64,000 bases of DNA from Christensenellales bacterium. Its GTDB lineage: Bacteria; Bacillota; Clostridia; Christensenellales; CAG-138. Positions 1 to 64,000 of the stretch are shown piece after piece (positions within the stretch are counted from its first letter, which is position 1; every line of letters begins with the position of its first letter). The notes beneath the pieces are model-generated. The model made no database searches. It worked only from the letters and a program-made list of their open reading frames with translations, and had not been told where the DNA came from. The stretch is from NCBI GenBank assembly GCA_045114775.1, contig JBGULC010000044.1, forward strand, positions 68,264-132,263, given 5' to 3'. The position numbers and the translations under genes are program-made.

Positions 1-195
1 CGTGCGCATTTGCAAGTACCGGACGAAAAAAACTGTTTCTCATTCTGAAAACGAAACGAAAGCCCGGCGGAAGAGCGCACTTGCTCACCGCCTTGCGGAG
101 TTGATATGTTTTCTTCAAGCAAAAAAACCTTCCGAGAAGAAACTGTTTCCCGGAATGTTCAAATCCGGTTCATTCCGAAAAACCGGAATTTGCCA

Positions 196-960
196 CTATA
201 GATTAACCACATATTCGGCGAGCGCAAGTGCTATGTCAAAATGTCCCGGATCATGCTGCGTGTGTTCGATTTGCCCTTTCTTTTTTCTGTCAGTCCATTC
301 TGGTGCATCCAGCAGATCTCCGCTTGTAAAGAACATGTACACTTCCAGCCCGCGGAAATCACAGACTGCCTGAACAGCAGAACCTTCCATTTCAACCGAA
401 ATGCAGCCGTCCGCCTTGTGCTTTTCAAAGTTATTGACAGTTTCCCTATAGAAAGCGTCTGTAGTCCAGGTTTTGCCCAAAACATACGGGATTCGGTTTT
501 CTTCCATGAAAGCTTTTACGATATCATGGTTTTTGATCCGGATATAGTCAGAGGCAGGCGCATAATGATAGGAGGTTCCTTCATCTCTGTAGGCTTCTGT
601 CGGAATCATGATCTTGCCTCTGGCAATTTCCTTCTCAAGGCATCCTGCTCCGCCATAATGGACGATCTTTTTCGTATCCAGGACAGTTGACAATTCTTCA
701 ATCGGGCCGATACAAGCAGGCGCTCCTACCCAGGTTCTGAAAAACCCGATTCTCTTCCCGTGGTGCCTGAGCAGATATACCGAAGTTGCTCCGCACGCCA
801 TCGCGTATTCTCCGACTTTCTCGCAGTCATAGTGAGCGATCACATACTTTTCAACTTCCTCTGAAAATGTGTAAATGACCGCATCAACCTGAACGGCGTT
901 ATCGTTTTTCTTTATATTGATCTTGGCAGGGGATTTATCATCAAAAGAATCTGTAATCAT
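196..960 (-). CDS. Nucleoside phosphorylase, PNP/UDP family 1 (uridine/purine nucleoside phosphorylase-like)
   Basis: 254-aa ORF. The GGAGCLEKEI..IPTEA and VEMEGSAV segments fit the PNP_UDP_1 fold. A hairpin plus T-run follows the stop (about 161-190). Confidence 0.7.
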   Translation of the reverse strand: MITDSFDDKSPAKINIKKNDNAVQVDAVIYTFSEEVEKYVIAHYDCEKVGEYAMACGATSVYLLRHHGKRIGFFRTWVGAPACIGPIEELSTVLDTKKIVHYGGAGCLEKEIARGKIMIPTEAYRDEGTSYHYAPASDYIRIKNHDIVKAFMEENRIPYVLGKTWTTDAFYRETVNNFEKHKADGCISVEMEGSAVQAVCDFRGLEVYMFFTSGDLLDAPEWTDRKKKGQIEHTQHDPGHFDIALALAEYVVNL

Positions 961-1087
961 CGGCTTTTCCTTTCTCCGTTATCTGCAGTATTTCAGGAAA
1001 TTGTCATTTGCCATATACTGCTATACCATCTCGCCAAATTTCGATTTATATCAATAATTCTATCATAAATGCAGGCACAACGCAACG

Positions 1088-1124
1088 AAAAAACACAGCC
1101 GATTGATAACCGGCTGTGTTTTTA
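1088..1124 (-). terminator. Rho-independent terminator downstream of the PHP gene
   Basis: 9-bp stem ACACAGCCG/CGGCTGTGT flanked by A-run and T-run. Confidence 0.6.
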
Positions 1125-1164
1125 AATCTTCTTTGACAGAACGCTTATGACGCCGGGCTTTCGG

Positions 1165-1995
1165 TCAGGTATTCATTCGTTTCGTCAGCGTTTCAAACGT
1201 TTGTTCCAGCACGGGAACGGGACGCCAGGCGCAGCCGATCGGCACGCCGGGGCGGTTGTCGCCGTGGAAGTCGCTGCCGCAGGTCACGAGCATGTGATAC
1301 TGCCGCGCAAGCGAAACATACATCTCGGTCTGTCGCGCCGTGGACGTCGGATAGTAGGCTTCGAGCCCCATCAGACCGAGATCGTACAGCTCGCGGATCA
1401 GCCCGTGCGGATTGTCGCGGATGTGGCACGGATGCGCAAGGATCGGAAGCCCGTCCGCGATATGGATGATGTCGATCACCTGCTGCGGCGTGAACCGCGG
1501 TTCGGTATAGTATCCGGGCGTTCCGGGACGAAGATACCGCGCAAACGCATCGCGCACGTCGTTTGCGTAACCCAGTTTGATGAGCGCGTGCGCGATGTGC
1601 AGCTTGGTCGTCATGGATTCCGGTCGGTTCACGGTCGCCTGCACGTCGTAGCCCGCTTCCTTTAGCTGTCGATAGATGATCTTGTTTCTGCGCTCGCGCC
1701 GTTCCCGCGCGATCTCCAGCGCGCGCAAAAGCGTCGGATTGTTCGGATCGACGTCGAGCCCGATGATATGCAGCTCGTGCCGCCATTCATTGTCCATCTC
1801 GACCGCCGGAAGCACCGGCACGCCGCATTCCTTTCCCGCTTCGACCGCTTCCTTTACGCCCATCATGCTGTCATGATCGGTCAGCGCAAGCAGCTTGATC
1901 TTGCCGCGCGCAGCGGTGTGCACGATCTCCGAGGGCGTGACCGTGCCGTCGGAGATGATGCTGTGCGTATGCAGATCGAAGCGGTTTTCTTCCAT
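1165..1995 (-). CDS. PHP-domain metal-dependent phosphoesterase (TrpH/YciV-like)
   Basis: 276 aa. N-terminal DLHTHSxxSDG motif, later LTDHD and HP/HG histidine clusters typical of the PHP fold. ATG start at 1995. Confidence 0.8.
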   Translation of the reverse strand: MEENRFDLHTHSIISDGTVTPSEIVHTAARGKIKLLALTDHDSMMGVKEAVEAGKECGVPVLPAVEMDNEWRHELHIIGLDVDPNNPTLLRALEIARERRERRNKIIYRQLKEAGYDVQATVNRPESMTTKLHIAHALIKLGYANDVRDAFARYLRPGTPGYYTEPRFTPQQVIDIIHIADGLPILAHPCHIRDNPHGLIRELYDLGLMGLEAYYPTSTARQTEMYVSLARQYHMLVTCGSDFHGDNRPGVPIGCAWRPVPVLEQTFETLTKRMNT

Positions 1996-1996
1996 G

Positions 1997-4072
1997 TTAT
2001 TCCTTTACCGTGTCGTCCGTTTCAGGTTCTTCGTCCGTATTCCCGTTCTGCGAGGGATCCTGCGTTTCGGGGCCGTGATCCTCTTCCTGCTTGGGTTCCG
2101 TTTCCGGCTTCGCCATCACGGCGTCCGGGTCCTGTCCCTCGAGCACGGCGACGAACTGTTCGCCCGTGACGCGTTCGTATTTCAGCAGCAGCTTTGCGCA
2201 GGCGTCCAGCCCCTCGCGATGTTCTCTCAGGATCTTTTCGGCGCGATCGAACTGGCCCTCGAGGATCGAACGCATTTCGGCGTCAATCTTGGCGGAGAGC
2301 GCCTCGGAATAGTTCTTGGCGTGCCCCCAGTCCTTCGCGATGAATACCTCGGTGTCGCCGCCCAGGAAGACGGGACCGACCGCGTCGGACATGCCGTATT
2401 CCTCGACCATCTTGCGCGCGGTCTGCGTCGCCTGCTTGAGGTCCTGTACGGCGCCGGTGGAGACGTCGGTGAACACGATCTTTTCGGCGACTCTGCCGCC
2501 CATCGTCATGCAGATCTCATCGAGCATGTGCGAGCGCAGCGTATGGTGGATGTCCTCCTTCGGAAGCGTCATCGTGTAACCAGCCGCCCAGCCGCGGGAA
2601 ATGATTGAGACCTCGTGCAGATCGTCGCAGTTTTCGAGCTCGTGCGCAAGGATCGCGTGACCGCATTCGTGGTACGCTGTGATCTCCTTGTCCTTCTCGG
2701 TAACGACGCGGCTCTTCTTTTCGGGACCCATCTGCACGCGGGTGACGGCCTCCTCGAGGTCCGCCTGCGTGATCTCCCTGCGGTTGTCGCGCGTGCAGAG
2801 GATCGCCGCCTCGTTGAGGATGTTTTCAAGGTCCGCGCCGGTAAAGTACGGCGTGCGCCGTGCGAGCGTCTTCAGACTGACGTCCTTTGCAAAATGCTTG
2901 TTGCGCGCATGGACCTCCAGGATCTCCTCGCGTCCCTTCACGTCGGGATAGCCAACCGTGATGCGCCGGTCGAACCGGCCGGGGCGCAGCAGCGCCGGGT
3001 CGAGAATGTCCGCACGGTTCGTCGCCGCCATGACGATGATACCCTCGTTGGCGGAGAAGCCGTCCATTTCGACAAGGAGCTGATTGAGCGTTTGCTCGCG
3101 TTCGTCGTGACCGCCGCCTAAGCCTGCGCCGCGCTGACGGCCGACCGCGTCGATCTCGTCGATGAAGATGACGGCGGGCGAGCTGCGCTTGGCCGTTTCA
3201 AAGAGATCGCGTACGCGGGACGCGCCGACGCCGACGAACATCTCGACGAAATCCGAGCCGGAGATGCTGAAGAACGGAACGCCCGCTTCGCCTGCGACGG
3301 CTCGCGCCATCAGCGTTTTGCCGGTGCCCGGAGGTCCGACGAGCAGAACGCCCTTCGGGATCCGCGCGCCGTTTTCGGTGAAGCGCTTATGGTCGCGCAT
3401 GAAGTCGACGACCTCCTTGAGCTCCTCCTTCTCTTCGACGAGCCCTGCGACGTCCTTGAACGTGACCTTGTCCTTGTTCGGATCGTTGAGCTTCGCGCGC
3501 GCCTTGGAGAAGTTCATCATCTGCTTGCCGCCGCCCTGCGAACGGTAGATGAATACCATCAGGACGATCATCAGGATCACCATCGGCAGATACTGCAGCA
3601 GATAGAACCACCACGGCGTGCCCTCGGGCAGCGCGCTTTTCAGCACAAAGCCGTAATCGTTTGCCGTAATGCGGTCCATGTCCGCCTTTTCGGCAGGATC
3701 GGTCTTGCTTTGATCGAGCTTGTCTGCGACAAGGACCTTCATGTTCTCATAGAACTGGTCGTTGTCGATGTGCATGACAAACTCAGCCTTCGAGGGCAGC
3801 GAGGTCGCGTCGAGCTCGCTGGTTGTGTAAATGCCGTAGAAAGTACCGCCCGCAATGACCTCGTAGACCGCCTTGATCTTGCCGTCCTTGTAGGCTTCGG
3901 AGAACTCGGTGAAGTTGATCTCCTTCGGTTCCTTCGACGAGCATCCGTTCGTGACCATGAAGATCAGAAGCCCGAGGATCAGGGCCCAGATCAGTACGGT
4001 CAGGACACGGCCGCCGCGGAAGCCGCCCTGTCCCGGTTCCTTATTGCGATTGTTGTTGGGATTGAATTCCAA
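1997..4072 (-). CDS. ftsH: ATP-dependent zinc metalloprotease FtsH
   Basis: 691 aa. Two N-terminal TM segments, Walker A GPPGTGKT, Walker [10 protein letters not shown], zinc site HECGHA. TTG start 5 nt after GGAGG. Conserved tilS-hpt-ftsH order. Confidence 0.97.
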
Positions 4073-4112
4073 TTTATCCTCCGTTTTTGGGGTTATCCCC
4101 GAATTGCCGGGA

Positions 4113-4667
4113 TCAGCTGTAGATCTCGGGCTTCAAAACGCCCACGAAGGGCAGATTGCGATATTTCTGCTTGTAATCGAGGCCGTAGCCGACGACGAAC
4201 TTGTTCGGGATCACGAAGCCGCAGTAGTCCGGCGTGATCTCGCACTCGCGGCGCTCCGGCTTATCCAGGAAGCAGCAGGAGCGGATCGAGGCGGGCTGAC
4301 GCTCGCTCAGAAGGCGCGTCAGGTAGGAAAGCGTAAGGCCGCTGTCCATGATGTCCTCCGCGATCAAAACATGCTTGCCGGTGATGCTCGAGTCCATGTC
4401 CTTGGTGATGCGAACGATGCCGCTGGTCTTCTGCGCGTCGCCGTAGCTCGAAATCGCCATAAAGTCCATCTTCGCGTGTATGCTGATCGCGCGGATCAGG
4501 TCCGCAAAGAAGATGCTCGCGCCTTTCAGCACGCAGAGCACGATAATCTCCTCGCCGTCATAATCCTTCGAGATCTGATCGCCGAGCTCCTGTACGCGTT
4601 TTTTGATCTGTTCTTCGCTGAGCAGAACCTCTTCGATGTCCTGCTGCATGAATGCCTTACCCCACAT
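4113..4667 (-). CDS. hpt: Hypoxanthine-guanine phosphoribosyltransferase
   Basis: 184 aa. PRPP loop VLIAEDIMDSGLTLS. GGAGGA RBS. Sits between tilS and ftsH. Confidence 0.95.
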   Translation of the reverse strand: MWGKAFMQQDIEEVLLSEEQIKKRVQELGDQISKDYDGEEIIVLCVLKGASIFFADLIRAISIHAKMDFMAISSYGDAQKTSGIVRITKDMDSSITGKHVLIAEDIMDSGLTLSYLTRLLSERQPASIRSCCFLDKPERRECEITPDYCGFVIPNKFVVGYGLDYKQKYRNLPFVGVLKPEIYS

Positions 4668-4669
4668 AG

Positions 4670-5980
4670 TCAGTCCTCCTCATAATGATAGTGTAGAATA
4701 TGCGTCGAATCCGTGCGAACGCGCATCCGTTCGTCGACCGTGTATCCCGCGACAAAGACGATCCCCGCCTCGTCACATACGACCGGCATGCTCCGCTCGA
4801 ACCGCGGTATTTTCCGGTCGGTAAAGCAATCGCTCAGAAGCTTTGTGCCGCGCATGCCGAGCGGCGTAAACCGATCGCCCGGCTTCGGGCTTCTGACGGT
4901 GACCGAGCCTGTGAGTCTGTCCGCGTCGATGTACGCGTCCGAGCCCTTGCACGGGATCTCTGCGCGATCGACGCGTTCGACCGAAAGCGTTCCGTGCGGA
5001 AGCTTTACGGATCCCGTCTCCGGCATCTTTTCGCAGAACGTCGGCGTTTCCGGTCTTCCGACGCGGATCTCCTTTGCGTCGAGCCATGCGACGACGCCGT
5101 TTTTCAGCGTCGCGGTATCGCCGGTCTGACCATGAAGCAGCGTATCGAGCCGATCGAGGTCCGCCGCCGTGAAATCTGTATACGGAAGCAGATCACGAAG
5201 CACCCGGAGTCGGATCGACCGCGGCAGCGCGGAGAGTTTTTCCCGATCCCGTCCGCACGTCCGCTTCGCTTGGTCCGCAAGCGCGTTCAGGTATTCGACG
5301 TCCTCCGCAATGTGCATTGCCGCGTCGGACAGCGCCTTCTTTGCCGCCGGATTGACCGTCTCAAGCGCTGGGATCACGTCGATCCGGATACGGTTTCTTG
5401 TGGCGTCGGTCTCAAAGTTGGTGGCGTCCGTGCAAAAGCCCTGTCTGCGTTCCTTCAGGTATGCGACGATCTCCGTCTTCGGCGTATAAAGCAGCGGACG
5501 GATCAGCCTGCCCGAACGAACGCGCATGCCCGCAAGTCCGTCGGTCCCGCTCCCGCGCAGAAGATGCAGCAGCAGCGTTTCCGCCTGATCGTCCCGATGA
5601 TGGCCCAAAGCAATGTGATCGAGTGACCGTTCCGACCGCACGCGTTCGAGAAACGCATAGCGTATTTTGCGCGCCGCAAGCTCCAAAGAGAGACCTTCCT
5701 CCTCCGCCGCCTTCGGCACGTCCGCAAATTCGGTAACAAGCGGAACGTTCCGTTCTTCGCAAAGCGCGCGCACAAAGGCAGTATCGGCGTCCGCTTCCGT
5801 TCCGCGAATGCCGTGATGCAGATGCGCCGCCTCCACGCGGGAGATCAGGCCGTTTCTTTGAAGCGTGAGAAGCTCCAGCAGCAATGCCACGGAGTCAGCC
5901 CCGCCGGACAGCGCGACCAGCACGCCGTCGGAGGGTTCAACGCCGCAGCGCCGCCATGTCGGTTCGGTCCACAGCAACAT
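4670..5980 (-). CDS. tilS: tRNA(Ile)-lysidine synthase
   Basis: PP-loop motif ALSGGADSVALL, C-terminal TilS substrate domain. The track ORF starts at a TTG (5989); the ATG at 5980 is the more likely start. Confidence 0.9.
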   Translation of the reverse strand: MLLWTEPTWRRCGVEPSDGVLVALSGGADSVALLLELLTLQRNGLISRVEAAHLHHGIRGTEADADTAFVRALCEERNVPLVTEFADVPKAAEEEGLSLELAARKIRYAFLERVRSERSLDHIALGHHRDDQAETLLLHLLRGSGTDGLAGMRVRSGRLIRPLLYTPKTEIVAYLKERRQGFCTDATNFETDATRNRIRIDVIPALETVNPAAKKALSDAAMHIAEDVEYLNALADQAKRTCGRDREKLSALPRSIRLRVLRDLLPYTDFTAADLDRLDTLLHGQTGDTATLKNGVVAWLDAKEIRVGRPETPTFCEKMPETGSVKLPHGTLSVERVDRAEIPCKGSDAYIDADRLTGSVTVRSPKPGDRFTPLGMRGTKLLSDCFTDRKIPRFERSMPVVCDEAGIVFVAGYTVDERMRVRTDSTHILHYHYEED

Positions 5981-6080
5981 GATACACAACTCCGAGAATA
6001 ATTAACCATAGTTTACCCCGAATCTGCATTTTTTGCAAGTGGCAAATGTGAAATCAACATGACATTTCGGAAAAATGTAA

Positions 6081-6106
6081 CAAAAAAGCCCCGATGTCGG
6101 GGCTTT
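6081..6106 (-). terminator. Rho-independent terminator after the dehydrogenase gene
   Basis: AAAGCCCCG-atgt-CGGGGCTTT stem-loop with a T-run on the minus strand. Confidence 0.65.
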
Positions 6107-6113
6107 CGGGAAA

Positions 6114-7061
6114 TCAGTTTACGACGTTGACCGGATATCCGTAGACGAACGATCGAAGGTTTTCGGCCGATATGTCGATGATCTTCTGCCGCATCGGCTT
6201 CGGCGTCCACGCGTAATGCGAGGTGATCAGGCAGTTCGGCGCGCTCATCAACGGATTCCTGAGCCGGATCGGCTCCTCGCTGACGACGTCGGCCGCATAG
6301 CCTGCGATCTTCCCGGACCGAAGCGCGTCGCACACGTCCGTTTCCGAGATCAAGCTGCCGCGCGACGTATTGATGAGCAGCACGCCGTCCTTCATTTTCG
6401 CGATCGTATCCTTTCGGATCAGTCCCACCGTGTCCGCCTTCGACGGGCAGTGCAGAGAAATCACGTCGGATTCTCTCAGAAGCGTGTCGAGCGAAACATA
6501 CGTGCCGAAAAAGCCCTGCTTTTCCGAAGGATTCACGCCGAGCACGCGCATGCCCAGCGCCTCCGCGATCTTCGAAACGCGCGTGCCGATCCGCCCGCAG
6601 CCGACGATCCCGATCGTTTTGCCGCAAAGCAGCGTCGGCGCGATCTCGAACCATGAGAAATCCGGTTGCGCCGTCCACGCGCCCTGCCGCACGAGCGAGG
6701 CATGGTATTCGACATGCTGGCACAGTGCAAGAAGCAGCGCGATCGCATGCTGCGCAACGGCTTCGGTGCTGTACGCGGGTACGTTGCATACCGTGATCCC
6801 ACGTTCCTTTGCCGCCGCCGTATCGACGACGTCGTAGCCGGTCGCAAGCACGCCGATGAATTTCAGCTGCCGCGCGCCTAAGATGATCTCACGGTTCAGC
6901 TTCACCTTGTTGACAAAGACCGCCTCCGCGCCGCGCAGCCGCTGCGCGACCATATCCGGATGCGTGCGATCGTACACCGAAAGCGTACCGAGCTTTTTAA
7001 GCGGACTCCAGTCCACGTCGCCCGGATTCACGCAATATCCGTCCAAAACCACGATCTGCAT
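6114..7061 (-). CDS. D-isomer-specific 2-hydroxyacid dehydrogenase (glycerate/hydroxypyruvate reductase-like)
   Basis: The true start is MQIVVLDG at 7061 behind GAGGAGGG. NAD-binding motif GKTIGIVGCGRIGTRV. The upstream part of the 450-aa track ORF overlaps tRNA-Ser and is not coding. Confidence 0.85.
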   Translation of the reverse strand: MQIVVLDGYCVNPGDVDWSPLKKLGTLSVYDRTHPDMVAQRLRGAEAVFVNKVKLNREIILGARQLKFIGVLATGYDVVDTAAAKERGITVCNVPAYSTEAVAQHAIALLLALCQHVEYHASLVRQGAWTAQPDFSWFEIAPTLLCGKTIGIVGCGRIGTRVSKIAEALGMRVLGVNPSEKQGFFGTYVSLDTLLRESDVISLHCPSKADTVGLIRKDTIAKMKDGVLLINTSRGSLISETDVCDALRSGKIAGYAADVVSEEPIRLRNPLMSAPNCLITSHYAWTPKPMRQKIIDISAENLRSFVYGYPVNVVN

Positions 7062-7082
7062 ACCCGATCCCTCCTCGCCTTT

Positions 7083-7111
7083 ATTGTACGCCGCCACAGA
7101 TGGGAAAGCAA
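7083..7111 (-). promoter_or_regulatory. Sigma-A-type promoter of the dehydrogenase gene
   Basis: Minus strand TTGCTT-17 nt-TACAAT, about 20 nt upstream of the RBS. Confidence 0.5.
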
Positions 7112-7333
7112 ATGAACAAACTATAAAATCGGAGGAATAATCAAAGACCGCTCGGTCGAATCCCTTCATCAAAACGAAAACAGCGTATCCTTTCGCGCCG
7201 TCAGGCGCGTCCCCGCAAAAAATTGGCAGCGACAGTGAGCCGTTATGAGCGCGTTTACAAGCGAATAGGCGAACTGAGCGTGATTTTTTGCGGAAAGGAG
7301 CCGCAACCGAGAGGGTGAGCGGTGACATTTTCT

Positions 7334-7379
7334 CCAAAAAGAGAAATGTCGCCGCGAACGATTCGAGGTTCGCGGCGAC
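7334..7379 (-). terminator. Terminator immediately downstream of tRNA-Ser
   Basis: 12-bp stem GTCGCCGCGAAC/GTTCGCGGCGAC followed by ATTTCTCTTTTT on the minus strand. Confidence 0.7.
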
Positions 7380-7380
7380 G

Positions 7381-7472
7381 TGGCGCAGAGAGAGGGATTC
7401 GAACCCTCGATACCGTTCCCGGTATACACGATTTCCAGTCGTGCGCCTTAGACCAAGCTCAGCCATCTCTGC
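7381..7472 (-). tRNA. tRNA-Ser (anticodon GGA)
   Basis: Hand-folded. Acceptor GCAGAGA/TCTCTGC, anticodon loop CUGGAAA, long variable arm, TTCGAATCC T-loop, encoded CCA. Confidence 0.9.
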
Positions 7473-7605
7473 ACGGCTCCTTCAAGGACCTTTGCTATCT
7501 TACAACAATCCGGCGAAAAAAGCAAGATATATTTTCACTTCCGCAAAAATATTTTGAAAAACCTCTTGCAATTTTATGAAAAGCGTGTATAATGGTTCAT
7601 GTTCG

Positions 7606-7681
7606 CGGGGCATTAGCACAGTTGGTAGCGCGCAACGTTCGCAATGTTGAGGTCAGGAGTTCGAATCTCCTATGCTCCACC
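7606..7681 (+). tRNA. tRNA-Ala (anticodon CGC)
   Basis: Hand-folded 76 nt. Acceptor GGGGCAT/ATGCTCC with the G3:U70 alanine identity pair, anticodon loop UUCGCAA, encoded CCA. Confidence 0.9.
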
Positions 7682-7802
7682 AGATAACGGCAGTCAAACG
7701 GCTGCCGCTATTTTTTTTGCTTTTCCACCGTTCGTTTTCGCGATTGATTTTCCGCGCGGCGGATGGTATAGTATATGCAATGATTTTATGAAGGAGCGCT
7801 GT

Positions 7803-9128
7803 ATGGCGAAGCATAAGAAAAAGACAACCGTTCGGTCCGAATCGGTTCCCGCCGTGTCCGATCCCGCGCCGAAGGAACCGTCCGAAAACCGTATGAAGCA
7901 TATTCTGAAAAACGTCCGGTCGAAGGCTTCGGCCGTTATGCACGATTCGGATCAGACAAGCGCTGCGGGCTTTACCGTACCGAAGCTTACGCGCAGGTTT
8001 CGGCCGAAGCGCCGCGAAAAGATCTGCCGCGCGATCGCTGGAAACGACATCAAATACCGCGGACCGCTTTCCTACCGCTATCTGCGGATCCTTGCATGGC
8101 TGATGTGCGCGCTTGCCGTCGGCGGTTCCACACTCTCGCTTACATACAAGCTGGTCCCGAATCTTCTTCCGATCGTCGGCGAGCTCGGAATGCGGTTCTC
8201 TACGCTGTTGAATTATGCGCTGCCGCTGTTCATGCTCGCGAACTTCGCCGTGATTCTGAACGCAAAAAACGGCTATAAGAAGCTGCTTTTGACGTACGCA
8301 ATCTTTGCGGCGCTGCTTTCCGGCGGCTTTCTTTTGGTCATGGATCGCTATATCATCGGAAGTCTCGAGGTGCTGCTCGACAGTCGCGAGTCAGCGGAAT
8401 TTATGTTTGACAGCGTCCTTCACATGATCTTCGGCAAGGGCTTTTTCGCGTTCAACATCTTTATCGACCTGTTCCTGTGCACGGCGCTGAGCTTCTTCCT
8501 GTCCTATCGTCCGAAGCATGTGTTCAAGGGAAAGCTGCACTTCATTTTCCGGCTTTTTGCGATCTTTCCCATTCTGTATGAGATCCTGTCCGTCATGCTT
8601 AAAATGCTTGCGAGCATGAACATCATCGTTCTGCCGCACACCGTCTGGCCGCTGCTGACGACAAAGCCGCCGATCGTTTTCATCATCTTTCTTGCGATCG
8701 CGATCTACGTCAAAAGACGGGAACGCAGATTCCGCAAAAGCGGCTTCACAATGCTTGAGTATCAGCGGTATCTCCGGACGAATCACAATTCCTGGAACTT
8801 TTCCCTGCACGTATTCCTGATCTTCATTGTCGGTACATTCATAGACTTTATCACGTATATGATCTATCCGGCCATTCTGTCCGTATTTTTCACCTCAGCC
8901 TCCGACTTAACAATCACGACGGACGTATACATAGCCGCCATGAACGTCGGCTTCGGCCGCGGTCTTTCGCTGATCCTCCTTTCCCCGATCGTACTGCTGT
9001 TTTCCTATACGAAGCGGCATAAGAACCCCATCGTCGACAAACTGATCCCGGTCGGCGGGGTCGCGCTCATCATTGTGTTCGAGATCGAGCTGATCTACCA
9101 GATGATCCGTATGATCCCGAATCTCTGA
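7803..9128 (+). CDS. Polytopic membrane protein of unknown function with a basic N-terminal cytoplasmic region
   Basis: ATG at 7803 behind AAGGAG (the track start at 7644 overlaps tRNA-Ala). About 10 hydrophobic segments. No recognisable catalytic motif. Confidence 0.6.
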   Translation: MAKHKKKTTVRSESVPAVSDPAPKEPSENRMKHILKNVRSKASAVMHDSDQTSAAGFTVPKLTRRFRPKRREKICRAIAGNDIKYRGPLSYRYLRILAWLMCALAVGGSTLSLTYKLVPNLLPIVGELGMRFSTLLNYALPLFMLANFAVILNAKNGYKKLLLTYAIFAALLSGGFLLVMDRYIIGSLEVLLDSRESAEFMFDSVLHMIFGKGFFAFNIFIDLFLCTALSFFLSYRPKHVFKGKLHFIFRLFAIFPILYEILSVMLKMLASMNIIVLPHTVWPLLTTKPPIVFIIFLAIAIYVKRRERRFRKSGFTMLEYQRYLRTNHNSWNFSLHVFLIFIVGTFIDFITYMIYPAILSVFFTSASDLTITTDVYIAAMNVGFGRGLSLILLSPIVLLFSYTKRHKNPIVDKLIPVGGVALIIVFEIELIYQMIRMIPNL

Positions 9129-9214
9129 CGCCGCATCTTTTGCGTTCAAGCAGAGCGTTTCCGAATCGAAAAACAGCACGGTATTTCGCCGCGCTGCTTT
9201 TATTTTGGAACTGT

Positions 9215-10567
9215 TCAGAAGATCGGATCGCCGGATTTGTCGACGATTGTCAGCAGAATGCCGCGTTCGCTGCCGGATTCGAGCGGCATATACGTTGCGC
9301 ACATCCGTCCGCGATGATCTCCGGTAAAGTTCATGCAAAGCGCCGTATAGTCGTCTCCCCGAACGATCTTCGTCTTCATGGTATCCGGCCAGAACAGGGC
9401 GAGTGTTCCGGTGCTGCCGTCACGTACAATCAGCGTTCTGCCGTCTTCCAGAATGTCGATCAACGTGAATACGCCTTCGGCGCCTTTTTCGCCCGTTACG
9501 TCCGCAAGAGGAACGGCTGAAAGCTTCTTTCCCTTGATCTTCAGCGCCGAAACCTCCCCCGTCTTTCGGTTCACGAGCCGCGGAGTCGTTATGCCCATGC
9601 CGACAGGCTCGGCGATCACGAAACCCGGATCGTTGGAAACGATGCGGTAACCGGAGGAATTGCGATCTTCTCCGATCATATATTGCTCCGTTCCGCCGTC
9701 GGGACGACGGATGCAGAGCCAATCCTCCTCATACACTTCTTTTTCGACATACGACTGCTCCGTAATGATCGCAGCCATGCTGCCGTCCTTCAGATACGCA
9801 AGGTTATTGCATGTGTTGACCCACTTGTCGCCCTTCGGCTTGTAGCCGAACGTATCGTTGATCTTCATCACCCGGAAGGAGAAATCCGCGGTATCGAAAA
9901 TTGCCGCATTGATCACGTTGTACCGTCCGAGGATCTTGGTCCCGATTGCCGAATACGGTTCAAAGGTCCCGCCTTCGTCCCGGAACGCGGGATACAGCAC
10001 GCCGGTTTTGACGTCGAGCGCGCCGCTGAAGCCGTAATTGTTGTCCCTCACAAACAGGAAATCGTTTTCCGCAGAGGTCAGACAGGATCCCGTATTTCGC
10101 AGCATGAGCGGGAACGGATCGAATTTGAAAATATCGAATCCATGCAGCGTATTGAGCTTTTCTTCGAACTCGGCAAGCTTGTCCTTATTGGATATCATCC
10201 GCTGCGCGCTGAATAAGACAGCTTTTCTGCACGCTTCTTCGGTGTACTCAATGCGAAATTCGCTCAGCGTGATCTTTGTCTTTTTGCCCGATTCCAGATC
10301 CCGCAGTTCCGGCGTTTCGCCCTGATGCGACGATATAAAGAGGCCGGTATGTCCGTCGTTCGCAATCACAACGAGAACATGCGGATCGTCCTCACGATAG
10401 GTGTGCCCGACGTTGATCGTCAGGTCCTTTGTAAACAGATCGACCGTCTCGGCCTCCGGCTGTTCCCCGTCCGCAGTCTGCTTTACGCCGTCCGTTTTGC
10501 AGGCTGTAAGCAAAAACATGAGGAGCCAGATCATCAGCAGAGAAACAATTCTTTTGAAAACGCGCAT
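9215..10567 (-). CDS. Secreted lipoprotein of unknown function
   Basis: Signal peptide with lipobox LLTAC. The second ATG (10567) has the better GGAGG spacing. No recognisable family. Confidence 0.6.
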   Translation of the reverse strand: MRVFKRIVSLLMIWLLMFLLTACKTDGVKQTADGEQPEAETVDLFTKDLTINVGHTYREDDPHVLVVIANDGHTGLFISSHQGETPELRDLESGKKTKITLSEFRIEYTEEACRKAVLFSAQRMISNKDKLAEFEEKLNTLHGFDIFKFDPFPLMLRNTGSCLTSAENDFLFVRDNNYGFSGALDVKTGVLYPAFRDEGGTFEPYSAIGTKILGRYNVINAAIFDTADFSFRVMKINDTFGYKPKGDKWVNTCNNLAYLKDGSMAAIITEQSYVEKEVYEEDWLCIRRPDGGTEQYMIGEDRNSSGYRIVSNDPGFVIAEPVGMGITTPRLVNRKTGEVSALKIKGKKLSAVPLADVTGEKGAEGVFTLIDILEDGRTLIVRDGSTGTLALFWPDTMKTKIVRGDDYTALCMNFTGDHRGRMCATYMPLESGSERGILLTIVDKSGDPIF

Positions 10568-10633
10568 ACCCATACCTCCAATTATAATATATAATTATAT
10601 CATGATCGCCCGAATTTGTAAACCTCCGCGGCA

Positions 10634-10667
10634 ACGAAAAACAGCGCGGCATTGCTGCTGCGCTGTT
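10634..10667 (-). terminator. Terminator after rpmA
   Basis: AACAGCGC..GCGCTGTT stem followed by a T-run on the minus strand. Confidence 0.6.
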
Positions 10668-10680
10668 GTGCTTTTGGCTC

Positions 10681-10971
10681 TTATGCTTCGGCCTGCTCGG
10701 CGTAGACGCTGACCGTCTTCTTGCCCGCGTGACGGACCTCGAAACGGACGATGCCGTCGATCTTCGCGAACAGCGTATCATCCTTGCCGATGCCGACGTT
10801 GGTGCCGGGATGGAAGTGCGTGCCGCGCTGGCGAACGAGGATGTTGCCTGCGAGAACGAACTGACCGTCTGCACGCTTCGGTCCGAGACGCTTGGATTCG
10901 CTGTCTCTGCCGTTACGGGAAGAACCGACGCCCTTTTTATGTGCAAAAAGCTGCAGATTCATCTGAAACAT
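10681..10971 (-). CDS. rpmA: 50S ribosomal protein L27 (with Prp-cleavable N-terminal extension)
   Basis: 96 aa. The [10 protein letters not shown] pro-sequence precedes [14 protein letters not shown]. Confidence 0.97.
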
Positions 10972-10974
10972 GAT

Positions 10975-11304
10975 CTAAACCTCCTTGTTCCGAAATTTGA
11001 GGGTCTTCGGATACGACGCCTGAATGCTCCGTAAGCCTGCGATCATCGTATTGATTACGATTCCCGCCCTTTGGATTTCATCCGCGCTCGCATCCTTACT
11101 GAGGATGCAGACCGTTTCGCCTTCTTCGATCGAAACGCCTGCCGGAATGTGACATACTTCCGTGATCCCGAGGATCGCCGTCTGCACCACGGCGGAAACC
11201 GCCGCGCACACGAGGTCCTCCCCGTACTCACCCATATTCGCGTGCCCTTTTACGGTGAATCCCACGGGATCGCCGTTGCTGCGGGTCACGGTCACGGTGA
11301 TCAT
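10975..11304 (-). CDS. prp: Ribosomal-processing cysteine protease Prp
   Basis: 109 aa between rplU and rpmA. Carries the KGHA..GEDLVCAAVSA Cys/His signature. Confidence 0.9.
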   Translation of the reverse strand: MITVTVTRSNGDPVGFTVKGHANMGEYGEDLVCAAVSAVVQTAILGITEVCHIPAGVSIEEGETVCILSKDASADEIQRAGIVINTMIAGLRSIQASYPKTLKFRNKEV

Positions 11305-11307
11305 GGA

Positions 11308-11613
11308 TCAGCCGATCGCGGTGATCTCAACCTTGGTGAAAGGCTGACGATGGCCGCGCTTCTTGCGGATGTTCTTCTTGGGCTTATACTTGAAGACGAT
11401 AACCTTCTTGCCCTTGCCGTGCTCGAGAACCTTTGCGGTTGCCTTCACGCCTTCTACGACGGGCTTGCCGACCGTAACGGCTTCGCCGTCCGCGACGAGC
11501 AGAACATCCATGGTGACTTCGGTACCGACCTCTGCGTCGAGCTTCTCAACGAGAACTTCGTCGCCGACCTGAACCTTGTACTGTTTACCACCGGTCTGAA
11601 TGATTGCGTACAT
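11308..11613 (-). CDS. rplU: 50S ribosomal protein L21
   Basis: 101 aa beginning [14 protein letters not shown]. Confidence 0.97.
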
Positions 11614-11737
11614 TGCTTTGTGCTTCCTCCTTCTTCCCAGACTCGCTCAAATACGGAGATGTCTCAAGGGACATACTTAAATACCGCTCCGAAGCGGCTC
11701 ACCGCATGACTATACCACAAGAATCATGGCTTGTCAA
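11614..11737 (-). promoter_or_regulatory. rplU promoter plus structured 5' leader (L21-leader-like)
   Basis: Minus strand TTGACA-17 nt-TATAGT (11732-11737 and 11709-11714). About 90-nt leader with hairpins CCGCT-TCGG-AGCGG and ATGTC-ccttga-GACAT. Confidence 0.45.
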
Positions 11738-11772
11738 CGGATATTTTCAAGATTTTTCGGACTTTTTTCGGT

Positions 11773-13284
11773 TCAGTGCAGCACGGTGCAAAGCCGCTTC
11801 GCCTCGGCGACCTTCTTGTCGGGCAGCGGACGGACCGTGTACTTTTCGGGGTGCAGGTTTTCGTTCGCACGGACGAAGAACGAAACGTTCTCGACCTCCG
11901 GGAACAGGGTCCCGTTTTTCTTGAACAGCCCCTCCATCGCTTCCTTGACGTCCGGATGCACTTCGATGTACATGCGACGGATGTTCGAGCTCTTCAGAAT
12001 CTGCAGCGTCTGCTTGCGGAGCTTGTTGAACACGGTATGCGGCGCGAGCACCTTGCCCTCGCCCTCGCAGCACGGGCAGGTGACTTTCAGCGTGTCGCCG
12101 ATGCTGCGGCCTGTCTTTTTGCGGGTGAGCTCGACGAGTCCCAGCCGCGTGAATCCGAATACATGCGAGCGCGTGTGGTCGTCGTGCATGGCGGTCTTCA
12201 GCGTCTGCAGCACAAGCTGACGGTTTGACTCCTTCTCCATGTCGATGAAGTCGATGATGACGATGCCGCCGATGTCGCGAAGTCTGAGCTGCAGCGCGAT
12301 CTCCGTCGCTGCTTCGCAGTTGGTCGCCGTGATCGTCTTTTCGAGGTTGTCCTTGCCGACGAACTTGCCGGTGTTGACGTCGATAACGGTCAGCGCCTCC
12401 GCGCGGTCGATGATCAGGTACCCGCCGCTCTTCAGCCAGACCTTGCGGGCAAGCGCCTTGTCGATCTTGCTCTCCGCCTCGCAGCGCTCGAACAGCGCTT
12501 CGCTGTCCTTGAAGAGAATACGGGCCTTGAGCTTCGGTGCCATGACGGACGCGATGCTGCACAGCTCGTTGTATGCGTTCCGGTCGTTGACGAACAGCCG
12601 GTCCACGTCGCGCATCAGAAGATCGCGCACGGTGCGGTAAAGAAGGCTCTGCTCCTCGTGCAGAAGCTTCGGCGCCTTCTGCGTCTTCGCCTTCTTCTGG
12701 ATCTCTTCATACAGGAGCTTCAGGCTGTCCAGCTCCTCCTTGAACGCGTCCTTGGTCCTCCCCTCGGACGCGGTGCGCACGATCACGCCCATGCCGTCGG
12801 GCTTGACTTCCTTGATGAGCTTTCTGAGCCTTGTGCGCTCCTCTTCCTTCTCGATGCGGCGGCTTACGCCGATGTACTCGACGGTCGGCATCAGTACGAG
12901 CGAGCGGCCCGCGAGCGTCAGATGCGTGGTGACGCGCGCGCCCTTGGTGCCGATCGGGTCCTTTGCGACCTGCACGACCACGTTCTGCCCCGGCTTCAGC
13001 ATATCGCCGATCTTGCGCGTTTCGGGGATCTTTTCGAGCTCGTCGTAGGCGTCGCCGGGCGTGAACACGTCGCCCGCGTACAGGAACGCGTTCTTTTCGA
13101 GACCGATGTCCACAAACGCCGCCTGCATGCCGGGAAGCACGTTCTGCACCTTTCCGAGGTAAATGTTGCCGACGAGGCGTTCGCTGCCCTCCTGCTCCAC
13201 GTAGAGCTCGACGGGCGTGCCGTCCTCGACGACCGCAACGCGCGTATTGAACGCGTTTGCGTCGACTAAAATTTCTTTATTCAT
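11773..13284 (-). CDS. rng: Ribonuclease E/G family endoribonuclease
   Basis: 503 aa. N-terminal S1 domain (GNIYLGKVQNVLPGMQAAFVDIG) and RNase E/G catalytic core. Located upstream of rplU, as is usual in Firmicutes. Confidence 0.9.
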   Translation of the reverse strand: MNKEILVDANAFNTRVAVVEDGTPVELYVEQEGSERLVGNIYLGKVQNVLPGMQAAFVDIGLEKNAFLYAGDVFTPGDAYDELEKIPETRKIGDMLKPGQNVVVQVAKDPIGTKGARVTTHLTLAGRSLVLMPTVEYIGVSRRIEKEEERTRLRKLIKEVKPDGMGVIVRTASEGRTKDAFKEELDSLKLLYEEIQKKAKTQKAPKLLHEEQSLLYRTVRDLLMRDVDRLFVNDRNAYNELCSIASVMAPKLKARILFKDSEALFERCEAESKIDKALARKVWLKSGGYLIIDRAEALTVIDVNTGKFVGKDNLEKTITATNCEAATEIALQLRLRDIGGIVIIDFIDMEKESNRQLVLQTLKTAMHDDHTRSHVFGFTRLGLVELTRKKTGRSIGDTLKVTCPCCEGEGKVLAPHTVFNKLRKQTLQILKSSNIRRMYIEVHPDVKEAMEGLFKKNGTLFPEVENVSFFVRANENLHPEKYTVRPLPDKKVAEAKRLCTVLH

Positions 13285-13296
13285 AAAAACCTTTCC

Positions 13297-13977
13297 TTAT
13301 CTGAGGCCCGGCAGCCGCTCGGATCCTTCAAACAGCAGCGCCGTACGGTGCGCCGTGAAGCGCCCGACGGTACCGAGCCGGGTAAACAGCGCGCGTGCGA
13401 ACGTTTCCGCGCGCAGGCCTCCGGCCGCCGTCAGCGTGCCCACGACCGCCACAACAGCGGTACGATCCGAAGCGGAGATCGCCTCGGCCTCCAAAATTTC
13501 GGGACGAATGTTCGCGGGCTTTACCCCGCTTTTCGTCTTCTTTTCCACGATCACTTCGTCGCTTTGCATGATCGCTTTGACGGCTCCGTCGAGTGCGTCG
13601 AACGCGACGGGTCCGTCGGTGTACAGGGTCACGATGTACTTTGCCGCAACGAGCATTTTCGAGAGCGTTTCAAAGCCGTCGTCCGCCGCAAACGCCGTCA
13701 CAAAGCGCATGCCGACGGGCATAAAAGGGTTCACTTGCGCGAGGAATTCCTCCGGGCTCATGTCACGGTCGAGCCCGACCTCGATCCATTCGCCCGCGCT
13801 CGTATAGCCGGTCGCAAGCGCGGTCGCGAAGGAAAGCTTCGGGTGCGGGTTGAAGCCCTTCGAGAACGCGAGCGGCAGGTTCGCGCGGCGGAACGCCCGC
13901 TGCAGCGTGCGCTGTACGTCGAGGTGCGACGTGTAACTCAGTTCTTTGGTTTTTTCAAACGCGGCAATAATCTTCAC
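13297..13977 (-). CDS. Radical-SAM-associated protein (DUF2344/TIGR03936 family)
   Basis: Likely GTG start at 13977 (VKIIAAFEKTKELSYTSHLD), overlapping the upstream radical SAM gene by 23 nt. Confidence 0.7.
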   Translation of the reverse strand: MKIIAAFEKTKELSYTSHLDVQRTLQRAFRRANLPLAFSKGFNPHPKLSFATALATGYTSAGEWIEVGLDRDMSPEEFLAQVNPFMPVGMRFVTAFAADDGFETLSKMLVAAKYIVTLYTDGPVAFDALDGAVKAIMQSDEVIVEKKTKSGVKPANIRPEILEAEAISASDRTAVVAVVGTLTAAGGLRAETFARALFTRLGTVGRFTAHRTALLFEGSERLPGLR

Positions 13978-15787
13978 AACGCTCTCCGAAACATCCGTTG
14001 CAGCCCTGTCTGCAATCCTTAGTGGTTCGTGCCTCCTGTGCTCTTGCCCATTCGCGCTTGAGATACGGGACCGTGACGAGCGCGTCGACCGTTTCCCACG
14101 GCAGCGGCTCGTCGATCTCGCGCACACGGTGCGCATACTCGTCCATCGTCAGTCCGTTTGCCGCAAACGCCTCGGCCCACGCGTCCGGCTTAAAGTGCTC
14201 CGCCCACGAGTCGAACCGGCAGCCGCGCCGGAACGCGTCGATCAGCACGGCGTTCAGGCGTCTGTCGCCGCGGGAAAACACCGCTTCGAGCACCGAAAGG
14301 ACCGATGGATGGCAATGCAGTTCCGCGCCGCGTACGCCCTTTAAGGCGGCCTTCAGAAGCTGCTGCTTCCGTACGATCTCCTCCTGCCGGTCCTGCGCGC
14401 ACCACTGGAACGCAGTCCACGGCTTCGGCACGAACGTGGACACCGAGACCGTCACGCGGAAGCCCGACCCGCGCTTGTCCTTCGGGAGCCGGTAGAAGCA
14501 GTTCGACACCTTCCGCGCAAGCTCCGCGATGCCTGTGATGTCCTCGTCCGTCTCGGTCGGAAGCCCGATCATGAAGTAAAGCTTCACGCCGCACCAGCCG
14601 GCGGTGAACGCGTCGGTCACCGCGCGCAAAAGGTCCTCCTCCGTCACGTTCTTGTTGATGACGTCGCGCATGCGCTGCGTGCCCGCTTCCGGCGCAAACG
14701 TAAGACCGCCCTTTCGGACCGTCTGCATCTTTTCAAGGTCGTCCTTCAGGATCGAGTCGATGCGCAGCGAGGGCAGCGAGACCGAGACCTTCTGCGCCGC
14801 CATGTCGTCGATGATCCGCGGCAAAAGCGCGTGCAGCTCGGAATAGTCGCCGGTCGAAAGCGAGAGCAGCGAGACCTCGTCATAGCCGGTGCAGGCGACG
14901 AGCGCCTTGGTCTGTTCGAGCAGCGTTTCCTTTCTGCGTTCGCGCACGGGTCGGTAGATATATCCCGCCTGGCAGAAGCGACAGCCGCGCGTGCATCCGC
15001 GCATGACCTCGACGGCCACGCGGTCGTGGACGATCTGAATGTGCGGTACGAGCTGACGGCCGATGTACTTTGCGTGATCGAGATCGCGGACGACCCTTCG
15101 AACGGGATGTTCCGGCGCGCGTTCGCTCAGCCGCTCCGTCCGAACATAGCGTCCGTTTTCATAGATCGGCCGATAGAGCGACGGCACGTAAACGCCTTCG
15201 ATCGCGGCAAGACGCTCGAGAAGCTCCGCCTTGGAAATTCCCTCGCGCTTTGCGGTCCGCACGCATTCGACCAGCTCCGGCTCGAGCTCCTCTCCGTCGC
15301 CCAGAAGGATCGCGTCCATGATCTCCGCAATCGGCTCCGGGTTCACGGTGCAGGGACCGCCCGCCACCAGAAGCGGCCAGTCCTCGCCTCGCTCGGCGCT
15401 CAGGAACGGGATGCCGCTTAGATCCAGCATCGTGAGCACGTTCGTATAGCACATCTCGTAAAGGAGCGAAAAGCCGACGATATCGAAGTCCGTAAGCGGA
15501 GATTTCGTTTCGAGCGTGAACAGCGGTTCATGAAGCTCGCGCAGAGCCTGCTCCATATCGGTCCACGGGGCATAAGCCCGCTCGCAGTACACGCCGTCCA
15601 TGTCGTTCAGCACGCGGTAGAGAATGCGGCTGCCGAGATGCGACATGCCGATCTCGTATACGTCCGGGAAGCACAGCGCAAAGCGGAAGTCATAGACTTC
15701 CTTGCGTTCCATATTCCATTCGCTGCCGATATAGCGCGCGGGCTTTTCGACCCTGCTCAGCAGCAGATCCATCGTCCGATCGTCCAA
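13955..15787 (-). CDS. Radical SAM protein, TIGR03960-like (B12-binding-like N-domain)
   Basis: CxxxCxxC cluster in MRGCTRGCRFCQAG and N-terminal VEKPARYIG motif. Alternative ATG start at 15772. Confidence 0.85.
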   Translation of the reverse strand: MDDRTMDLLLSRVEKPARYIGSEWNMERKEVYDFRFALCFPDVYEIGMSHLGSRILYRVLNDMDGVYCERAYAPWTDMEQALRELHEPLFTLETKSPLTDFDIVGFSLLYEMCYTNVLTMLDLSGIPFLSAERGEDWPLLVAGGPCTVNPEPIAEIMDAILLGDGEELEPELVECVRTAKREGISKAELLERLAAIEGVYVPSLYRPIYENGRYVRTERLSERAPEHPVRRVVRDLDHAKYIGRQLVPHIQIVHDRVAVEVMRGCTRGCRFCQAGYIYRPVRERRKETLLEQTKALVACTGYDEVSLLSLSTGDYSELHALLPRIIDDMAAQKVSVSLPSLRIDSILKDDLEKMQTVRKGGLTFAPEAGTQRMRDVINKNVTEEDLLRAVTDAFTAGWCGVKLYFMIGLPTETDEDITGIAELARKVSNCFYRLPKDKRGSGFRVTVSVSTFVPKPWTAFQWCAQDRQEEIVRKQQLLKAALKGVRGAELHCHPSVLSVLEAVFSRGDRRLNAVLIDAFRRGCRFDSWAEHFKPDAWAEAFAANGLTMDEYAHRVREIDEPLPWETVDALVTVPYLKREWARAQEARTTKDCRQGCNGCFGERCEDYCRV

Positions 15788-15838
15788 AACCCTTCGTTCC
15801 TTTGCGGGTACATACTTTAACTTTTAAATTATAGCACG

Positions 15839-16705
15839 TCAATCCCGTTCGGTCAATCGGAAAATCACGGTTTTCAGCGACGTTTGCAGACCGAATTTCG
15901 CCGCCGCGTCCAGAAGCGCGCTTTCGTCGAGCTCACGGACGTTTCTCTCCCCCTGCACGCGCAGGATCGTAAAGCGCCTTGCGGACAGCAGCGCCATCGC
16001 CTCCCGGACCGTCGTCTGCTCCGAAACCGCGACGATCGCGGTCCGCTGTGCCTGCCCCTTTCGGATCGCTTCCCTGCGTTCCATTACGCGTGAGACCGTT
16101 CCCGCGTCCGGCGCACGCCATTCGCGGATCGCCGACGCAATCAGAAACGGCGCGAGCGCCGGCAGCGTCCATGCGGGCGTCCCGTTGCAGATCAGATACG
16201 CGCCGAAACCGAAAATCGCCGCAGCGAATAACCCGGTCAGGATCAGCAGCGTTTTCCGCGCGGCGCGTTCGTGCAGCGTTTTCAAAAGAATCGCTTGTAA
16301 GACCCGCCCGCCGTCGAGCGGAAACGCGGGAAGCAGGTTTATAATCGCGATCGCAAGGTTCGTATACACGAGCGTATCGACCGTTTCCGAGCTTCCGAAC
16401 GCCGCAGAAATCAGCCGCAGCATACCGGAGACGGTCAGCGAGGCGAGCGGTCCCGCTGCGGCGACCGTCCATTCCCCGCCGCGCGGTTCATCGAGCTGCA
16501 TGATTGCGCCGAACGGCCAGACCGAGAGCTGTACGATCCCAAAGCCCGCGTTTTTCGCGGCGACCGCGTGCGCCGCCTCATGCACTGCAAGCGACAGCGC
16601 CGCAAGCAGCAGACGTTTCCACTCCCCGAAAACGATGCAGAGCGCGGCTGCGGGCAGGACCGAAAGCGAAACGCGTACCTGCGTCGGTCCGACGCGAAAC
16701 GTCAT
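15839..16705 (-). CDS. spoIVFB: Site-2 (M50) intramembrane metalloprotease, SpoIVFB-like
   Basis: HEAAH zinc motif within a TM segment, multiple TMs, C-terminal CBS-like domain. ATGA start/stop overlap with the upstream gene. Confidence 0.75.
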   Translation of the reverse strand: MTFRVGPTQVRVSLSVLPAAALCIVFGEWKRLLLAALSLAVHEAAHAVAAKNAGFGIVQLSVWPFGAIMQLDEPRGGEWTVAAAGPLASLTVSGMLRLISAAFGSSETVDTLVYTNLAIAIINLLPAFPLDGGRVLQAILLKTLHERAARKTLLILTGLFAAAIFGFGAYLICNGTPAWTLPALAPFLIASAIREWRAPDAGTVSRVMERREAIRKGQAQRTAIVAVSEQTTVREAMALLSARRFTILRVQGERNVRELDESALLDAAAKFGLQTSLKTVIFRLTERD

Positions 16706-17340
16706 TCGTGCCGCAGAGAAAGATCGACGTAGGTCGTCGGATCGACCGGCGCGCCTTGCTCGTAGACGCGCAGATACATGCTGTGACCGACCGTGACCGT
16801 GCCGAGCGCGTCGCCGGAACGCACGGTGTCTCCTTCTTTGACATTGACCGTATCGAGGCCGTAATAGACCGCTTCGCAGTCTGCGTCGGACTGCACACGC
16901 ACGAAATTGCCGTAGGTCGCGTCGGAGCCGACCGAATGCACCTTGCCGTCCATGCACGACGAGACCGCCGTATCGCCCGCCGTAAATCGGAGCATCCGTC
17001 CCTCAAGCATCAGCTCAATGTCGTTCGACCTGACCGGCGCCGTCCACTTCGCACCGGACGCATCGACATATTTGAGGCTGCCGGGCGCGTTTTGATCCGT
17101 TTCCCCCGTCCCGTCCGAATGCGACGAGGCTTCGACCGTCCGATCCTTCGGCGCGCCGACGCCGAACGCCCGCACGATGAACGCAAGCGCCAGAACGCCC
17201 GCGCAAAGACCGACCTTCACGGCGATCCCGTTGATATTGATCTTCGGCAGCTTCCGTTCCTGTTTGACGGCAAAATCCGATTCCTTCGTAAATCCGTCGC
17301 GGCTCCTGTCATACTGCACCTTCATTTCGTCAAGCTTCAT
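16702..17340 (-). CDS. spoIVFA: SpoIVFA-like membrane protein with degenerate M23/LytM domain
   Basis: Single TM, then a C-terminal LytM-like fold lacking the HxxxD/HxH metal ligands. Translationally coupled to spoIVFB. Confidence 0.6.
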   Translation of the reverse strand: MKLDEMKVQYDRSRDGFTKESDFAVKQERKLPKININGIAVKVGLCAGVLALAFIVRAFGVGAPKDRTVEASSHSDGTGETDQNAPGSLKYVDASGAKWTAPVRSNDIELMLEGRMLRFTAGDTAVSSCMDGKVHSVGSDATYGNFVRVQSDADCEAVYYGLDTVNVKEGDTVRSGDALGTVTVGHSMYLRVYEQGAPVDPTTYVDLSLRHE

Positions 17341-17691
17341 TCCGATTCCCCCCTTGCTGTCAAACTTTACGCAGCAAGTCCGGAAAACATGACAAAAAAG
17401 CAGGGCGCCGTGATCGGCAGCGGAACGACGGGGTCGGCAGCGGGACGACTTTGCCGGCGTCCTCTTCGGTGCGTCCAACGAATCATCAAACAGTTTTTTG
17501 TCGCAGCGCTCCTCAGATCGATACGCGAAATCAATTTTTATTCCTTACCCTTATCCGGACAAAGACGTTCGGCACCTAATGCAGAGGAACAAGCATCACA
17601 CAAATCCGTAAAATCCGGCGACATGCGCGGCGGATTTTACTCCTTGCATCTTCCGCCGCCCGCATGATCCGTCGGATCATAGGCGAAAGAT

Positions 17692-17725
17692 GAAAACCGA
17701 CCCGTTGAACTTGCTCAACGGGTCG
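17692..17725 (-). terminator. Terminator after the L,D-transpeptidase gene
   Basis: 11-bp stem CGACCCGTTGA/TCAACGGGTCG plus a T-run on the minus strand. Confidence 0.7.
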
Positions 17726-17737
17726 AAGCGAAGCGTT

Positions 17738-18760
17738 TTAGCTTTTCGGTACAGGCGGCTGCGTCGCGTGTACGTACGGCATCTCGATCACTACGTCATC
17801 GATGCGCCAGTTGTCGGTATACGGTGTATTGGCCACGGAAAGATCCGCGTTGTCCTTCCACGGCGCAAGGTGCATCTGCGCGCGGATCGCGCCCGTTTCG
17901 GCGTCGTCCTTGCTGCCCTTTCGGATCTCACAGACGGTGTCGTAACAGATATTGTAGAAGATCCAGCGCGCGTCCGGCACGGTAAGACGGATACATGCGT
18001 GCGAGGCTTTCTGTCCGTTTGCAAGCGCCTCGTAGGCTTTTTTGTCGATCGAGCTCAGATCGCGGTATTTGTTGTAGATCACCGAATGGAAATACGTGCG
18101 GCTTCTGATCAGCGACCAGTACTGCGCAGTCTCGCCGGACTTGAAGTTGCCGAAGCGCACCTTGGTCGGCTTCATCTTGAACGTGCCGGTCTGCGTCTCC
18201 GAGCCTACGCGCGTGCTGCCGGACGAACAGGGCATATAGCGCACGGGAACCGTGTATTCGCCGGTCGCGGGATCCTTTGCGTATACCAGCACAAGCTGCC
18301 AGTAAAGGTCCACGATGATCCTGTACGTGTCGGGTTTCGGATAGCCCGCGGGCATCCGGAAGGTTTGATTGCTTCTCGGATTCGATTCGTCGAAATCATC
18401 GATCGAGCCCACGAGCTCCTCAAAGCTCATATTCACAACGGGCGCATAGTAGGAAAACGGGATCTCCGTAGGCGGCGGGACCGGCGTCGGTTCCGGCGTA
18501 GGGCTCGGCGTGGGCGTCGGCGGAAGCGTCGGCAGCGTGCGCGGCGTTTCCGTAACCGCGGGACCGATCACATCCTCCACGAGCGTCGCTTCGGGCGTCT
18601 TCTGCGCAGGCGCAGCGGTCGGCTCAACGCTGACTTCGGCGACAGAGATCACGTCTTCCGTCGGCGTACGGACCGGCTGTTCCTCCGCGTTGCAGCCGAA
18701 AGCGCCGGCGGTCAGGAGAGCGATCGTAATAAAAAGCAAAATTCTTGTCGAATGTTTCAT
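17738..18760 (-). CDS. L,D-transpeptidase (YkuD-domain) lipoprotein with Pro/Thr-rich linker
   Basis: Lipobox AFGC. Catalytic motif FHS...SHACIRL (variant of SHGCIR). ATG at 18760 behind GAAGAGG. Confidence 0.75.
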   Translation of the reverse strand: MKHSTRILLFITIALLTAGAFGCNAEEQPVRTPTEDVISVAEVSVEPTAAPAQKTPEATLVEDVIGPAVTETPRTLPTLPPTPTPSPTPEPTPVPPPTEIPFSYYAPVVNMSFEELVGSIDDFDESNPRSNQTFRMPAGYPKPDTYRIIVDLYWQLVLVYAKDPATGEYTVPVRYMPCSSGSTRVGSETQTGTFKMKPTKVRFGNFKSGETAQYWSLIRSRTYFHSVIYNKYRDLSSIDKKAYEALANGQKASHACIRLTVPDARWIFYNICYDTVCEIRKGSKDDAETGAIRAQMHLAPWKDNADLSVANTPYTDNWRIDDVVIEMPYVHATQPPVPKS

Positions 18761-19011
18761 GCAATACCTCTTCAAATTACGCTACAGTTTACCATATTCT
18801 GCCCGTTTGGTAAACCCCGTATTTGCGTCATAATTGCAAAATTTCTTGGAACATTCCCTAAACAACGAAGAAGAAACAGGCATAGCTGTTGTTTTGTGAC
18901 GGATTATTTCAAAGCCGGTCAAAGAAAACGCCCTCTCCTCGAAAGGGAAGGCGTTTTAAGTACCTGCTTGCGGGAGACGCCGACCCCGGCGTACCGCATT
19001 TGGGATCCGTA

Positions 19012-19252
19012 TCATTCGTCCTCTGCATTCTCCCGATTGATCAGGATCCGAAGCATTTCCGCCCGGATCTCTTCTTCCACTGTCTCGCCGCTCGAGTATT
19101 TCTCATGCCGTCGGTTGAATTCGCGGTACGACTTGATCGTCAACAGAAGCATGAATGCCAAGAACGCTGAATCCGTTATTTTCTACATGCGCTGCGAGCG
19201 CTTCCTCCTCCGGCGTATCTCCGCAAAAGGCTTTCCTTTCTGCTTCGCTCAT
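19012..19252 (-). pseudogene. Possible frameshifted small gene (two overlapping 49- and 46-codon ORFs)
   Basis: 19103-19252 (MSEAERKAFCGDTPEEEALAAHVENNGF..) and 19012-19152 (..IKSYREFNRRHEKYSSGETVEEEIRAEMLRILINRENAEDE) overlap in different frames. Both have protein-like composition. Confidence 0.25.
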
Positions 19253-19304
19253 TGCATCGACACGACGCCGCGCTTCTTCTCTGATCTGTTCGCTGTTCAG
19301 TAAA

Positions 19305-19796
19305 TTACTCTGTCGGCACGCCCAGCCGCCGCTTCATGGTCTTTTCGACCGCGTTCAGGATGTTCTCGTAGCCCGTGCAGCGGCAAAGATGCCCGGAAAG
19401 GAGCTTTCTGAGCTCGTCGCGCGTGTAGAGTTTTTTGGTTTCGAGAATCTCAACGGCGGTCATAATGAAGCCCGGCGTGCAGAAGCCGCACTGGATCGCG
19501 CTCTCCTCCATAAACGCCTGCTGGATGTCGGAGATCTCGCCGCCCGGCCCGGTCAGGCTTTCGAGCGTGCGGATGTTCTTTCCGTCCGCCCACGCCGCGA
19601 GATAGATGCAGGAATTGAACGCCTCGCCGTCGATCAGCACGTTGCACGCGCCGCATTCGCCGACCTCGCAGCCCTTCTTGACGGAAGTCAGAGAAAAATC
19701 GTTGCGCAGAAGGTCGGTGAGCGACGCGCGCACGTCGATCATCCGCTCGACCTCCTTGCCGTTCAGCGTAAACCGGATCAGCTTATACTGTGCCAT
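19305..19796 (-). CDS. Xanthine dehydrogenase family, [2Fe-2S]-binding small subunit
   Basis: 163 aa. Plant-type cluster CEVGECGAC and second cluster QCGFCTPG...CRCTGY. Confidence 0.9.
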   Translation of the reverse strand: MAQYKLIRFTLNGKEVERMIDVRASLTDLLRNDFSLTSVKKGCEVGECGACNVLIDGEAFNSCIYLAAWADGKNIRTLESLTGPGGEISDIQQAFMEESAIQCGFCTPGFIMTAVEILETKKLYTRDELRKLLSGHLCRCTGYENILNAVEKTMKRRLGVPTE

Positions 19797-20683
19797 CAGA
19801 GCGCACCTCCCGCCAGAAGAATGGATTCATAGAGACAGCGCTTCGCCATCTCGACCGCAATGTGGCTTCTAAACGCCTTGCTTGCGCGCCACGAATCGCG
19901 CGGATTGATGTCCTCCAATACCGCAAGGCCGAACCGGTCGATGAGTTCTTTTGAAATCGGCTGTCCGTTTGCGACGGCCTCCGCGTGCGGCGCGCGCATC
20001 GGCACCGGTCCCGCCACGCCGTAAGCGATGCGGGCGCGCTCGATCGTCTTCTTGTCGGCGGAAAGCCGCACGTTTACCGAGCAGCCGAGCGTCGCAATGT
20101 CCATCGCGTTTCGCATGGCGTACTTGATGTAATGTCCGAACGTGTTCTCGTAGCTCGCCTTCGGGATCAGGATCGCGGTCTGGATCTCGCCGTCCTCCAC
20201 GCGGATATCGACCTGCCCCGCGCGGATGTAGAAGTCCTTGATCGGCAGTCTGCGAACGCCGTTTTTGCCGGTCAGTTCGATGATCGCCTCCCACGCGTGC
20301 AGGGTCGATGCGGAGTCCGCGCTCGTCACGCCGTTGCAGGTGTTCCCGCCGATCGTGCCGATGTTCCTTATCTGTGGCCCGCCGACCTGATCGACCGCTT
20401 CGCCGAGCACGTTAATGTACTTCTGGATGATCGGATCGCGCGTGATGTGCGAAAAGCTGGTCAGGCTTCCGATGCGGATATTCTCGTTTTCGTCGATCGT
20501 GATGCCGCGGAGCTCGTCCAGTCCGTAGATGCTGATCAGCTCCTTGCCCGCGCGCTTGCCTTCGCGCATCTGCACGAGCACGTCGCTCCCGCCCGCGATG
20601 ATCTGCGCCTCGGGATGCTCCAAACGAAGCTGCACGGCGTTTTCGACGCTCGTCGCTTCATACAACGCCTTCAAATCGTACAT
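19796..20683 (-). CDS. Xanthine dehydrogenase family, FAD-binding subunit
   Basis: 295 aa. PCMH-type FAD-binding domain (IIAGGSDVLVQM, GTIGGN) and a CO-dehydrogenase flavoprotein C-domain. Overlaps the small-subunit gene by 1 nt. Confidence 0.9.
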   Translation of the reverse strand: MYDLKALYEATSVENAVQLRLEHPEAQIIAGGSDVLVQMREGKRAGKELISIYGLDELRGITIDENENIRIGSLTSFSHITRDPIIQKYINVLGEAVDQVGGPQIRNIGTIGGNTCNGVTSADSASTLHAWEAIIELTGKNGVRRLPIKDFYIRAGQVDIRVEDGEIQTAILIPKASYENTFGHYIKYAMRNAMDIATLGCSVNVRLSADKKTIERARIAYGVAGPVPMRAPHAEAVANGQPISKELIDRFGLAVLEDINPRDSWRASKAFRSHIAVEMAKRCLYESILLAGGAL

Positions 20684-20686
20684 CGC

Positions 20687-22996
20687 TCAGCCCTCCTGCC
20701 ATTCGTCCCGGATCAGTCCCGCTTCGGTAAATGCCGCGAACAGATTGTGCGGATTCATCGGAAGCTTATGTAACGCCACGCCGGTCGCGTTGTAGATCGC
20801 GTTGCGGATGGCGGGCGCGCCGGAGCATGCCGGCGGCTCTCCCAATGCCTTCGTCCCAAACACGCTCGTGGGCTCCGGGTTCTCGATAAACGCCGCCGAT
20901 AGATCCGGGTGGTCCATCACGGTCGAAAGCTTGTAGTCCAAAAGGTTGTTGTTCAGCGGCTTTCCGGTCTTTTGGTCGAACAGAAGCTGTTCGGAAAGTC
21001 CGTAGCCGATCGCCATCGACATGCCGCCGTGCACCTGCGCTTCGGCGAGCGCCGGATTGATGAGGTTTCCGCAGTCGTGGACGTTCACGATGTTCTTCAC
21101 CGTGACCTTGCACAGCGGGATATCGACCTCGACCTCCGCGAACGTGCAGCCGAACGAATACGCGTTGTTCCGGATCGTGAACGTGCTTTCCGCCGTGATG
21201 TGCTCGGAATCCTGCGGGTTGTACTGTGCGGTCATGGCAAGCTCGGATAGTGAGATCAGCACCTTGCCGTCGGATTTTCGCACCACGTTTCCGTCGACGA
21301 TATCCATGTTTTCGACCGCCTGCCGCGTCAGCTTGTTCGCGTAAGCGAAGATCTTCTTTTTGAGCAGCTCCGCGGTCTGCCGGATCGAGAAACCGGCCAC
21401 GTACGTCTGTCGCGACGCGTACGCGCCGAGGCCCGTCGGCGTCGTGTCGGTGTCCTGACAGGAGACGACGTGCACGTCCTTGTAGCTTTTCAGCCCGATC
21501 GCCTCCGCCGCCATCTGCGCGAACGCCGTGTCCGCGCCCTGCCCGATCTCGGTCTCGCCGCCCTGCATCGTGACCGTTCCGTCGAGGTTCAAAAGCATCC
21601 GGTTCGACGAAGTCTCGAGCGCGATCGGCCACACCGCCGTGTTGTACCAGAACGACGCGCAGCCGATGCCGCGGCGGATCGGACCGGTGTCCTTTGCAAA
21701 TTCCTTGATCTTCTCGTCGTAGCCGATCAGTTCCTTGCCCTTTGCAAGGCATTCGCGGTGCGAATCGTAATAGTTGCAGTTTTTGCTGAAGCCGTCGAAA
21801 TATCCTTGCGGCATGATGTATTTGTTCCGGTATTCGACCGGATCCATATGCACCGCGTGGGCGCATTCCTCGATATTCGAATCGTTTGCGAATGACGCCT
21901 GCGGCATGCCGTAGCCGCGCATCGCGCCCGCCGCCGGGATGTTCGTATAGACCGTATACGCGTCGCATTCCATGTTGTCGCACGGATAGAGCTGCGGGAA
22001 CGAGCCCATCGCCTTTGCGACGATGCTGTGTCCGTGACTTGCGTACGCGCCCTGATTCGAGAAGAGATCGACCTTTCTTGCCGCCATGCTGCCGTCCGGT
22101 CGGATCCAGCTTGTGATATGGAACCGGATCGCGTGGCGCACACGGTTAGAAACAAACGTCTCCTCGCGGGAGCAATCCACGCGAACGGGTCTGCCGCCGA
22201 CCTGCGTACAGCACCACGCGCAGAGCGGCTCATAGAGCGCGTCCTGCTTGTTTCCGAAGCCGCCGCCGATATACGGCTTGATGATCTGAACGTCCGCCCA
22301 GGGCCTGCCGATCGCCTGTCCGACCACGCGGCGGACGATGTGCGGGATCTGCGTGGAGGATACGACCGTGATCCGCCCGTTTTCCTCGTAGGCGAAGCAG
22401 CCGTGGTTTTCGATGTGACAATGCTGCACCGTCGGCGTGTCGTACCAGCCCTCGACCTTGATGAGCCCCGGCTCTTGAATCGCCGCCTCGTAATCGCCTT
22501 TGCGGATCGAGGTATGCTTCAGGATGTTGTTGGGATATCCCTCGTGGAGCTGCGGCGCGCCGTCCTCCATCGCCTTCTGCGCATCCAGCACGAACGGAAG
22601 CGGCTCATATTCGACCTTCAGCGCGCGGACGCCCTGCATGGCGGAGGCCTCGTCCTCGGCGATCACGACCGCCACATCGTCGCCCCAGTAGCGCACATGC
22701 GTATTCAGAAGCCTGCGGTCCGCAACGTCCCGATGATCCGGGTCCATCGACCACGGATGTCCCGCCGTCGGGAAGTCGATCTCAGGCGCGTCGAAGCAGG
22801 TCAGTACCTTCACGACGCCTTTGATCCTTTCGGCTTCGAAGGTGTCGACCGATTTCACGAACCCGTGCGCGATCTCGCTGTGCTTGATGCGCACATACAG
22901 CGCGCCCGCGGGCATGCGGTCTTCATAGTATTTGGTCCGTCCGGTCGCCTTGTCGAAGGCGTCCACACGGATCTCGCTTTTGCCGACGATGCTCAT
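20687..22996 (-). CDS. Xanthine dehydrogenase family, molybdopterin-binding large subunit
   Basis: True start is MSIVGKSE at 22996 behind AGAGAGGAAA. 769 aa. GGGFGNK motif. Subunit order and sizes as in XdhA-XdhB-XdhC. Confidence 0.9.
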   Translation of the reverse strand: MSIVGKSEIRVDAFDKATGRTKYYEDRMPAGALYVRIKHSEIAHGFVKSVDTFEAERIKGVVKVLTCFDAPEIDFPTAGHPWSMDPDHRDVADRRLLNTHVRYWGDDVAVVIAEDEASAMQGVRALKVEYEPLPFVLDAQKAMEDGAPQLHEGYPNNILKHTSIRKGDYEAAIQEPGLIKVEGWYDTPTVQHCHIENHGCFAYEENGRITVVSSTQIPHIVRRVVGQAIGRPWADVQIIKPYIGGGFGNKQDALYEPLCAWCCTQVGGRPVRVDCSREETFVSNRVRHAIRFHITSWIRPDGSMAARKVDLFSNQGAYASHGHSIVAKAMGSFPQLYPCDNMECDAYTVYTNIPAAGAMRGYGMPQASFANDSNIEECAHAVHMDPVEYRNKYIMPQGYFDGFSKNCNYYDSHRECLAKGKELIGYDEKIKEFAKDTGPIRRGIGCASFWYNTAVWPIALETSSNRMLLNLDGTVTMQGGETEIGQGADTAFAQMAAEAIGLKSYKDVHVVSCQDTDTTPTGLGAYASRQTYVAGFSIRQTAELLKKKIFAYANKLTRQAVENMDIVDGNVVRKSDGKVLISLSELAMTAQYNPQDSEHITAESTFTIRNNAYSFGCTFAEVEVDIPLCKVTVKNIVNVHDCGNLINPALAEAQVHGGMSMAIGYGLSEQLLFDQKTGKPLNNNLLDYKLSTVMDHPDLSAAFIENPEPTSVFGTKALGEPPACSGAPAIRNAIYNATGVALHKLPMNPHNLFAAFTEAGLIRDEWQEG

Positions 22997-23282
22997 AGCG
23001 TTTCCTCTCTTGAATGTATACTTATACTTATACCAAGTATAACACGCTTCTTCGCGTTCGGAAAGAGGGAAAATATACATTTTCGCTATTCTTTCAAAGG
23101 AATACCGCTTTCGCGCGTGTATAACGGCTTTTGTTGCGGCAAGGCGGACGGGCAATGCCCGTCCCTACGGGCTAAAACACGACATTCCTTGCCTTCTCCC
23201 CGGGGAGAACGTGCCGTCAGGCGGATGAGTGGGTCAGAATCAGCGATTCTCCGCAGGGAGAATCCTCCCGAACATGCTCGAA

Positions 23283-23370
23283 GAGCATATATCACGAGCC
23301 GCAGGCGCATATCACATTCCGAAAGGATATATCACGTTCCGCGAGTGCGGAACATCTCACTGCGTCGAAG
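23283..23370. repeat. Degenerate direct repeats, core (C)ATAT(AT)CAC, three copies phased exactly 20 bp apart plus one divergent copy
   Basis: Cores end at 23295, 23315 and 23335, with ACATCTCAC ending at 23360. Lies between the YwaF-gene terminator and the xdh operon. Confidence 0.6.
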
Positions 23371-23374
23371 CCCC

Positions 23375-23407
23375 AAAAAAAGGATCCCCCGCGCGGAGGA
23401 TCCCTTT
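23375..23407 (-). terminator. Terminator after the YwaF-family gene
   Basis: GGATCC..GGATCC-based GC stem followed by TTTTTTT on the minus strand. Confidence 0.65.
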
Positions 23408-23419
23408 CCGATAAACCGA

Positions 23420-24202
23420 TTATGCTTTTTTCTTCTTGATCTTGTCCGCGATCGCGAACGGCGTTGTGACAAGGCTCATATACGCGCCGAGGATGACCGC
23501 ACCGGGCAGCAGATACAGGACCGGCACGGGGATCCAGCTCCAGAAGAGCTTCAGGATCGAGATGTTCTCGTGCTCCATCGTGAAGAAGTAGTTCGCGCGG
23601 TCGTACAGACCGGTCTTGATCAGCAGCAGGTTGATGCCCGTGATCACAAGCAGCATGATCACAAGCGTCAGGATCGTAAACGGCAGATCCTTGAACTTCG
23701 GACGGTAGAAGCCGAAGGTGACCAGCGCAAGCGCTTCGATGATGATCATGAAGTGTGTGCCGTAAAAGCCGATCATACGCGGGAGCCAGATCGGGCAGTC
23801 ATAGAAGCCGACGGCCGGGAACATCAGCGCCATCAGCGCGCCGAGCGGCGCCATGAAGAAGCTGAAGCTCATCAGGGGACGGTTTTTCAGCGCAACCGCG
23901 ATCGGGATGATCATCATGTTGATGTTGCAAAGCTGCAGCGGCAGCTCGGCCCACCAGGAAAATCCGCCGCGCGTTTCGATGACGAGCTTATCGTACTCCG
24001 TGTCGATCGACAGGAAATATTTATAGACAAAGAAGCCGATGAACGTTATGACGCAGGCCGTGATCAGAACGATCTTTTTCGTCTTTTCGCTGCGCTTTCT
24101 GAGGATCAGGCTTGCAACGACGAGCAGCGCGATAAAGAACGCAAAGCACGCGAAGAACAGCGGGTTGAACGTGTTCATGATCCAGAAAGAGCTTTTTTCC
24201 AT
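23420..24202 (-). CDS. YwaF/TIGR02206-family integral membrane protein
   Basis: 260 aa, about 7 TM segments, PLQLCNI motif characteristic of this family. Confidence 0.65.
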   Translation of the reverse strand: MEKSSFWIMNTFNPLFFACFAFFIALLVVASLILRKRSEKTKKIVLITACVITFIGFFVYKYFLSIDTEYDKLVIETRGGFSWWAELPLQLCNINMMIIPIAVALKNRPLMSFSFFMAPLGALMALMFPAVGFYDCPIWLPRMIGFYGTHFMIIIEALALVTFGFYRPKFKDLPFTILTLVIMLLVITGINLLLIKTGLYDRANYFFTMEHENISILKLFWSWIPVPVLYLLPGAVILGAYMSLVTTPFAIADKIKKKKA

Positions 24203-24422
24203 AACGATACCCCTTTCGTTTCATAATCCCATATTTTGTATCAGTATAACACACCGTTCACAAGATAGCAAGCATTGAATCGCAAAGGGCGATCCGGGCG
24301 CCGTCTTTGGCGCAAGCGATTGTTTGCAGCCTTCGATCGCCGTGATGTGTTCCGCTCACGAAGGACACCGGCGGAGAGTCCGACAAGCGTGAATTTTACG
24401 AACTATCTCCTGCTTCCCGGCT

Positions 24423-25286
24423 TCAGATCATTTTGTAGAGTTCGTAACAGTTATGTCCCCTGGGAACGTCCTTGAGCTCGCCTCTGAGCAAATAGCCGTT
24501 CTTCTTGAAGAACGCAACATTCCAGTCGCCCGCATTCGTCATGACCATTGAAGCGCCGTTTCCCTTTGCGAATATCTCTGCTTCCTTCAAAAGATACGTG
24601 CCCAGACCGTGAAACCGGAGCGGTTCTTCCACAAACAGCGCTTCAACAAAGCCGGTCTCACCTTTGTCCACGTCCGCGATCACGCCAGCCGCAAATCTGC
24701 CGTCTTTGTCCGCATATTTCTTATAAAACCCGACGTTTTCACATTCCTGTTCATAGGCTTCGCTGTATGCATCAAGGCCGTTCAGTATCACTTTCGCATC
24801 GTCATCATTGCCGAAAGAAACCTTGAAGCGTGAACCGCTGTTGTCAGTCGGCACATATTCCGGCGTGTCCTTCTCAAGGTATTTGACCAGTGAATAGCTG
24901 ATATAGCCGTTCGGCTTCTTAAGCGTGGTAAAGACCGTGTAGCCGTGTTTTTCATAGAACGGTCTTGCCATATAACTGGCGGTGCCGAGCGTCACGACCC
25001 GACAACCCTTCTCTCTTGCGATACGCTCAACCTCGTGAAGGATCATAGAACCAATTCCGTGATGGCGATAGCGTTCATCCACCCAAAGGTCGTCAAGCAG
25101 GACCCTCGACCAGTGGTATTCGTAAGCTGTGGCAACGCATCCGCCAATGATCTCGCCGGTTTCGTTCTCGATTTTGAGCACGAATTCTTCTTCGTCCGCA
25201 TCCACTTCTCGCGGCACAATCTCATTTATCTTTTTGCCAATATATTCGGCTTCTTCCTTTGTCAAGTCCTCGATCCTGTATTCCAT
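24423..25286 (-). CDS. Tandem-GNAT N-acetyltransferase
   Basis: Two GNAT folds (RHHGIGSMIL..ARPFYEKHGY and RFHGLGTYLL..FFKKNGY). ATG at 25286 behind GGAGGTAA. Confidence 0.8.
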   Translation of the reverse strand: MEYRIEDLTKEEAEYIGKKINEIVPREVDADEEEFVLKIENETGEIIGGCVATAYEYHWSRVLLDDLWVDERYRHHGIGSMILHEVERIAREKGCRVVTLGTASYMARPFYEKHGYTVFTTLKKPNGYISYSLVKYLEKDTPEYVPTDNSGSRFKVSFGNDDDAKVILNGLDAYSEAYEQECENVGFYKKYADKDGRFAAGVIADVDKGETGFVEALFVEEPLRFHGLGTYLLKEAEIFAKGNGASMVMTNAGDWNVAFFKKNGYLLRGELKDVPRGHNCYELYKMI

Positions 25287-25395
25287 TTGCTTACCTCCGC
25301 AAATCTCGATTTGTTGCGGCAATTATACCATAGTCAACCTAATAAAACAACAAGAAAACCTCTCTTGCCCCGGTAGACAAAAGAGGTTTCTTTGA

Positions 25396-25469
25396 TGGCT
25401 GCCGAACTAGGATTCGAACCTAGACAATACGAGTCAGAGTCGTAGGTGCTACCATTACACAATTCGGCA
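25396..25469 (-). tRNA. tRNA-Gln (anticodon CTG)
   Basis: Hand-folded 74 nt. Acceptor UGCCGAA/UUCGGCA, anticodon loop CUCUGAC, encoded CCA. Confidence 0.85.
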
Positions 25470-25665
25470 TTATCCCGAGAAAATCCCGCCGTGCCGTCCG
25501 CTTTGGGGTGATAAGACCCGCCTCTCAGGCAGGTGGGTACACTGCAGAGCCCGCAATCTTCCCGTCAAAGCGGGCTTGATTTTAGGTCGACCGACGCGTG
25601 CTTTCCCGTAATCACTCTGTGGGTTTATCACATAAAACGTAACGCACACCGCAGGATTTCCTGTA
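25470..25665 (-). ncRNA. Structured 196-nt RNA candidate between tRNA-Val and tRNA-Gln (6S-like rod, or an RNase III-type processing spacer)
   Basis: The 5' and 3' ends pair extensively: plus-strand 25643-25662 with 25474-25495, and 25621-25631 with 25508-25519. There is also an internal hairpin AGCCCGC..GCGGGCT. It abuts both tRNAs. Confidence 0.3.
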
Positions 25666-25742
25666 TGGTGGGGTTAGTTGGGCTCGAACCAATGACCTCC
25701 ACGATGTCAACGTGGCGCTCTAACCAACTGAGCTATAACCCC
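25666..25742 (-). tRNA. tRNA-Val (anticodon GAC)
   Basis: Hand-folded 77 nt. Acceptor GGGGUUA/UAACCCC, anticodon loop UUGACAU, encoded CCA. Confidence 0.9.
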
Positions 25743-25874
25743 TTGCGAAATCTTATTATACACATCCTGAGAAAAAATGCAAGTGTTTTTTTCAAATTTT
25801 CAAAATCTCCTTTCGTTTCTTTTTGTTTTGCGATTCAGCGAAGCATGTTTTATGCAGAAAAGCACATCTATTTC

Positions 25875-25903
25875 TTGCATTTTCAGATTCTCTATATTAT
25901 AAT
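25875..25903 (+). promoter_or_regulatory. Sigma-A-type promoter of the oxoamine synthase operon
   Basis: TTGCAT-17 nt-TATAAT in an AT-rich spacer. AAAGGAGG RBS at 25924. Confidence 0.6.
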
Positions 25904-25935
25904 ATTTGTCGGTATTTTTTTGAAAGGAGGATCCC

Positions 25936-27111
25936 ATGGATCTGTTCTCCAAATGTCACAATCCGGTATTGGACGAGATCAGAGCGAAGAACATTTATCC
26001 GTATTTCCACGAGCTCGAATCCATGCAGGCGCCCGAAGTCATCATGGAAGGCAAGCGCCGCATCATGCTCGGCTCAAACGGATATCTGGGCCTTGCCACG
26101 CATCCGCGCGTGATTTCCGCGGGAGTCGAAGCGCTCAAGAAGTTCGGCTCCGGCTGCGCAGGATCGCGGTTTCTGAACGGCACGCTCGTGCTGCACACAC
26201 AGCTCGAACGCGAGCTTGCCGCATTCATCGGCAAGGACGCCTGTATGACCTTCTCGACCGGATTCCAAAGTAACCTCGGAATCATCAGCGCAGTCGCGGG
26301 ACGCGGCGACGTCATCCTCTGCGATCGCGAAAACCACGCGAGCATCTACGACGGCTGCAAGCTCAGCTACGCCGAAATGGTGCGCTACCGCCACAACGAC
26401 ATGGCGGATCTCGAAAAGAAGCTTGCCGCTCTTCCCGACAAGGCGGGCCGTCTCATCGTCACCGACGGCGTGTTCTCGATGGGCGGCGACATCGCGAATC
26501 TTCCCGAGATCGTTCGTCTTGCGAAGAAGTACGGCGCGCGCGTCATGGTCGACGACGCGCACGGTCTCGGCGTCCTCGGCGAGGGCGGCCGCGGCACCGC
26601 AAGCTATTTCGGCCTCACCGACGAGGTCGACATCATCATGGGCACGTTCTCGAAATCGCTCGCGGGCATCGGCGGCTTCATGGCGGCAAGCGACGAAGTC
26701 GTGGATTATGTGCGGCACACCTCGCGTCCGTTCATCTTCTGCGCGTCCATCCCCCCCGCCTCCTGCGCGACCGTCAACGAAGCGCTGCGTATTCTCATTG
26801 AGCAGCCGGAGCTGCCGAAGCGCCTCATGGAGCTTTCCATGTACATGCGCAGCGGTCTTAAGCGCGAGGGTATCGCGATCCGCGAGAGCACGACGCCGAT
26901 CATCCCGCTTTACACGCACGACATCGAGACCACGCTCCGGGTCGAAAAAGCGCTGTTCGATCGCGGCGTCTACGTGAACCCGGTCCTGCCGCCCGCCGTG
27001 CATCCGAGCGAGTGCATGCTCAGGACGAGCTACATGGCGACGCACACCGAAGCGCTCCTCGACGAAGCGCTCGGCATCATCAAAGAGGTGTTCACCGAAT
27101 ATGGCATCTGA
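25936..27111 (+). CDS. PLP-dependent alpha-oxoamine synthase, serine palmitoyltransferase-like
   Basis: 391 aa. GSGCAGSRFLNGT and PLP-lysine motif GTFSKSLAGIGGF resemble SPT/CqsA more than KBL (GTLGKALGG) or BioF. Confidence 0.8.
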   Translation: MDLFSKCHNPVLDEIRAKNIYPYFHELESMQAPEVIMEGKRRIMLGSNGYLGLATHPRVISAGVEALKKFGSGCAGSRFLNGTLVLHTQLERELAAFIGKDACMTFSTGFQSNLGIISAVAGRGDVILCDRENHASIYDGCKLSYAEMVRYRHNDMADLEKKLAALPDKAGRLIVTDGVFSMGGDIANLPEIVRLAKKYGARVMVDDAHGLGVLGEGGRGTASYFGLTDEVDIIMGTFSKSLAGIGGFMAASDEVVDYVRHTSRPFIFCASIPPASCATVNEALRILIEQPELPKRLMELSMYMRSGLKREGIAIRESTTPIIPLYTHDIETTLRVEKALFDRGVYVNPVLPPAVHPSECMLRTSYMATHTEALLDEALGIIKEVFTEYGI

Positions 27112-27892
27112 ACAGCGGATCACCGTCATCACAGGCGCATCCAAAGGCATCGGGAAAGCGGCAGCCGCCGCTTTTTCGCGTGCGGGCGATCGTGTCTATA
27201 ACCTTTCGAGAAGCGGTGAAACGACCGAAACGGCCGTTCACATCCCCTGCGACGTCACGGACGAAACGCAGTGCAAAGAGGCAATAGAGACCGTTTCAGA
27301 GCGCGAGGGACGCATCGACGTGCTGATTCTGAACGCGGGCTTCGGCATCTCCGGTCCGGTCGAAACGACGGAGCTCGAACAGGCGAAAAAGCAGTTCGAC
27401 GTCTGCCTGTTCGGCGCGATCCGCGTGCTGAAAGCCGCGCTGCCTGCTTTACGCGAAAGCAAGGGCATGATCCTCTTTACCTCCTCCGTCGCTGCGGTCA
27501 CGCCGATCCCGTATCAGGCGTTCTATTCCGCCGCGAAGGCCGCGATCAACAGCGTCGTGATGGCGCTTCGAAACGAATTGAAGGGCACAGGCATCCGCGT
27601 CGCGGCGGTGCTGCCCGGCGACGTCAAGACCGATTTCACCGCAAAGCGCGAGAAGAATCCGGTCAATGAAGAGCTTTATCCGAACGAAGTGAAATCCGTC
27701 GCAAAAATGGAGCACGACGAACAGCACGGTATGAGTCCGGACCGGATCGCAAAGCGCTTCCTGAAGCTCTCCCGGCAAAAGAATCCGAAGCCGTTCTGCT
27801 CGGTCGGCGTCGCCTATTCGGCGGTGCTGGTGCTTATGAAGATCCTGCCTGCGCGGTTTGCAAACTGGGTCCTCGGAAAGATGTACGCATAA
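27101..27892 (+). CDS. Short-chain dehydrogenase/reductase (SDR)
   Basis: TGASKGIG cofactor motif and catalytic YSAAK. Overlaps the oxoamine synthase gene by 11 nt. Confidence 0.85.
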   Translation: MASEQRITVITGASKGIGKAAAAAFSRAGDRVYNLSRSGETTETAVHIPCDVTDETQCKEAIETVSEREGRIDVLILNAGFGISGPVETTELEQAKKQFDVCLFGAIRVLKAALPALRESKGMILFTSSVAAVTPIPYQAFYSAAKAAINSVVMALRNELKGTGIRVAAVLPGDVKTDFTAKREKNPVNEELYPNEVKSVAKMEHDEQHGMSPDRIAKRFLKLSRQKNPKPFCSVGVAYSAVLVLMKILPARFANWVLGKMYA

Positions 27893-28722
27893 TGTTTGAT
27901 CCTACTCCCGCCATGGCCGGATGGTTCGGCTATCCGCTCGAATTAAACGACCGCCTGCGTCTCATCCGGGACGCGGGCTTTCGCGGCGTGCTCCTCTGGT
28001 GGGCGGTCGAGTCGGCGTACGAGCCGCCCGTGCCCGAAAAGGTCGAGACCGCGGCAAAGTACGGGCTTTCCGTCGTCAACGCGCATCTGCAGTTTGCAAA
28101 GATGAACACGCTGTGGCAGCCCGGGTACGAGGGCGAGCACTACGCGGCGGAGCTTGCGGGGTTGATTGCCGAAGCGGGCGTGTACGGCGTACCGACGCTT
28201 GTTGTGCATCTTACGCGATCTGTTACTCCCCCGCCGTTTTCGGAGCTCGGGTTCTCCCGTTTTCTCCGTCTCTGCGAAGTCGCGGAGCGCGCGAACGTGG
28301 ATCTTGCGTTTGAAAATTTACGCGCGCCGGAATACCTCTATGAGTTTCTGCAGCGCGTCGATTCCCCGCGCGTCGGCGTCTGCTTCGACGCCGGACACAA
28401 CCATGTCTTCTGCCCCGACCGGCGGATCTGCGTCGATTTTGCGGATCGCATCAAGGCTGTGCATCTGCACGACAACGACGGCACGCGCGACGCGCACAAC
28501 CTCCCCGGCGACGGTACGATCGACTGGTCCGAGGTTCGGCGCGAGCTTCTCGCCTCCGCCTATGCGGGTCCGTGGTCGCTTGAGATCGAGCACGCGCAGA
28601 CCTCGGAGTTCGGCAAAGCGCTGCTTTCCCCCGCGGACGATCCCTACTACGGCATGGAGCCCGAGGAATACCTTGCAAAGGCGTTCCAGGCACATCAGAA
28701 GCTCATCCGCGGCACGTTGTAA
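27892..28722 (+). CDS. Xylose-isomerase-like TIM-barrel protein (sugar phosphate isomerase/epimerase family)
   Basis: AFENL, CFDAGH and HLHDNDG metal-ligand blocks. The start overlaps the SDR stop codon (TAATG). Confidence 0.75.
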   Translation: MFDPTPAMAGWFGYPLELNDRLRLIRDAGFRGVLLWWAVESAYEPPVPEKVETAAKYGLSVVNAHLQFAKMNTLWQPGYEGEHYAAELAGLIAEAGVYGVPTLVVHLTRSVTPPPFSELGFSRFLRLCEVAERANVDLAFENLRAPEYLYEFLQRVDSPRVGVCFDAGHNHVFCPDRRICVDFADRIKAVHLHDNDGTRDAHNLPGDGTIDWSEVRRELLASAYAGPWSLEIEHAQTSEFGKALLSPADDPYYGMEPEEYLAKAFQAHQKLIRGTL

Positions 28723-28740
28723 TCAATAACGCATATACGA

Positions 28741-28769
28741 AAAGGTCCTCTTCCGAGGACCTTTTTTCA
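28741..28769 (+). terminator. Terminator of the oxoamine synthase operon
   Basis: AAAGGTCCTC-ttcc-GAGGACCTTT followed by TTTT. Confidence 0.8.
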
Positions 28770-28771
28770 AT

Positions 28772-29352
28772 CGTCAGGAGAACCGTCTGCCTGTCACTGT
28801 TCCCCTGCCGCACATAACTGTTATGTTCACTCTGTCACTTTACGAAAAATCCGCTCTCCGTCTGATGATGTACGAGAAAACGCAAACCCATTCCGGATAT
28901 AAAAGCGTTCAGCCATTCTGACAGGAACAAGCTCTATATACGTTGCTCCCAATGATTGAAGATGTTTTTCGACCATTCGATATACAGCAGAACCGACACC
29001 GGAGTTTCTATACGCTGCACATACATAGAAGTTGTTGATATAGCCTTTGTACCATTCCTCGTGGAACGAATAGGTAATCAATCCAACGCAGACTCCATTT
29101 TCTATAATCCGCATCATAAAATACGGATTATGCTCCTGAAGCGTCTGCTCAATCATATGTGCGTTCAGTTCATCATTGTGAAGATCGTCAATGTTCTCTT
29201 GATATTCTTCTTCGTCGCACACTTCTCTCAGATACGAACTGAACAAATCATAGAAATCATCCCATTCATCTTTTTTCTGTAAATCAAATCGTATCAGTTC
29301 GATCATAGCCTATAACAACTCTTTCCAAGACAAGGGAACGGTTCTCCTGACG
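28772..29352. repeat. Low-GC cassette bracketed by perfect 15-bp inverted repeats
   Basis: CGTCAGGAGAACCGT (28772-28786) and its reverse complement ACGGTTCTCCTGACG (29338-29352) enclose only the AT-rich GNAT gene. Confidence 0.6.
28827..29306 (-). CDS. GNAT family N-acetyltransferase
   Basis: 159 aa. Acetyl-CoA motif YRNSGVGSAVYRMV..AERFYIRNGF. Clearly lower G+C than its neighbours. Confidence 0.8.
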   Translation of the reverse strand: MIELIRFDLQKKDEWDDFYDLFSSYLREVCDEEEYQENIDDLHNDELNAHMIEQTLQEHNPYFMMRIIENGVCVGLITYSFHEEWYKGYINNFYVCAAYRNSGVGSAVYRMVEKHLQSLGATYIELVPVRMAERFYIRNGFAFSRTSSDGERIFRKVTE

Positions 29353-29384
29353 CTCCGAAGGGACAAAATCCCGGCTATGACGCT

Positions 29385-30401
29385 TTACGCATCATAGCCG
29401 TTCGGGTTCATGGACTGCCAGTGGTAGCCGGTTTTACACATATTGACAAGATCGCGTTTGGCAACCCAACCGAGAAGCTCCTTTGCAAGCGACGGATCGG
29501 CGTAGTTTTCCGCGACGTCGCCGGGGCGGCGGTCCACGATCTCATACGGAATCTTCACGCCGTTCGCGTCCTCGTAGGCATGGATGACGTCGAGCACGGA
29601 ATAGCCCGTTCCGGTGCCGAGGTTGATCGCGATCGCGCCGGTGTGCGCGTCGGCGTATTCGAGCGCGCGAAGGTGTCCCACCGCAAGGTCGACCACATGG
29701 ATATAGTCGCGCACGCCCGTGCCGTCCGGCGTCGGGTAGTCGTTGCCGAACACGCGAAGTTTTTTCAGCTTTCCGGTCGCGACCTGATTGATGTACGGCA
29801 GCAGGTTATTCGGAATGCCCTGCGGGTCCTCGCCGATGAGGCCCGAATCGTGCGCGCCGATCGGGTTGAAGTACCGAAGAAGCACCACGGACATCTCGGG
29901 ATTCGCTGCGGCGAAGTCCGAAAGGATCTGCTCGCCCATAAACTTCGTCCAGCCGTACGGGTTCGTGCACCAGCGCGGCGCGTCCTCTTTGATCGGGACC
30001 TTCGGAATGCCGTAAACCGTCGCCGACGAGCTGAACACGATGTGCCGCACGTCGAACTCCTTCATGCATTCCAAAAGCGTCAGGTTCGCGTCGAGGTTGT
30101 TTCGGTAATACTCGACGGGCTTTGCGACGCTCTCGCCGACGGCTTTGAGTCCCGCAAAGTGGATGATCGCGCCGAAATCGTGCGCTCTGAACAGCGCGCG
30201 CATCGCGTCTTTGTCGCAGACGTCGACTTTTACGAAGCCCGGACGCTTGCCCGTGATCGTTTCGATGCGGTCCAATACCGCTTCCTTGGAATTATAGAGG
30301 TTATCCGCGATCAGCACGTCATAGCCCGCGTTTAATAGTTCCACCACGGTATGCGAGCCGATGTAGCCCGCGCCGCCCGTTACCAGGATCGTTTTGTTCA
30401 T
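29385..30401 (-). CDS. galE: UDP-glucose 4-epimerase
   Basis: True start is MNKTILVTGGAGYIGSH at 30401 behind GGAGGA. Catalytic YGWTK. 338 aa. Confidence 0.9.
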   Translation of the reverse strand: MNKTILVTGGAGYIGSHTVVELLNAGYDVLIADNLYNSKEAVLDRIETITGKRPGFVKVDVCDKDAMRALFRAHDFGAIIHFAGLKAVGESVAKPVEYYRNNLDANLTLLECMKEFDVRHIVFSSSATVYGIPKVPIKEDAPRWCTNPYGWTKFMGEQILSDFAAANPEMSVVLLRYFNPIGAHDSGLIGEDPQGIPNNLLPYINQVATGKLKKLRVFGNDYPTPDGTGVRDYIHVVDLAVGHLRALEYADAHTGAIAINLGTGTGYSVLDVIHAYEDANGVKIPYEIVDRRPGDVAENYADPSLAKELLGWVAKRDLVNMCKTGYHWQSMNPNGYDA

Positions 30402-30528
30402 AGCACATCCTCCGTCATGATTTTGATTTATTATACAGGAACACCGTCGGAATTGCAACCGTTTGCGCGTATCAAACCGCCGGGAATGGGCAACACTACC
30501 GGAAAAAGAAGGAAGAAGGACACGCACT

Positions 30529-31053
30529 ATGAAGGCAACCGGCATCGTACGCCGTATCGACGAACTCGGCAGGATCGTGATCCCGAAGGAGATCCGCCGC
30601 GTGCTCCGCATCCGCGAAGGCGATCCGATCGAGATCTTCACCGACGCGGACGCGATCGTTCTGAAAAAATACGCGCGCATCCGCGAGCTCGGCGACTATG
30701 CCGAAACCTACTGTCAGGCGCTTTGCGGCGCTCTGGGCTTTTCCGCGGGCGTGACCGATACCGAGGCCGTGGCGTATGCGTCCGGCGCGCTCAAAAAGAC
30801 GCTGCTGCACGCCGCTCTTTCGGAAGCGTACGTCGACCGGATGCGGCAGCGGCAGACCGTGCTTGCGCCGGAGGGATACGCGCTTTTGAAGGACCTCCCC
30901 GCCTTGCGTCTTGCCGCCGTACCGATCGTGAGCAACGGAGACGTGCACGGCAGCGTTCTCATCGCGACCGACGACGCAAGGCTCCGCCTTTCCGACACGG
31001 AGCTTTCGATCCTCAAGACCGCGGCGCTCTACCTCGGCAAGCAGCTCGAGTGA
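30529..31053 (+). CDS. spoVT: Stage V sporulation transcription regulator SpoVT (AbrB-type N-domain plus GAF-like C-domain)
   Basis: MKATGIVRRIDELGRIVIPKEIRRVLRIREGDPIEIF is near-identical in pattern to the B. subtilis SpoVT N-terminus. 174 aa. Confidence 0.9.
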   Translation: MKATGIVRRIDELGRIVIPKEIRRVLRIREGDPIEIFTDADAIVLKKYARIRELGDYAETYCQALCGALGFSAGVTDTEAVAYASGALKKTLLHAALSEAYVDRMRQRQTVLAPEGYALLKDLPALRLAAVPIVSNGDVHGSVLIATDDARLRLSDTELSILKTAALYLGKQLE

Positions 31054-31075
31054 CGGTCACCGCGGCAAAAGCGAA

Positions 31076-31110
31076 CGCATATCCTCCGGCAGCGGCGCGG
31101 AAAATGTCAG
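31076..31110. repeat. 35-bp direct repeat, copy 1 (copy of the 3' end of the pseudouridine synthase gene)
   Basis: CGCATATCCTCCGGCAGCGGCGCGGAAAATGTCAG matches 32886-32920 at 34 of 35 positions. Confidence 0.85.
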
Positions 31111-31184
31111 AATAATCGCGAGGACCGATTCGCGTATAACGGATCGGTCCTTAGCTTATCAGATCGCTGTGTGGTTGCGCCGGA

Positions 31185-32768
31185 TCAATCGATCACGTCG
31201 ACCCGGTAGATGATGTATTCTTCTCCCTGCAGAATGTAGAGATGACCGTTGGAGTATCTGAATGTGTTAGTGATCGAATACTCGTCGCTCACGAACAGGA
31301 TATCCCCGTTGGCGATATTCAGCAGCGTCGGTCTGTCGTTCATATTTACAGCCACAAGCAGCGGCATCGAATCGCTGTCTGGCACAGACGTGCGCCCTTC
31401 CTTTGCTTCGAGCGTGAAATCCTTATTCTCAAGGATCAGCATCGCTTCATCCTCGCTGTGGTCGACGGCTTTTTTGAGCAGCAGGCCTTCGACATCCTCT
31501 CCCTTGATGACCGTTCCGTCCGGATAAATGAGGCCTTCACCGCCGTCCTCATATGTCAGTCTCATAAAGCCGTAAGCTTCGGGACACGCAAACGTCACAT
31601 GATCTTCCGCAGTTATGATCGCTTTGCCCTCGGTATCCATGACAAGGCTGTACCCGTTTTCGTCGCTTCCGTACAAGAACGATCCGTCGAAGTTCGGGGT
31701 ATATTTGAACGGCAGAAGCTCGATCTGTTTGCCGGTGCGGTCAAAAAGCGTCCCGGTCTTTGTGTCGTAATCATAATAGTAAAACAGCTGACCGCCGTTG
31801 TAGATGCAGCGCGGATCATCGTCGAGCACAGCGATCTCATTCAGATCGCCGTCGTAAACGATATATTTATTGTCCTCCGTGCGTTTCAGCAGCAGGCCGA
31901 ACTGGAAACTGCCGTCAAAGTCTGCGACCGGATTGCCGTTCAGGTCATAGATCGCTTTTCTCTTGCTGAAATACAGCTTATCGCCGATTTCGTAGACGTC
32001 ATACGATTCCGTGCTTTCGGTCCGCTTGAGGTCGCCGACGAAGCGTCCCTCGACCATATCGTAATACAGCGCGTAACCGGCATAAAGCTTATCGCCCTCG
32101 TCGGGCATCAAGGAGAACCGACTGCTCGTCACATACATAAACGCGTCTCTCTCGTCGCTCACTTCTTCCGTCGCGTAGCTGACTTCGATGAACCGTTTGC
32201 TGTCATGTATATCGTCGATGATGGCGGCGGATACCGGAATCGACACGGTGCCGTCGGCTTTGACGAGTCCGACGCAGTTTACGCCCTTGTCTATCTGATA
32301 GACGAGCCAGGTGTCGTTGATAAAGGGTTCCACATAGTCATAGGTCTCGCCGAGCGCGTTGTTCCCGTTGGCATCCAACAGTTCATACTTACCGTCTTCG
32401 GTTGATACGAACATGCCTTGGGATCTGATCCTTGCTCGCTTGATGACAGACGCGTCGACCGATCCGACCTTCGTCAGCTTGATCGTCATGCCGAGAAGGT
32501 CGCTGGAAGTGATCAGCTCTGACGGCAGTTCGGCAGCCGCTTCGGGTTCCGGCTTGGGATCGGGTTCCTGTTCGGGATCGGGCTCCGGTTCGGGATCGGG
32601 CTCCGGTTCGGACACGGGTTCGGATTCCGGTTTTTGCTCGGAAACGGGTTCCGATGCGGGCTTGTTCGCTGCCTCGGGATCCTTCTTGTCGGTATTACCG
32701 GTCTTTGCACAGCCGACGACCGCCAGCAGCATCAGAACGGCGAGTACCCAAACGATGGCTTTTTTCAT
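31185..32768 (-). CDS. Secreted lipoprotein with Pro/Glu-rich linker and WG-type beta-repeat-like body
   Basis: Lipobox AVVGC, (EP/DP)n linker, recurrent aromatic-Gly beta-strand repeats. AAGGAGGAAAAT RBS. Confidence 0.6.
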   Translation of the reverse strand: MKKAIVWVLAVLMLLAVVGCAKTGNTDKKDPEAANKPASEPVSEQKPESEPVSEPEPDPEPEPDPEQEPDPKPEPEAAAELPSELITSSDLLGMTIKLTKVGSVDASVIKRARIRSQGMFVSTEDGKYELLDANGNNALGETYDYVEPFINDTWLVYQIDKGVNCVGLVKADGTVSIPVSAAIIDDIHDSKRFIEVSYATEEVSDERDAFMYVTSSRFSLMPDEGDKLYAGYALYYDMVEGRFVGDLKRTESTESYDVYEIGDKLYFSKRKAIYDLNGNPVADFDGSFQFGLLLKRTEDNKYIVYDGDLNEIAVLDDDPRCIYNGGQLFYYYDYDTKTGTLFDRTGKQIELLPFKYTPNFDGSFLYGSDENGYSLVMDTEGKAIITAEDHVTFACPEAYGFMRLTYEDGGEGLIYPDGTVIKGEDVEGLLLKKAVDHSEDEAMLILENKDFTLEAKEGRTSVPDSDSMPLLVAVNMNDRPTLLNIANGDILFVSDEYSITNTFRYSNGHLYILQGEEYIIYRVDVID

Positions 32769-32854
32769 ATTTTCCTCCTTGGTTTTTACATGTTTGCGTG
32801 ATACGCAGCATTCAAATTATAGCACAGATTTCCTGTTTGGCAACCGGATTTCTT

Positions 32855-33742
32855 TCACAAAAGCCCTTCGTTCGACATGATCAACCGCATATCCTCCGGC
32901 AGCGGCGCGGAAAACGTCAGCGTTTCGCCCGTGATCGGATGCACAAAGGTGAGCGCCGCCGCGTGCAGCGCAGGGCGGTCGATCCGGTCGCTCCGCGTTC
33001 CGTAGAGCCAGTCGCCGACGAGCGGATGCCCGATGTACGCCGTGTGCACCCGAAGCTGATGCGTCCGCCCGGTGACCGGAACGAGCCGCTCGAGCGTCAT
33101 GCCGTTCTCCGTTTTCAAAGCTTCCAGAAAGCTCCTCGCCTCCGCGCCGTCCGTTCTGACGCAGCGCTGATAGGTCGAGTCCGGCAGCGGTCCGATCGGC
33201 GCGTCGATCACGATCCGCTCCCGTTCGGGGACGCCCTCCACGATCCCGAGATACGTCTTTTGAAACAGTCCCGCATGCTGGATCGCCTTCATCCGCGCGT
33301 GGATATACCCGCTTTTCGCAACGGTCATAAGCCCCGTCGTACCCTTGTCGAGCCGGCTCACCGGATGCGGATTTTCGCGTTCCGTCCACAGCGCTGCAAG
33401 CGCGTTTTCGACCGTGGGTTCTTTCGGATCCCGCGCCGGATGGACCGCAAGGTCCGCGGGCTTAGAAAGCACCGCGAGCCATTCGTCCTCATAGACGATT
33501 TGAATCGGGTATGGAATCGGCGCGATCGGCAGCCGTTCCGGGTCCGCGGGATCGAAGGCGACGACGTCGCCCGTCGCGGTCCTCGCCGTTGTGTAGACCG
33601 GCTCGCCGTTCAGAAGCAGCGCGCCGCGGCGACGCTTGAGCCTTCTCAGGTACGATTCCGAGACCGCGTAGGCGTCTTGAAGGACGTCCTGAACCGTTCT
33701 TCCCGCTTCCTGCGCTTCGATTGTGTGCGTCAGCATTTTCAT
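32855..33742 (-). CDS. RluA-family 23S rRNA/tRNA pseudouridine synthase
   Basis: S4-like N-terminus, catalytic HPVSRLDKGTTGLM, HQLRVH block. Start at 33742 or 33736. Confidence 0.85.
   Translation of the reverse strand: MKMLTHTIEAQEAGRTVQDVLQDAYAVSESYLRRLKRRRGALLLNGEPVYTTARTATGDVVAFDPADPERLPIAPIPYPIQIVYEDEWLAVLSKPADLAVHPARDPKEPTVENALAALWTERENPHPVSRLDKGTTGLMTVAKSGYIHARMKAIQHAGLFQKTYLGIVEGVPERERIVIDAPIGPLPDSTYQRCVRTDGAEARSFLEALKTENGMTLERLVPVTGRTHQLRVHTAYIGHPLVGDWLYGTRSDRIDRPALHAAALTFVHPITGETLTFSAPLPEDMRLIMSNEGLL
32886..32920. repeat. 35-bp direct repeat, copy 2 (inside the pseudouridine synthase coding 3' end)
   Basis: Encodes ..TFSAPLPEDMR of the synthase. Partner at 31076-31110. Confidence 0.85.
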
Positions 33743-33792
33743 GCGCTCAGTATAGCAGAGCGCGGCGGTTTTCGCAAGGCGTATTCGCCCGG

Positions 33793-34275
33793 TCATACGC
33801 TCGTCCGTTTCTCTGCCGAAGCCCGTTTTTCCTGCGCAAGTCTCTTGAGCTCCGCCGCCTTTTCGAAAAAGACCTGCGCCATCTGCTCGCTCGTCAGCGT
33901 ACGCTTGCCGGTCTCCGGCGGGTTCGGTTTCGGCGCAGGCGCGATCGTCTTCGGTTCGGGTGCGATCGGCTTCGGTTCGGGTTTCGGCGGCTCCTCTTCA
34001 AATTCCGGCGCTTCGTAAAGATCCCAGACCGGTCCGAAGCGACCCTGTCTTCTGCGGGTAAAGCCCAAAGTTTCCAGATCCCGCAAGATCTCGCCGATCC
34101 GCTGCTCGGAAACGCCCAGCTCCTCGCCGAGCTGTTTTTCACGGAATTCCCATCCGTCGGGATGCGCGAGCATGTTTGCGTAAACGCCGAGCTGATCCGG
34201 CTGCATGCCCGCAAAGCGCGCGGCGTCGACCGACAGCGGGACGTACATTCTTCTTTTCTGCATTCGTTTGATCAT
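33793..34275 (-). CDS. Winged-helix DNA-binding protein, Rep/DnaD-like (mobile-element-type)
   Basis: ATG at 34275 behind AAGGAGGAAG. HTH segment EKQLGEELGVSEQRIGEILRDLETLGF, Pro-rich linker, coiled C-terminus. Confidence 0.4.
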   Translation of the reverse strand: MIKRMQKRRMYVPLSVDAARFAGMQPDQLGVYANMLAHPDGWEFREKQLGEELGVSEQRIGEILRDLETLGFTRRRQGRFGPVWDLYEAPEFEEEPPKPEPKPIAPEPKTIAPAPKPNPPETGKRTLTSEQMAQVFFEKAAELKRLAQEKRASAEKRTSV

Positions 34276-34313
34276 GGTTTTCTTCCTCCTTGCCAACAGT
34301 ATCGCACAAAATA

Positions 34314-34356
34314 CCCCCTGAAAATTCCTGAAATAAGTTCACAATTCGCTGTCCCG
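34314..34356. repeat. Inverted repeat, left arm (43 nt)
   Basis: CCCCCTGAAAATTCCTGAAATAAGTTCACAATTCGCTGTCCCG. Reverse complement of 34870-34911 apart from one extra T; 37 nt are perfect. Confidence 0.95.
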
Positions 34357-34535
34357 TAAAGCGGACGGAACCGCAGCGATATGTACGGTTTCAATGCCTT
34401 TCCGTGCGGGGCGCGTCCGGACGGACTGCAGGGGCGGGTGACGGATATTTCCTGCCTTATACGCCGGAAGCTTCAAGTCTTTCAACCGGGCGGACGCGAA
34501 AAGAAGCGTGGTCGCCCTTTCATCCGCACTTTCAG

Positions 34536-34569
34536 GGCACGGCATTTGACGTGCCGTGCCTGTCTTTTT
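34536..34569 (+). terminator. Terminator-like hairpin inside the IR-bounded segment
   Basis: GGCACGGCA-tttgacg-TGCCGTGCC followed by TGTCTTTTT. No annotated gene is upstream on this strand. Confidence 0.4.
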
Positions 34570-34604
34570 CTCACATCTCTCTGAATAGTCAGTCTCCTTT
34601 CCCT

Positions 34605-34702
34605 GAGTGAGACGCTTTTTCCTAAGTGAGACTTTCTTTTCTTTTTGGCTTTATTCCTTAAGTAAGTGAGACTATATAAGTGAGACTTAATGGAAGTGAG
34701 AC
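34605..34702. repeat. Five forward copies of (A/G)AGTGAGAC with irregular AT-rich spacing
   Basis: Copies at 34605, 34624, 34664, 34678 and 34694. Confidence 0.9.
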
Positions 34703-34705
34703 GTA

Positions 34706-34826
34706 CTTCCCTTTCTCACTTCCCTGTCTCACTTCCCTTTCTCACTTTCCTGTCTCACTTGCATTTCGTACTTTCCTGTCTCACTTCCCTTTCTCACTTG
34801 CATTTCGCCCTTCCCTGTCGCACTTA
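34706..34826. repeat. 13-bp tandem repeat array, about 9 units, consensus CTTCCCTKTCTCA (reverse complement contains GTGAGAC)
   Basis: Units start at 34706, 34719, 34732, 34745, 34758, 34771, 34784, 34797 and 34810. Orientation is opposite to the left block. Confidence 0.95.
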
Positions 34827-34869
34827 CGCGCCGAAGCCTGGACGGGACAATCGGATTCCTTCCGTTTTT

Positions 34870-34911
34870 CGGGACAGCGAATTGTGAACTTATTTCAGGA
34901 ATTTTCGGGGG
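34870..34911. repeat. Inverted repeat, right arm (42 nt)
   Basis: CGGGACAGCGAATTGTGAACTTATTTCAGGAATTTTCGGGGG. Ends 49 nt before the endolysin start codon. Confidence 0.95.
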
Positions 34912-34960
34912 TGCTTTTCTGCTATGATGGAGTTGCCCGGGAAAGGAAAGGTGATTTCTG

Positions 34961-35689
34961 ATGATTGAAACAAAGGAATTGACAACGGCAAACAGGCTTC
35001 GGGAGGACTTTCTGAAGCTGCTGCGGGGTCAGATCGGAACGGGGATCTACGTCTGGGGCGGCAACGGCGAGATCCTCGATGAGATGAAGGACCCGGTCGG
35101 CTGGATCCTGCAGCATGAAACGAGCCGCGAGAACGCGCAGCGTGTGTTCCGTCTCTACGCAAAGCGGGTCGACGGCGGCGTGAAGCCGATCCGCGCCTTC
35201 GACTGCTCGGGGCTCGTCTATTGGGCGCTGAAGGCGATCGGCGTCCAAAGATCGGACGTTTCGAGCCGCGGGCTTTTTGCGCTCGTGAAGCCGATCGGAG
35301 AGAGCGAGCTGCGTCCCGGCGATCTCGTCTTTCATCACGACGGGAAGCAGATCGTGCATGTCGGCGTGTGCGACGGAGAGGCGCAGATCGAGTGCCGCGG
35401 GCGCGACGTCGGCGTGGTGCGAAACGCGCGTAAGCCCGGTTATTGGAACCGCTTCGGCAGACTTCCGGCTTTTGCGGTCGAGTCGCAGGAGGTCGTAGCG
35501 ATCCTCGGCGGATCGGTGCGCGTTCGCGAAGGCGACAGCGTTGCGTCCCGATGCGTCGGCATCGTGCACAGGGGCGAAACGTACCCGCTGATCGGCGTCG
35601 GCGCGTCCGGCTGGTATCGGATCCTGTGGCGCGGGACCGAGGTCTGTATCACGAACAAGCCTCAGTACACGGAGGTGCGCCGTGGCTGA
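34961..35689 (+). CDS. NlpC/P60 peptidoglycan endopeptidase with C-terminal SH3 domain (phage endolysin-like)
   Basis: Catalytic Cys in AFDCSGLVYWAL and His in IVHVGV. SH3b-like tail GWYRILWRGTEVCI. Confidence 0.8.
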   Translation: MIETKELTTANRLREDFLKLLRGQIGTGIYVWGGNGEILDEMKDPVGWILQHETSRENAQRVFRLYAKRVDGGVKPIRAFDCSGLVYWALKAIGVQRSDVSSRGLFALVKPIGESELRPGDLVFHHDGKQIVHVGVCDGEAQIECRGRDVGVVRNARKPGYWNRFGRLPAFAVESQEVVAILGGSVRVREGDSVASRCVGIVHRGETYPLIGVGASGWYRILWRGTEVCITNKPQYTEVRRG

Positions 35690-35891
35690 AAAGACTGTGA
35701 CCGAGATCCTCGAAGCGCTTGCAAGGATCGAAACGGACGTCAGGACGATCGCGAAGAACGCCGCGGACCACGAAGCGCGGCTGCGCGTCCTGGAGGGCAA
35801 AAGCGGCAAACGAATGGAACAGATCACGGTCTCCGTGATCACGGCGGTGCTCGTCGGTCTCGTCGGGTACGCGCTGGGCAAGGTGTTTTGA
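35682..35891 (+). CDS. xhlA: XhlA-family phage lysis accessory protein
   Basis: 69 aa. Coiled-coil N-terminus and a single C-terminal TM segment. GTG start behind GGAGG, overlapping the endolysin stop. Confidence 0.6.
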   Translation: MAEKTVTEILEALARIETDVRTIAKNAADHEARLRVLEGKSGKRMEQITVSVITAVLVGLVGYALGKVF

Positions 35892-35905
35892 GAAAGGAGG
35901 AACTT

Positions 35906-36094
35906 ATGCGTCAGAGCAGAAACAAGAGCGTGCTCTTTTGGATCGGGCTTGTGTCGGCCGTGTATGAAGCGGTGATCTCGAGCCTGATGAGCGCCGGGGT
36001 CGTGATGCATCCGGTCGTCGGCGCGATCGGCGTAGCGCTTGCGACGGTGCTCATCTACTGCAACGGCAACAACCCGAGTCTGAAGGAGTACTGA
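35906..36094 (+). CDS. Small two-TM phage holin
   Basis: 62 aa from the ATG behind AAGGAGGAAC (the track ORF starts at an upstream TTG). Two hydrophobic helices and a polar C-terminus. Confidence 0.6.
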   Translation: MRQSRNKSVLFWIGLVSAVYEAVISSLMSAGVVMHPVVGAIGVALATVLIYCNGNNPSLKEY

Positions 36095-36101
36095 TATGCA
36101 A

Positions 36102-36140
36102 AGAGACGCCCCGAAAAGGGCGTCTCTGCAAAGCTTTTTT
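36102..36140. terminator. Bidirectional terminator between the lysis cassette and the convergent hydrolase gene
   Basis: AGAGACGCCC-cgaaaa-GGGCGTCTCT with a downstream T-run. Confidence 0.75.
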
Positions 36141-37068
36141 ATAGGTGATCATGCAGCCACGGCAGCACGCGCGCGGCGTAGGCATCCGGATTCGTCATGG
36201 CGGCTTCGGCATGGACCGCGCCGGGCGAGGTCCAAAGATCCTTGTCCTGCGCCGCACAGGCGTCGTAGAGCTTCTGCATCATGGAGTACGGCACGAAGTC
36301 GTCCTTTTCCCCGTGAACGAACAGCGTCGGCGTTACGGAGCGCGTCACCGCCGTGATCGGCGACATATCGCTGTAACGGACCCCCGCAAACAGCCGTGCG
36401 ATCGGCGCGCCAAGTGCTCTTGCGATCGGGAGTATTCCCTTCATCGTGGAGCGGAATTCCTCCTTTGCGGAGGTAAACGAGCAGTCCGAGACGGCGCATT
36501 TCACCTGTTCGGGAAGCGTCTTTCCCGTGGCGCAGAGCACCGTCGCCGCGCCCATGGAAACGCCCATCAGCGCGATCGAAAGGTCTTCGCCGTACCGCTT
36601 GAGAAGCAGCCGGATCCAGTCGATCAGGTCGTCCGATTCCTTGGCGCCGTAGGTCAGATACTTGCCCTCGCTGTCGCCCTGCGCGCGCTGCGAAACGGCA
36701 AGCACCGCATAACCCGCGTCATAGACGAGGTCGAAGGCTTTGCCGAGGTCCCAGTACGGGCGGCTGTGCCAGCCGTGCATCTGCACGACGACCTTCTTCG
36801 TTCCGCCGTTCGGAAAGAACCGCGCCGAGAGCTTCAACCCGTCGCGCGAGGTCATGGTGAGCGTCTCATAGGGCAGACGGTCCATATAGTCCTTCGTGTC
36901 CCAACGCATGCGTACGAGCGGCGAAGGATCGCGCCGCCGATCGGCAAACATCTTCTCCACTGCCTTGCGGCTTGCGCCGAACGCGAACAGGAAAATATAG
37001 AACGCAACGCCGATCACGACGAGCGCAAGGGCGACGAGTACGATGAGTACGATCCAATACCAATGCAT
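36139..37068 (-). CDS. Membrane-anchored alpha/beta hydrolase (paralog 1)
   Basis: N-terminal TM segment, nucleophile elbow GVSMGA. Starts 4 nt after the giant ORF stop. Confidence 0.8.
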   Translation of the reverse strand: MHWYWIVLIVLVALALVVIGVAFYIFLFAFGASRKAVEKMFADRRRDPSPLVRMRWDTKDYMDRLPYETLTMTSRDGLKLSARFFPNGGTKKVVVQMHGWHSRPYWDLGKAFDLVYDAGYAVLAVSQRAQGDSEGKYLTYGAKESDDLIDWIRLLLKRYGEDLSIALMGVSMGAATVLCATGKTLPEQVKCAVSDCSFTSAKEEFRSTMKGILPIARALGAPIARLFAGVRYSDMSPITAVTRSVTPTLFVHGEKDDFVPYSMMQKLYDACAAQDKDLWTSPGAVHAEAAMTNPDAYAARVLPWLHDHL

Positions 37069-37072
37069 ACGC

Positions 37073-40000
37073 TTACCTGTTCATTCTCCAAATGCTCTGC
37101 CGCTCCGCAGGCCGTTTCGCCGGTACGGGCTGCGCTTCTATGCGCCGCGGTCCTCCGCGAAGGAACGCCGGTTCCGGGAGCGAGTCGGGGGGCGGTTCCG
37201 GAGGATTGCCATCCTGCGTGAGGTCGGCAGAATCTGGGGTCGGGTCGGGGGTCTCGTCCTCTTTCGGGGATTCGGCCGGGTCGGTGGTCTCGTCCTCTTT
37301 CGGGGATTCGACCGGGTCGGTGGTCTCGCTTTCTGTCAGAGTTTCGATCTGTTCGGAGATCTCTCCCTCCGTCGGCTGATCGCCGGCACCTCCCTCGTCA
37401 GAGGGAGGTTGAATCGAAGGCACGGTCGAAGTATCTGTCTCGACTACTGCTCCTTCTCCTACCTCTGAGCTCCCCTTGTCAGGGGAGCTGTCAGCTTCTG
37501 CTGACTGAGGGGTAGTTTCGACTGTGACGGTCGTAAACGAAGCCTCCGGGTTCTCCATCTCTGTCGGGGATTCTTCCGGTTCGGGAATCTCTCCCTCCGT
37601 CGGCTGATCGCAGACATCTCCCTCGTCTAAGGGTAGTTGCGTGCTTGCGTCGGATTCCGGGGTCTCTCCCTCCGTCGGCTGGTCGTCGATGACACATCCT
37701 TCGACCGGAGGCTGATCGGTAGCATCCCCATCGGATGATTCGTCGCAGGACGTCGTTTCCGTATTGTCGAGCGTTTCCTGCTCTGCATCGGAATCTTCGG
37801 GCTGCTTCTCCAAGGCCTCTGCAGCCGCGCGTTCCGCCGTCGAATCAAGACGAATGCCGCGCAGCAGGAACGTCGGGATCGGGAACGAGATCGGCACCTC
37901 CTCGATCGGAAACGCTTTGTGTTCCTCTGCCGTCGGCGATTCTGCAGGAGGTTCTTCTTCCGTCAGCGCTTCGACCGGGTCGGGGGGTTCTTCTTCCGTC
38001 AGAGCTTCGATCGGTTCGTGGGACTCTCCTTCCGTCAGGGCTTCGGTCTGTTCTGAGGTCTCTCCCTCCGTCGGCTGTTCGCCGACACCTCCCTCGTCAG
38101 AGGGAGGTTGCGTGCTTGCGTCGGATTCCGGGATTTTTCCCTCCGTCGGCTGTTCGTCGACACCTCCTTCATCAAAGGGAGGTTGAATCGAAGGATCAGT
38201 CGAAGTATCTGTCTCGCGTACTGCTACTTCTCCAACGTCCGAGCGCCCCTTGTCAGGGGAATTGTCAGCTTCTGCTGACTGAGGGGTAGTTCCGTCGGTG
38301 ACGGTCGTAAACGAAGCCTCCGGGTTCTCCCTCTCCGTCGGGGATTCGTCCGGTTCCGGGATCTCTCCCTCCGTCGGCTGATCGCAGATAATACTGTCTT
38401 CAGCAACGGGCTGAACCGCGTCGCTTTCGTCGGCAGCGGGCTGAATTGCGGCGCTTTCTTTGGCAGCAGGCTGAGCCGCGGCGCTCTCGTCAACTATGGT
38501 TTGAACCGCTGTGCTTTCGTCGGCAGCGGGCTGAATTGCGGCGACGCTGTCGGCGAGCGTTTCCGGGACGATTTCCGATTCCGGCATTATTTCTTTGAAC
38601 GAAACTTCCGGTATGGGATCCCTGTCGTGCTTCGCTTCGCCGGCGATTGCGGAGATCGCCGCTGCAGAAGCCGGTATGACAGTCGAGGTAGGCTCGTCAA
38701 AGCCGTTGACGTAATGCAAAAGGGAAACGCCGTCCCGAAGCGTATGCGAAGCCTCGGATCCGTGCGACGAATCGGATCCTTTGAAGGAAGACGGTTCGAC
38801 CGTTTTGCGCAAACCGGATTCCGAAACCGTCCGCACAACAAAGGTTCTTTCCGCGGCAGGCGCCGCGGGTTTTGCCGGTTCATGTTCCGTCTTCGGACGC
38901 GGCATGACCGTTCGCACGACAGCGGGCCGCTCCGAAGATCTCGGTTCGGCGAAACGGGCGCTTTCCGGTTTTGTGGCAACCGGCTCGACAGGCCGTCTGA
39001 ACACGACGGTCTCGTCGCTCGTACGCGCGGCGGGTCTTTCAAATGCGGGTGCTTCCGCCGTCGGTCTGCGGAACTCGCCGGTATTGCCCTTCGGTCTCGG
39101 CGTGACCGGTTCGGCGGGCCGTCTGAACGCTGCGTCTTCCGTCGGACGCGCGGCGGGTCTTTCAAATGCGGCTGCTTCCGCTGTCGGTCTGCGGAATTCG
39201 CCGGTGTTGCCCTTCGGTCTCGGCGTAACAGGTTCGGCGGGACGCCGGAATGTTGCGGTCTCCTCCGCGGATCGCGCCGCGGGTCTTCCCGATTCGGATG
39301 CTTCCGCAGTCGGTCTGCGGAATTCGCCGGTGTTGCCCTTCGGTCTCGGCGTAACAGGTTCAGTACGCCGCGCCGCGGGTCTTGCAAATTCGGATGCTTC
39401 CGCTGTCGGTCTGCGGAATTCGCCGGTATCGCTCTTCGGTCTCGGCGTGACCGGTTCGGCGGGACGTACGTATGCAGCCGTTCCGGGCTTTGCCGTCAGC
39501 ATGATGCGTGTGCCGTCTGCGGTGCGCATTGAATCGGGCTTGGCAGCCGACAGGACGCGTGTGCCGTCGCCGTCGATGCGTACTGATGTATCCTGTGCGG
39601 CAGAACGTGCTGCGGGTCGCGCGCCTTCGCGCCGCATATCCTCGGCAAGGCCTCTTGCGTATAGCTCGCGCCTTGCCTTCGCCTCCTCGTCGGTCAGTTC
39701 GCCGTAGCTTCTGAGCTTGATCGGCTGTCGGTAGCCGAAGCGCTCGGTCGGCGTGTCGTTGAAAAGCGGATCGTCCGGGCGGCGTTTGGTGGCGCGAAGC
39801 GCCTTCTCCATGTCCTCCTCGAACTCGCCCGGCAGCTTGCTTCTGATCTTTCTTTCGAACGCGTAAAGCACGATACACACGATCGCGCAGAACGCCGCGA
39901 CGCCGAGCGTGATCACGGTGATGAGCTTCAGGATCCCGCGATACTTCGCGTCGAGATCCTGCATATAGGGATTGGTGGTAACGACGTAGACCGGATCGGT

Positions 40001-41443
40001 CTTGCGGTCGACCTGATCGCGGAACGGCGTCGTATCGACGGTGACCGTCTGTGAGCTGTGCGTCTGTCCCGCCGGATCCTCTGCGTCGACGCGGAAGCAG
40101 AGCTTGCCGACGCCGTCGATCTGATAGGTCTGCGTAAAATAGGTATCGCCGCGCAAAAGCTCCGGATAGGACACGACCTCATGGAACAGGGTCGTTTCGG
40201 TCAGTACGGCTTTTTTGAGCCTGATGTCGCCGTAATAGCCGATCCGGAACTGGAACGCAACACAGAGCTTGCCGTTGCCGTCGAAGTAAGGCTTCTGCGG
40301 CTCGACGCGCAGCTCGATGCGCACGCCCTCCTGCTCGATATACGGCGTCACGCGGAAGGATTCGGGATCGGTAACGGTAACGGGCTTTAGAAGCGCATCC
40401 GTTCCGGTCGCATGGAAACGCACCGTGCGGATGACGTCCGCGGCGACGCCCGGCTTCACAACATAACGGATCGATTTCGTCTGATTCGCGGGCAGATCGA
40501 AGGGATTGTCGACGAGCGTATTGATCTCATCGTAGACACGGATGTCGGTAACCGTGCGGTTGCCGTTGTTTTTAACGGTGATGATGAACTCGGTCCCCGC
40601 TTCCGTTGCCGGGAACGCCTGTGTGGAGATCGATAGATCCACTGTGACGGAACCGACGCCGATCGCCGTCTCCGCGACCGTCGTGATGTTTCTGCGCCGC
40701 GCAACGTATTCGACCGTCGGGCGGAACGTCATATCCGTCACGCCCATCGTGTAGGTCACGGGCACGACCATCGTCCGTCCCGCGGTAAGCTCGTCGCTTG
40801 TGAGCGGGATCGACTGAAGCCCCTGCTCCGGATCGTAGAGCCGAAGCCCGGTCATATCGAACAGGGTGTCGTTTTTCAGCGTGTATTCGACGGTAAACGA
40901 ATCGCCGACCCGCACGAGCTCGTTCTCGCAGAAGGCGGAAACGGTCAACTCGGGCACGATAAACCGCTCGATCACGATGTTTGCGGAGGTTTCCCTGAAA
41001 TGCGTGATCGTAACGGCTTCGCCGGTCTCGTCGTCGATGAGCGCTTCGCCCGTTTCCTCGTCAAAAGCCGGTTCATGCTCCTCCCAGGAAAGCGTATAGG
41101 TCACGGGAACGTCAAGCTGATCCTCGGCGATGGGGACGTCGGAAAGCGTGAACTCCCGCTTGCCGCCCGCAAGGACCTCGATCTTCTCGTCGAGCGCGCG
41201 TTCGACGTCTTCATAGCCGCCGGAAAGCTTTGCGTTATACAGCGTATAGTCGGATTCGGAATCGTTGAAGATCGTGAAAAGCATGTCCGGCACGGTCCCT
41301 TCGCCCTCAAGTTCGGGCATCGGATCGACCGTGATCGAAAGCGTGATCGGATGCTCGCCCTCGGCAAAGCCGCCCGCGGGGACGATCGATGCCGGGAGCA
41401 GAAGCGCCAATATGCAGATCAGGATGACAATGCGTCGTTTCAT
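37073..41443 (-). CDS. Giant single-pass membrane protein: signal peptide, four Ig-like/CARDB-like modules, TM segment, and an approximately 930-aa disordered repeat-rich tail
   Basis: 1456 aa. Signal peptide MKRRIVILICILALLL, TM segment ILKLITVITLGVAAFCAIVCIVLYAF near residue 500, tail rich in P/E/T/A/R with tandem and segmental repeats. Confidence 0.75.
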   Translation of the reverse strand: MKRRIVILICILALLLPASIVPAGGFAEGEHPITLSITVDPMPELEGEGTVPDMLFTIFNDSESDYTLYNAKLSGGYEDVERALDEKIEVLAGGKREFTLSDVPIAEDQLDVPVTYTLSWEEHEPAFDEETGEALIDDETGEAVTITHFRETSANIVIERFIVPELTVSAFCENELVRVGDSFTVEYTLKNDTLFDMTGLRLYDPEQGLQSIPLTSDELTAGRTMVVPVTYTMGVTDMTFRPTVEYVARRRNITTVAETAIGVGSVTVDLSISTQAFPATEAGTEFIITVKNNGNRTVTDIRVYDEINTLVDNPFDLPANQTKSIRYVVKPGVAADVIRTVRFHATGTDALLKPVTVTDPESFRVTPYIEQEGVRIELRVEPQKPYFDGNGKLCVAFQFRIGYYGDIRLKKAVLTETTLFHEVVSYPELLRGDTYFTQTYQIDGVGKLCFRVDAEDPAGQTHSSQTVTVDTTPFRDQVDRKTDPVYVVTTNPYMQDLDAKYRGILKLITVITLGVAAFCAIVCIVLYAFERKIRSKLPGEFEEDMEKALRATKRRPDDPLFNDTPTERFGYRQPIKLRSYGELTDEEAKARRELYARGLAEDMRREGARPAARSAAQDTSVRIDGDGTRVLSAAKPDSMRTADGTRIMLTAKPGTAAYVRPAEPVTPRPKSDTGEFRRPTAEASEFARPAARRTEPVTPRPKGNTGEFRRPTAEASESGRPAARSAEETATFRRPAEPVTPRPKGNTGEFRRPTAEAAAFERPAARPTEDAAFRRPAEPVTPRPKGNTGEFRRPTAEAPAFERPAARTSDETVVFRRPVEPVATKPESARFAEPRSSERPAVVRTVMPRPKTEHEPAKPAAPAAERTFVVRTVSESGLRKTVEPSSFKGSDSSHGSEASHTLRDGVSLLHYVNGFDEPTSTVIPASAAAISAIAGEAKHDRDPIPEVSFKEIMPESEIVPETLADSVAAIQPAADESTAVQTIVDESAAAQPAAKESAAIQPAADESDAVQPVAEDSIICDQPTEGEIPEPDESPTERENPEASFTTVTDGTTPQSAEADNSPDKGRSDVGEVAVRETDTSTDPSIQPPFDEGGVDEQPTEGKIPESDASTQPPSDEGGVGEQPTEGETSEQTEALTEGESHEPIEALTEEEPPDPVEALTEEEPPAESPTAEEHKAFPIEEVPISFPIPTFLLRGIRLDSTAERAAAEALEKQPEDSDAEQETLDNTETTSCDESSDGDATDQPPVEGCVIDDQPTEGETPESDASTQLPLDEGDVCDQPTEGEIPEPEESPTEMENPEASFTTVTVETTPQSAEADSSPDKGSSEVGEGAVVETDTSTVPSIQPPSDEGGAGDQPTEGEISEQIETLTESETTDPVESPKEDETTDPAESPKEDETPDPTPDSADLTQDGNPPEPPPDSLPEPAFLRGGPRRIEAQPVPAKRPAERQSIWRMNR
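38990..39470. repeat. In-frame tandem repeats within the giant ORF (four units, periods 123/126/96 bp)
   Basis: The core GCTTCCGCNGTCGGTCTGCGGAAYTCGCCGGT recurs at 39051, 39174, 39300 and 39396. It encodes EPVTPRPKxxTGEFRRPTAEA. Confidence 0.9.
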
Positions 41444-41461
41444 GCTTTGAATCAGGTTCCT

Positions 41462-42115
41462 TTACTCGATTTCCGCGACCGGAAATCCGAAATACTCTCC
41501 GCCTGTGGAGACAGCCGAAACGCGTCCCTCCGTGCGGTCGGAAAGTGCCTTTAAGAATGCGTCCGCTTCGGTCGTGCGGCAGCGGAACGATACCGTGATC
41601 GCCTCGCCGTAATCCGCGCTTTCGATCGCGCCGAAGCGCTCGAACACGCTCCAGGCCGCGTTCCGGTACGGATAGGCGACGCGGACCGAAAACTGCTTGC
41701 ACGGCTCCATGGAAACGAGCCCCGCGGCGTTCACCGCGTCGGCTGCCGAACGCGAATAGGCCCGCACGAGCCCGCCCGCGCCCAGCAGGATGCCGCCGAA
41801 GTAGCGGGTGGAGATCACCAGAAGATCATAGAGATCGCGCTTTTTCAGGACCTCCATCATCGGAAGTCCTGCGGTGCCCTGCGGCTCGCCGTCGTCGCTG
41901 TAACGGGCGGCGCCGCTTCTTAAACGGTAGGCGAAGCAGTTGTGCGTCGCGTCCCAGTGCTGCTTGCGGATGCGCTCAAGGATCGCAAGCGCTTCCGTTT
42001 CGTCCGTCACGGGAAAACAGCGTCCGATGAAGCGCGAACGGTTGATCACATATTCGGTTTCGGAAGCCCGTTCGACGGTGCGGTACGGTTTCATGACGGG
42101 TTCGTCCAAGCGCAT
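41462..42115 (-). CDS. yigZ: IMPACT/YigZ family protein
   Basis: NRSRFIG...HNCFAYRL...DDGEPQGTAG signature. Start at 42115 or 42094. Confidence 0.85.
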   Translation of the reverse strand: MRLDEPVMKPYRTVERASETEYVINRSRFIGRCFPVTDETEALAILERIRKQHWDATHNCFAYRLRSGAARYSDDGEPQGTAGLPMMEVLKKRDLYDLLVISTRYFGGILLGAGGLVRAYSRSAADAVNAAGLVSMEPCKQFSVRVAYPYRNAAWSVFERFGAIESADYGEAITVSFRCRTTEADAFLKALSDRTEGRVSAVSTGGEYFGFPVAEIE

Positions 42116-42156
42116 TGTCCTTTCGCGCGGTCGTTTGCGCATAATTTCTCTGATAC

Positions 42157-42185
42157 AGTATAGCAAAAGAAAACCCGTTTTGCAA
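42157..42185 (-). promoter_or_regulatory. Sigma-A-type promoter of the yigZ / giant ORF / hydrolase operon
   Basis: Minus strand TTGCAA-17 nt-TATACT. Confidence 0.55.
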
Positions 42186-42369
42186 CCGATTCGCCGCATC
42201 GTTCACGGAAAGGATGCAATTTGGACGCATCTTGCCAATGCGGCAGCGACGCGGAGCACAGCGAACCGTTCCGCAGGCGACGCGCTTCCGATCCGCTTTT
42301 CTCCGCGCAGAAGGCGCCGTTTCCGCGCCCATCGAAACGGAAGGCCTCGGGAGGGCGACTGTTTTCCGA

Positions 42370-42404
42370 AAATAGAAAAGAGCGTTCCGAAAAACGCTCT
42401 TTTC
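42370..42404 (-). terminator. Terminator after mscL
   Basis: GAAAAGAGCGTT..AACGCTCTTTTC stem-loop with flanking T-runs. Confidence 0.7.
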
Positions 42405-42418
42405 GATCGTGTGTTATC

Positions 42419-42916
42419 TTATTCCTTCGGCAGCTCGCTCGTGCAGTGCGGGCAGCGGGTCGCGTCGTCGGCAACGGGCTGCTTGCAGAACGGGCAGAGA
42501 CGCGGTTCTTTCTCGGGCTCGGCAGGCGCTTCTTCCTTCTTCTTGGCTTCCTTTGCCTTCTCCTCCGCCTTGCGGATCGCACGGATCACAAGGAAGATGC
42601 ACAGCGCGATCAGGATGAAGTAGATGATCGCGGATATGAATTTGCCGTAATGCAGGACGGAAATGCCGTTCTCCGCAAGCACTTCGGCTGCGGGATACGC
42701 GCCGTCGACCAGCAGCTCTTCCGGGACGGCCTTCATCGGGATGAACCACTTCGAGAAGTCCGCCTGGATGATGAGACCGAGCACCGGCATGATGACGTCG
42801 TTGATCAAAGACGTCACGATCGCGCCGAACGCGCCGCCGATGATGACGCCGACGGCCATGTCGACGACGTTGCCCTTCAAAGCAAACGCTTTGAATTCGG
42901 AAAAGAATTTCTTCAT
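42419..42916 (-). CDS. mscL: Large-conductance mechanosensitive channel with C-terminal zinc-ribbon extension
   Basis: MscL core ([21 protein letters not shown]), followed by a Lys/Glu-rich linker and CPFC..CPHC. Confidence 0.85.
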
Positions 42917-43133
42917 ACAATAACCCCCTTATGGATTTACAGAATATATTATAGCACCATATTCCGAAAAGGGCAACAGGAAATTATCATTTGATACGCG
43001 GCTTTCTTGTTTCGATTCCGCTCCCAAAGGCTTTGGATCGACCGTTTTCACGATTTTTCGCTTGACGCACCGCGGATTCGATTGTAGAATATATAAAAGG
43101 TTCAGCCGTGCAGTAAGAATTCAGGAGGTCCTT

Positions 43134-43949
43134 ATGAAAAAGAAGAACAAGATCACGATTCCCAAGCAGATTTCCCTACGCAATTTCTTTGCGATCGTTC
43201 TGACGCTTATCTCCGTCTTTTGCCTTTTCTGGCCGCCGGTCGTGAAGTACTCTTCGAAGTTCCTCGAGATCAACCATAAAGCAACTGCGTCGAATTATCA
43301 GAGCAGGTATGGCTATTCCGAAGCGGACAGTCTGGAGCTGGCGGAGGTCGAAGACGTGCATACGTCGTTTTCCGTTCTGGATGCGCTCGGCAACGCGCAC
43401 AGGGACGCCGTGCAGTACGATATTTTTGAAAAAAGCACGCATAAATACCATGTAATGGGCACCTCCGCCGAGTCGACCGCGATCAGCGTCGTCGCACATT
43501 TTCTGTTTTTCGGGATCATTCTGACAGGGCTTGCAGCCTGTGTGTGTTATTTCCTGAATCTGACCAGAGCCTTAGGTATCGCCCACGCCGCGCTCTGCCT
43601 GGTCGTTCTGATTATGTGCGGTATTCAGCTTCTCTTTGTCAGAAGCGCGAAGGACGTGCTCTCCCCCACCGTCGGTATGTTTGCGCTGCCGCTTCTCGCA
43701 GCCGCCGGCTGCCTGCTCTACAAGCCCGAAATGCCCGTCAAAGAACCGGCTCCGGATCCTGTCGCGAACACGCCGAAGACTCCCGAAACGTGGATCTGCT
43801 CGAAATGCGGCATTGCAAATCCCCTGGATGAAATGTACTGCGTTTCCTGCGGTATGCCGCAATCGGCAAAGCGCACCTTCTGCTCCAATTGCGGCGCGCC
43901 TTTGAGACCCGGCGCACCGTTCTGCACGAAATGCGGCAAAAAGCAGTAA
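43134..43949 (+). CDS. Membrane protein with C-terminal double zinc ribbon
   Basis: ATG at 43134 behind CAGGAGG. About 4 TM segments. C-terminus has CSKCG..CVSCG and CSNCG..CTKCG. Confidence 0.6.
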   Translation: MKKKNKITIPKQISLRNFFAIVLTLISVFCLFWPPVVKYSSKFLEINHKATASNYQSRYGYSEADSLELAEVEDVHTSFSVLDALGNAHRDAVQYDIFEKSTHKYHVMGTSAESTAISVVAHFLFFGIILTGLAACVCYFLNLTRALGIAHAALCLVVLIMCGIQLLFVRSAKDVLSPTVGMFALPLLAAAGCLLYKPEMPVKEPAPDPVANTPKTPETWICSKCGIANPLDEMYCVSCGMPQSAKRTFCSNCGAPLRPGAPFCTKCGKKQ

Positions 43950-43976
43950 GCGCGCCGCTGCATTTCCGAAAAAAAA

Positions 43977-44012
43977 GATCCTCCGCAGGCATGCCGCGGA
44001 GGGTCTTTTATT
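43977..44012. terminator. Bidirectional terminator
   Basis: GATCCTCCGC..GCGGAGGGTC stem between an A-run and a T-run, between convergent genes. Confidence 0.7.
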
Positions 44013-44027
44013 CTCTGTATTCTTTTC

Positions 44028-44918
44028 TCATTCTCTCCTGCACGGCGGCTCGACGACGATCGCGCGGCTCTTTGCGGTGCGGACGCGGTTTTTGATCCAG
44101 CCGATTATGGAACAGATCAGAAACGCGAGCACGTGCACGGCGATGATCGCGGGTCCCGGCTGCGCGCCGATCAGCAGCGAAAGGAAGAAACCGAGCGCAA
44201 AGCAGACGAGCGAAAGCGCCGCCGCGGTGATCATGACCGCGCGGAAGCGTTTACAGACGCGCATTGCGGAAAGCGCCGGGAAGATGATGAGTCCCGATAC
44301 CATGATCGCGCCGACCATCTTCATGCCGATCACGACGGTCACGGCGGTCAGCGCCGCGAGCATCATGCTGTACGCGCCGACGCGGACGCCGGTCGCCTTT
44401 GCGAACGCGGTGTCGAACGTGACGCTGAAGATGCGCGTGTAGAAAAAGATGAACAGCGCAAGCACCACGGCGGAAACGGCTACGGTGATCCACATATCCG
44501 CGTCGGACAGCAGCGCGATCGAGCTGGTGCCGAACAGCGAGTTGCAGACGTCCTGCTGATACTTGCCGTCGGAGAGCCGGAACAGAAGCGTGCCGATCGC
44601 GATCGCGCCGGTCGAAAGCACCGCGATCGCCGCGTCGCCCTGCATTTTGTGCCGTTCTGTGAGCCACATCAGCGCGAACGCCGCTATGAGAACGATCGGC
44701 AGCGAAACCGCCATCGACGCCGCCCCCGCCTGCAGAACGGTCGCGAGCGCAAGCGCGCCGAAGCCGACGTGGCTTAGACCGTCGCCGATCATCGAATACC
44801 GCTTCAGAACGAGCGTAACGCCCAGAAGACTTGCGCAAAGCGAGACCAGCGTGCCCACGACGATCGCGCGGACGGCGATCTCGGGCATATTCTGAAAGAT
44901 GGAAACGATCTCGCTCAT
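44028..44918 (-). CDS. Metal (Zn/Mn) ABC transporter permease, ABC-3 family
   Basis: True start is MSEIVSIF at 44918 (ATGA overlap with the ATPase gene). About 8 TM segments. Znu/Adc/Tro-type. Confidence 0.85.
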   Translation of the reverse strand: MSEIVSIFQNMPEIAVRAIVVGTLVSLCASLLGVTLVLKRYSMIGDGLSHVGFGALALATVLQAGAASMAVSLPIVLIAAFALMWLTERHKMQGDAAIAVLSTGAIAIGTLLFRLSDGKYQQDVCNSLFGTSSIALLSDADMWITVAVSAVVLALFIFFYTRIFSVTFDTAFAKATGVRVGAYSMMLAALTAVTVVIGMKMVGAIMVSGLIIFPALSAMRVCKRFRAVMITAAALSLVCFALGFFLSLLIGAQPGPAIIAVHVLAFLICSIIGWIKNRVRTAKSRAIVVEPPCRRE

Positions 44919-45619
44919 ACCGGTTTCTCCTGTAAATATCTGCGTCCGATCGGACTTGTCCTGTACGCCTGCGCCGTGCCGCAAAACAGCGGATGGCAGG
45001 ATAGATGCAGAATATGCGAACAGTCGCGAACGGCCTCCTCAATGTCGTGTGAGACCATGATCACCGTCATGCCCTGCCGGTTGACGTCGTGCAAAAGCTG
45101 ATAAAACTCCGCGGTCACGACCGGGTCGAGGCCGGTCGTCGGCTCGTCGAGCACGAGAAGCTTCTTGGTCGCGCAGAGCGCGCGGGCAAGCAGAACGCGC
45201 TGCTGCTGCCCGCCCGAAAGCTCCTGATAGCTGTGCTTTTCAAGCGGCAGGATCCCGAGCATCTCCATATTCTTCCGCGCAAGCGCGCGTTCGTGTTTGC
45301 CGTAAAACGGCTTTATGCCGCGCCAGCCGATCGTGCCGGAGAGCACAACCTCGCCGACCGACGCCGGAAAATCGCGCTGGATCGCGCTCGTCTGCGGCAG
45401 ATACCCGATCTCGTTGGGCTTTAAGCCCTCGCCCATGACGATCCGGCCCGACGCGCACGGAATGAGGCCTAAAAGCGCCTTCATCAGCGTCGATTTGCCG
45501 GAGCCGTTCTCGCCGACGATGCCCCAGAACTCGCCCGCGTTCACGGAAAAGCTCACGTCGTGCGCGACGTTCGCGCCGCCGTAGGACAGGCCGACGCTTT
45601 CAAATGTCAGCAGCGCCAT
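44915..45619 (-). CDS. Metal ABC transporter ATP-binding protein
   Basis: Walker A GENGSGKST, signature LSGGQQQR, Walker B LLVLDEP. Confidence 0.9.
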   Translation of the reverse strand: MALLTFESVGLSYGGANVAHDVSFSVNAGEFWGIVGENGSGKSTLMKALLGLIPCASGRIVMGEGLKPNEIGYLPQTSAIQRDFPASVGEVVLSGTIGWRGIKPFYGKHERALARKNMEMLGILPLEKHSYQELSGGQQQRVLLARALCATKKLLVLDEPTTGLDPVVTAEFYQLLHDVNRQGMTVIMVSHDIEEAVRDCSHILHLSCHPLFCGTAQAYRTSPIGRRYLQEKPV

Positions 45620-46543
45620 TCAGTTTACCGCCTTTCTGAGATTCTCAAGGTTCTGCCGCATCAGGTCGAGATATCCGACGCCCGCGTCGAACTCCTCGCG
45701 GCTCACGTTGTGACACGAATGCAGCGAAAGTACGCCGCAGCCGGTCGCTTCGGCGATCGTCTTTGCGATGCGTCCGTCCGAAAACTCGATCGTGAACACA
45801 TACGGAAGGTTTTCCGCCTTCACGCGGTCGATCAGAAACGAGACGGTGCTCAGCGCGACCTCCTCGTTCGACGAACAGCCGGGCAGCGCCGCGTAATACG
45901 CGAGGCCGAGCTCGTCGCAAAGATAGCGGAACGGGAACCGCTCGGCGAACACGACCGTTTTGCGCTTCGCGTCCCGCATGAGCTCGTGAAACTCGTCGTC
46001 GAGCGACTGAAGCTCCGCGATGTACGCCTCGGCGTTCGCCCGCATGGCGTCCGCTTCTTCCGGCAGAATCCCGCACAGCGCGTCCGTGAGGCCTTGGACG
46101 ATGCGGATCGCGTTCTTCGGGCTCGTCCATACGTGCTCGTCCGGCTCCGGCTCGTCCTCCGCCTCCCCCTGCATGCCCTCGACCCGCTCCTCGTCGAGCG
46201 TGTCGCAAAGCGCCGTCAGCGCGACGGCGTTCAGGTCCATGCCGTTTGTGCGGAGAAGATCCGCGACCCAGCGGTCGGTCTCGCCGCCGACGTACACGAA
46301 AAGGTCGGCTTTGAGGATCCCGGACATCTCTTTGAGTGACGGATCGTAGCCGTGGACCTCACCGCCGGGCGCGCAGAGCATAGTGAGCTCCACGCGATCG
46401 CCCGCGATGCGCCGGATAAAATCATACTGCGGAAAGATCGTGCAGACGACCTTGGGCCTGTTGCTTTCGGCGTTCGGCGTACCGCAGGCAAGCGCGCACA
46501 AAAGCAGCGCGAATGCAAGCGCAAGCGTACTGAACCGTTTCAT
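45620..46543 (-). CDS. Metal ABC transporter substrate-binding lipoprotein (ZnuA/TroA family)
   Basis: True start is MKRFSTLALAF at 46543. Lipobox ALACG. Acidic loop EGMQGEAEDEPEPDEH. ATGA overlap with the upstream gene. Confidence 0.85.
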   Translation of the reverse strand: MKRFSTLALAFALLLCALACGTPNAESNRPKVVCTIFPQYDFIRRIAGDRVELTMLCAPGGEVHGYDPSLKEMSGILKADLFVYVGGETDRWVADLLRTNGMDLNAVALTALCDTLDEERVEGMQGEAEDEPEPDEHVWTSPKNAIRIVQGLTDALCGILPEEADAMRANAEAYIAELQSLDDEFHELMRDAKRKTVVFAERFPFRYLCDELGLAYYAALPGCSSNEEVALSTVSFLIDRVKAENLPYVFTIEFSDGRIAKTIAEATGCGVLSLHSCHNVSREEFDAGVGYLDLMRQNLENLRKAVN

Positions 46544-47709
46544 TTCGTTCCTTTCTTTCCGTGCGTCAGAAGCGCGGCGACCGGCGCGCGATGCACCCGC
46601 ATGGCGCCGATCGGGCAGAATTCCTGACAGCAGAAGCATTTGATGCAGTGTTTGCGGTCGATGACCGCTTTTTTGTCGATGATCGAGATCGTGTGCGCGG
46701 GACAGATATCGCGGCACTTGCCGCAGCCGACGCACGCGTGCTTTTTCACCCTCGGTCGGGATTCGAGACACAGGTTCATCGCGCCGCGGACCGTTTTGCC
46801 GAAAAGGTTGTCCCCGCCGACGAACAGATGCGAATTGCGGTTTCGGATGATCTCAAAATCCTTTTGCAGAAACGCCCGATAGTCCCCCGCGACCGAAAGC
46901 CCCTCGACCGAATCCGGGCAAAGTCCGCGCCGGATCGCCGCCGCGAGCGTCGGAACGTCCTTGGGCGTGAGGCCTATGAGCGTCGCCGCGAGCACGTCCA
47001 GACAGTGCGGATCCTTCGACGCCAGAAGACAGCCGATCTGCTTCGGCGTGCCCTGCGTGGGACCGTTGCCTTCCATGGCAAGAACCGCGTCGCAGAGGTT
47101 CAGGACCGGGCGGAAATACTCGTCGAGGTCGACAAGCATATCCGCAAAATCGTTCGGGTTCGGAAAGCGGTAGTGATACTCGGGCTTCATCGTGCCGGGG
47201 ATCGTGCCGAACAGATTCTTCGCCGCGCAGGAAAGCGACATCATGCCGTGCGATTTAAGCTTGCAGAAATTGACGATCGCGTCGCAGCCGTCGATCCAGC
47301 CGGTATAGGTGAAGCGCTTCGCCTGCACCGCGTCGGGCGAAAAGCCGTCCTTTTCGGAGAAATCGTGATTCAGTTCGGCGCCGGCCTCCTCCGCCTCGGT
47401 GAGTCCGACGGCCGCGTAAACGCGGTTCAGCACCGCGGCGTTATAGAGGTTGCCCGGGCTGTCGCCGATCACGACTGAGGCGCCGCGCGCCTTGAGCATG
47501 CGCGTCAGCGCCGCGAGCAGCGCCGGATGCGTGGTGACCGCCTTGTCGGGCTTCGCCGCGGCAACGAGGTTCGCCTTGATCCCGATCCGCATGCCGGGAC
47601 GGACCCAATCGAGCCCGCCGAGCGGCGCGAGGACGGTTTTCAGCGCTTCTTCGCAGGTCTCCCGTTCATAATCCGCGCACGGGGCGACGGAAACAAGCTC
47701 GTTACGCAT
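46540..47709 (-). CDS. DUF362-domain protein with C-terminal 2x[4Fe-4S] ferredoxin domain
   Basis: The DUF362 body is followed by CVGCGKCRDICP and CIKCFCCQEFCP. The start at 47709 overlaps the nfo stop by 8 nt. Confidence 0.75.
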   Translation of the reverse strand: MRNELVSVAPCADYERETCEEALKTVLAPLGGLDWVRPGMRIGIKANLVAAAKPDKAVTTHPALLAALTRMLKARGASVVIGDSPGNLYNAAVLNRVYAAVGLTEAEEAGAELNHDFSEKDGFSPDAVQAKRFTYTGWIDGCDAIVNFCKLKSHGMMSLSCAAKNLFGTIPGTMKPEYHYRFPNPNDFADMLVDLDEYFRPVLNLCDAVLAMEGNGPTQGTPKQIGCLLASKDPHCLDVLAATLIGLTPKDVPTLAAAIRRGLCPDSVEGLSVAGDYRAFLQKDFEIIRNRNSHLFVGGDNLFGKTVRGAMNLCLESRPRVKKHACVGCGKCRDICPAHTISIIDKKAVIDRKHCIKCFCCQEFCPIGAMRVHRAPVAALLTHGKKGTK

Positions 47710-48538
47710 TGCATAGCCCCCGTACGAGCCGGATCTCTTCGGCGTATTCTTCAAGCTTTTCGTGCGGCGTTTCAAGGCAATACGGGAGGTCCTTAAGCGC
47801 CGGATGGTTCACGATGCGGCGGAAGGCGTCGAGCCCGATGTTCCCCTCGCCGATCGCGGCGTGGCGGTCCTTGTGCTCGCCGAGACCGAACTTGGAATCA
47901 TTGAGATGGATGAACCGGAGCCGGTCGAGCCCGATCACGCGGTCGAACGCGGTCACCACGCCGTCGAGGTCGTGCACAAGATCATAGCCCGCCGCGAAGA
48001 CGTGGCAGGTGTCGAGACAGACGCCGACGCGATCGTTTCGCGCCACGCCGTCGATGATCGCGCGGACCGCTTCGAACGTGCCGCCGATCTCACTGCCCTG
48101 CCCCGCCATCGTTTCAATCAGAACGGTCGTGTCGGTATCATCGTCCAGAATGCGGTTTAAGAGTGCCGTTGTCTTTTCGATGCCTACGCTCTCGCCCTGT
48201 CCGACGTGCGAACCGGGATGGAAGTTATAAAAGGGCGTGCGCATCGCGGTGCAGCGGATGAGGTCCTCGCGCATGGCAAGTTCGGCAAACTGCGCGGTCT
48301 CCGGCTTTTCGGCGCAGGGGTTCAGCGTATACGGCGCATGCACGAGCACCGGCGCAAAGGCTTGCGCGCGAAGGTAGGCGGTCATGGCGTCCGCGTCGCT
48401 TTGATCCAGGACCTTCGCCTTGCCGCCGCGGGGATTGCGCGAAAAGAACTGGAATGTGTCCGCGCCGAGCTCCGACGCGGTTTTTGCCATTATAAGAAGG
48501 CCGTTCGACGGCGACAGATGACAGCCGATGTGCAGCAT
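47702..48538 (-). CDS. nfo: Deoxyribonuclease IV (endonuclease IV)
   Basis: The HAPY, ETMAGQG, CLDTCH and IHLNDSK blocks match the Nfo TIM barrel. ATG at 48538 behind GGAGGAA. Confidence 0.9.
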   Translation of the reverse strand: MLHIGCHLSPSNGLLIMAKTASELGADTFQFFSRNPRGGKAKVLDQSDADAMTAYLRAQAFAPVLVHAPYTLNPCAEKPETAQFAELAMREDLIRCTAMRTPFYNFHPGSHVGQGESVGIEKTTALLNRILDDDTDTTVLIETMAGQGSEIGGTFEAVRAIIDGVARNDRVGVCLDTCHVFAAGYDLVHDLDGVVTAFDRVIGLDRLRFIHLNDSKFGLGEHKDRHAAIGEGNIGLDAFRRIVNHPALKDLPYCLETPHEKLEEYAEEIRLVRGLCNA

Positions 48539-48577
48539 GATTCCTCCAAAGCCCATAATCATCCATGTTAATCATGT

Positions 48578-48606
48578 ATTGTAGCACAGATCATTCACGC
48601 GTGCAA
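48578..48606 (-). promoter_or_regulatory. Sigma-A-type promoter of the nfo / DUF362 / metal ABC operon
   Basis: Minus strand TTGCAC-17 nt-TACAAT. Confidence 0.55.
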
Positions 48607-48873
48607 GGTCCATTCCTACCCGCAAGGGCAATTCATTCATCCGCGAAAAGCGTTCCGCTCTTCTGCGTGTACACCTCATCCGCCTTCGCTCACGCTGCGG
48701 CGTACACACTCCGCTTCGCTCCGTTTCAGCGGTGCCGTCGCGCGCTCCCCGCGCGTCGCCTTCTCTTCCCCTCAAGGGGAAGGCTTTTGGCTGCGCTGCG
48801 GTCTTGTCTCCCTTGTGCAAGGGGAGGTGGGTGAACGAAGTGAACCCGGAAGGGTTGTCGATCGGATAACACG

Positions 48874-48902
48874 TTGACGCGATCCCGATTTTCGCGTATA
48901 CT
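48874..48902 (+). promoter_or_regulatory. Sigma-A-type promoter of the U32 peptidase gene
   Basis: TTGACG-17 nt-TATACT, 28 nt before the ATG. Confidence 0.6.
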
Positions 48903-48929
48903 GTGCATATCAAAATCTTCGGAGGCATT

Positions 48930-50120
48930 ATGACGGAACTACTTGCTCCCGCGGGATCCATGGAGGCGCTCAGAGCGGCGCTGCGGTTCGGCGCGGACGC
49001 AGTGTATCTCGGCGGCCCGATGCTGCAGCTCAGGGCGAACAGCGCGGGCTTTACGTTCGACGATATCGCGGAGGCGGCAAAACTTGTCCACGCGGGCGGA
49101 AAGCGGCTCTATGTGACGGTCAACGCGCTTGCGAACTGCGGCGAGATCGACGCGCTGCCGGCGTATGCGAATACCCTGTACGACTGCGGCGCGGACGCGG
49201 CGATCGTTTCGGATCTCGGCGTGCTGACCACGATCCGAAAGGCCTGCCCGAAGCTCGAGCTGCATGTTTCGACGCAGGCAAGCTGCATGAACCACGCCGC
49301 GGCGCGGACGTGGTACGAACTCGGCGCAAAGCGCGTCGTGCTCGCCCGCGAGATGACGGTCGACGAGATCCGCAAACTCAAAAAGAACATCCCGGACGAT
49401 CTCGAGCTTGAAGCGTTTATCCACGGCGCGATGTGCATGGCGTACTCCGGGCGGTGTCTGCTCTCCTCCGCCATCCTCGGCAGGAGCGGCAACCGCGGCG
49501 ACTGCGCGCAGCCCTGCCGCTGGAAGTACGCGCTCGTTGAAGAGACGCGGCCGAACCAGAGCTTTCCGATCGTCGAGGAAGGCCAAACGAGCTATGTGCT
49601 TTCGAGCCGGGACCTCTGCTGCGCTTCGCTCGTCGGCGAACTTGTCGACGCGGGCGTGACCTCGCTGAAGATCGAAGGACGCATGAAGACGGAATACTAC
49701 GTGGCGGTCGTGACAAATGCGTATCGTAGGCTTTTGGACGGTACGATGACGCTTGCGGAGGCGAACCGGGAGCTTGATTCCGTGTCGCACCGCCCGTACA
49801 CGACCGGGTTCTATCACGGCGAGCTGCCCCAAGATCACAGCAACGCGGGCGTCTATACGCAGACGCACCGTTTCGTCGGGACCGTGCTCAATTACGAAAA
49901 CGGCGTCGCGACCGTCGAGCAGCGCAACCGGTTTACAAAGGGCGATGCGCTGGAGGTCGTTTCCCCGACCCTGACCGGCGCCGTTCTCAAAGCCGACGCG
50001 ATCACGGACGAAACCGGCGAGCCGGTTGAGATCGCAAACAAGGTGAAGCAGATCCTGAAAATACGTACCGACCTCCCGCTTGCGCCGGGCGATCTGCTTC
50101 GCAGAAGGGTCGAAGGCTGA
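48930..50120 (+). CDS. Peptidase U32 family protein
   Basis: ELLAPAGS..GADAVYLGG N-terminus and E..HGAMC..SGRCLLS block typical of U32. ATG at 48930 behind GGAGG. Confidence 0.85.
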   Translation: MTELLAPAGSMEALRAALRFGADAVYLGGPMLQLRANSAGFTFDDIAEAAKLVHAGGKRLYVTVNALANCGEIDALPAYANTLYDCGADAAIVSDLGVLTTIRKACPKLELHVSTQASCMNHAAARTWYELGAKRVVLAREMTVDEIRKLKKNIPDDLELEAFIHGAMCMAYSGRCLLSSAILGRSGNRGDCAQPCRWKYALVEETRPNQSFPIVEEGQTSYVLSSRDLCCASLVGELVDAGVTSLKIEGRMKTEYYVAVVTNAYRRLLDGTMTLAEANRELDSVSHRPYTTGFYHGELPQDHSNAGVYTQTHRFVGTVLNYENGVATVEQRNRFTKGDALEVVSPTLTGAVLKADAITDETGEPVEIANKVKQILKIRTDLPLAPGDLLRRRVEG

Positions 50121-50132
50121 TCATTCCGAATC

Positions 50133-50181
50133 AAAAGAGACTGTTCAAAAACGGATCTGCGTTTCGAACAGTCTCTTTTTT
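50133..50181. terminator. Bidirectional terminator
   Basis: 14-bp stem AAAAGAGACTGTTC/GAACAGTCTCTTTT between convergent genes. Confidence 0.8.
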
Positions 50182-50187
50182 CAGGCG

Positions 50188-50739
50188 CTACGGCTGCGCA
50201 GTCGTTTCCGGCGCGGGCGTATTGGTCACGATCTCGGTAAACGGCGCGGAGACCGTGATCTCGAAATTCATCAGTTGCACGTCGACCTCCGTATGCACGT
50301 CGGCATAGACGCGGTTGCGACCGGAAAATAGCTTCAGGCCCTCGCTGTCGGAATAGAAATCGCCGTAGCCGTACTTGATGCCGTCCTTATAGAACGTGAT
50401 GCGCAGTCCGCCGGAAAGCGCGCGCGGGTAGTTGTTCGTGACGGTCGCGTCGATCAGCGTTTCGCCGTTCTCCTCATAGACGCGCAGATCGTCGACGCTC
50501 ATATAGAACTGATAATAGTGATTCTGCGGATCGAGGATCGGGATCCCGTTCGCGTCGATCGTAAAGCCTTCGCCCTCGATCGGCGGTATCACGATCGGCT
50601 CCGGTACGGGCGTCGGCGCGGGCGTATAGAGCGGCGCGGGCGTCGGCGTCGTTTCCGGCAGATAGATGAGGTGCGCCTCCTGTGAGGTGCAGCCGAACGC
50701 GAAAAGCAGCGCGATCGACAGAAAGAGCAGCCGTTTCAT
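50188..50739 (-). CDS. Small secreted lipoprotein of unknown function
   Basis: Lipobox FAFGC, Pro/Thr linker. Begins 2 nt after the stop of the Lgt-like gene. Confidence 0.6.
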   Translation of the reverse strand: MKRLLFLSIALLFAFGCTSQEAHLIYLPETTPTPAPLYTPAPTPVPEPIVIPPIEGEGFTIDANGIPILDPQNHYYQFYMSVDDLRVYEENGETLIDATVTNNYPRALSGGLRITFYKDGIKYGYGDFYSDSEGLKLFSGRNRVYADVHTEVDVQLMNFEITVSAPFTEIVTNTPAPETTAQP

Positions 50740-50741
50740 GG

Positions 50742-51725
50742 CTATTCGTCCCCGCCGTCGCCGCCGTCCGAATCCCCCTCGCCGCCGTCGGAATCTTCCC
50801 CGTCGACGTCGTTTCCGATCACACCGTCAAACTCATTCTGCGCTTCTCCGAACTCCGAAGTCTCTGCGACCTCAGGCGCGTCGGGCATTTTCAGATCTTC
50901 CGGCGGTTCCGGCTCGGTTTCCGGATCGTGCAGGTCCGCTTTTGCGGATCGATCGGCGTTTTTACGCGTGCGGTACAGCGACAGCGCGACGAAGAACAGA
51001 AGAAGCACGATCAGAATGATCTGATTGAAGCGGACGTCGCCGAAGATGATCTGACGCGTGCTGCCGTCGCGCAGCCACTCAAGGATGAATTCCGCAAACA
51101 GGTAAACGATGACGGTGATCATCGCCGTTCTGCCCTTGGGGAGTTTTTTCGGCAGCAGCAATGCGGCGGTGCCGAGTCCCGCGCAGATCAGAAAATCGAG
51201 GAAGAACACGCTGTACGCCACGCTCCGATGATCGGTGAAATACTCTCTTGTGAACGTGACGAGCGGGAAGAACTTCGGGACGGATTCGCCGGCAAGCGCG
51301 CCGACGCCGTCGCAGAGGAAGAAATCCGACCACCGGCCGACCGCAAGGCCGAAGAACACGCCGGGCAGCAGGATCTCAAAGACCTCGTTCATATCCAGCT
51401 TTTTGATCCATGCGTAGACCGTGATCGCAGCGCCGGAGAACAGCAGCGCGCCTGGCAGGTTCAGGCCCGTATTCGCGAGCGAGAAAAACTGAGAAAAGGC
51501 GATCTTCCCGGACAGCGCGGCAAAAAGCCTTGCGCCGACAAGCCCCGCGAGGATCCCCGCAATGCAGGCGTCGAGCGCAAGATCCTTATATGCCTTGCGC
51601 TTTTTCACGAGGATCTCGGAAACGACGACAGCCGTTAAAATGCCGAGCGCGAGCATGATCGCGTTCCACGGGAGCACGAAGCTGCCGATGCTGAACGCCG
51701 TGTTGAATTGCTGATAGGATTCCAC
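50742..51725 (-). CDS. Prolipoprotein diacylglyceryl transferase (Lgt) family protein, divergent, with acidic C-terminal tail
   Basis: Blocks FSIGSFVLPW, GARLF, GLAVGRWSDFF and EFILEWLRDG align by eye with Lgt, but several catalytic positions differ. GTG start behind GGAGGAA. Confidence 0.5.
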   Translation of the reverse strand: MESYQQFNTAFSIGSFVLPWNAIMLALGILTAVVVSEILVKKRKAYKDLALDACIAGILAGLVGARLFAALSGKIAFSQFFSLANTGLNLPGALLFSGAAITVYAWIKKLDMNEVFEILLPGVFFGLAVGRWSDFFLCDGVGALAGESVPKFFPLVTFTREYFTDHRSVAYSVFFLDFLICAGLGTAALLLPKKLPKGRTAMITVIVYLFAEFILEWLRDGSTRQIIFGDVRFNQIILIVLLLFFVALSLYRTRKNADRSAKADLHDPETEPEPPEDLKMPDAPEVAETSEFGEAQNEFDGVIGNDVDGEDSDGGEGDSDGGDGGDE

Positions 51726-52016
51726 CGTTCATTCCTCCGTTTCCCGCGATCTTTTGCGAACGCGATCCTTCCGATGAGACCGCCCGCAAAACCCGTCGGC
51801 GGTCATGAAGCTTCCTTAGGAACACTATACTCCATTGAAGCGTCTTTATCAATAGTTTTATCAAAAGAAGCGGGAAAAGGATGCGCGGTTTTCGCGCCGA
51901 CGCCGGATCGGAAATGTGTCTGAAACGAAGGTCTCTGTCCCGGATACGGTGCGTCGGCGGCAGATCTTCGCCTGTTATTTCCATTTTATATTGTTGTCCG
52001 AATTTGGCGAAAGATG

Positions 52017-52045
52017 TTGAATTCGACGCCGGTATCGGTTATAAT
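52017..52045 (+). promoter_or_regulatory. Sigma-A-type promoter of the 11-gene lipid operon
   Basis: TTGAAT-17 nt-TATAAT. Confidence 0.65.
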
Positions 52046-52080
52046 GATAAATCATGATTTCGATTCTGTCGGAGAGTGCA

Positions 52081-54009
52081 ATGACGGATTATCATATCGG
52101 TTCCTATCGCAGCATCGACGCCTTTGTGCGCGACAAGCTCGGCGCCTTCAAAGAGGCCGGGTTTACGTTCCGTTCGCTCTTCGATCTGATGTTCCGCGAA
52201 GGGGACAACGTGCTTTGGGAGCGCAGCGAGGGCTACCGCATCCGCAAAACGACCTACGGCGAAGCGAAGACGCACATTCTGTCCCGCGCAGCCGCGCTGA
52301 AGGACGCGCTGAAGGGACTTCCCCACAATGCGGTCGTCGGGCTGTATCTCGACAACAGCCTCGACTGGATCGAGCTTTTCTGGGCGATCCTCGCCGCAGG
52401 GTTCCGTCCGCTTCTGATGAATCTGCGTCTGCCCGCGCCGCTTCTTTTGAGCGCCATGCGCACGGCGGACTGCCGGGCTGTCGTCGGCGACCGCGGCGAA
52501 TTCTCCTGCCCCGTGCTGCGGCCCGATGCGCTTTCCGTTGACGGCGCGCCGATCGAAGCGCAGCCGTTCGGCTCCGAGCTGCTCGTCATGTCCTCCGGCA
52601 CGACCGAGAACGTCAAGGTCTCGGCGTATTCCGCGGAGGAATTCTACTTCCAGATCTGCGACAGCTACGGCATCATCCGGGAGCAGCCGATGATCAAGCA
52701 GCACTACGAGGGCAATCTGAAGCTTCTGACGTTCCTGCCGTTTTACCACGTGTTCGGGCTGATCGCGATGTATATCTGGTTCGCGTTCTTCTCGCGCACG
52801 TTCGTGCAGCTCAACGATCTTGCGCCGTCGACGATCGTGAACACGGTCCGCCGCCACAAGGTCACGCACATCTTCGCCGTTCCGCTCTTCTGGGAGCGCG
52901 TATACGAACAGGCGAAAAAAGGGATCGCCGACCGGGGCGAAAAGACCGCGGCGAAGTTCGAACGCGCGCTTGCGCTTCAGCAAAAGCTGCCCGCGGCGCT
53001 CGGACGGGCGTTTGCGAAGGCGGCGTTTCGCGAGGTGCGCGAGAATCTGTTCGGCGAATCCGTGCTGTTCATGATCTCGGGCGGCAGCTTTCTGGATCCC
53101 GACGCGCACGCGTTTTTCAACGGGATCGGCTACCCGCTCGCGAACGGCTACGGCATGACCGAGATCGGCATCACCTCGGTCGAGCTTTCGTTCCAAAAGA
53201 AATACCTGCGATCCGGCAGCGTCGGAAAGCCGATGCACAGCGTCGAATACCGGATCAACGCGGACGGCGAGCTTGAGGTCAAGGGACTCGTCACCGCAAA
53301 ATACATCCTGACCGCGGACGGCATGACCGGGCGGCACGGCTGGTTCAACACGCACGATCTCGCTGCCTGCATCGACGGGCATTACCGGATCCTCGGCCGG
53401 ACGGACGATCTGATCGTCGGACCGGACGGCGAAAACCTGAACCCGAACGCGATCGAACCGCTCCTGAAAACCGACGGCGCCGAGGTCTGCCTGATCCCCT
53501 GCAGCGACGGCGGAAAGCCCGCGACCGTGCTGCTGTGCGGCGTGAACCGCATGACGACGAAGGAGACCGCGGAGCGCATCCTCGCTTCGCTCAGGGAACG
53601 GATCGAAGGTCTGCGTCTCTCCCCCGCGATCTCAAAGATCGCGCTCGTCGAGGGTCCGCTGATGAAGGCCGACGAATTCAAGCTGAACCGCATCCGGCTC
53701 CGGCGCGACTACGCCTCCGGCGCGCTGAAGCCGCTCGATCTTTCCCGGGAGCACGGGGACGAAGCGCTTGACGCGCTGACGGCGCGGGTCCGCGCGATCG
53801 TGGCGCAGGCGACGAACCGCGACGAAACGGAGATCGCGCCCGACGCCGATTTCTTCCTCGATCTCGGAGGCACGAGCCTCGACTGGTTCGCCATGCTGAC
53901 GCGTCTGCGCGACGAGTTCGGCGCTGCGTTCCCGCTCGAGGAAACGAACCTCAAAACCGTGCGGAGCATCGTCGGATACATCCGCGCGGAGAAAGGCGGT
54001 TCGCTTTGA
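52081..54009 (+). CDS. Fatty-acyl-AMP ligase / adenylation enzyme fused to a C-terminal carrier-protein (PP-binding) domain
   Basis: AMP-binding motifs SSGTTENVK and GWFNTHDL..GRTDD. C-terminal DLGGTSLDWF phosphopantetheine-site motif. The start is either 52081 (GGAGAG RBS) or 52054 (near-leaderless). Confidence 0.8.
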   Translation: MTDYHIGSYRSIDAFVRDKLGAFKEAGFTFRSLFDLMFREGDNVLWERSEGYRIRKTTYGEAKTHILSRAAALKDALKGLPHNAVVGLYLDNSLDWIELFWAILAAGFRPLLMNLRLPAPLLLSAMRTADCRAVVGDRGEFSCPVLRPDALSVDGAPIEAQPFGSELLVMSSGTTENVKVSAYSAEEFYFQICDSYGIIREQPMIKQHYEGNLKLLTFLPFYHVFGLIAMYIWFAFFSRTFVQLNDLAPSTIVNTVRRHKVTHIFAVPLFWERVYEQAKKGIADRGEKTAAKFERALALQQKLPAALGRAFAKAAFREVRENLFGESVLFMISGGSFLDPDAHAFFNGIGYPLANGYGMTEIGITSVELSFQKKYLRSGSVGKPMHSVEYRINADGELEVKGLVTAKYILTADGMTGRHGWFNTHDLAACIDGHYRILGRTDDLIVGPDGENLNPNAIEPLLKTDGAEVCLIPCSDGGKPATVLLCGVNRMTTKETAERILASLRERIEGLRLSPAISKIALVEGPLMKADEFKLNRIRLRRDYASGALKPLDLSREHGDEALDALTARVRAIVAQATNRDETEIAPDADFFLDLGGTSLDWFAMLTRLRDEFGAAFPLEETNLKTVRSIVGYIRAEKGGSL

Positions 54010-54647
54010 TCGCCGCGTTCAACTGGTTTGTGAAGATCACAGGCTGGCCGGTGCAGCTGCTGTGCTTCCGCACGAAGATCCTCTATGAGGACAAACGCGC
54101 GCAGGTGCGGCATATCAAGGGGCCCGCGATCGTCATTTCGAACCACACGTCGGTCTTTGACTACGCGGTGTACCTGTTCGTGTTTTTCAGCCGGACGCTG
54201 CGCTTTCAGATGGCCGAACTGCTGTTCGAAAAGCCCGGGCTCGGGCTGCTTCTGAAATGTCTCGGCGGGATCCGCGTCGACCGCGGCGCGCACGATTTCG
54301 GCTTTATGCCGAAGTCCGAACGGATCCTCGAACGCGGCGGCGTGGTCGGGATCTTCCCGGAAAGCCGCCTGCCGCTGCCCGGCGAGACGCGTCCGCTGCC
54401 CTTTAAGGTGAGCGCGGCGTATCTGGCGCTTACAAGCGGCGCGAAGATCGTTCCGGTCGTGACGAACGGCTCGTATTTCAGCCGGAAGCGCGCACGCGTG
54501 TTGATCGGCAAACCGCTGTACGCCGCCGATCTTCTGGAGGACGGCGCGGACGAGAACGAAAACCTCAGGATCGTTTCCGAACGGCTGAGAGAACGCATCA
54601 TGGAATTGGAGAAGCTGCTCAATGGAACAGAAACCGAAACGCGCTAA
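54006..54647 (+). CDS. Lysophospholipid/glycerolipid acyltransferase (PlsC/LPLAT family), copy 1
   Basis: HX4D motif NHTSVFD and FPESR block. TTG start overlapping the upstream stop (TTGA). Confidence 0.8.
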   Translation: MIAAFNWFVKITGWPVQLLCFRTKILYEDKRAQVRHIKGPAIVISNHTSVFDYAVYLFVFFSRTLRFQMAELLFEKPGLGLLLKCLGGIRVDRGAHDFGFMPKSERILERGGVVGIFPESRLPLPGETRPLPFKVSAAYLALTSGAKIVPVVTNGSYFSRKRARVLIGKPLYAADLLEDGADENENLRIVSERLRERIMELEKLLNGTETETR

Positions 54648-55278
54648 GCTGTTTTCGCTGCGATACCTCGTCTTCGACTTCGTCAAGGCGTCCGCGGCGA
54701 TCCCCGGCATGGTCTGGCTGAGGCCGCGCTGGCGGTTCGAGTCGAAGGCCGCGCGGAAGTTCATCCGCGGCGGCGCGCTCGTCATCGCGAATCACGCCGG
54801 ATTTTTCGATCCGATCAACGTGATGTTCGCGATCTGGTACCGGCGGCACCACTTCGTCTGCGGGCAGGAGTTCTTCGAATCGAAGGCCCGCTGGTGGTTC
54901 AAGCAGTTCATGTGCATCCCGATCGACCGGAAGAACTTCAATTTCGGCTCGCTCCGGGAGATCACCGACGAGCTCAAGGCGGGCTCACTCGTGTCCATCT
55001 TTCCGGAGGGGCACATCAACGACGGCAGCGGCGACCTTGCGGCGTTCAAGTCCGGTCCGGTGTTGATCGCACTGCAGGGCAAGGTCCCGATCATTCCGGT
55101 TTACGTGCGGCCCAAAAAGCGCTTCTGGAACCGCGTGACCTTCGTGATCGGCGAGCCGATCGACCTCTATCAGCGGTACGGCAGACGCCCGCCGATGTCC
55201 GAGATCGACGCGATCGCCGACGAGCTGCATCAAAAGGAAGAAGAATTAAAGCAAATCGCTTATCAAAAGAGGAGATAA
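54622..55278 (+). CDS. Lysophospholipid/glycerolipid acyltransferase (PlsC/LPLAT family), copy 2
   Basis: HX4D motif NHAGFFD and FPEGH block. 26-nt overlap with copy 1. Confidence 0.8.
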   Translation: MEQKPKRAKLFSLRYLVFDFVKASAAIPGMVWLRPRWRFESKAARKFIRGGALVIANHAGFFDPINVMFAIWYRRHHFVCGQEFFESKARWWFKQFMCIPIDRKNFNFGSLREITDELKAGSLVSIFPEGHINDGSGDLAAFKSGPVLIALQGKVPIIPVYVRPKKRFWNRVTFVIGEPIDLYQRYGRRPPMSEIDAIADELHQKEEELKQIAYQKRR

Positions 55279-55282
55279 CACT

Positions 55283-56797
55283 ATGCTGACACCATCCAAA
55301 GAGATCTTCCGTAAGTACACGGACGAACAGACCTTCGAACGCATCAAAGAGTTCACGACCGTTTCCGCAATGTGGGAACACTGCATTGCCGAATATGCCG
55401 ACGCGCCCGCGATCGTGGACGAGGGTAAGGCGCACACCTTTGCGGAGCTCGACGCAGACGTCGCTGGATTCCGCGCGCTTTTGGGCGACAGTCCGATCGG
55501 CACGCGCGTCGCGCTGTTTGCGGCGAATTCCTACGACTTCGTGAAGGCGTATCTCGCGGCTGTGACCTCGGGATATACCTGCGCGATCTTCCCGGCGCAT
55601 CTTCCGGCGGAAGCCGTGTTCGGCTGCTGCATGATGTTCGGGATCAAAAAGCTCATCTATCAGGCGGACTTCGAGGAGCGTCTCGCGATCGTCAAGGCAA
55701 AGCGCCCGGACATCGCGCTGATCCGCGCGGACGCGCTTTCCGACGAGAAGAAGCCGATCGTCTCCTGCGAGCCGAAGACGCCCTGCGCGATCGTCTTTAC
55801 GGGCGGCACGACCGGCAAGAGCAAGGGCGCGCTTCTTTCGAACGACGCGGTCATGCAGGGCACGATCAACGGCTGCTACGGCTACCCCGACGTGTTCGGT
55901 CAGCGCTACCTGCTCGTGCTGCCGCTTTCGCACGTGTTCGGGCTCATCCGAAACCTGATGACCTCGCTCTACACCGGCAGTGCGCTGTATATCTGCCGCA
56001 ACAATAATGATATGTTCCGCGACGTCGCGATCTTCAAGCCGACGATCCTCGTCATCGTGCCCGCACTCGCCGAAATGGCGCTGACGCTCTCGAAGAAGTT
56101 CGGCCGCAACATGCTCGGCGCGGACCTCAAGACGATCATCTGCGGCGCGGCGCCGGTGTCGCCGTATCTCATCACGGAATACGACAAGCTCGGCATCAAG
56201 CTGCTGCCCGGTTACGGTCTCACCGAGTCCGCGAACCTCGTTTCCGGCAACCCGGAAAGCCTCCGGAAGAGCGATTCCGTCGGCGTTCCGTTCCCGAATC
56301 AGGAGTTTAAGATCGTCGACGGCGAGCTTTGGCTCAAAGGCCGCAACATGATGGAAGGCTACGTCGGCGTCGAAGAGCCCGGCGCATATGAGGACGGATG
56401 GTTCAAGACCGGCGACCTCGTCCGCATCGACGACGAGGGCTACCTCTACATCACCGGACGCATCAAGGAGATCATCGTGCTCCCGAACGGCGAGAACGTC
56501 TCCCCAGCGGAGGTCGAGGTGCATTTCAACGCGCTCCCGTTCATTCAGGATTCGCAGGTCTTCGAAAGCCGCAGCGCGCTCGGCGAGCCGATCCTCGCGC
56601 TCGAGGTCGTGCTGCGTCCGACCGAGCTCACAAACATGGACGACGAAGCGCGTAAGGCGTTCGCCGTTTCCGAGCTTGAAAAGGTCAACCGCACGCTGCC
56701 CGGCTTCATGCAGGTCAGCCGGATCGAAGTCCGCGACACCGACTTCCAGCGTTCCCCGGCGATGAAGATCGTGAGGTATAAGAATGTCCAGAACTGA
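55283..56797 (+). CDS. Long-chain fatty acid-CoA/ACP ligase (AMP-binding family)
   Basis: FTGGTTGKSKG, YGLTE and GWFKTGDL..GRIKE motifs. 504 aa. Confidence 0.85.
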   Translation: MLTPSKEIFRKYTDEQTFERIKEFTTVSAMWEHCIAEYADAPAIVDEGKAHTFAELDADVAGFRALLGDSPIGTRVALFAANSYDFVKAYLAAVTSGYTCAIFPAHLPAEAVFGCCMMFGIKKLIYQADFEERLAIVKAKRPDIALIRADALSDEKKPIVSCEPKTPCAIVFTGGTTGKSKGALLSNDAVMQGTINGCYGYPDVFGQRYLLVLPLSHVFGLIRNLMTSLYTGSALYICRNNNDMFRDVAIFKPTILVIVPALAEMALTLSKKFGRNMLGADLKTIICGAAPVSPYLITEYDKLGIKLLPGYGLTESANLVSGNPESLRKSDSVGVPFPNQEFKIVDGELWLKGRNMMEGYVGVEEPGAYEDGWFKTGDLVRIDDEGYLYITGRIKEIIVLPNGENVSPAEVEVHFNALPFIQDSQVFESRSALGEPILALEVVLRPTELTNMDDEARKAFAVSELEKVNRTLPGFMQVSRIEVRDTDFQRSPAMKIVRYKNVQN

Positions 56798-57035
56798 GAT
56801 CATCGACAAGCTCAAGGAGATCCTTCTTGCGGCGGACGACCGCAACCGCGACAAGGTGCTCGCCTGCACCGAGGGCTCGAAGCTCGTCGCCGACCTCGGC
56901 TTCTCGTCGGTCTCCATGCTCTATATGGTCATCGCGATCGAGGAGGAGATGGGCATCCGCTTCGACAACGTCGGCGCGTCCGATTTTGAAACACTCGGCG
57001 ACGTCGTGACCTATATCGAGGCGAAGCTCAAATGA
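56784..57035 (+). CDS. Stand-alone acyl carrier protein
   Basis: 83 aa. DLGFSSVSMLYMV serine-site helix. Overlaps both neighbouring genes. Confidence 0.75.
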   Translation: MSRTEIIDKLKEILLAADDRNRDKVLACTEGSKLVADLGFSSVSMLYMVIAIEEEMGIRFDNVGASDFETLGDVVTYIEAKLK

Positions 57036-58072
57036 AATGGCAGCCCGGCGAGCCGGTCCCCGGCGATATGGTGCGGGTGCAGATCGGTTCGATCTTCCAT
57101 TACGGGATCTATACGGGCGACGATCGGATCGTTGCGTTCGGTCTGCCGCCCGTGTCGGAGCATGCAAATGCGCCGGACCGGTTTCTGGTAACGGAAACGG
57201 ACATGGACGTGTTCTGCACCGGACGCATCCCGGAGATCGCGGTCCTCGACCGCGCGGAGCGCAGAAAGCGCATCCCGCCGGAGGAAACCGTGCGGCTTGC
57301 AAAAAGCAGGCTCGGCGAAGACGGGTATCATCTGATCCGCAACAACTGCGAGCACTTCGTGAACGAGTGCGTGTTCGGCGAGAAGAAGAGCCTCCAGGAG
57401 GAGGCGATGTTCCGGATGTGGAACACAAGGCCGGTCATCAACGTCTACCTTTCCGAGGCCGACCGGTTCACGCTTGACTTCCCCGTCCCCGCGGAGCGGC
57501 GCTCGGAGATCGACGCCTGCTCCGATGCTTCGATGAAGCGCGCGCGGATCGCAAACTGGGCGCTGCTGCGGCTTGCCGCGCGGCACGGTTTTTCGCTCGA
57601 TCCGGACGAGGTCGTCTTTTCGCGCAAAAAGCACGGCGGCTGGACCGCGGACCGTTTTTTCTGTTCGTTTTCACACGCCGACGGGCTCTGCTGCGTCGCG
57701 GTCTCGAACGCGCCGATCGGCGTCGACTTTGAAACGGTCGAGGATTTTTCACGCAGGCTCGACGCGCAGAAGCTTCAAAAGCTTCGCGCGCAGTGCTTCA
57801 CCAAGGCCGAACGGGACGCGTACCCGGATTCGATCGAAAGCTTTCTCATCTGCTGGACGCGGAAGGAAGCGATCTTCAAGCAGACCGGAAAGCGCGCGTT
57901 CTCGCCCGGCGCGATCGAAACGCGCACCGGCGCTGCCATGACGTACAGACTCGACGAACCGAAGCGGGCGGTCCTCTCCCTTTGCGGGGAGTACGCCGGT
58001 CTTGCGCGGTTTTACCGGACGGACGGAAACGAGATCACGCCCCTTTGGGCGGAAGGACCTTTGGACCTGTAG
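57032..58072 (+). CDS. Fusion protein: LRAT/PLAAT (NlpC/P60-type Cys-His acyltransferase) domain plus Sfp-type 4'-phosphopantetheinyl transferase domain
   Basis: N-terminus carries HYGIY and NNCEHFVNEC (LRAT hallmark). C-terminus carries FSFSHAD, GVDFE and WTRKEAIFK (PPTase motifs). Confidence 0.75.
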   Translation: MKWQPGEPVPGDMVRVQIGSIFHYGIYTGDDRIVAFGLPPVSEHANAPDRFLVTETDMDVFCTGRIPEIAVLDRAERRKRIPPEETVRLAKSRLGEDGYHLIRNNCEHFVNECVFGEKKSLQEEAMFRMWNTRPVINVYLSEADRFTLDFPVPAERRSEIDACSDASMKRARIANWALLRLAARHGFSLDPDEVVFSRKKHGGWTADRFFCSFSHADGLCCVAVSNAPIGVDFETVEDFSRRLDAQKLQKLRAQCFTKAERDAYPDSIESFLICWTRKEAIFKQTGKRAFSPGAIETRTGAAMTYRLDEPKRAVLSLCGEYAGLARFYRTDGNEITPLWAEGPLDL

Positions 58073-58081
58073 GAGGACGGT

Positions 58082-59020
58082 ATGCTTTGGATCCCGGCAG
58101 CTTTGATCGGATGCTACGCGGTTTTCGTGATCGGACCCGCGATCGCTGCCGTCTGCACGATCTTCAAGGCATTGCCCGGCTCTCCGCTCGAACGAATGCT
58201 CGAACCGGACGCGCAGCTTTACCCGTTCCGCGAACGCATCCTTGCGGCGAAGCGCGCGCTCGACGCGCTGCCGGACGCGAACGTCACGGTCACGGCGCGG
58301 GACGGGATCGCGCTGTCGGGACGGTATTACGATCTCGGCAAGCCGAAAACGGCGATCTTTGTGCACGGATACCGCACGCAGCCGGAGGTCAACTTCACCG
58401 AACAGGCGGAGGCGTTCGCCCGGCACGGCTACAATCTGCTTCTGATCCGTCAGCGCGGACACGAGCCCGGCTCGCACGTTCGGTGCGGCATGGGACTCAG
58501 AGAGCGGTACGACGCCGCGGCGTGGAACGATTGGGCGCTCTCGCAAAACGGCGTCGAAGAAACCGTGCTGTACGGTGTTTCGATGGGCGCAGCGACGGTC
58601 GGGTTTGCGGCTTCTCTGGTCGATCCGGCGCGCACAAAAGCGCTGTTTCTCGACTGCGGCTTTCGCTCGCCGTATGAGCAGATCTCGCTCGACTGCAGGC
58701 GGCATCACATTTCGCCGTTTGTGCTGATGCCTTGGATCCGGCTGTTCGCGCGGATCTTTCTGAAGCTCGACATCCGCGAACGCACGGACGACGCGCTGCG
58801 GCGCACCGCGATCCCCTGCTTCTTCCTGCACGGAACGGAGGACAGGACCGTACCGTATGAGACCGGCCGCGCGGTCTATGAAGCCTGCGGCGCACGAAAG
58901 GCGTTTTTCACCGCGCGCGGCGCAAGACACGCAGAATCGTATCTTTCCGACCCCGACCGGGCGGAAGACGAGATATTTACGTTCCTCGGGGAGGAACACA
59001 CAGAAGGAAACCAACTTTAG
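58082..59020 (+). CDS. Membrane-anchored alpha/beta hydrolase (paralog 2)
   Basis: N-terminal TM segment, GVSMGA nucleophile elbow, C-terminal HG.ED and H blocks. Confidence 0.8.
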   Translation: MLWIPAALIGCYAVFVIGPAIAAVCTIFKALPGSPLERMLEPDAQLYPFRERILAAKRALDALPDANVTVTARDGIALSGRYYDLGKPKTAIFVHGYRTQPEVNFTEQAEAFARHGYNLLLIRQRGHEPGSHVRCGMGLRERYDAAAWNDWALSQNGVEETVLYGVSMGAATVGFAASLVDPARTKALFLDCGFRSPYEQISLDCRRHHISPFVLMPWIRLFARIFLKLDIRERTDDALRRTAIPCFFLHGTEDRTVPYETGRAVYEACGARKAFFTARGARHAESYLSDPDRAEDEIFTFLGEEHTEGNQL

Positions 59021-59034
59021 GAGGACAACTGAAA

Positions 59035-59969
59035 TGGCAAAATTTGTGATCCTTTGCGACGGTACCTGCGATCTGCAGGAGAACTTTCAGAAGGAATACG
59101 ACATCCGGGTCATCCCGGGACACATCGTGCTGCCCGACAAGTCGGACGTGCCCGGCCCGCTGAAGTGGGACCGCTTCTCGCGCGATGAGTTTTATGCCGA
59201 TCTCAAGAAGAATCCGAACGGCTACGCAACCGCGCCCGCCAATACCGAGGAGTTCCGCCGCGCGATGGAAGAGATCGTGAAGGACGGCACGCCGCTGCTC
59301 GTTCTGACCATCTCCGCCGGCATGAGCGGAACCTACGACTTTGCCTGCACCGCAGCGAAAACGGTGAAGGAAACCTATCCCGACGCGGATATCCGCTGCA
59401 TCGACACGCTGCGCTTCGGTCCCGGCTTCGGCCTGATGGCGGTGCACGCTTCCATGCTGCGCGAAGAAGGCAAGACGATGGAAGAGGTCGCGGCATGGCT
59501 CGAGGAGAATAAAAACCGGTTCCATCAGGCGGGCTGGCTCGACGACCTGAGCTTCGTCGCAAAGAAGGGTCGTCTGACCAACGCGAAGGCGTTCTTCGGC
59601 ACGCTCGCGGGCATCAAGCCGATCGGCGAGTTCGACTACAACGGCATGACGACCGTCATCGGCAAGGCGAAGGGCGCAAAGGCCGCCTACGCCGCGCTGC
59701 TCGAATACGTCGAAAAGACCGGCGAGGATCTTTCCGAACAGATCCTGTTCATCGCCCAGACCAACCGCATGGCGCAGGCCGAGAAGTACAAGGAGCTTCT
59801 TGCGGAGCGTTTCCATCCGAAGGCGATCTATATCAACGACGTCTTCCCCTCCTGCGGCATCAACGTCGGCCCGGGTCTCATGGCGGTCTACTACATGGGC
59901 AAGCCGATCTCCAAGGACCTCTCCGAAGAACGCGCGATCATTGAAAAAGCGCTTGCAAACGCAAAATAA
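59035..59969 (+). CDS. DegV/FakB-family fatty-acid-binding protein
   Basis: MAKFVILCDGTCDL N-terminus and TISAGMSGTY block typical of DegV. 311 aa. Confidence 0.85.
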
Positions 59970-60000
59970 GATTCCCTTTTAGGGGTGAAAGGAATCCGAA

Positions 60001-61341
60001 ATGAGAAAACTGACAAAAAAATGGCAGATGTTCCTGTACGCCATCGGCGGCATGGGCGTCAACATGCTGAACCTGATGGTCAGCTCGTACCTGTGCAGCG
60101 CGATCATCGCGAGCGGGTTCAATCCGAACGTCATTCAGTACCAGACTTTCCTTCAGCGCGACCTCGTCATTGCAGGGGTATGGGCAGTGTTCGGCGTTGT
60201 TGCGAAGATCATCGACGGCGTGATCGACGTCCCGATGGCGTCGTTTACGGATAATCTGAAGACGAAGTTCGGTCGCAGACGTCCGGCGCTCATCATCGGT
60301 CTCGTGCCGATGATTCTCGCCTACGTGCTGTTCTCGCTCGTCACGCCCAATCCGGACGGCGCGACGCTCGGAAACACGATCTACTACGGCATCACGCTGT
60401 GCGTGTTCTACAGCTTCTATACGCTGACAATGGTCACGTACTACGCGACCTTCACGGAGATCGTCGACTGTCAGGAGGACCGCAACTTCATGTCGAACGT
60501 CAAGTCGGTCTGCGACATCCTCTACTTCATCCTGGGGTACGTCGTGGTCCGCATGTTCCTGAACGGTTTGAACATCCGTTTCGTCGCCATGCTGGTGCTG
60601 CCGATCGTTCTGACGATGATGATCCCGCTGTTCCTGATCCGGGAAAGCTCGACCAAGGACGGCGTCATCCTTCGCGATGGCGATGAGAAATCCGTTTCGG
60701 TCAATCTGTTCAAGTCGATCGCGTATACGTTCAAGAACAAGAATTATATTCTTTGGATGATCGTGTATTCGTTCATGACCTTCGGCGTGCAGCTCTTCCT
60801 GTCCGGTATCAACGAGTATTTCTCAGTCGCCGGCATGAACATGATGCTCGTCATGATGGCGTCGTTTGCACCGGTGCCGTTCACGCTGCTGATCTACAAC
60901 TGGCTGACGCGGAAGTTCGGCTTCGGCTTCTCTTACCGCTATACGCTCGTGATCTTTGCCGTCGGCATGGCGGCGATGTTTGCGGTTTCGTTCCTCCCCG
61001 CGGGAACGCCGAAAACCGTACTTTCGATCGTAACGGGTCTCATCTCCTCGTTCGGCATCGGCGCAATGTTCTCCGTTGCGTATTCCGTGCCGTCCGAGCT
61101 TGCCGCCGAAGAGGAAAAGCGCACCGGCGTCTCGAACGCCGCAATGTACTTTGCGGTGCAGGGACTTTTCGCGGGCGTCGCGTCCGGCATCGGCGGACAG
61201 GCGGTTCTGACGTGGATGAAAACGGCCGACGTCGTAAAGTACATGACGCTCGTCTGCGCGATCGCTGTGCTCGCCGCGTTCCTGCTGTCCTTTATGCTGC
61301 CGAAGTCCGTTACCTTGATGGGCAAGAAGGAATCGAAGTAA
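60001..61341 (+). CDS. MFS transporter, MFS_2/GPH family (MelB/Mfsd2a/LplT-like)
   Basis: 12 TM segments. DGVIDVPMASFTDNLKTKFGRRRP loop signature. Confidence 0.8.
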   Translation: MRKLTKKWQMFLYAIGGMGVNMLNLMVSSYLCSAIIASGFNPNVIQYQTFLQRDLVIAGVWAVFGVVAKIIDGVIDVPMASFTDNLKTKFGRRRPALIIGLVPMILAYVLFSLVTPNPDGATLGNTIYYGITLCVFYSFYTLTMVTYYATFTEIVDCQEDRNFMSNVKSVCDILYFILGYVVVRMFLNGLNIRFVAMLVLPIVLTMMIPLFLIRESSTKDGVILRDGDEKSVSVNLFKSIAYTFKNKNYILWMIVYSFMTFGVQLFLSGINEYFSVAGMNMMLVMMASFAPVPFTLLIYNWLTRKFGFGFSYRYTLVIFAVGMAAMFAVSFLPAGTPKTVLSIVTGLISSFGIGAMFSVAYSVPSELAAEEEKRTGVSNAAMYFAVQGLFAGVASGIGGQAVLTWMKTADVVKYMTLVCAIAVLAAFLLSFMLPKSVTLMGKKESK

Positions 61342-61345
61342 ACCG

Positions 61346-62986
61346 ATGGCAGTCAAACGAATCAACGGAACCGAATTAGAACAGATGCTCAGAAACGGGC
61401 TCGTCAATCTTCGCGCGGAAGAGGACGAGATCAACCGTCTGAACGTCTTCCCCGTCCCCGACGGCGACACGGGCACCAACATGGTGAAAACGCTGGAGCA
61501 CGGGCTGAATCAATCCGAAAGCAGCGCGGAAGTCAACGTCTTCGTGAAATCGCTCGCCTCCGGAATGCTCCTCGGCGCGCGCGGAAACTCGGGCGTCATC
61601 CTCTCGCAGTTTTTCAACGGCTTTGCGCAGGGTCTTTCCCGTTCCGTTCTGATCGGTCCGGGCGAGCTTCGAAACGCGCTCGTGCGCGGGTATCGCGTCG
61701 CGTATTCCGCCGTGCAGAAGCCGGTCGAGGGAACGATCCTCTCCGTTGCACGCGAGGGCATCGAGCACATCCGCGGACAGATCACCCGCACCTCCACGAT
61801 CGACTTTATCCTCTCTGCGTACGTCGCCGAAATGCACAAGACGCTGATTTTGACGCCGGAAATGCTTCCGGTGCTGAAGGACGCGGGCGTCGTCGATTCC
61901 GGCGCGACCGGCTTTATCCGCATCTTTGAGGGGATGATCAAGTATCTGCGCGGCGAGATCCTGGAGGATCTTGCACCGAAAGCGGAGCCCGAAAAAGCGC
62001 CTAAAGCGGACCTCAGTCTGTTCAACGAAAACAGCCTGTTTATCGACGGCTACTGCACGGAATTCATCCTGCAGCTGATGAACGGCGCGTCCTACGATCA
62101 GGATTTCCGGCTGAAAGCCTTCATCGGCGCGCTCGACCGTCTCGGCGACTCGCTGGTCTGCGTACAGGACGGCAAACGCGTCAAGGTGCATATTCACACG
62201 AAAGCGCCCGCGTTCGTCATTCAGCTCGCGCAGCAGTACGGCGAGTTTCTGACCTTCAAGCTCGAGAACATGCAGGTCCAGCACAACGAGCGCGACCGCA
62301 TCCTGAAGCCGCGGGTGCATAAGCCTCTGTCCGTCGTGGCTGTCGTCAACGGCGCGGGCATGAAAACGCTGTTCGAGAACCTCGGCGCAGATTGTGTGAT
62401 CGACGGGACCGCGACCATGAACACCTCTTCGCAGGAGTTCGTGTCCACCTTCGAATCGCTCGACGCCGACCGCATCGTCGTGCTGCCGAACAACAAGAAC
62501 GTCATCCTGGCAGCCGAGCAGGCTGCGAAGCTCGTTTCGGATAAAAACGTGACCGTTCTGCCCTCGAAGAGCTTTGTCGAGGGATATTACGCGATCGCGA
62601 TGGACGTGCCGACCGAACCGGATCTCATGAAGCGGATCGAGAGCATGCGCTCCGGCATCGAAAACGTCGTCACGCTCAGCGAAACGACCGCATCGCGCGA
62701 TTACGCGTACCACGAGATCCGCTGTAAGAAAGGCGAAGAGATCGCCTTCCTGTCCGGCGAGCTTGTCTGCGTCAACAGCGATTACAAGGACGCGATCTTA
62801 GGCGCGCTTTCGATGATCGAGGACATCGACGACCGCGAGACCGGCATTGTGCTGCGCGGCAAGGGCGTCTCGGCGGACGACGAGGAAGCGCTTTCGGAGG
62901 CGGTGTCCGAGCGGTATCCGATGCTCGAGCTCGAGTTTATCGACGCCGGGCAGGAGATCTACCACTGGGTCGTCGGCATCATGTGA
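61346..62986 (+). CDS. fakA: DAK2-domain protein, fatty acid kinase FakA/YloV family
   Basis: N-terminal DhaL motif PDGDTGTNM. 546 aa with a DegV-like C-terminal half. Confidence 0.75.
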   Translation: MAVKRINGTELEQMLRNGLVNLRAEEDEINRLNVFPVPDGDTGTNMVKTLEHGLNQSESSAEVNVFVKSLASGMLLGARGNSGVILSQFFNGFAQGLSRSVLIGPGELRNALVRGYRVAYSAVQKPVEGTILSVAREGIEHIRGQITRTSTIDFILSAYVAEMHKTLILTPEMLPVLKDAGVVDSGATGFIRIFEGMIKYLRGEILEDLAPKAEPEKAPKADLSLFNENSLFIDGYCTEFILQLMNGASYDQDFRLKAFIGALDRLGDSLVCVQDGKRVKVHIHTKAPAFVIQLAQQYGEFLTFKLENMQVQHNERDRILKPRVHKPLSVVAVVNGAGMKTLFENLGADCVIDGTATMNTSSQEFVSTFESLDADRIVVLPNNKNVILAAEQAAKLVSDKNVTVLPSKSFVEGYYAIAMDVPTEPDLMKRIESMRSGIENVVTLSETTASRDYAYHEIRCKKGEEIAFLSGELVCVNSDYKDAILGALSMIEDIDDRETGIVLRGKGVSADDEEALSEAVSERYPMLELEFIDAGQEIYHWVVGIM

Positions 62987-62995
62987 GGTAACGGT

Positions 62996-63958
62996 ATGCT
63001 TTGGTTATGGATCGTACTCGGCGTGCTCGGCTTCGCCCTGCTTTCCGGGATCATTATGACGCTGATCATTGCGTGGATCATTTACGCCACGCTCTTAAGG
63101 CGCAATAGGCCCGGCAAATGGGACCGCGGCATCAGCTTTCCGGAGGACGAAGAATACTGCCGGATGCACGACATCGGCATTGCGTGGGGCGAGAAGTATC
63201 GCGATCGCATCCGCGAGGTCACGGTCACGAGCGACGGGCTGAAGCTTGTCGGCGAATACTTCGATTTCGGCGGGAAGTCCGCTGCGCTGATCATTGCGGG
63301 ACGCACGGAATGCCTGCTGTATTCCTATTTCTTCGCCGAACCGTTCCGCCGCGCGGGACGCAACGTTCTTGTGATCGACAACCGCGCGCACGGTCTTTCC
63401 GAAGGTAAGGTGAGCTGTCTGGGGTATCGCGAATACCGCGATATCCTCGAATGGTGCAGGCTCTTGCACGACGATCTCGGCAACGAACGCGTGTTTTTGC
63501 ACGGGATCTGCATCGGCTCCTCCACCGCGCTCTTTGCGCTGACCGCGCCGGAGTGTCCCGACTACATCGAAGGCATGTCCTGCGAGGGCATGTACATGAC
63601 CTTCTATCGGTCGTTCGACAGGCACATGGACCTCGACCGACCCGAGAAGAAAAAGTTCCCGGTCGTACAGGAGGTCATGCTGTGGATCCGGCTTTGCTCG
63701 CATGCGAACGTCGTGACCGACGGGCCTTATAAGCGCATTGAGAAGCTCAGAAAGCCCATTCTGTTCCTCCACAGCCGCGAGGATCCCTATTCCACTCCGG
63801 ACCAGGCGGAATACCTCTACGCGCACTGCAGCGCGCCGAAAAAACTCGCGTGGTTCCCGCACGGCGCGCATTCGCGCATCCGCATCAACGATATGGCGAA
63901 TTACGACGATGCGATCGTCGGATTTCTGCATGAGCTTGACAAAAAAGCCGAGGAGTAA
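62996..63958 (+). CDS. Membrane-anchored alpha/beta hydrolase (paralog 3) with Cys at the nucleophile elbow
   Basis: N-terminal TM segment. The elbow reads GICIGS (GxCxG) instead of GxSxG. Shares the MLW start and RBS context with paralog 2. Confidence 0.75.
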   Translation: MLWLWIVLGVLGFALLSGIIMTLIIAWIIYATLLRRNRPGKWDRGISFPEDEEYCRMHDIGIAWGEKYRDRIREVTVTSDGLKLVGEYFDFGGKSAALIIAGRTECLLYSYFFAEPFRRAGRNVLVIDNRAHGLSEGKVSCLGYREYRDILEWCRLLHDDLGNERVFLHGICIGSSTALFALTAPECPDYIEGMSCEGMYMTFYRSFDRHMDLDRPEKKKFPVVQEVMLWIRLCSHANVVTDGPYKRIEKLRKPILFLHSREDPYSTPDQAEYLYAHCSAPKKLAWFPHGAHSRIRINDMANYDDAIVGFLHELDKKAEE

Positions 63959-64000
63959 GTATACGGCGCGATCATTTCCGCATCGCACGATAAATTTATG

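Follow-up and report, generated by a model that had tools for sequence, protein, structure and literature searches.

The locus described here raises the question of whether a small operon for the synthesis of sphingoid-type lipids is present in an uncultured member of the Clostridia from the rumen. Three overlapping open reading frames occupy positions 25936-28722 of the forward strand in the window, that is, the whole stretch of 64,000 nucleotides that was analysed. The first encodes a PLP-dependent alpha-oxoamine synthase of 391 residues (25936-27111, forward) that resembles serine palmitoyltransferase (SPT) and has its Schiff-base lysine at Lys240. The second (27101-27892, forward) encodes a KdsR-like classical SDR ketoreductase of 263 residues, and the third (27892-28722, forward) a xylose isomerase-like TIM barrel of 276 residues (PF01261). 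The three-gene operon proposed in the sequence-only reading was recovered with its reading frames, motifs, domains and both junctions. The 11-nt overlap from which translational coupling had been proposed is present, with the SDR start codon at 27101 and the TGA stop of the synthase at 27109-27111, and the SDR and TIM-barrel genes meet in a TAATG junction (TAA, 27890-27892; ATG, 27892-27894).

The three genes are predicted to form one transcription unit. A putative promoter is read on the forward strand from TTGCAT (25875-25880), a 17-nt spacer and TATAAT (25898-25903); it was missing from a forward-strand consensus scan because its -35 hexamer matches the consensus at three of six positions only. 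A strong ribosome-binding site, AAGGAGG (25924-25930, forward), lies 5 nt upstream of the ATG at 25936. At the other end, an intrinsic terminator (AAAAGGTCCTC-TTCC-GAGGACCTTTT, followed by a T run; 28740-28768, forward) was recognized by eye, and a simple terminator scan did not list this stem-loop. The bounds of the studied stretch (25875-28769) match the promoter start and the terminator end. No riboswitch or RNA leader was found 5' of the operon, the Rfam matches being tRNAs and a 6S RNA on the opposite strand.

The synthase has an Aminotran_1_2 domain (192.9 bits) and contains both GSRFLNGT and GTFSKSLAGIGGF within its translation. The equivalent segments are GSRFLNGT and GTFSKSLASLGGF in the SPT of Sphingobacterium multivorum, and SVRFICGT and GTLGKALGGASGGY in glycine C-acetyltransferase (KBL). 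The best NCBIfam match is NF047600, the SPT of the CFB type, at 527.6 bits, to which S. multivorum SPT gives 722 bits, a distant member of the present family 504 bits and E. coli KBL 348 bits. Against sequences of solved structures, the synthase scored 416 bits with S. multivorum SPT, compared with 272 for the best KBL, 248 for SulA and 231 for CapB. It shares 49.5% identity with S. multivorum SPT in a gapless alignment of 378 residues, 42.5% with S. paucimobilis SPT and 37% with KBLs.

Phylogenetic analysis gave a consistent picture. A neighbour-joining tree was built from 147 sequences, with just two experimentally characterised SPT references, and bootstrapped 100 times; the Clostridial synthase family was monophyletic in 97 replicates. 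It forms a sister clade to S. multivorum SPT rather than a branch within the characterised enzymes. The smallest clade that joins the family to S. multivorum SPT left KBL outside in 98 of the 100 bootstraps, and both KBL and Sphingomonas SPT outside in 73. The phylogeny against KBL and BioF thus comes down on the SPT side, as had been anticipated.

The active-site residues of S. multivorum SPT are named in PMC10196870, and all of the catalytic, PLP-binding and serine-binding counterparts are kept in the synthase: Lys240, His134, Asp206 and His209, together with Asn48, Gly76, Ser77, Ser181, Thr237, Ser239 and Ala270. At every position found to discriminate SPT from KBL, 93-100% of 16 family members have the SPT state. 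These positions are Tyr27/Phe28 (the wall of the acyl site and the adjoining hydrophobic core), Gly80-Ser81, Ala212, Ser243, Ala274, a hydrophobic residue at 338 and Ser369, at which KBL has Glu/Ser/Asn-Glu, Ser-Val, Ser/Cys, Gly, Asn, Gln/Thr and Gln, respectively. Because the family scores, the solved-structure matches, the bootstrapped tree and the discriminating residues agree, we designate the synthase as SPT-like; by these measures it is nearest to bacterial SPT and not to KBL or BioF. It is not a certified SPT, since its 527.6 bits lie under the NF047600 equivalog cut-off of 640 bits, and it falls below every other curated family cut-off as well.

The SDR contains an adh_short domain (154.4 bits), and its best family is NF049977 (KdsR, the 3-ketodihydrosphingosine reductase of Bacteroidota), to which it aligns over its full length at 189.8 bits. 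For this protein, the KdsR score is barely above that of a generic SDR subfamily (PRK06179, 184.9 bits), and it is under the equivalog cut-off of 400 bits, so that the SDR is KdsR-like and not a certified KdsR. Across the family, KdsR was the top match for all 24 orthologues scanned, and the best member gave E = 2.1e-78 to KdsR versus 7e-66 for the next family. These matches and the overlapping gene bear out the earlier suggestion of a ketoreductase coupled to the synthase. The protein has the motifs TGASKGIG and NAG (78-80), and Ser129, Tyr142 and Lys146 are invariant in the 24 orthologues. An arginine after strand beta-2 is a feature of NADPH-type SDRs. Arg37, which lies just past this strand and is invariant across the family, is the one residue that points to the use of NADP(H).

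Adjacency of the two genes is widely conserved. Among the 77 related Clostridia loci with enough downstream sequence, 70 have the SDR beside the synthase, down to 63% identity, and the stretches that matched are separated by a median of 8 nt; a sister representative of 53% identity also has the synthase followed by an overlapping SDR. The synthase-SDR pair is therefore the conserved unit, more than a chance adjacency. Roughly 500 or more genomes at species level, from uncultured Clostridia of gut and rumen for which no sphingolipid production is known, carry it, and some variants are each found on more than 100 metagenome contigs. No cultured carrier was found, as all organism names among the 240 homologues listed belong to metagenome-assembled genomes, the majority of these homologues being nameless.

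Genes 3' of the pair differ between lineages. One sub-clade has a gene for a FadD-like long-chain acyl-CoA ligase immediately after that of the SDR, and a lipid kinase and PAP2 follow the pair in three loci of one lineage (L022, L024 and L026). Because each of these arrangements is confined to one sub-lineage, each may reflect a single event. The kinase scores above the threshold for the broad YegS/Rv2252/BmrU family of lipid kinases, with a diacylglycerol kinase model as the nearest, and is thus probably a housekeeping enzyme; we did not retain kinase and PAP2 as parts of the pathway. No homologue of either was found in the window. In a census of the neighbours by Pfam domain, neither a ceramide synthase nor a head-group enzyme nor a dedicated ACP was linked to the pair in any locus. 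The same census of Pfam domains revealed no N-acyltransferase as a conserved neighbour.

We estimate a probability of about 60% that the two enzymes together produce a long-chain base of the sphingoid type. The SPT-like synthase would join a long-chain fatty acyl group, supplied as a thioester of CoA or ACP, to an amino acid, for which L-serine is the likeliest candidate, releasing CO2 and a 3-keto-2-amino lipid of the 3-ketodihydrosphingosine type. The coupled SDR would then reduce the 3-keto group with NADPH to a sphinganine-type amino alcohol. The most likely product is a sphinganine-like long-chain amino alcohol. Gene structure, family affinities, residue conservation and synteny were observed, and from these the substrates, cofactor, product and transcription unit are predicted. 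Amino-acid and acyl-chain specificity is beyond what the sequence can tell. Because no N-acyltransferase is linked, the pathway may end at the free base or at a lipid completed by unlinked genes. The pair itself is a self-contained unit across many uncultured gut and rumen Clostridia.

It is rather unlikely, but worth serious weight, that the same chemistry serves other substrates, such as alanine, glycine, threonine, cysteate, a shorter acyl donor or an unusual one, or leads to another product class: a base of the 1-deoxy type, a sulfonolipid precursor resembling capnine, or a small signal molecule that is an amino alcohol or a hydroxyketone. The shortfall of both proteins against their equivalog cut-offs, the separate clade and the lack of linked downstream sphingolipid genes are all compatible with such a divergence, and S. 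multivorum SPT itself also turns over alanine, glycine and further amino acids, with low efficiency (PMC10196870). A small GNAT directly 3' of the SDR in the sister locus L085 also suggests that a small amine is N-acetylated in that lineage. Against this, the residues of the water-mediated serine-hydroxyl contacts (Asn52, Gly80 and Ser243) and the hydrophobic residues of the acyl site match those of S. multivorum SPT. SulA, CapB and CqsA score far below SPT. In SulA, Lys281 replaces an alanine of Spts (PMC9304779), and our residue mapping places this position at Ala270 of the synthase, 30 residues past the Schiff-base lysine, which is not a SulA-type lysine. The resemblance to CqsA and the CAI-1 type of signal, suggested earlier, is not supported: the CqsA/LqsA model (NF005526) gave 212.3 bits versus a cut-off of 428, and the CqsA structures 127.5 bits. 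The SPT half of that assignment stands.

A catabolic pair for threonine and glycine, consisting of KBL and an SDR-type threonine dehydrogenase, would also place an oxoamine synthase beside a dehydrogenase, as in the kbl-tdh layout of E. coli, and KBL models do score 311-384 bits. We regard this explanation as improbable. The cut-offs were missed (384 versus 460 bits for NF005394; 311 versus 493 for TIGR01822), SPT scores about 140 bits higher, the KBL signature residues are absent, and KBL falls outside the clade. Known SDR-type threonine dehydrogenases are longer, extended-type and NAD+-dependent, and the Tdh of E. coli is a zinc-dependent medium-chain dehydrogenase. The SDR here is of the short classical type with the invariant NADP-type arginine, and no tdh was found among the flanking genes. 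The biotin-pathway enzyme BioF (8-amino-7-oxononanoate synthase) beside an unrelated SDR can be given hardly any credence. JGI does name several family members 8-amino-7-oxononanoate synthase, the database labels of the family being only this or a generic PLP enzyme. However, the BioF model gave 380.3 bits versus its cut-off of 426.45 (TIGR00858), identity to E. coli BioF is 32%, and none of the 121 flanking ORFs is a bio gene. The conserved overlapping SDR partner would have no role in biotin synthesis.

The sphingoid-base reading was further compared with known systems. The synthase resembles the CFB-type SPT of S. multivorum (PDB 3A2B and 8GUH) as a soluble enzyme of about 390 residues with PLP fold type I, an identical GSRFLNGT, a near-identical GTFSKSLA and conserved acyl-site hydrophobic residues. 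It differs in having isoleucine in place of Met271, as in Sphingomonas SPT, in belonging to a separate Clostridial clade and in the coupling of an SDR gene to its own. The hosts differ as well, being spore-forming Clostridia of a Gram-positive lineage (a SpoVT gene lies near the operon). In Bacteroides thetaiotaomicron, the SPT gene BT_0870 and the reductase gene BT_0972 have distant locus numbers, suggesting that they are not adjacent, whereas the two genes overlap here. The BT_0972 product (KdsR) is, like the present SDR, a classical SDR of about 265 residues with Tyr-x-x-x-Lys and glycine-rich motifs (PMC9278070).

The ceramide pathway of Caulobacter crescentus likewise starts with an SPT-family condensation and includes a reductase acting on the 3-keto group, and acylation is described there as preceding reduction. 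Its CerR reductase is not known to be a classical SDR. The NCBIfam model for alphaproteobacterial SPT, to which class the Caulobacter enzyme belongs, gave the synthase 349.5 bits against a cut-off of 670, and the ACP, ACP synthetase, N-acyltransferase and CerR of a Caulobacter-type cluster are neither in the operon nor conserved neighbours. SulA or CapB with 3-ketocapnine reductase (PMC9304779; PMC11211663) also comprises two steps, with a ketoreductase acting after an oxoamine synthase, and is set apart by the scores given above.

Several other genes in the window had been considered as partners. Two GNAT genes do flank the operon, at 24423-25322 and 28827-29306, but both are on the reverse strand, separated from it by tRNA-Val, 6S RNA and tRNA-Gln on the upstream side and by the terminator on the downstream side. 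They are not conserved beside the pair, are unrelated to the GNAT of the sister locus and match only Acetyltransf_1/7/10 and ArsN2/RimI-type models, which are families of small-molecule acetyltransferases; we therefore rejected them as ceramide-synthase candidates. The pair of an AMP-binding protein (55283-56797) and an ACP-like protein (56784-57035), which lies 28 kb away, also exists as described. It is part of a separate cluster of eight genes, and the ligases that adjoin the synthase-SDR pair elsewhere share only 26-31% identity with its ligase, so that the proposed link to the operon was dropped. A TMEM164-like membrane acyltransferase (23420-24202) was set aside because it is near the pair in four close relatives only, at variable distance.

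The making of sphingolipids in the gut is regarded as a hallmark of Bacteroidota, and sphingolipids of bacterial origin are known to affect the immunity and lipid metabolism of the host. The full-text literature searched contained no mention of an SPT/KDSR module in Clostridia or of this trait in Firmicutes, which agrees with the earlier remark that sphingolipid-like synthesis is unexpected in this lineage. As other papers cite the producer distribution of Stankeviciute et al. (2022), the predicted producers are Gram-negatives and a smaller group of Gram-positives, one description naming Actinobacteria. It is possible, at rather less than even odds, that uncultured gut and rumen Clostridia, including the metagenome-abundant Christensenellales-type lineages, provide the gut with a second source of sphingoid bases or sphingolipid-like lipids, one of Gram-positive lineage, by way of a minimal stand-alone SPT-KDSR operon that lacks a linked ceramide synthase. 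If long-chain bases are made, a large unrecognised group of producers would be added in the gut, and sphingoid-base synthesis would not be tied to the possession of an outer membrane. The product would then be a free long-chain base or a new lipid class completed by unlinked or lineage-specific genes, which here might include the TIM barrel and a small membrane protein of the nearest relatives. The two-gene unit is small enough for direct co-expression in E. coli.

The TIM barrel is a lineage-specific passenger or add-on and not a conserved partner of the pair. It adjoins the pair in the closest relatives only, with variable intervening content; in the nearest ones, the small membrane protein sits between it and the SDR. 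Orthologues of 56-60% identity are found in a different conserved operon, and its membership in the pathway, which the operon structure had implied, is accordingly not upheld. The AP_endonuc_2 domain (PF01261) was detected at 96.9 bits (cut-off, 31.1). The predicted model has a pLDDT of 95.5 and showed TM-scores of 0.68-0.79 among the top matches listed, mostly ketose 3-epimerases of 13-20% identity. These matches are generically ketose-epimerase-like and point to no specific subfamily. Similarity to CbiR is weak (40 bits versus a cut-off of 105), and sequences of solved structures gave just three weak matches of at most 39 bits. The barrel also carries an endonuclease IV-like pattern of metal ligands.

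The oxoamine synthase ORF (25936–27111, + strand, 391 aa, Pfam Aminotran_1_2) and the SDR ORF (27101–27892, + strand, 263 aa, adh_short) overlap by 11 nt. The SDR is joined through a TAATG junction to the TIM-barrel ORF (27892–28722, + strand, 276 aa, AP_endonuc_2), and the two ORFs share the A of this junction. Both couplings are present as described in the sequence-only reading, and the two serine palmitoyltransferase (SPT)-type motifs that it quoted for the synthase were found in the 391-aa translation. A perfect TATAAT box (25898–25903, + strand), preceded by TTGCAT at 17 nt, and a ribosome-binding site (AAGGAGG, + strand) are located upstream of the synthase ORF, and a GC-rich stem-loop with a run of T residues (28740–28768, + strand) is placed 18 bases past the third stop codon. 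Based on these sequence signals, the interval 25875–28769 appears to bracket one transcription unit.

The synthase scored below the equivalog cut-off of every NCBIfam model compared. The highest score was obtained with the CFB-type SPT model NF047600 (527.6 bits, cut-off 640), followed by the models for betaproteobacterial SPT (413, cut-off 500), glycine C-acetyltransferase (KBL; NF005394; 384, cut-off 460), 8-amino-7-oxononanoate synthase (BioF; 380, cut-off 426), alphaproteobacterial SPT (349.5, cut-off 670) and ALAS (259, cut-off 339). For comparison, NF047600 gives 722 bits for the genuine SPT of Sphingobacterium multivorum, 504 for a distant Clostridial family member and 348 for E. coli KBL; the window synthase is therefore between certified SPT and KBL, and nearer SPT. 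Among solved structures, the best match was S. multivorum SPT (416 bits), followed by Sphingomonas SPT (312), KBL/BioF (272), SulA (248) and CapB (231). The synthase aligns with S. multivorum SPT across 378 residues without a gap and at 49.5% identity, and the identities to Sphingomonas SPT, KBLs and BioF are 42.5%, approximately 37% and 32%, respectively. The additional likeness to CqsA-type enzymes proposed earlier was not borne out, as the synthase reached 212 bits against a cut-off of 428 with the CqsA model and 127 bits with CqsA structures.

The active-site residues of S. multivorum SPT (as described in PMC10196870) are conserved throughout. Asn52, Gly80, Ser81, Phe83, Leu84, His138, Ser185, Asp210, Ala212, His213, Thr241, Ser243, Lys244, Phe272 and Ala274 are all kept in the window synthase, and Met271 is replaced by Ile, as in Sphingomonas SPT. 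At every position identified as separating SPT from KBL, the Clostridial family has the SPT state. Tyr27, which lines the acyl-group site, and Phe28, which belongs to the hydrophobic core next to it, are 100% conserved in the family, whereas KBLs have Glu, Ser or Asn and then Glu at these positions. The further separating positions are Gly80-Ser81, Ala212, Ser243, Ala274, a hydrophobic residue at 338, and Ser369. SulA has a lysine where Spts have an alanine (PMC9304779), and the window synthase has alanine at this position.

Phylogeny, which had been suggested as the test of SPT against KBL affinity, favours the SPT reading. The neighbour-joining tree (147 sequences, 100 bootstraps) combined 16 members of the Clostridial family with 7 references and with 124 representatives drawn from a library of 1.84 billion proteins; it contains few characterised references. 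The Clostridial family was monophyletic in 97 of 100 bootstraps. All KBLs fell outside the smallest clade holding this family and S. multivorum SPT in 98 of 100, and KBL and Sphingomonas SPT were both outside it in 73 of 100.

The top NCBIfam match of the window SDR was KdsR, the 3-ketodihydrosphingosine reductase of Bacteroidota, with 189.8 bits along the whole model (cut-off 400), only a small margin above a generic SDR subfamily (184.9 bits). KdsR was matched by all 24 SDR orthologues, with a best E-value of 2.1e-78 versus 7e-66 for the next family. A search of solved structures with the window SDR gave no close structure. The glycine-rich motif, the NAG motif, Ser129/Tyr142/Lys146, and Arg37 after strand beta-2 are invariant among the 24 orthologues. 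From general knowledge of SDRs, we take Arg37 to be a marker of NADP(H) preference, which would suggest a biosynthetic reductase.

Relatives were sought among genomes with one per species, and at least 526 were confirmed. The best 80 of these are nearly all metagenome-assembled genomes, from sources including rumen, omasum, hindgut, human gut, chicken and rabbit. Nearly all are labelled Clostridia, Clostridiales/Eubacteriales, Oscillospiraceae, Christensenellaceae or Ruminococcus; the four exceptions are labelled Kiritimatiellaeota, Sutterella and, in two cases, simply "bacterium". Of the 77 loci whose downstream sequence is long enough, 70 have the SDR next after the synthase, and this holds down to a synthase identity of 63%. 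The matched stretches are separated by a median of 8 nt. In the 53%-identical sister representative (L085), the synthase and an overlapping SDR are followed by a small GNAT, which is unrelated to either GNAT of the window. These three genes form a tight same-strand unit (L085:6001–8462; GNAT of 151 aa), and the genome that holds them also carries PTS and PRD genes.

The TIM barrel adjoins the pair only at loci whose synthase shares at least 88% identity with that of the window, and what follows the SDR differs among these loci too. Eleven relatives (L080 at 2501–2830, L001–L006, L008, L010, L014 and L061) have between SDR and TIM barrel a gene for a 109-aa hydrophobic protein with about three membrane spans as judged by eye; the L001 sequence ends short of any TIM-gene position. 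The window, L012 and L016 lack the 109-aa gene, and L007, L009, L011 and L015 lack both genes. Because the 109-aa gene is absent from the window, the SDR stop overlaps the TIM-barrel start at 27892. Orthologues of the TIM barrel at 56–60% identity (P0391 and P0387, loci L087 and L089) are found in a different conserved operon, in the order ParA/Mrp-like ATPase, C_GCAxxG_C_C protein, TIM barrel, Lit (PF07314) and TsaD. Its structure model, a confident one (pLDDT 95.5), matched only generic ketose-epimerase-type barrels at 13–20% identity. In our reading, the invariant His/Glu/Asp set of the family resembles the metal ligands of endonuclease IV, and a weak match to the CbiR model (40, cut-off 105) hints at a metal-dependent hydrolase, without a tie to the pair. 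The TIM barrel is not supported as a pathway partner, and we treat it as co-transcribed in the window and outside the conserved module.

Among 121 flanking ORFs at the more distant loci, a Pfam census showed only a few lipid-type neighbours that recur, namely AMP-binding ligases (5), a lipid kinase (3) and a PAP2 protein (3), the remainder being housekeeping genes. The lipid kinase and PAP2 neighbours are confined to one Clostridial lineage (L022:10075–11654, also L024 and L026), where a lipid kinase of DgkB/YegS type and a PAP2-like membrane protein are encoded downstream of the pair. Long-chain fatty-acid-CoA ligases were the best match for the ligases directly after the SDR in L060 and L077, near the pair in L042 and upstream in L070, and the ligases after the SDR in L067 and L073 received the same assignment by clustering. 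These ligases fit a fatty acyl substrate, but may be the trait of one sub-clade.

The best-supported reading, to which we assign a probability of roughly 0.6, is that the two enzymes make a sphinganine-type long-chain base in two steps. The synthase would join serine to a fatty acyl thioester in a decarboxylative Claisen condensation, and the SDR would then reduce the 3-keto group with NADPH. The end product would be either this base in free form or a lipid that unlinked genes complete. The main rival retains this chemistry with another amino acid, acyl donor or product class; we consider it possible but rather unlikely. Source databases name the family proteins generic PLP aminotransferase or BioF. 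A KBL–Tdh pair or a BioF enzyme is disfavoured by the scores, the tree, the residues, the cofactor type and the context. No bio genes, tdh or recurring N-acyltransferase were present among the 121 flanking ORFs.

The chemistry of long-chain base synthesis is known already. In the parts of the literature consulted, predicted sphingolipid producers are Gram-negatives and a smaller Gram-positive group, in one account Actinobacteria, and a 2025 preprint that dealt with lipid metabolism in the gut found SPT only in E. coli and B. thetaiotaomicron. A full-text literature search, with the primary distribution paper outside its coverage, found no report of an SPT–SDR module in Clostridia. What is new is that the module occurs in this lineage, as an obligate operon of two genes and without linked downstream genes.

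Other genes that the sequence-only reading had connected with the operon are separated from it. The upstream GNAT (24423–25322, − strand) is set apart by tRNA-Gln, 6S RNA and tRNA-Val, all on the − strand, and the downstream GNAT (28827–29306) is convergent and past the terminator. Each of the two matches families of small-molecule acetyltransferases, and neither is kept as a neighbour of the pair. The 6S RNA gene (25479–25660, − strand, 60.9 bits) lies directly between the two tRNAs, and the whole RNA stretch (25396–25742, − strand) is just upstream of the operon and divergent from it. The distant ligase and ACP (55283–57035) do exist, but in a separate + strand cluster for which no tie to the operon was found. 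This eight-gene lipid-type cluster (52054–59969, + strand) encodes an AMP-binding–ACP fusion, two PlsC-type acyltransferases, a FadD-like ligase, an ACP, an LRAT/NlpC-P60–4′-phosphopantetheinyl transferase fusion, an alpha/beta hydrolase and DegV, and its product may be an acylated lipid or aminolipid.

A TMEM164-related integral membrane acyltransferase (23420–24202, − strand; PF14808, 100.5 bits) is encoded 1.7 kb upstream of the operon, and its gene is close to the pair in four close relatives only. Between it and a xanthine dehydrogenase/aldehyde oxidase-type molybdoenzyme with 2Fe-2S, FAD and molybdopterin subunits (19305–23008, − strand), which is unrelated to the operon, we observed a Gut-1 RNA (Rfam RF01706; 23284–23362, − strand; 59.5 bits, gathering score 50). 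A 1456-aa ORF (37073–41443, − strand) has no Pfam match, and by codon-position GC pattern it looks less like a gene than its neighbours do.

Follow-up and report, generated by a model that had tools for sequence, protein, structure and literature searches.

What kind of element is bounded by a long inverted repeat that lies between two divergent genes in this 64,000-nucleotide stretch of Christensenellales DNA (hereafter the window)? The original prediction offered two answers, an inverton-like switch or a duplicated operator/-35 region that co-regulates the two genes, and it is borne out in part. The repeat is where it was said to be. A 37-nt perfect core, GAAAATTCCTGAAATAAGTTCACAATTCGCTGTCCCG, lies at 34320-34356 on the plus strand and at 34870-34906 on the minus strand, with exactly two copies in the 64-kb window; 100 shuffled controls, searched with up to 3 mismatches allowed, gave 0 matches to this core. 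A repeat search carried the arms further, to 34301-34370 and 34856-34925, that is, to 70 nt with 87% complementarity and a gap of 485 nt. The stated distances of the arms from the start codons also hold: the ATG at 34275 (minus strand) is 38 nt away and the one at 34961 is 49 nt away. Between the arms lie a stretch rich in GC, a hairpin resembling a terminator, and GTCTCACTT repeats in two opposed arrays.

Each arm corresponds to the -56 to -30 portion of an outward-facing promoter-like sequence, laid out as GAATTGTGAAC, 10 nt, GGAATTTT, 17 nt and then TGn followed by GATACT or TATGAT. Arm W (34301-34370, minus strand), the upstream half of the putative promoter of the winged-helix gene, carries the box GAATTGTGAAC at 34337-34347 and, at the -35 position, GGAATTTT at 34321-34328, both within the core; 17 nt from GGAATTTT, an extended -10, TGC GATACT, can be read at 34298-34306 on the same strand. 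Arm N (34856-34925, plus strand), the upstream half of the putative lysis-cassette promoter, has the box at 34879-34889 and GGAATTTT at 34898-34905, and the extended -10 that reads TGC TATGAT at 34920-34928 on the plus strand follows after the same 17 nt. The TGnNATACT of the winged-helix promoter has identical spacing in nine other loci, and the lysis-side -10 in related loci is TGnTATGAT, TATGCT or TACAAT. The box itself, GAAWTGTGAAM at about -56 to -46, is found at the two arms only, both in the window and in the fetched loci. Judged from this anatomy, both putative promoters would be expected to fire as drawn. The -35 hexamer is poor and a simple sigma-70 scan called neither of them, both of which count against the reading that we prefer below; the poor -35 is why the winged-helix promoter was missed. 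A CRP/FNR-, Rex- or CodY-type site in the arms was considered and rejected, as inspection by eye across the loci showed conservation of the half-site TGTGAA only, with no partner half-site. The likeness to sporulation sigma promoters (sigma G, E and K) is partial and concerns the -10 (CATACT) only.

The intergenic region has a GC content of 30-43%, against mostly 55-62% in the flanks. Its GC-rich spacer occupies 34371-34534, and the winged-helix-proximal ~85 nt of it are about 95% conserved in the sister lineage. Conservation goes no further than that lineage, the spacer being missing from more distant relatives, and it appears to lie outside the core of the module. A structured RNA or riboswitch in this part was rejected: there was no Rfam match even at E <=1, save for spurious miRNA hits on the iteron palindrome, and the folding z-scores were -1.4 and -0.8. 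The predicted hairpin with its T-run was recovered at 34535-34571 on the plus strand, with an 11-pair stem (34535-34561) and the tail GTCTTTTTCT, and is directed from the winged-helix side to the iterons. The sister lineage has kept this hairpin and carries it in duplicate, and in other relatives hairpins of a different kind lie near arm W. The opposed repeat arrays were likewise confirmed. Array 1 (34605-34702, minus strand) comprises five copies of GTCTCACTT (AAGTGAGAC on the plus strand), four exact and one with 1 mismatch, at irregular spacings of 19, 40, 14 and 16 nt. Facing it head-to-head, array 2 (34713-34825, plus strand) consists of nine units of the form [T/G]TCTCACTT-CCC with a strict 13-nt period, seven of them good and two degenerate. 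All 8 exact copies of GTCTCACTT in the 64-kb window fall inside 34624-34786, that is, within 165 nt.

Which genes face these elements? On the left, the gene of a 160-aa winged-helix protein (33793-34275, minus strand) has a stop that overlaps by 4 nt the start of an RluA-family pseudouridine synthase gene (32855-33796, minus strand), so that the two form one operon. On the right, an NlpC/P60 peptidoglycan endopeptidase of 242 aa (34961-35689, plus strand; NlpC/P60 E 1.2e-11), with no obvious signal peptide by eye in the translated N-terminus, is followed by two small membrane proteins of 69 aa and 62-68 aa (35682-36094, plus strand). The 69-aa protein combines a coiled coil with a C-terminal TM segment and is similar to the XhlA, hemolysin and holin families (phrog_937 hemolysin, 1.4e-5; phrog_689 holin, 3.8e-4), and the second has two TM or hydrophobic segments and is holin-like, both holin assignments being weak. 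Together these genes form a phage-type lysis cassette, a hydrolase with holin-type small membrane proteins in one operon. The label of endolysin given in the original prediction is acceptable on this basis, an NlpC/P60 domain followed by XhlA/holin-like small proteins, although the basis is weak. The setting of the locus is chromosomal, not phage. A prophage context was rejected in view of the housekeeping neighbours (aminotransferase, SDR, xanthine dehydrogenase, ABC transporters, ftsH, hpt, tilS and spoVT), and a known defence system was rejected since none of the seven locus proteins had a PADLOC match, save one that was insignificant.

Nine other species-level loci, within a clade of uncultured gut and rumen Clostridia, have the twin-promoter and iteron layout between the same pair of genes. 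The second of the two predicted answers, a twin operator/-35 region co-regulating two genes, is strengthened and generalised by these twin inverted promoters in the same place. The same spacing of box, -35 and extended -10 is seen in the window and in L006, L007, L009, L011 and L013, and variant twin promoters built on TTCCGGGAA occur in L008, L010 and L016. The conserved order is a large protein, an S9 hydrolase, two small proteins and NlpC/P60 on one side of the intergenic region and the winged-helix gene, RluA and SpoVT on the other; a Pro-rich lipoprotein-like protein is also among the locus neighbours. In the profile search of genome contigs a narrow alignment gave no matches and a broader one was required, and a scan of viral contigs gave no matches. 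A literature search found no description of this arrangement. A paralogous module, consisting of arms, iterons and a winged-helix gene, is found in a different context opposite a citrate-lyase operon; this favours a role as a transcription regulator. The winged-helix protein is only 34-38% identical across loci, against 60-90% for its neighbours, and the iteron motif varies by clade. Loci with the same motif form the closest protein groups: TCTCACTT is shared by the window, L006, L007 and L004, whose N-terminal domains are at least 73% identical, AAACAGGTTTATT by L008 and L016 (71% identical) and AAGAAGATCGTTCTT by L012 and L014 (98% identical). The exception is L009, L011 and L015, which have a TAATTA-type core in common at just 41-48% protein identity. 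An iteron block nevertheless lies between the arms in every locus examined, despite full turnover of the motif. The original prediction did not include the conservation of the chromosomal setting, the partners in the lysis cassette or the way in which iteron motif and winged-helix protein vary together.

Based on these observations, we favour a bidirectional control region that is static and vertically inherited and in which the iterons are bound by the winged-helix protein, and we give this reading a probability of about 0.62. The two arms would be inverted copies of one promoter, one copy driving the phage-derived lysis cassette of NlpC/P60 endopeptidase, XhlA-like protein and holin-like protein, the other driving the small winged-helix protein together with the RluA-family pseudouridine synthase. 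In the AT-rich block between them, with its about 14 short repeats in two opposed arrays, the winged-helix protein encoded next door is, on the indirect evidence of the co-variation of motif and protein, the probable iteron-binding protein. It would bind cooperatively and form a nucleoprotein complex upstream of both promoters, and through this complex the expression levels of the lethal lysis genes, and of the operon to which the protein itself belongs, would be set. Regulation would most likely be by repression and autoregulation, and the role of the module for the cell is inferred. Two further observations count against this explanation. The iterons lie upstream of the core promoters and not over them, so that they may serve repression or activation, and the species-specific portion of the arms is unlike the iterons, so that the co-variation of the arms within a genome needs a second factor, or recombination alone.

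Could the segment invert instead? In such a case 34371-34855 would be flipped, either by a recombinase whose gene lies elsewhere or by RecA at the 37-70-nt arms, the terminator and the GC-rich spacer would swap promoters, and the operon that is insulated or iteron-proximal would change. Long inverted repeats do bound about 500 bp, as expected of an inverton, and the arms show concerted evolution with a gene-conversion signature, from which it follows that they recombine at times. Arm pairs within one genome have a mean identity of 77%, as compared with 66-69% between genomes, and the signature is that the N arm of the window is closer to the W arm of the sister lineage (89%) than to its N arm (84%). 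The pair L008 and L016, which have the same iteron type, show mirror-image array copy numbers (1+5 vs 4+1), and their interiors align better with one of them inverted (score 78 vs 60), but expansion and contraction of the arrays explains this pattern equally. The promoter-like elements, in and outside the arms, face outward, and the sole directional feature inside is the terminator-like hairpin. Since the arms are the upstream and -35 parts of outward promoters, a flipped middle would leave both promoters in place and switch neither gene on or off. Both orientations were sought in related assemblies, and 6/6 of the closest clade, that of the TCTCACTT motif (the window, L006, L022, L007, L025 and a partial L004, independent samples included), have a single internal orientation, as called from consensus assemblies in which a minority inverted subpopulation would be invisible. 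Logan unitigs of the same strain break inside the arms and carry no orientation information. The sister arms are identical at 44/55 positions with no common run of 9 nt or longer, and the architecture is still intact. Among about 56 ORFs scanned against Pfam, none had an integrase, resolvase or invertase domain, so that the earlier remark that no recombinase lies nearby holds across the 64-kb window. With outward promoters, one orientation, diverged sister arms and no recombinase in the window, the predicted switch finds no support, and we regard inversion as rather improbable. Recent gene conversion between promoter copies, and not site-specific inversion, best accounts for the near-perfect identity of the arms in the source genome. 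Arm spacing is variable among loci (317, 485, about 1050 and 1255 nt), and one strain tolerates an IS30-like insertion, both in favour of the static control region. A MITE-like non-autonomous transposable element with 70-nt terminal inverted repeats, inserted between the genes, would likewise give such repeats around a roughly 625-bp non-coding segment. It is extremely improbable, and a MITE or IS was rejected: the arm sequence occurs only twice in the window, inspection by eye of the ~10 nt that border each arm shows no direct repeat, the arms contain the promoters, and they keep a constant place relative to both start codons across species-level loci whose proteins are only about 35% identical.

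The iterons raise the opposite question, namely whether they matter to the two promoters at all, and if so whether transcription is what they serve. They may be incidental, with the arms as sole functional elements, a host factor (an alternative sigma or an activator of GAAWTGTGAA) co-activating both operons, and the winged-helix protein regulating something else. The conservation of box and spacing across loci, which the iteron motifs do not share, fits this, as do the position of the iterons upstream of the core promoters and the SpoVT and other sporulation-type neighbours. We find it doubtful, given the persistence of the iteron block in every examined locus, the tracking of the motif with the adjacent winged-helix clade, and the lack of exact motif copies elsewhere in the window. 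Alternatively, the winged-helix protein may bind an origin or centromere, the AT-rich opposed iterons being its ori or par site; the whole would be a phage or plasmid element that was domesticated and became fixed in the chromosome near the origin, with the twin promoters secondary. The protein has an N-terminal winged helix, a Pro-rich linker and a C-terminal helix, and its closest matches in structure and family, all weak, are to phage replisome organisers and HTH_36 proteins, in line with this reading: Pfam gives TrmB/HTH_36 only, sub-threshold (HTH_36 in 9/21 members of the family), the match to a PHROG replication initiator is weak (E about 2e-4), as are the BFVD fold matches to a replisome organizer and a RepA-like initiator (E 5e-5 to 1e-3), and the weak fold matches in the PDB include TubR and AspA. 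The earlier label of a Rep-like winged helix can stand on these matches, weakly based as it is. The two opposed iteron arrays in an AT-rich block also agree with an origin or centromere, as do the fast-evolving specificities of protein and iterons, which resemble those of incompatibility determinants, the minimum of the cumulative G-C of the window at 34832 and a strand-independent skew shift of about 0.05 between the two sides. However, there is no gene-strand bias switch at the locus, the skew to its right is near zero and not positive, and the per-gene values are noisy. A local GC-skew 'V' in related loci was rejected as a signal because the coding strands of the lysis genes are very G-rich, so that gene orientation drives it. 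The protein has a single winged-helix domain in its 160 aa and no Rep or ParB-type Pfam family at threshold, and tblastn found no match in 50,697 phage or 72,556 plasmid records. An iteron-type theta replicon would call for a Rep of a family such as Rep_3 or RepA_N, with two winged-helix domains. The region does have iterons and an AT-rich block; it has no DnaA box, and a DnaA-dependent origin was rejected for that reason. No helicase, loader or partition NTPase gene adjoins, the ParM, TubZ or ParA of a type II/III partition system included; the neighbours are RluA, the Pro-rich lipoprotein-like protein, SpoVT and NlpC/P60. The paralogous module beside a metabolic operon also speaks against an origin or centromere, and we hold one to be unlikely. 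It is distinctly improbable that the module descends from an origin- or centromere-binding system of a phage or plasmid, became fixed in the chromosome and still acts on DNA, instead of or besides transcription; such a module may, for example, serve as a secondary initiation site independent of DnaA or as an anchoring or organising site near the origin. If this were true, the rapid joint evolution of protein and iterons would be a mark of specificity conflicts, and the skew minimum at the iteron block would be meaningful.

Plasmids and phages are well known to carry control regions in which iterons are paired with a cognate small DNA-binding protein. The control region that we favour would place iteron control at a fixed chromosomal position across an uncultured rumen and gut Clostridia clade, together with mirror-image promoters, and its apparent target is a domesticated lysis cassette, mis-expression of whose genes kills the cell. 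If the mechanism is true, it provides a tractable example of programmed-lysis control in uncultured anaerobes, of a transcription factor and an operator array that evolve rapidly together while the genes under their control remain conserved, and of concerted evolution of two promoter copies by gene conversion. It also carries a caution for inverton screens, as duplicated promoters can give long inverted repeats between divergent genes.

How does the locus compare with known systems? Invertons, such as the fimS-type invertible promoters and PhaseFinder-class elements, likewise have inverted repeats around a few hundred bp of intergenic DNA; here the promoters point outward in and outside the arms, no invertase was found in the window, all assemblies have one orientation, and the arms of a sister strain have diverged while the layout persists. 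Arrays that serve partition or regulation are known from ParR-parC (R1/pSK41), TubR-tubC (pBtoxis) and the omega-heptad arrays of pSM19035, in which a small dimeric DNA-binding protein, a winged-helix protein in the case of TubR, coats the repeats and specificity diverges quickly between relatives. The present locus resembles them in its short repeats (7-20 bp), direct and opposed, by the putative binding protein's own promoter. It differs in having no adjacent ParM, TubZ or ParA NTPase and no sequence-family membership, in being chromosomal and syntenic across species, and in having two mirror-image promoters with a lysis cassette as second target. Phage replisome organisers and initiators (HTH_36-type, SPP1 G38P-like) share the N-terminal winged helix, linker, C-terminal helix and gene-adjacent iterons, whereas the protein here is half as long, is without the C-terminal domain that recruits the helicase loader, has no phage or plasmid tblastn match and no replication genes beside it, and sits in conserved chromosomal synteny. 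The lysis cassette of PBSX is xhlA-xhlB-xlyA, and this and other domesticated holin-endolysin modules are similar in combining a hydrolase, an XhlA-like coiled-coil/TM protein and a two-TM protein on the chromosome. In our locus the gene order is another one, an NlpC/P60 endopeptidase takes the place of the amidase, the genes are not embedded in a prophage, and control would run through a twin promoter and iterons.

The intergenic segment between the two divergent genes belongs to a conserved chromosomal module that appears to control a domesticated lysis cassette. Of the two readings in the original prediction, an inverton-like switch and a twin operator, it is the latter that is supported, and it can be widened to take in the whole module, in which twin promoters, iterons and a winged-helix gene are kept together. 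The inverted repeat itself is real and far beyond chance. As predicted, its 37-nt core is present; it occurs exactly twice in the 64 kb, in opposite orientation (34320-34356 and 34870-34906), and shuffled sequence gave no match to it even at 3 mismatches. With mismatches allowed, the arms span 34301-34370 and 34856-34925, which are 70 nt long, 87% complementary and spaced by 485 nt. The predicted distances from the arms to both start codons were also correct, as were the GC-rich left part of the enclosed segment, the hairpin (34535-34561) with its T-run tail and the opposed repeat arrays.

The window is chromosome and not phage. It encodes tRNAs, 6S RNA and Gut-1 RNA, and its protein-coding genes include ftsH, hpt, tilS and those for RNase G/E, subunits of xanthine dehydrogenase, a Zn ABC transporter and a regulator of SpoVT type. 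The 6S RNA (25479-25660, minus strand, 60.9 bits) is flanked by tRNA-Gln and tRNA-Val, and the Gut-1 RNA lies at 23284-23362 (minus strand, 59.5 bits); both score above the Rfam gathering score. Left of the segment is the gene for a 160-aa winged-helix protein (33793-34275, minus strand), and past it a gene for an RluA-family pseudouridine synthase (TIGR00005 above cut-off). The stop of the former overlaps the start of the latter in an ATGA at 33793-33796, which would imply translational coupling. In relatives, 10-50 nt lie between these genes. Right of the segment, an NlpC/P60 protein (34961-35689) is followed by two small proteins. One, of 69 aa, combines a coiled coil with a TM segment at its C-terminus and weakly matches PHROG hemolysin/XhlA and holin families; the other, of 62-68 aa, has two hydrophobic segments. 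Taken as a set, the three look like a phage-type lysis cassette. Elsewhere in the window (37073-41443, minus strand), a 1456-aa protein has a signal peptide, a TM segment in mid-protein and long repeats, acidic or rich in Pro, such as PRPKGNTGEFRRPTAEA (four copies). Its sole domain match is a weak one to DUF7507, and in relatives it is syntenic with the present locus at 50-61% identity.

Related loci were gathered by look-ups and scans. The winged-helix protein of a sister lineage (L006, L022, L005, L003, L020, L021, L023 and L024) is 82% identical to that of the window by BLAST local alignment and 92% by MAFFT alignment. Those of L007, L025 and L004 are about 61% identical, and those of seven loci from uncultured Clostridia MAGs of rumen and gut (L008, L009, L010, L011, L013, L015 and L016) are 34-42% identical. 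When the window proteins were used in tblastn, synteny was found on one side for the large secreted protein, an S9-type hydrolase, the two small proteins and NlpC/P60, and on the other side of the intergenic region for the winged-helix gene, RluA and, a variable gene further on, SpoVT. The neighbours are 60-90% identical across loci, against 34-38% for the winged-helix protein. The conserved synteny and neighbour identities indicate an old, vertically inherited arrangement, of which the winged-helix gene is by far the fastest-evolving member. The intergenic region of the sister lineage (L006:838-1562; also L022:2740-4000) is about 700 nt longer; it includes a 164-nt tandem duplication with the hairpin in it, as well as three repeats of 50 nt and four of 12 nt (CGCGCGTACCAT).

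We compared the arms by writing each toward the gene it faces. Both window arms then read GAATTGTGAAC, 10 nt, GGAATTTT, 17 nt and TGC plus a -10 hexamer, which is GATACT on the winged-helix side and TATGAT on the lysis-cassette side. Each arm resembles a promoter of the extended -10 kind, in which the -35 is poor and a further box lies upstream, at about -56 to -46, and downstream of each candidate promoter are a short leader and then a good ribosome-binding site. The same inverted-duplicate anatomy, at equal distances from the start codons, recurs in L006, L007, L009, L011, L013 and the partial loci, while in L008, L010 and L016 both copies share an element centred on TTCCGGGAA instead. The box GAAWTGTGAAM is confined to these arms, in the fetched loci as in the window. 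Because the anatomy is shared at both genes, the "inverted repeat" would be a promoter and its mirror image, and the arms are probably part of the expression signals rather than mere segment boundaries.

Between the arms, every locus has an AT-rich block with a GC content of 30-43%, where the flanks mostly have 55-62%, and short repeats fill this block in arrays that are direct or opposed. In the window, GTCTCACTT has eight exact copies, all of them within 34624-34786. The GC-rich stretch and hairpin of the window are lineage-specific additions, with no significant RNA structure and no Rfam match. The iterons are spaced by 13 nt in the window and by 14, 22 or 28-32 nt elsewhere. Their motif is clade-specific and, with one exception, follows the winged-helix phylogeny: TCTCACTT in the window, L006, L007 and L004 (N-terminal domains at least 73% identical), AAACAGGTTTATT in L008 and L016 (71%), the related AAACCGGATTATT in L013, ATCTATATAGAT in L010 and L015, and AAGAAGATCGTTCTT in L012 and L014 (98%). 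The exception is TAATTAC/GAT, a common core in L009, L011 and L015 at only 41-48% identity. The predicted recognition helix is among the varying positions of the protein. Such co-variation is characteristic of a DNA-binding protein that evolves together with its array of sites, and it is mainly from this indirect evidence that we infer binding of the winged-helix protein to the iterons.

The protein itself has a winged helix at its N-terminus, which a Pro-rich low-complexity linker joins to a conserved helix at the C-terminus. Exhaustive HMMER against 1.8 billion representatives gave only about 22 clusters at E < 1e-10, all of 150-170 aa and of the same architecture; remoter matches are longer and have HTH_36 as their N-terminal domain. 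The description of the winged helix as "Rep-like" held as a distant resemblance of the DNA-binding domain and did not hold as family membership. Pfam gave only sub-threshold TrmB and HTH_36 matches, PDB fold matches were generic winged-helix regulators (including TubR and AspA at E of about 3e-3), and viral fold matches to a "replisome organizer", a "RepA-like initiator" and HTH proteins were weak (E 5e-5 to 1e-3, TM about 0.4). No tblastn match was found among 50,697 phage and 72,556 plasmid records.

An inverton, in which the enclosed segment would be an invertible switch, is not supported. The arms do look like recombination sites, as would follow from gene conversion. The two promoter copies of one genome are on average 77% identical, compared with 66-69% for any between-genome pair, the window being the extreme at 91%, and its NlpC/P60-facing arm is 89% identical to the winged-helix-facing arm of the sister lineage against 84% to the orthologous arm. 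This pattern indicates that gene conversion has acted on the two copies from time to time, and recently in the lineage of the window. The orientation, however, is constant in the assemblies of the window, L006, L022, L007, L025 and partial L004, with the fixed order of NlpC/P60 arm, AAGTGAGA array, TCTCACTT array, hairpin and winged-helix arm. L025 and L007, from independent samples, are collinear and identical at 459 of 470 positions. The sister-lineage arms are 44/55 identical without a common 9-nt run, the layout nonetheless being intact, and arm spacing ranges from 317 to 1255 nt among loci. In one strain, the end of an IS30-like transposase gene lies inside the region. This sister-lineage fragment (L020:1-140, ..NARPKKVLGFNKPVDLFD), which by manual translation and comparison with IS30 transposase C-termini we take to be the C-terminal end of such a reading frame, has the iteron side on one flank and the winged-helix arm on the other. 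As originally noted, no recombinase gene is nearby; a scan of about 56 ORFs across the 64-kb window found no integrase, resolvase or invertase domain. Since orientation was judged from assemblies, a rare inverted subpopulation may exist beside the assembled one. Logan unitigs of the window's strain break inside the arms, and two contigs (L001:1-31 and L002:1-31) end at a shared 31-mer in each arm (GCGAATTGTGAACTTATTTCAGGAATTTTC.). These breaks are expected from a repeat longer than k=31 and are uninformative on orientation; short-read assemblies of such loci would often be fragmented exactly at the arms.

The module could also be read as an origin- or centromere-type DNA-acting site, which we consider improbable. 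The basis is the cumulative G-C curve of the window (1-64000), which is lowest at 34832, a position within the iteron block. On the plus strand, GC skew is -0.050 over 1-34000 and +0.006 over 35000-64000. Whichever strand they are on, genes to the right of the locus are richer in plus-strand G than those to its left, by about 0.05, a polarity of origin type. On the right, however, the skew is about zero where an origin would make it positive, per-gene values are noisy, gene-strand bias does not switch at the locus and the region has no DnaA box. A local skew "V" in related loci is explained by gene orientation. A paralogous module, in which twin GAATTGTGAA arms and AAGAAGATCGTTCTT iterons accompany a winged-helix gene, is present at L012:4521-5489 and L014:2475-3424 in another context, where the far-side outward promoter faces a divergent citrate-lyase (citE/citF) operon. 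L014 and the canonical locus L009 come from one MAG, so one genome can hold two modules; these differ in iteron motif, and their winged-helix proteins are 43% identical. Two modules per genome would favour a role in transcription regulation over one in replication.

In the twin-promoter reading, mirror-image copies of one promoter type would co-express the lysis cassette and the winged-helix/RluA operon. The winged-helix protein would load cooperatively on the approximately 14 iterons between the copies, and the resulting nucleoprotein complex would modulate both promoters, most likely by repression, which would keep lethal genes tightly controlled and make the protein's own operon autoregulated. 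Although the module falls outside the plasmid partition and replication systems by their membership tests, it would work in the manner of their iteron/operator arrays.

Follow-up and report, generated by a model that had tools for sequence, protein, structure and literature searches.

An iteron-like repeat array between twin outward-facing promoters: a candidate operator for a Rep-N-type winged-helix protein next to a phage-type lysis cassette in uncultured Clostridia

The locus described here lies within a window of 64,000 nucleotides, the whole stretch of DNA that was analyzed, from a contig of a Christensenellales bacterium. Its neighborhood comprises genes for RluA, SpoVT, an NlpC/P60 peptidase, an XhlA-like and a holin-like protein, an alpha/beta hydrolase and YigZ. 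On the minus strand, a gene for a winged-helix (wHTH) protein of 160 amino acids is present (33793-34275), which is also called as a gene in Logan and whose product is the putative binder of the repeats described below. Its ATG start codon is located at 34273-34275 and its ribosome binding site GGAGG at 34285-34289.

Divergently, on the plus strand, the NlpC/P60 (C40) peptidase is encoded (34961-35689; Pfam PF00877, E 1.2e-11), which is of the endolysin type and carries an SH3-like C-terminal part. Some of its 372 homologues also match PF08239 (SH3-type). In three loci (L013, L014, and L017) the homologue is located directly behind long ORFs, in L017 with an additional small membrane-like ORF just upstream; these long ORFs are read as phage structural genes and the peptidase homologues as phage endolysins. 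Next in the window is a gene for an XhlA/hemolysin-like protein of 69 amino acids with a C-terminal transmembrane segment (35682-35891, plus strand). This protein matches the PHROG profiles phrog_937 "hemolysin" (E 1.4e-5) and phrog_689 "holin" (E 3.8e-4), and its gene is kept in every syntenic locus. The third gene encodes a hydrophobic, holin-like protein of 62 amino acids (35906-36094, plus strand). It is also a gene call in L002, and every syntenic locus has a gene for 62-63 amino acids in this place. Searches of Pfam and PHROG gave no family match for this protein, and from its size, hydrophobicity and position we infer that it is a holin. Taken together, the three genes at 34961-36094 have the shape of a phage lysis cassette. 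Close to the cassette, a giant secreted or surface protein is encoded (37073-41443). A PADLOC search with five proteins of the locus (wHTH, NlpC/P60, the two small cassette proteins and the alpha/beta hydrolase) gave no match.

The region between the two divergent genes contains two opposed clusters of short repeats with a GTGAGAC-type core, and the GC content drops to 41-44% at 34500-34800 compared to ~58-60% nearby. The forward cluster (34605-34702, plus strand) consists of five (A/G)AGTGAGAC sites in AT-rich DNA, as a previous sequence-only reading had described, and the sites are spaced by 19, 40, 14, and 16 bp. The copies at 34624, 34664, 34678, and 34694 are exact AAGTGAGAC, and the copy at 34605, read from the sequence as GAGTGAGAC, has one mismatch to it. 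A reverse near-copy at 34569 represents a sixth site beside this cluster. The second cluster is a 13-bp tandem array of nine units (34706-34826) reading AAGTGAGAMAGGG on the minus strand. That these nine units are contiguous is borne out by TRF, which places the array at 34705-34825 with 9.3 copies, 77% matches and the consensus ACTTCCCTTTCTC; the super-periods of 26 and 39 bp score better than the period of 13 bp. Starting from 34706, units 1-5 read, head-to-tail, CTTCCCTTTCTCA, CTTCCCTGTCTCA, CTTCCCTTTCTCA, CTTTCCTGTCTCA, and CTTGCATTTCGTA, and units 6-9 read, in order, CTTTCCTGTCTCA, CTTCCCTTTCTCA, CTTGCATTTCGCC, and CTTCCCTGTCGCA. Here the earlier count of seven units carrying the reverse-complement core has to be adjusted. 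Unit by unit, the exact (K)TCTCACTT is present in six, the seventh is a near-match (GTCGCACTT), and the remaining two are degenerate (CTTGCATTTCG..). The junction of the forward and reverse blocks was found where it had been placed, at 34702/34706.

The clustering of these GTGAGAC-type sites is far above chance. Eight of the 12 exact GTGAGAC matches of the 64-kb window fall into 34607-34784, and when up to one mismatch to AAGTGAGA is allowed, 13 of 38 matches of the window are found in 34569-34825 (~270 bp), where ~0.16 would be expected for that length. An open reading frame that spans the array (34680-34961) had been regarded as a mere translation of it, and composition is indeed the best explanation, the strand being pyrimidine-rich with few stop codons. 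In lineages with other motifs no ORF like it is found.

To the left of the clusters, a GC-rich, lineage-specific insert of ~200 nt is located (34371-34571, plus strand), which is absent from more distant relatives. It ends in a terminator-like hairpin (34535-34561) with an 11-bp stem followed by a T-run, and in L006 this hairpin is duplicated within a tandem unit of ~165 nt. A structured RNA gene in the insert was considered and rejected: with both strands of 34371-34575 folded, the stability was not significantly above that of shuffled sequences (z -1.6 and -0.7). An Rfam scan of 33500-35500 at a permissive E-value gave chance-level matches only.

The whole repeat region is bracketed by an inverted repeat of 70 nt that had not been described by the earlier reading. 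Its arms (34301-34370 and 34856-34925) are 87% complementary, lie 485 nt apart and share a perfect core of 37 bp. The left arm is the upstream region of the wHTH promoter, and the right arm that of the lysis-cassette promoter. In every locus examined the two arms are paralogous to each other, and they are homologous throughout the family, with the pattern GAATTrTG.....ATT.C.GGAA followed after ~20 nt by an extended -10 element. The outer end of each arm leads into this element, then into a ribosome binding site and a start codon. For the predicted wHTH promoter, the extended -10 element reads TGCGATACT (34298-34306, minus strand), and TG(C/G)(G/C)ATACT is present at the equivalent position in most of the orthologous loci examined, with variants in L090, L091, L093, and L095. 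For the predicted NlpC/P60 promoter it reads TGCTATGAT (34920-34928, plus strand), with TGnTAT(G/C)(A/C)T at the equivalent position in most orthologues; both promoters are assigned by consensus only.

Thereby, the intergenic region is approximately dyad-symmetric. It runs from a promoter arm through sites pointing one way and sites pointing the opposite way to the second promoter arm, and in the direction of transcription of each gene the nearer cluster reads GTCTCACTT for both genes. This symmetry is broken on the left by the 200-nt GC-rich insert. Wherever both flanks of a locus were recovered, the array is enclosed by the two promoters, and such a place between paralogous promoters that face outwards suggests transcriptional control. 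The repeat sites never overlap the -10 or -35 regions. In the window they are located 100-330 bp upstream of the -10 elements, and in relatives they end ~20-45 bp outside the arms. This indicates that simple promoter occlusion is not the mechanism, and the effect could be activating just as well as repressing. A second factor may act on the conserved arms.

A long inverted repeat flanking an intergenic segment beside surface or lysis genes might also belong to an invertible, phase-variable switch. Here, the 70-nt repeats would recombine and the 485-bp segment would flip, changing which gene is expressed. Short-read contigs of the source sample do break within both arms; such breaks, however, are expected for any inverted repeat that exceeds the k-mer of the assembler. 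Furthermore, the interior is nearly dyad-symmetric, so flipping it changes little, and a single orientation of the array is found in the assemblies of four genomes (the window, L006, L007, and L004). In L006 the arms are only ~75% identical, in all loci they hold the promoters, and a recombinase gene is not found among the conserved neighbors. An inversion switch is therefore considered very unlikely. A transposon or MITE origin of the inverted repeat was likewise rejected, since no target-site duplication was seen and, in every species, the flanking genes have their promoters within the arms.

The AlphaFold (AF2) model of the wHTH protein displays a confident N-terminal winged helix (residues ~16-86, pLDDT ~90), a disordered proline-rich linker (residues 92-124) and a long C-terminal amphipathic helix (residues 129-159). 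In a PDB sequence search the latter matches designed coiled coils, and it probably mediates oligomerization. The dN/dS ratio is 0.085-0.16 for the wHTH domain and 0.3-0.8 for the linker, with intermediate values for the C-terminal helix; the wHTH domain is under purifying selection and the linker is nearly free. Foldseek against the PDB returned generic winged helices of the MarR, ArsR, and Z-alpha type, with the N-domain of RepA (4pql) at rank 39, and such generic matches allow no family assignment from structure alone.

On the profile level the relationship is more specific. The N-terminus of family members is matched by the PHROG profiles phrog_4707, 270, 186, and 4221 (E 1e-4 to 2.5e-7), which stand for the phage "replication initiation protein" and "DnaD-like helicase loader". 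An hhalign comparison of the family profile with a phage Rep of 277 amino acids gave a probability of 96.6% (E 5e-10) over residues 3-94; this Rep is encoded in the replication module of a viral contig (L092) and itself matches phrog_4707 with an E-value of 4e-24. Close homologues of the wHTH protein are rare, with four among 5.8 billion sequences and ~30 found by profile. The core family amounts to 22 clusters at E <= 1e-30 in 1.84 billion representatives, all of 90-268 and mostly of 146-191 amino acids. Beyond this core, the scores drop sharply to proteins of mostly 130-590 amino acids, most of them longer than the core, and the longer relatives align only over approximately their first 75-160 residues. 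Ten of these proteins beyond the core were sampled: six contain HTH_36, either with Phg_2220_C or DUF6017 or alone, and four have no Pfam match. NCBIfam gave no match for the wHTH protein, a tblastn search against annotated phages and plasmids gave none either, and in IMG/VR a single distant match was found. As judged from these profile comparisons, the wHTH protein derives, as a short protein of its own, from the class of origin-binding N-domains that occur in the replication initiators of phages and mobile elements. It is without the helicase-loading half, and in the model only the linker and one helix follow the winged helix. N-domains of the RepA_N type bind iterons (PMC7145576).

The orthologous loci were recovered by a second scan of genome contigs using the NlpC/P60 alignment; a profile scan of the contigs with the wHTH alignment had recovered no loci. 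The gene order SpoVT, (lipoprotein), RluA and wHTH, diverging from NlpC/P60, the 69-aa protein, the 62-63-aa protein, the alpha/beta hydrolase and the giant protein, recurs in GCA_016648615.1 (L007), in "Clostridia bacterium" MAGs from rumen and gut (L008-L011) as well as in L088-L090, L093, and L094. In most of ~15 related metagenomic loci the module is found in this shared chromosomal neighborhood. Across the syntenic loci the NlpC/P60 proteins are 62-68% identical and the wHTH proteins 31-36%. Genes for integration, replication, packaging or partition were not found in or beside the module, neither in the window nor in the syntenic loci. By its synteny, the locus is chromosomal, old and vertically inherited. 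In L091, the wHTH gene, the array and both arms are located next to the citrate-lyase genes citE and citF, without the lysis cassette, which shows that the wHTH protein and the array travel together. The array is in every case accompanied by the wHTH gene.

The sequence-only reading had compared the repeats with the iteron origins of plasmids or phages. A replication origin, either working or recently decayed, is indeed the strongest rival explanation, as the protein class and the layout of the sites are origin-like. In such an origin the wHTH protein would act as a minimal initiator on the repeats as its iterons, the AT-rich DNA at 34570-34700 would serve as the unwinding element, and the whole module would be what a prophage or satellite has left behind of its ori and lysis genes. 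The homology of the wHTH protein to the N-terminal domains of Rep proteins would fit this, as would the opposed short repeats, which lie in AT-rich DNA beside the gene of a Rep-type protein as they do in an origin. The lineage-specific pairs of motif and protein described below resemble iteron incompatibility groups, and the endolysin is of phage origin. Moreover, iterons with a GTGAGAC core occur within replication-initiator genes of the phage contigs L103 and L109. These came from viral scans for paired AAGTGAGAC that returned 43 loci, a number near a rough chance estimate. L103, which has two DnaA boxes, and L109 carry true ori-type iteron arrays within replication genes; hmmsearch, however, detected no homology of their proteins to the wHTH family, so that the core motif in common may be a coincidence.

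Against an origin stand the shared chromosomal neighbors in species as diverged as those given above and the absence of integrase, helicase, primase and packaging genes from the locus. Several directly repeated sites, as in an origin, are present, but a complete initiator and a mobile replicon are not: the wHTH protein is without the C-terminal domain (Phg_2220_C or DUF6017) of its full-length relatives, and close homologues were found neither in annotated phages nor in plasmids, the one distant match in IMG/VR aside. The region contains no DnaA box, no cluster of DnaA boxes and no recognizable 13-mer unwinding element. Purifying selection on a co-varying protein would not be expected at a dead origin. 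An origin of the chromosome itself was also considered and rejected. The GC skew is -0.05 on the left, where the genes are on the minus strand, and 0.00 at 52-64 kb, where they are on the plus strand. Given this gene orientation, the shift near 34 kb is fitted by a constant term for replication plus a term for transcription, and not by a switch of sign. For the locus as it stands, we regard a plasmid- or phage-type origin as unlikely.

In the origins of staphylococcal pathogenicity islands (SaPIs), two opposed sets of short iterons flank an AT-rich stretch and are specific to the Rep of each island; the islands are able to excise and to replicate, and they encode a helicase as their Rep. The present locus is similar in having opposed clusters that meet over AT-rich DNA, but it encodes no helicase, excision or replication functions. 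The iteron origins of phages, plasmids and satellites of Firmicutes have RepA_N, HTH_36 or DnaD-like initiators, such as the RepA proteins of pSK41, pTZ2162 and PLE (PMC7145576), whose N-terminal domain is homologous to the DNA-binding domain of the wHTH protein. There, too, short repeats adjoin the gene in AT-rich DNA, and the motifs are lineage-specific. In contrast, the repeats of these origins are inside or downstream of rep and not between two promoters, and their iterons are semi-palindromes of 8-9 bp around a poly-A tract instead of a tight 13-bp tandem. Furthermore, in the locus described here only the N-domain and a short helix are encoded, in the chromosome and without replication genes.

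Within the family, the core GTCTCACTTA is present in two opposed clusters in L006, L004, and L007, and copy number and spacing differ. In L006, 12.6 units of 13 bp face seven copies in the opposite cluster; the period in L004 is 23 bp, and L007 has only about seven sites. The synonymous divergence (dS) from the window is 0.29 for L006 and ~1.6 for L004 and L007. The retention of the core at saturated synonymous divergence argues for selection on the motif. Among relatives with the same flanking genes, the GTGAGAC core is found in L007 and arrays of other motifs are found elsewhere.

Sorted by lineage, the motif classes are GTGAGAC, TGTAATTAC, AACAGGTTTATT, TTCTTAAGAA, and ATCGATAT. Arrays of these other motifs occupy the equivalent position with periods of 13, 14 or 32 bp in L008-L011, L088-L090, L093, and L094. 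The motif ATGTAATTA(A/C)AT has a 14-bp period in L008 and ~15 units in L010. TGTAATTAC is arranged around a perfect central palindrome of 15 bp in L009, L088, and L089, and occurs without the palindrome in L094. AAACAGGTTTATT is found with a 13-bp period in L011, GATATTCTTAAGAAAAYCGATTTAT with a 32-bp period in L090, GATCGTTCTTAAGAA in L091, and ATCGATAT / ATACGAT in L093. The recognition-helix segment varies from one motif class to another; among the GTGAGAC proteins it stays constant, reading SEQRIGEIL in the window, P0002, and P0003 and SKQRIGEIL in P0004. Three helices (SQTEIHRIL, TPEEIRAIL, and TGEEIRGIL) go with one TGTAATTAC core. At least five motif classes exist, each seen with a different recognition-helix sequence, in a pattern that follows phylogeny. 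On the sequence level, this co-variation of helix and motif is suggestive, and it is confounded by phylogeny. A turnover of the motif amid fixed arms and flanks would fit a dedicated binder with a single target; a global host factor or DNA without a function would hardly produce this pattern.

This bears on a further explanation, in which a different factor occupies the repeats, or in which they are a structural, slippage-prone AT-rich spacer that lacks a specific binder, and the wHTH protein acts elsewhere. It could be argued that the arms, rather than the repeats, are the conserved part, and that tandem arrays grow and shrink by slippage, as seen in the nine units of the window and the 12.6 units of L006. 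On the contrary, the motif is kept at saturated divergence, different but equally regular arrays are present at the equivalent place in every lineage, and in L091 the array has moved together with the wHTH gene. Nor would such a turnover of its motif be tolerated by a pleiotropic host factor. We consider this explanation unlikely, and the proposal that the repeats are iteron-like sites for the adjacent winged-helix protein is probably right, given the motif retention and the homology to Rep N-domains.

A centromere of the ParR/parC type had been suggested for the array as well. More generally, the array could be a centromere or anchoring site modeled on ParR/parC, TubR/tubC or RacA/ram, with the wHTH protein as an adaptor whose C-terminal helix would recruit a motor or a polar or membrane landmark. 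The contiguous short repeats out of helical phase are in line with this, and a DNA-binding domain with a flexible linker and a short C-terminal helix resembles centromere-binding adaptors. Two iteron clusters bound by a small autoregulating protein are known from ParR/parC and TubR/tubC, and TubR is a winged-helix protein that binds iterons and wraps or rings the DNA (PMC6009700, PMC5016525). Autoregulation of such proteins via their own sites is common (PMC6009700, PMC9499535). Nevertheless, the site described here is single and chromosomal within a syntenic locus, and not part of a plasmid or phage. No ParA-, ParM- or TubZ-type gene was found adjacent or elsewhere in the locus, nor did any relative have one within ~7 kb, and the constant partner is a lysis cassette instead of a motor. 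This makes a centromere function highly improbable.

A closer parallel on the operator level are the heptads bound by omega (ParB-pSM) of pSM19035/inc18 (PMC9499535, PMC4627068). Like the array of the window, they are contiguous, very short direct and inverted repeats upstream of promoters. Omega dimers occupy them in large numbers, each next to the other and out of helical phase; function depends on how many repeats follow one another without a gap, and the arrays act as transcriptional operators (PMC9499535, PMC4627068). The differences are that omega is a ribbon-helix-helix protein with a 7-bp unit on a plasmid, where the sites also serve as a centromere together with the delta ATPase, whereas a winged helix, a 13-bp unit and no ATPase are found here. 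Domesticated holin/endolysin cassettes, which are retained in the chromosome outside a prophage, serve the release of proteins in type 10 secretion, for instance in Yersinia entomophaga (PMC10847048), and the phage-type lysis genes of the window resemble them. In the present case the cassette is located next to the gene of the very large secreted or surface protein. Type 10 secretion is defined by its function, and the regulator and the array have no counterpart in the systems described. Literature searches found no description of such a combined system.

The repeat array is real, conserved and biologically meaningful. As in an operator array, the regulator gene is adjacent and divergent, and the sites lie in the shared control region. 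With a little better than an even chance, a domesticated Rep-N protein controls the divergent promoters, and the GTGAGAC repeats serve it as an iteron-like operator array. We infer the wHTH protein as the binder of these repeats, together with the sign of the regulation and the cooperativity. The 160-aa protein would load cooperatively and in many copies onto 10-20 tightly packed sites. A 13-bp unit corresponds to a rotation of ~86 degrees per copy, and the proteins would spiral round the DNA. The flexible linker and the C-terminal helix would then let copies on the opposed clusters pair, so that one large nucleoprotein complex between the promoters would set both together. The two paralogous extended -10 promoters would fire outwards, one into the wHTH gene and the other into the lysis cassette. 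By this, the wHTH protein would regulate itself, and the lysis genes would be kept tightly off until the complex is lost, in a switch-like manner. Alternatively, the complex on the array may have an activating or an architectural role.

A special form of this operator array would be a titration-type phage sensor, in which the truncated Rep domain on chromosomal iterons holds the lysis cassette off. Replication of a phage or satellite whose iterons or Rep match would draw the protein off the array and cause early cell lysis, and this would amount to abortive infection. An arms race would then explain why motif and recognition helix change so fast from lineage to lineage. We consider this sensor quite improbable.

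If the operator array is confirmed, the DNA-binding domain of a replication initiator and its iterons would have been turned into a chromosomal gene switch. The layout of this switch would be unusual, with twin promoters in a long inverted repeat and a dense array of 13-bp sites between them. The lineage-specific pairs of motif and protein would represent a natural set of orthogonal proteins and operators, which could be used to study how the specificity of DNA binding evolves jointly with its sites or as parts for synthetic circuits. The cassette under its control is a phage-derived one that a whole clade of uncultured gut and rumen Clostridia has retained, and this raises the question of whether it serves programmed lysis for the release of spores or proteins, the release of DNA or vesicles, or the defence against phages.

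The two inverted-repeat arms of the control region (34301-34370 and 34856-34925), each of which contains a promoter, share a 37-bp core that is perfectly identical in the window genome, whereas in the close relative L006 the likeness of arm to arm is only about 75%, as counted by hand. Furthermore, the right arm of the window matches the left arms of the window and of L006 alike. Together, this sequence comparison suggests that the two promoter copies in the window genome have undergone a recent gene conversion.

Between the arms, within the control region, a strong terminator-like hairpin, GGCACGGCACGTCAAATGCCGTGCC followed by a T-run, is present at 34535-34571 and is directed towards the lysis genes. 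In L006 (853-1180) the terminator-like hairpin belongs to a unit of approximately 165 nt, which is present in two tandem copies, and in the related loci L004, L007 and L093 a different hairpin immediately adjoins the promoter arm of the wHTH gene. The intergenic control region seems to be prone to repeat accumulation. Separately, it was observed that L006 gained two additional tandem arrays in the intergenic region, at 1329-1560, where the hairpin units lie on one side and the promoter arm of the wHTH gene on the other. One of the two arrays, which TRF detected on the reverse-complemented intergenic segment, is a perfect 12-bp repeat of 4.2 copies (CGATGGTACGCG) and the other a 50-bp repeat of 3.4 copies, and these lengthened the spacer to 1.46 kb.

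Palindromes are a further feature of the relatives. Within the TGTAATTAC lineage, a perfect 15-bp palindrome, GATCATAATCATGCT...AGCATGATTATGATC, lies at the centre of the control region and is kept in three genomes (L009, 3780-3825; L088, 2797-2838; L089, 2817-2858), in all of which it marks the exact meeting point of the two site clusters. This palindrome could serve as a separate binding site or form a cruciform. A different palindromic element with CCTCCCTTGTGTAAAGGGAGG-like arms was found in L091 (3470-3830) downstream of the wHTH gene, where it forms a long hairpin with direct repeats on its flanks, and a second time within the intergenic control region of L094 (2590-2660); it may belong to the small repeats or mobile elements of these genomes.

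The core motif of the window is also shared by arrays in two viral contigs, L103 (8439-8634) and L109 (1974-2110), each of which lies within a large ORF. The first consists of six copies of CGTGTCTCACTTTTT surrounding two TTATCCACA boxes, and the second of three copies of AAGTGAGAC and one near-copy, AACCGAGAC, with a period of 11-12 bp. Since the array-bearing ORF of L103 matches DnaD-like helicase loaders, its array is a textbook example of an origin lying within a rep gene. Using hmmsearch, no relationship was detectable between the L103 and L109 proteins and the wHTH family of the window.

Across the window (1-64000), the GC skew stays below zero throughout (-0.03 to -0.08) until about 34 kb and near zero beyond, so that the change falls near 32-36 kb and coincides with the repeat array. 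A replication strand switch at about 34 kb is not needed here, as gene orientation accounts for the change.

Among the flanking genes, the 527-aa putative lipoprotein gene (31185-32768, minus strand) is variable among relatives and missing from L088 and L089; its 18-bp repeat of 3.9 copies (32541-32632) codes for a PEPEPD-type low-complexity linker. On the other side, a 1456-aa protein (37073-41443, minus strand) displays a signal-peptide-like start, a hydrophobic segment mid-protein and extended tandem repeats of acidic or Pro-rich composition, and its gene contains TRF arrays of 36, 30, 96 and 123 bp (37241-39465). This gene and the adjoining alpha/beta hydrolase gene are kept beside the lysis cassette in relatives, and the 1456-aa protein is a possible cargo or partner of this cassette.

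The wHTH module also occurs away from the lysis genes. In L091 (2521-3483), the wHTH gene, the array and both promoter arms adjoin citE and citF, with neither the lysis cassette nor RluA as a neighbour, and the citE-facing promoter arm has retained the TGGTATCAT element. It appears that in L091 either the module was relocated or the lysis cassette was lost.
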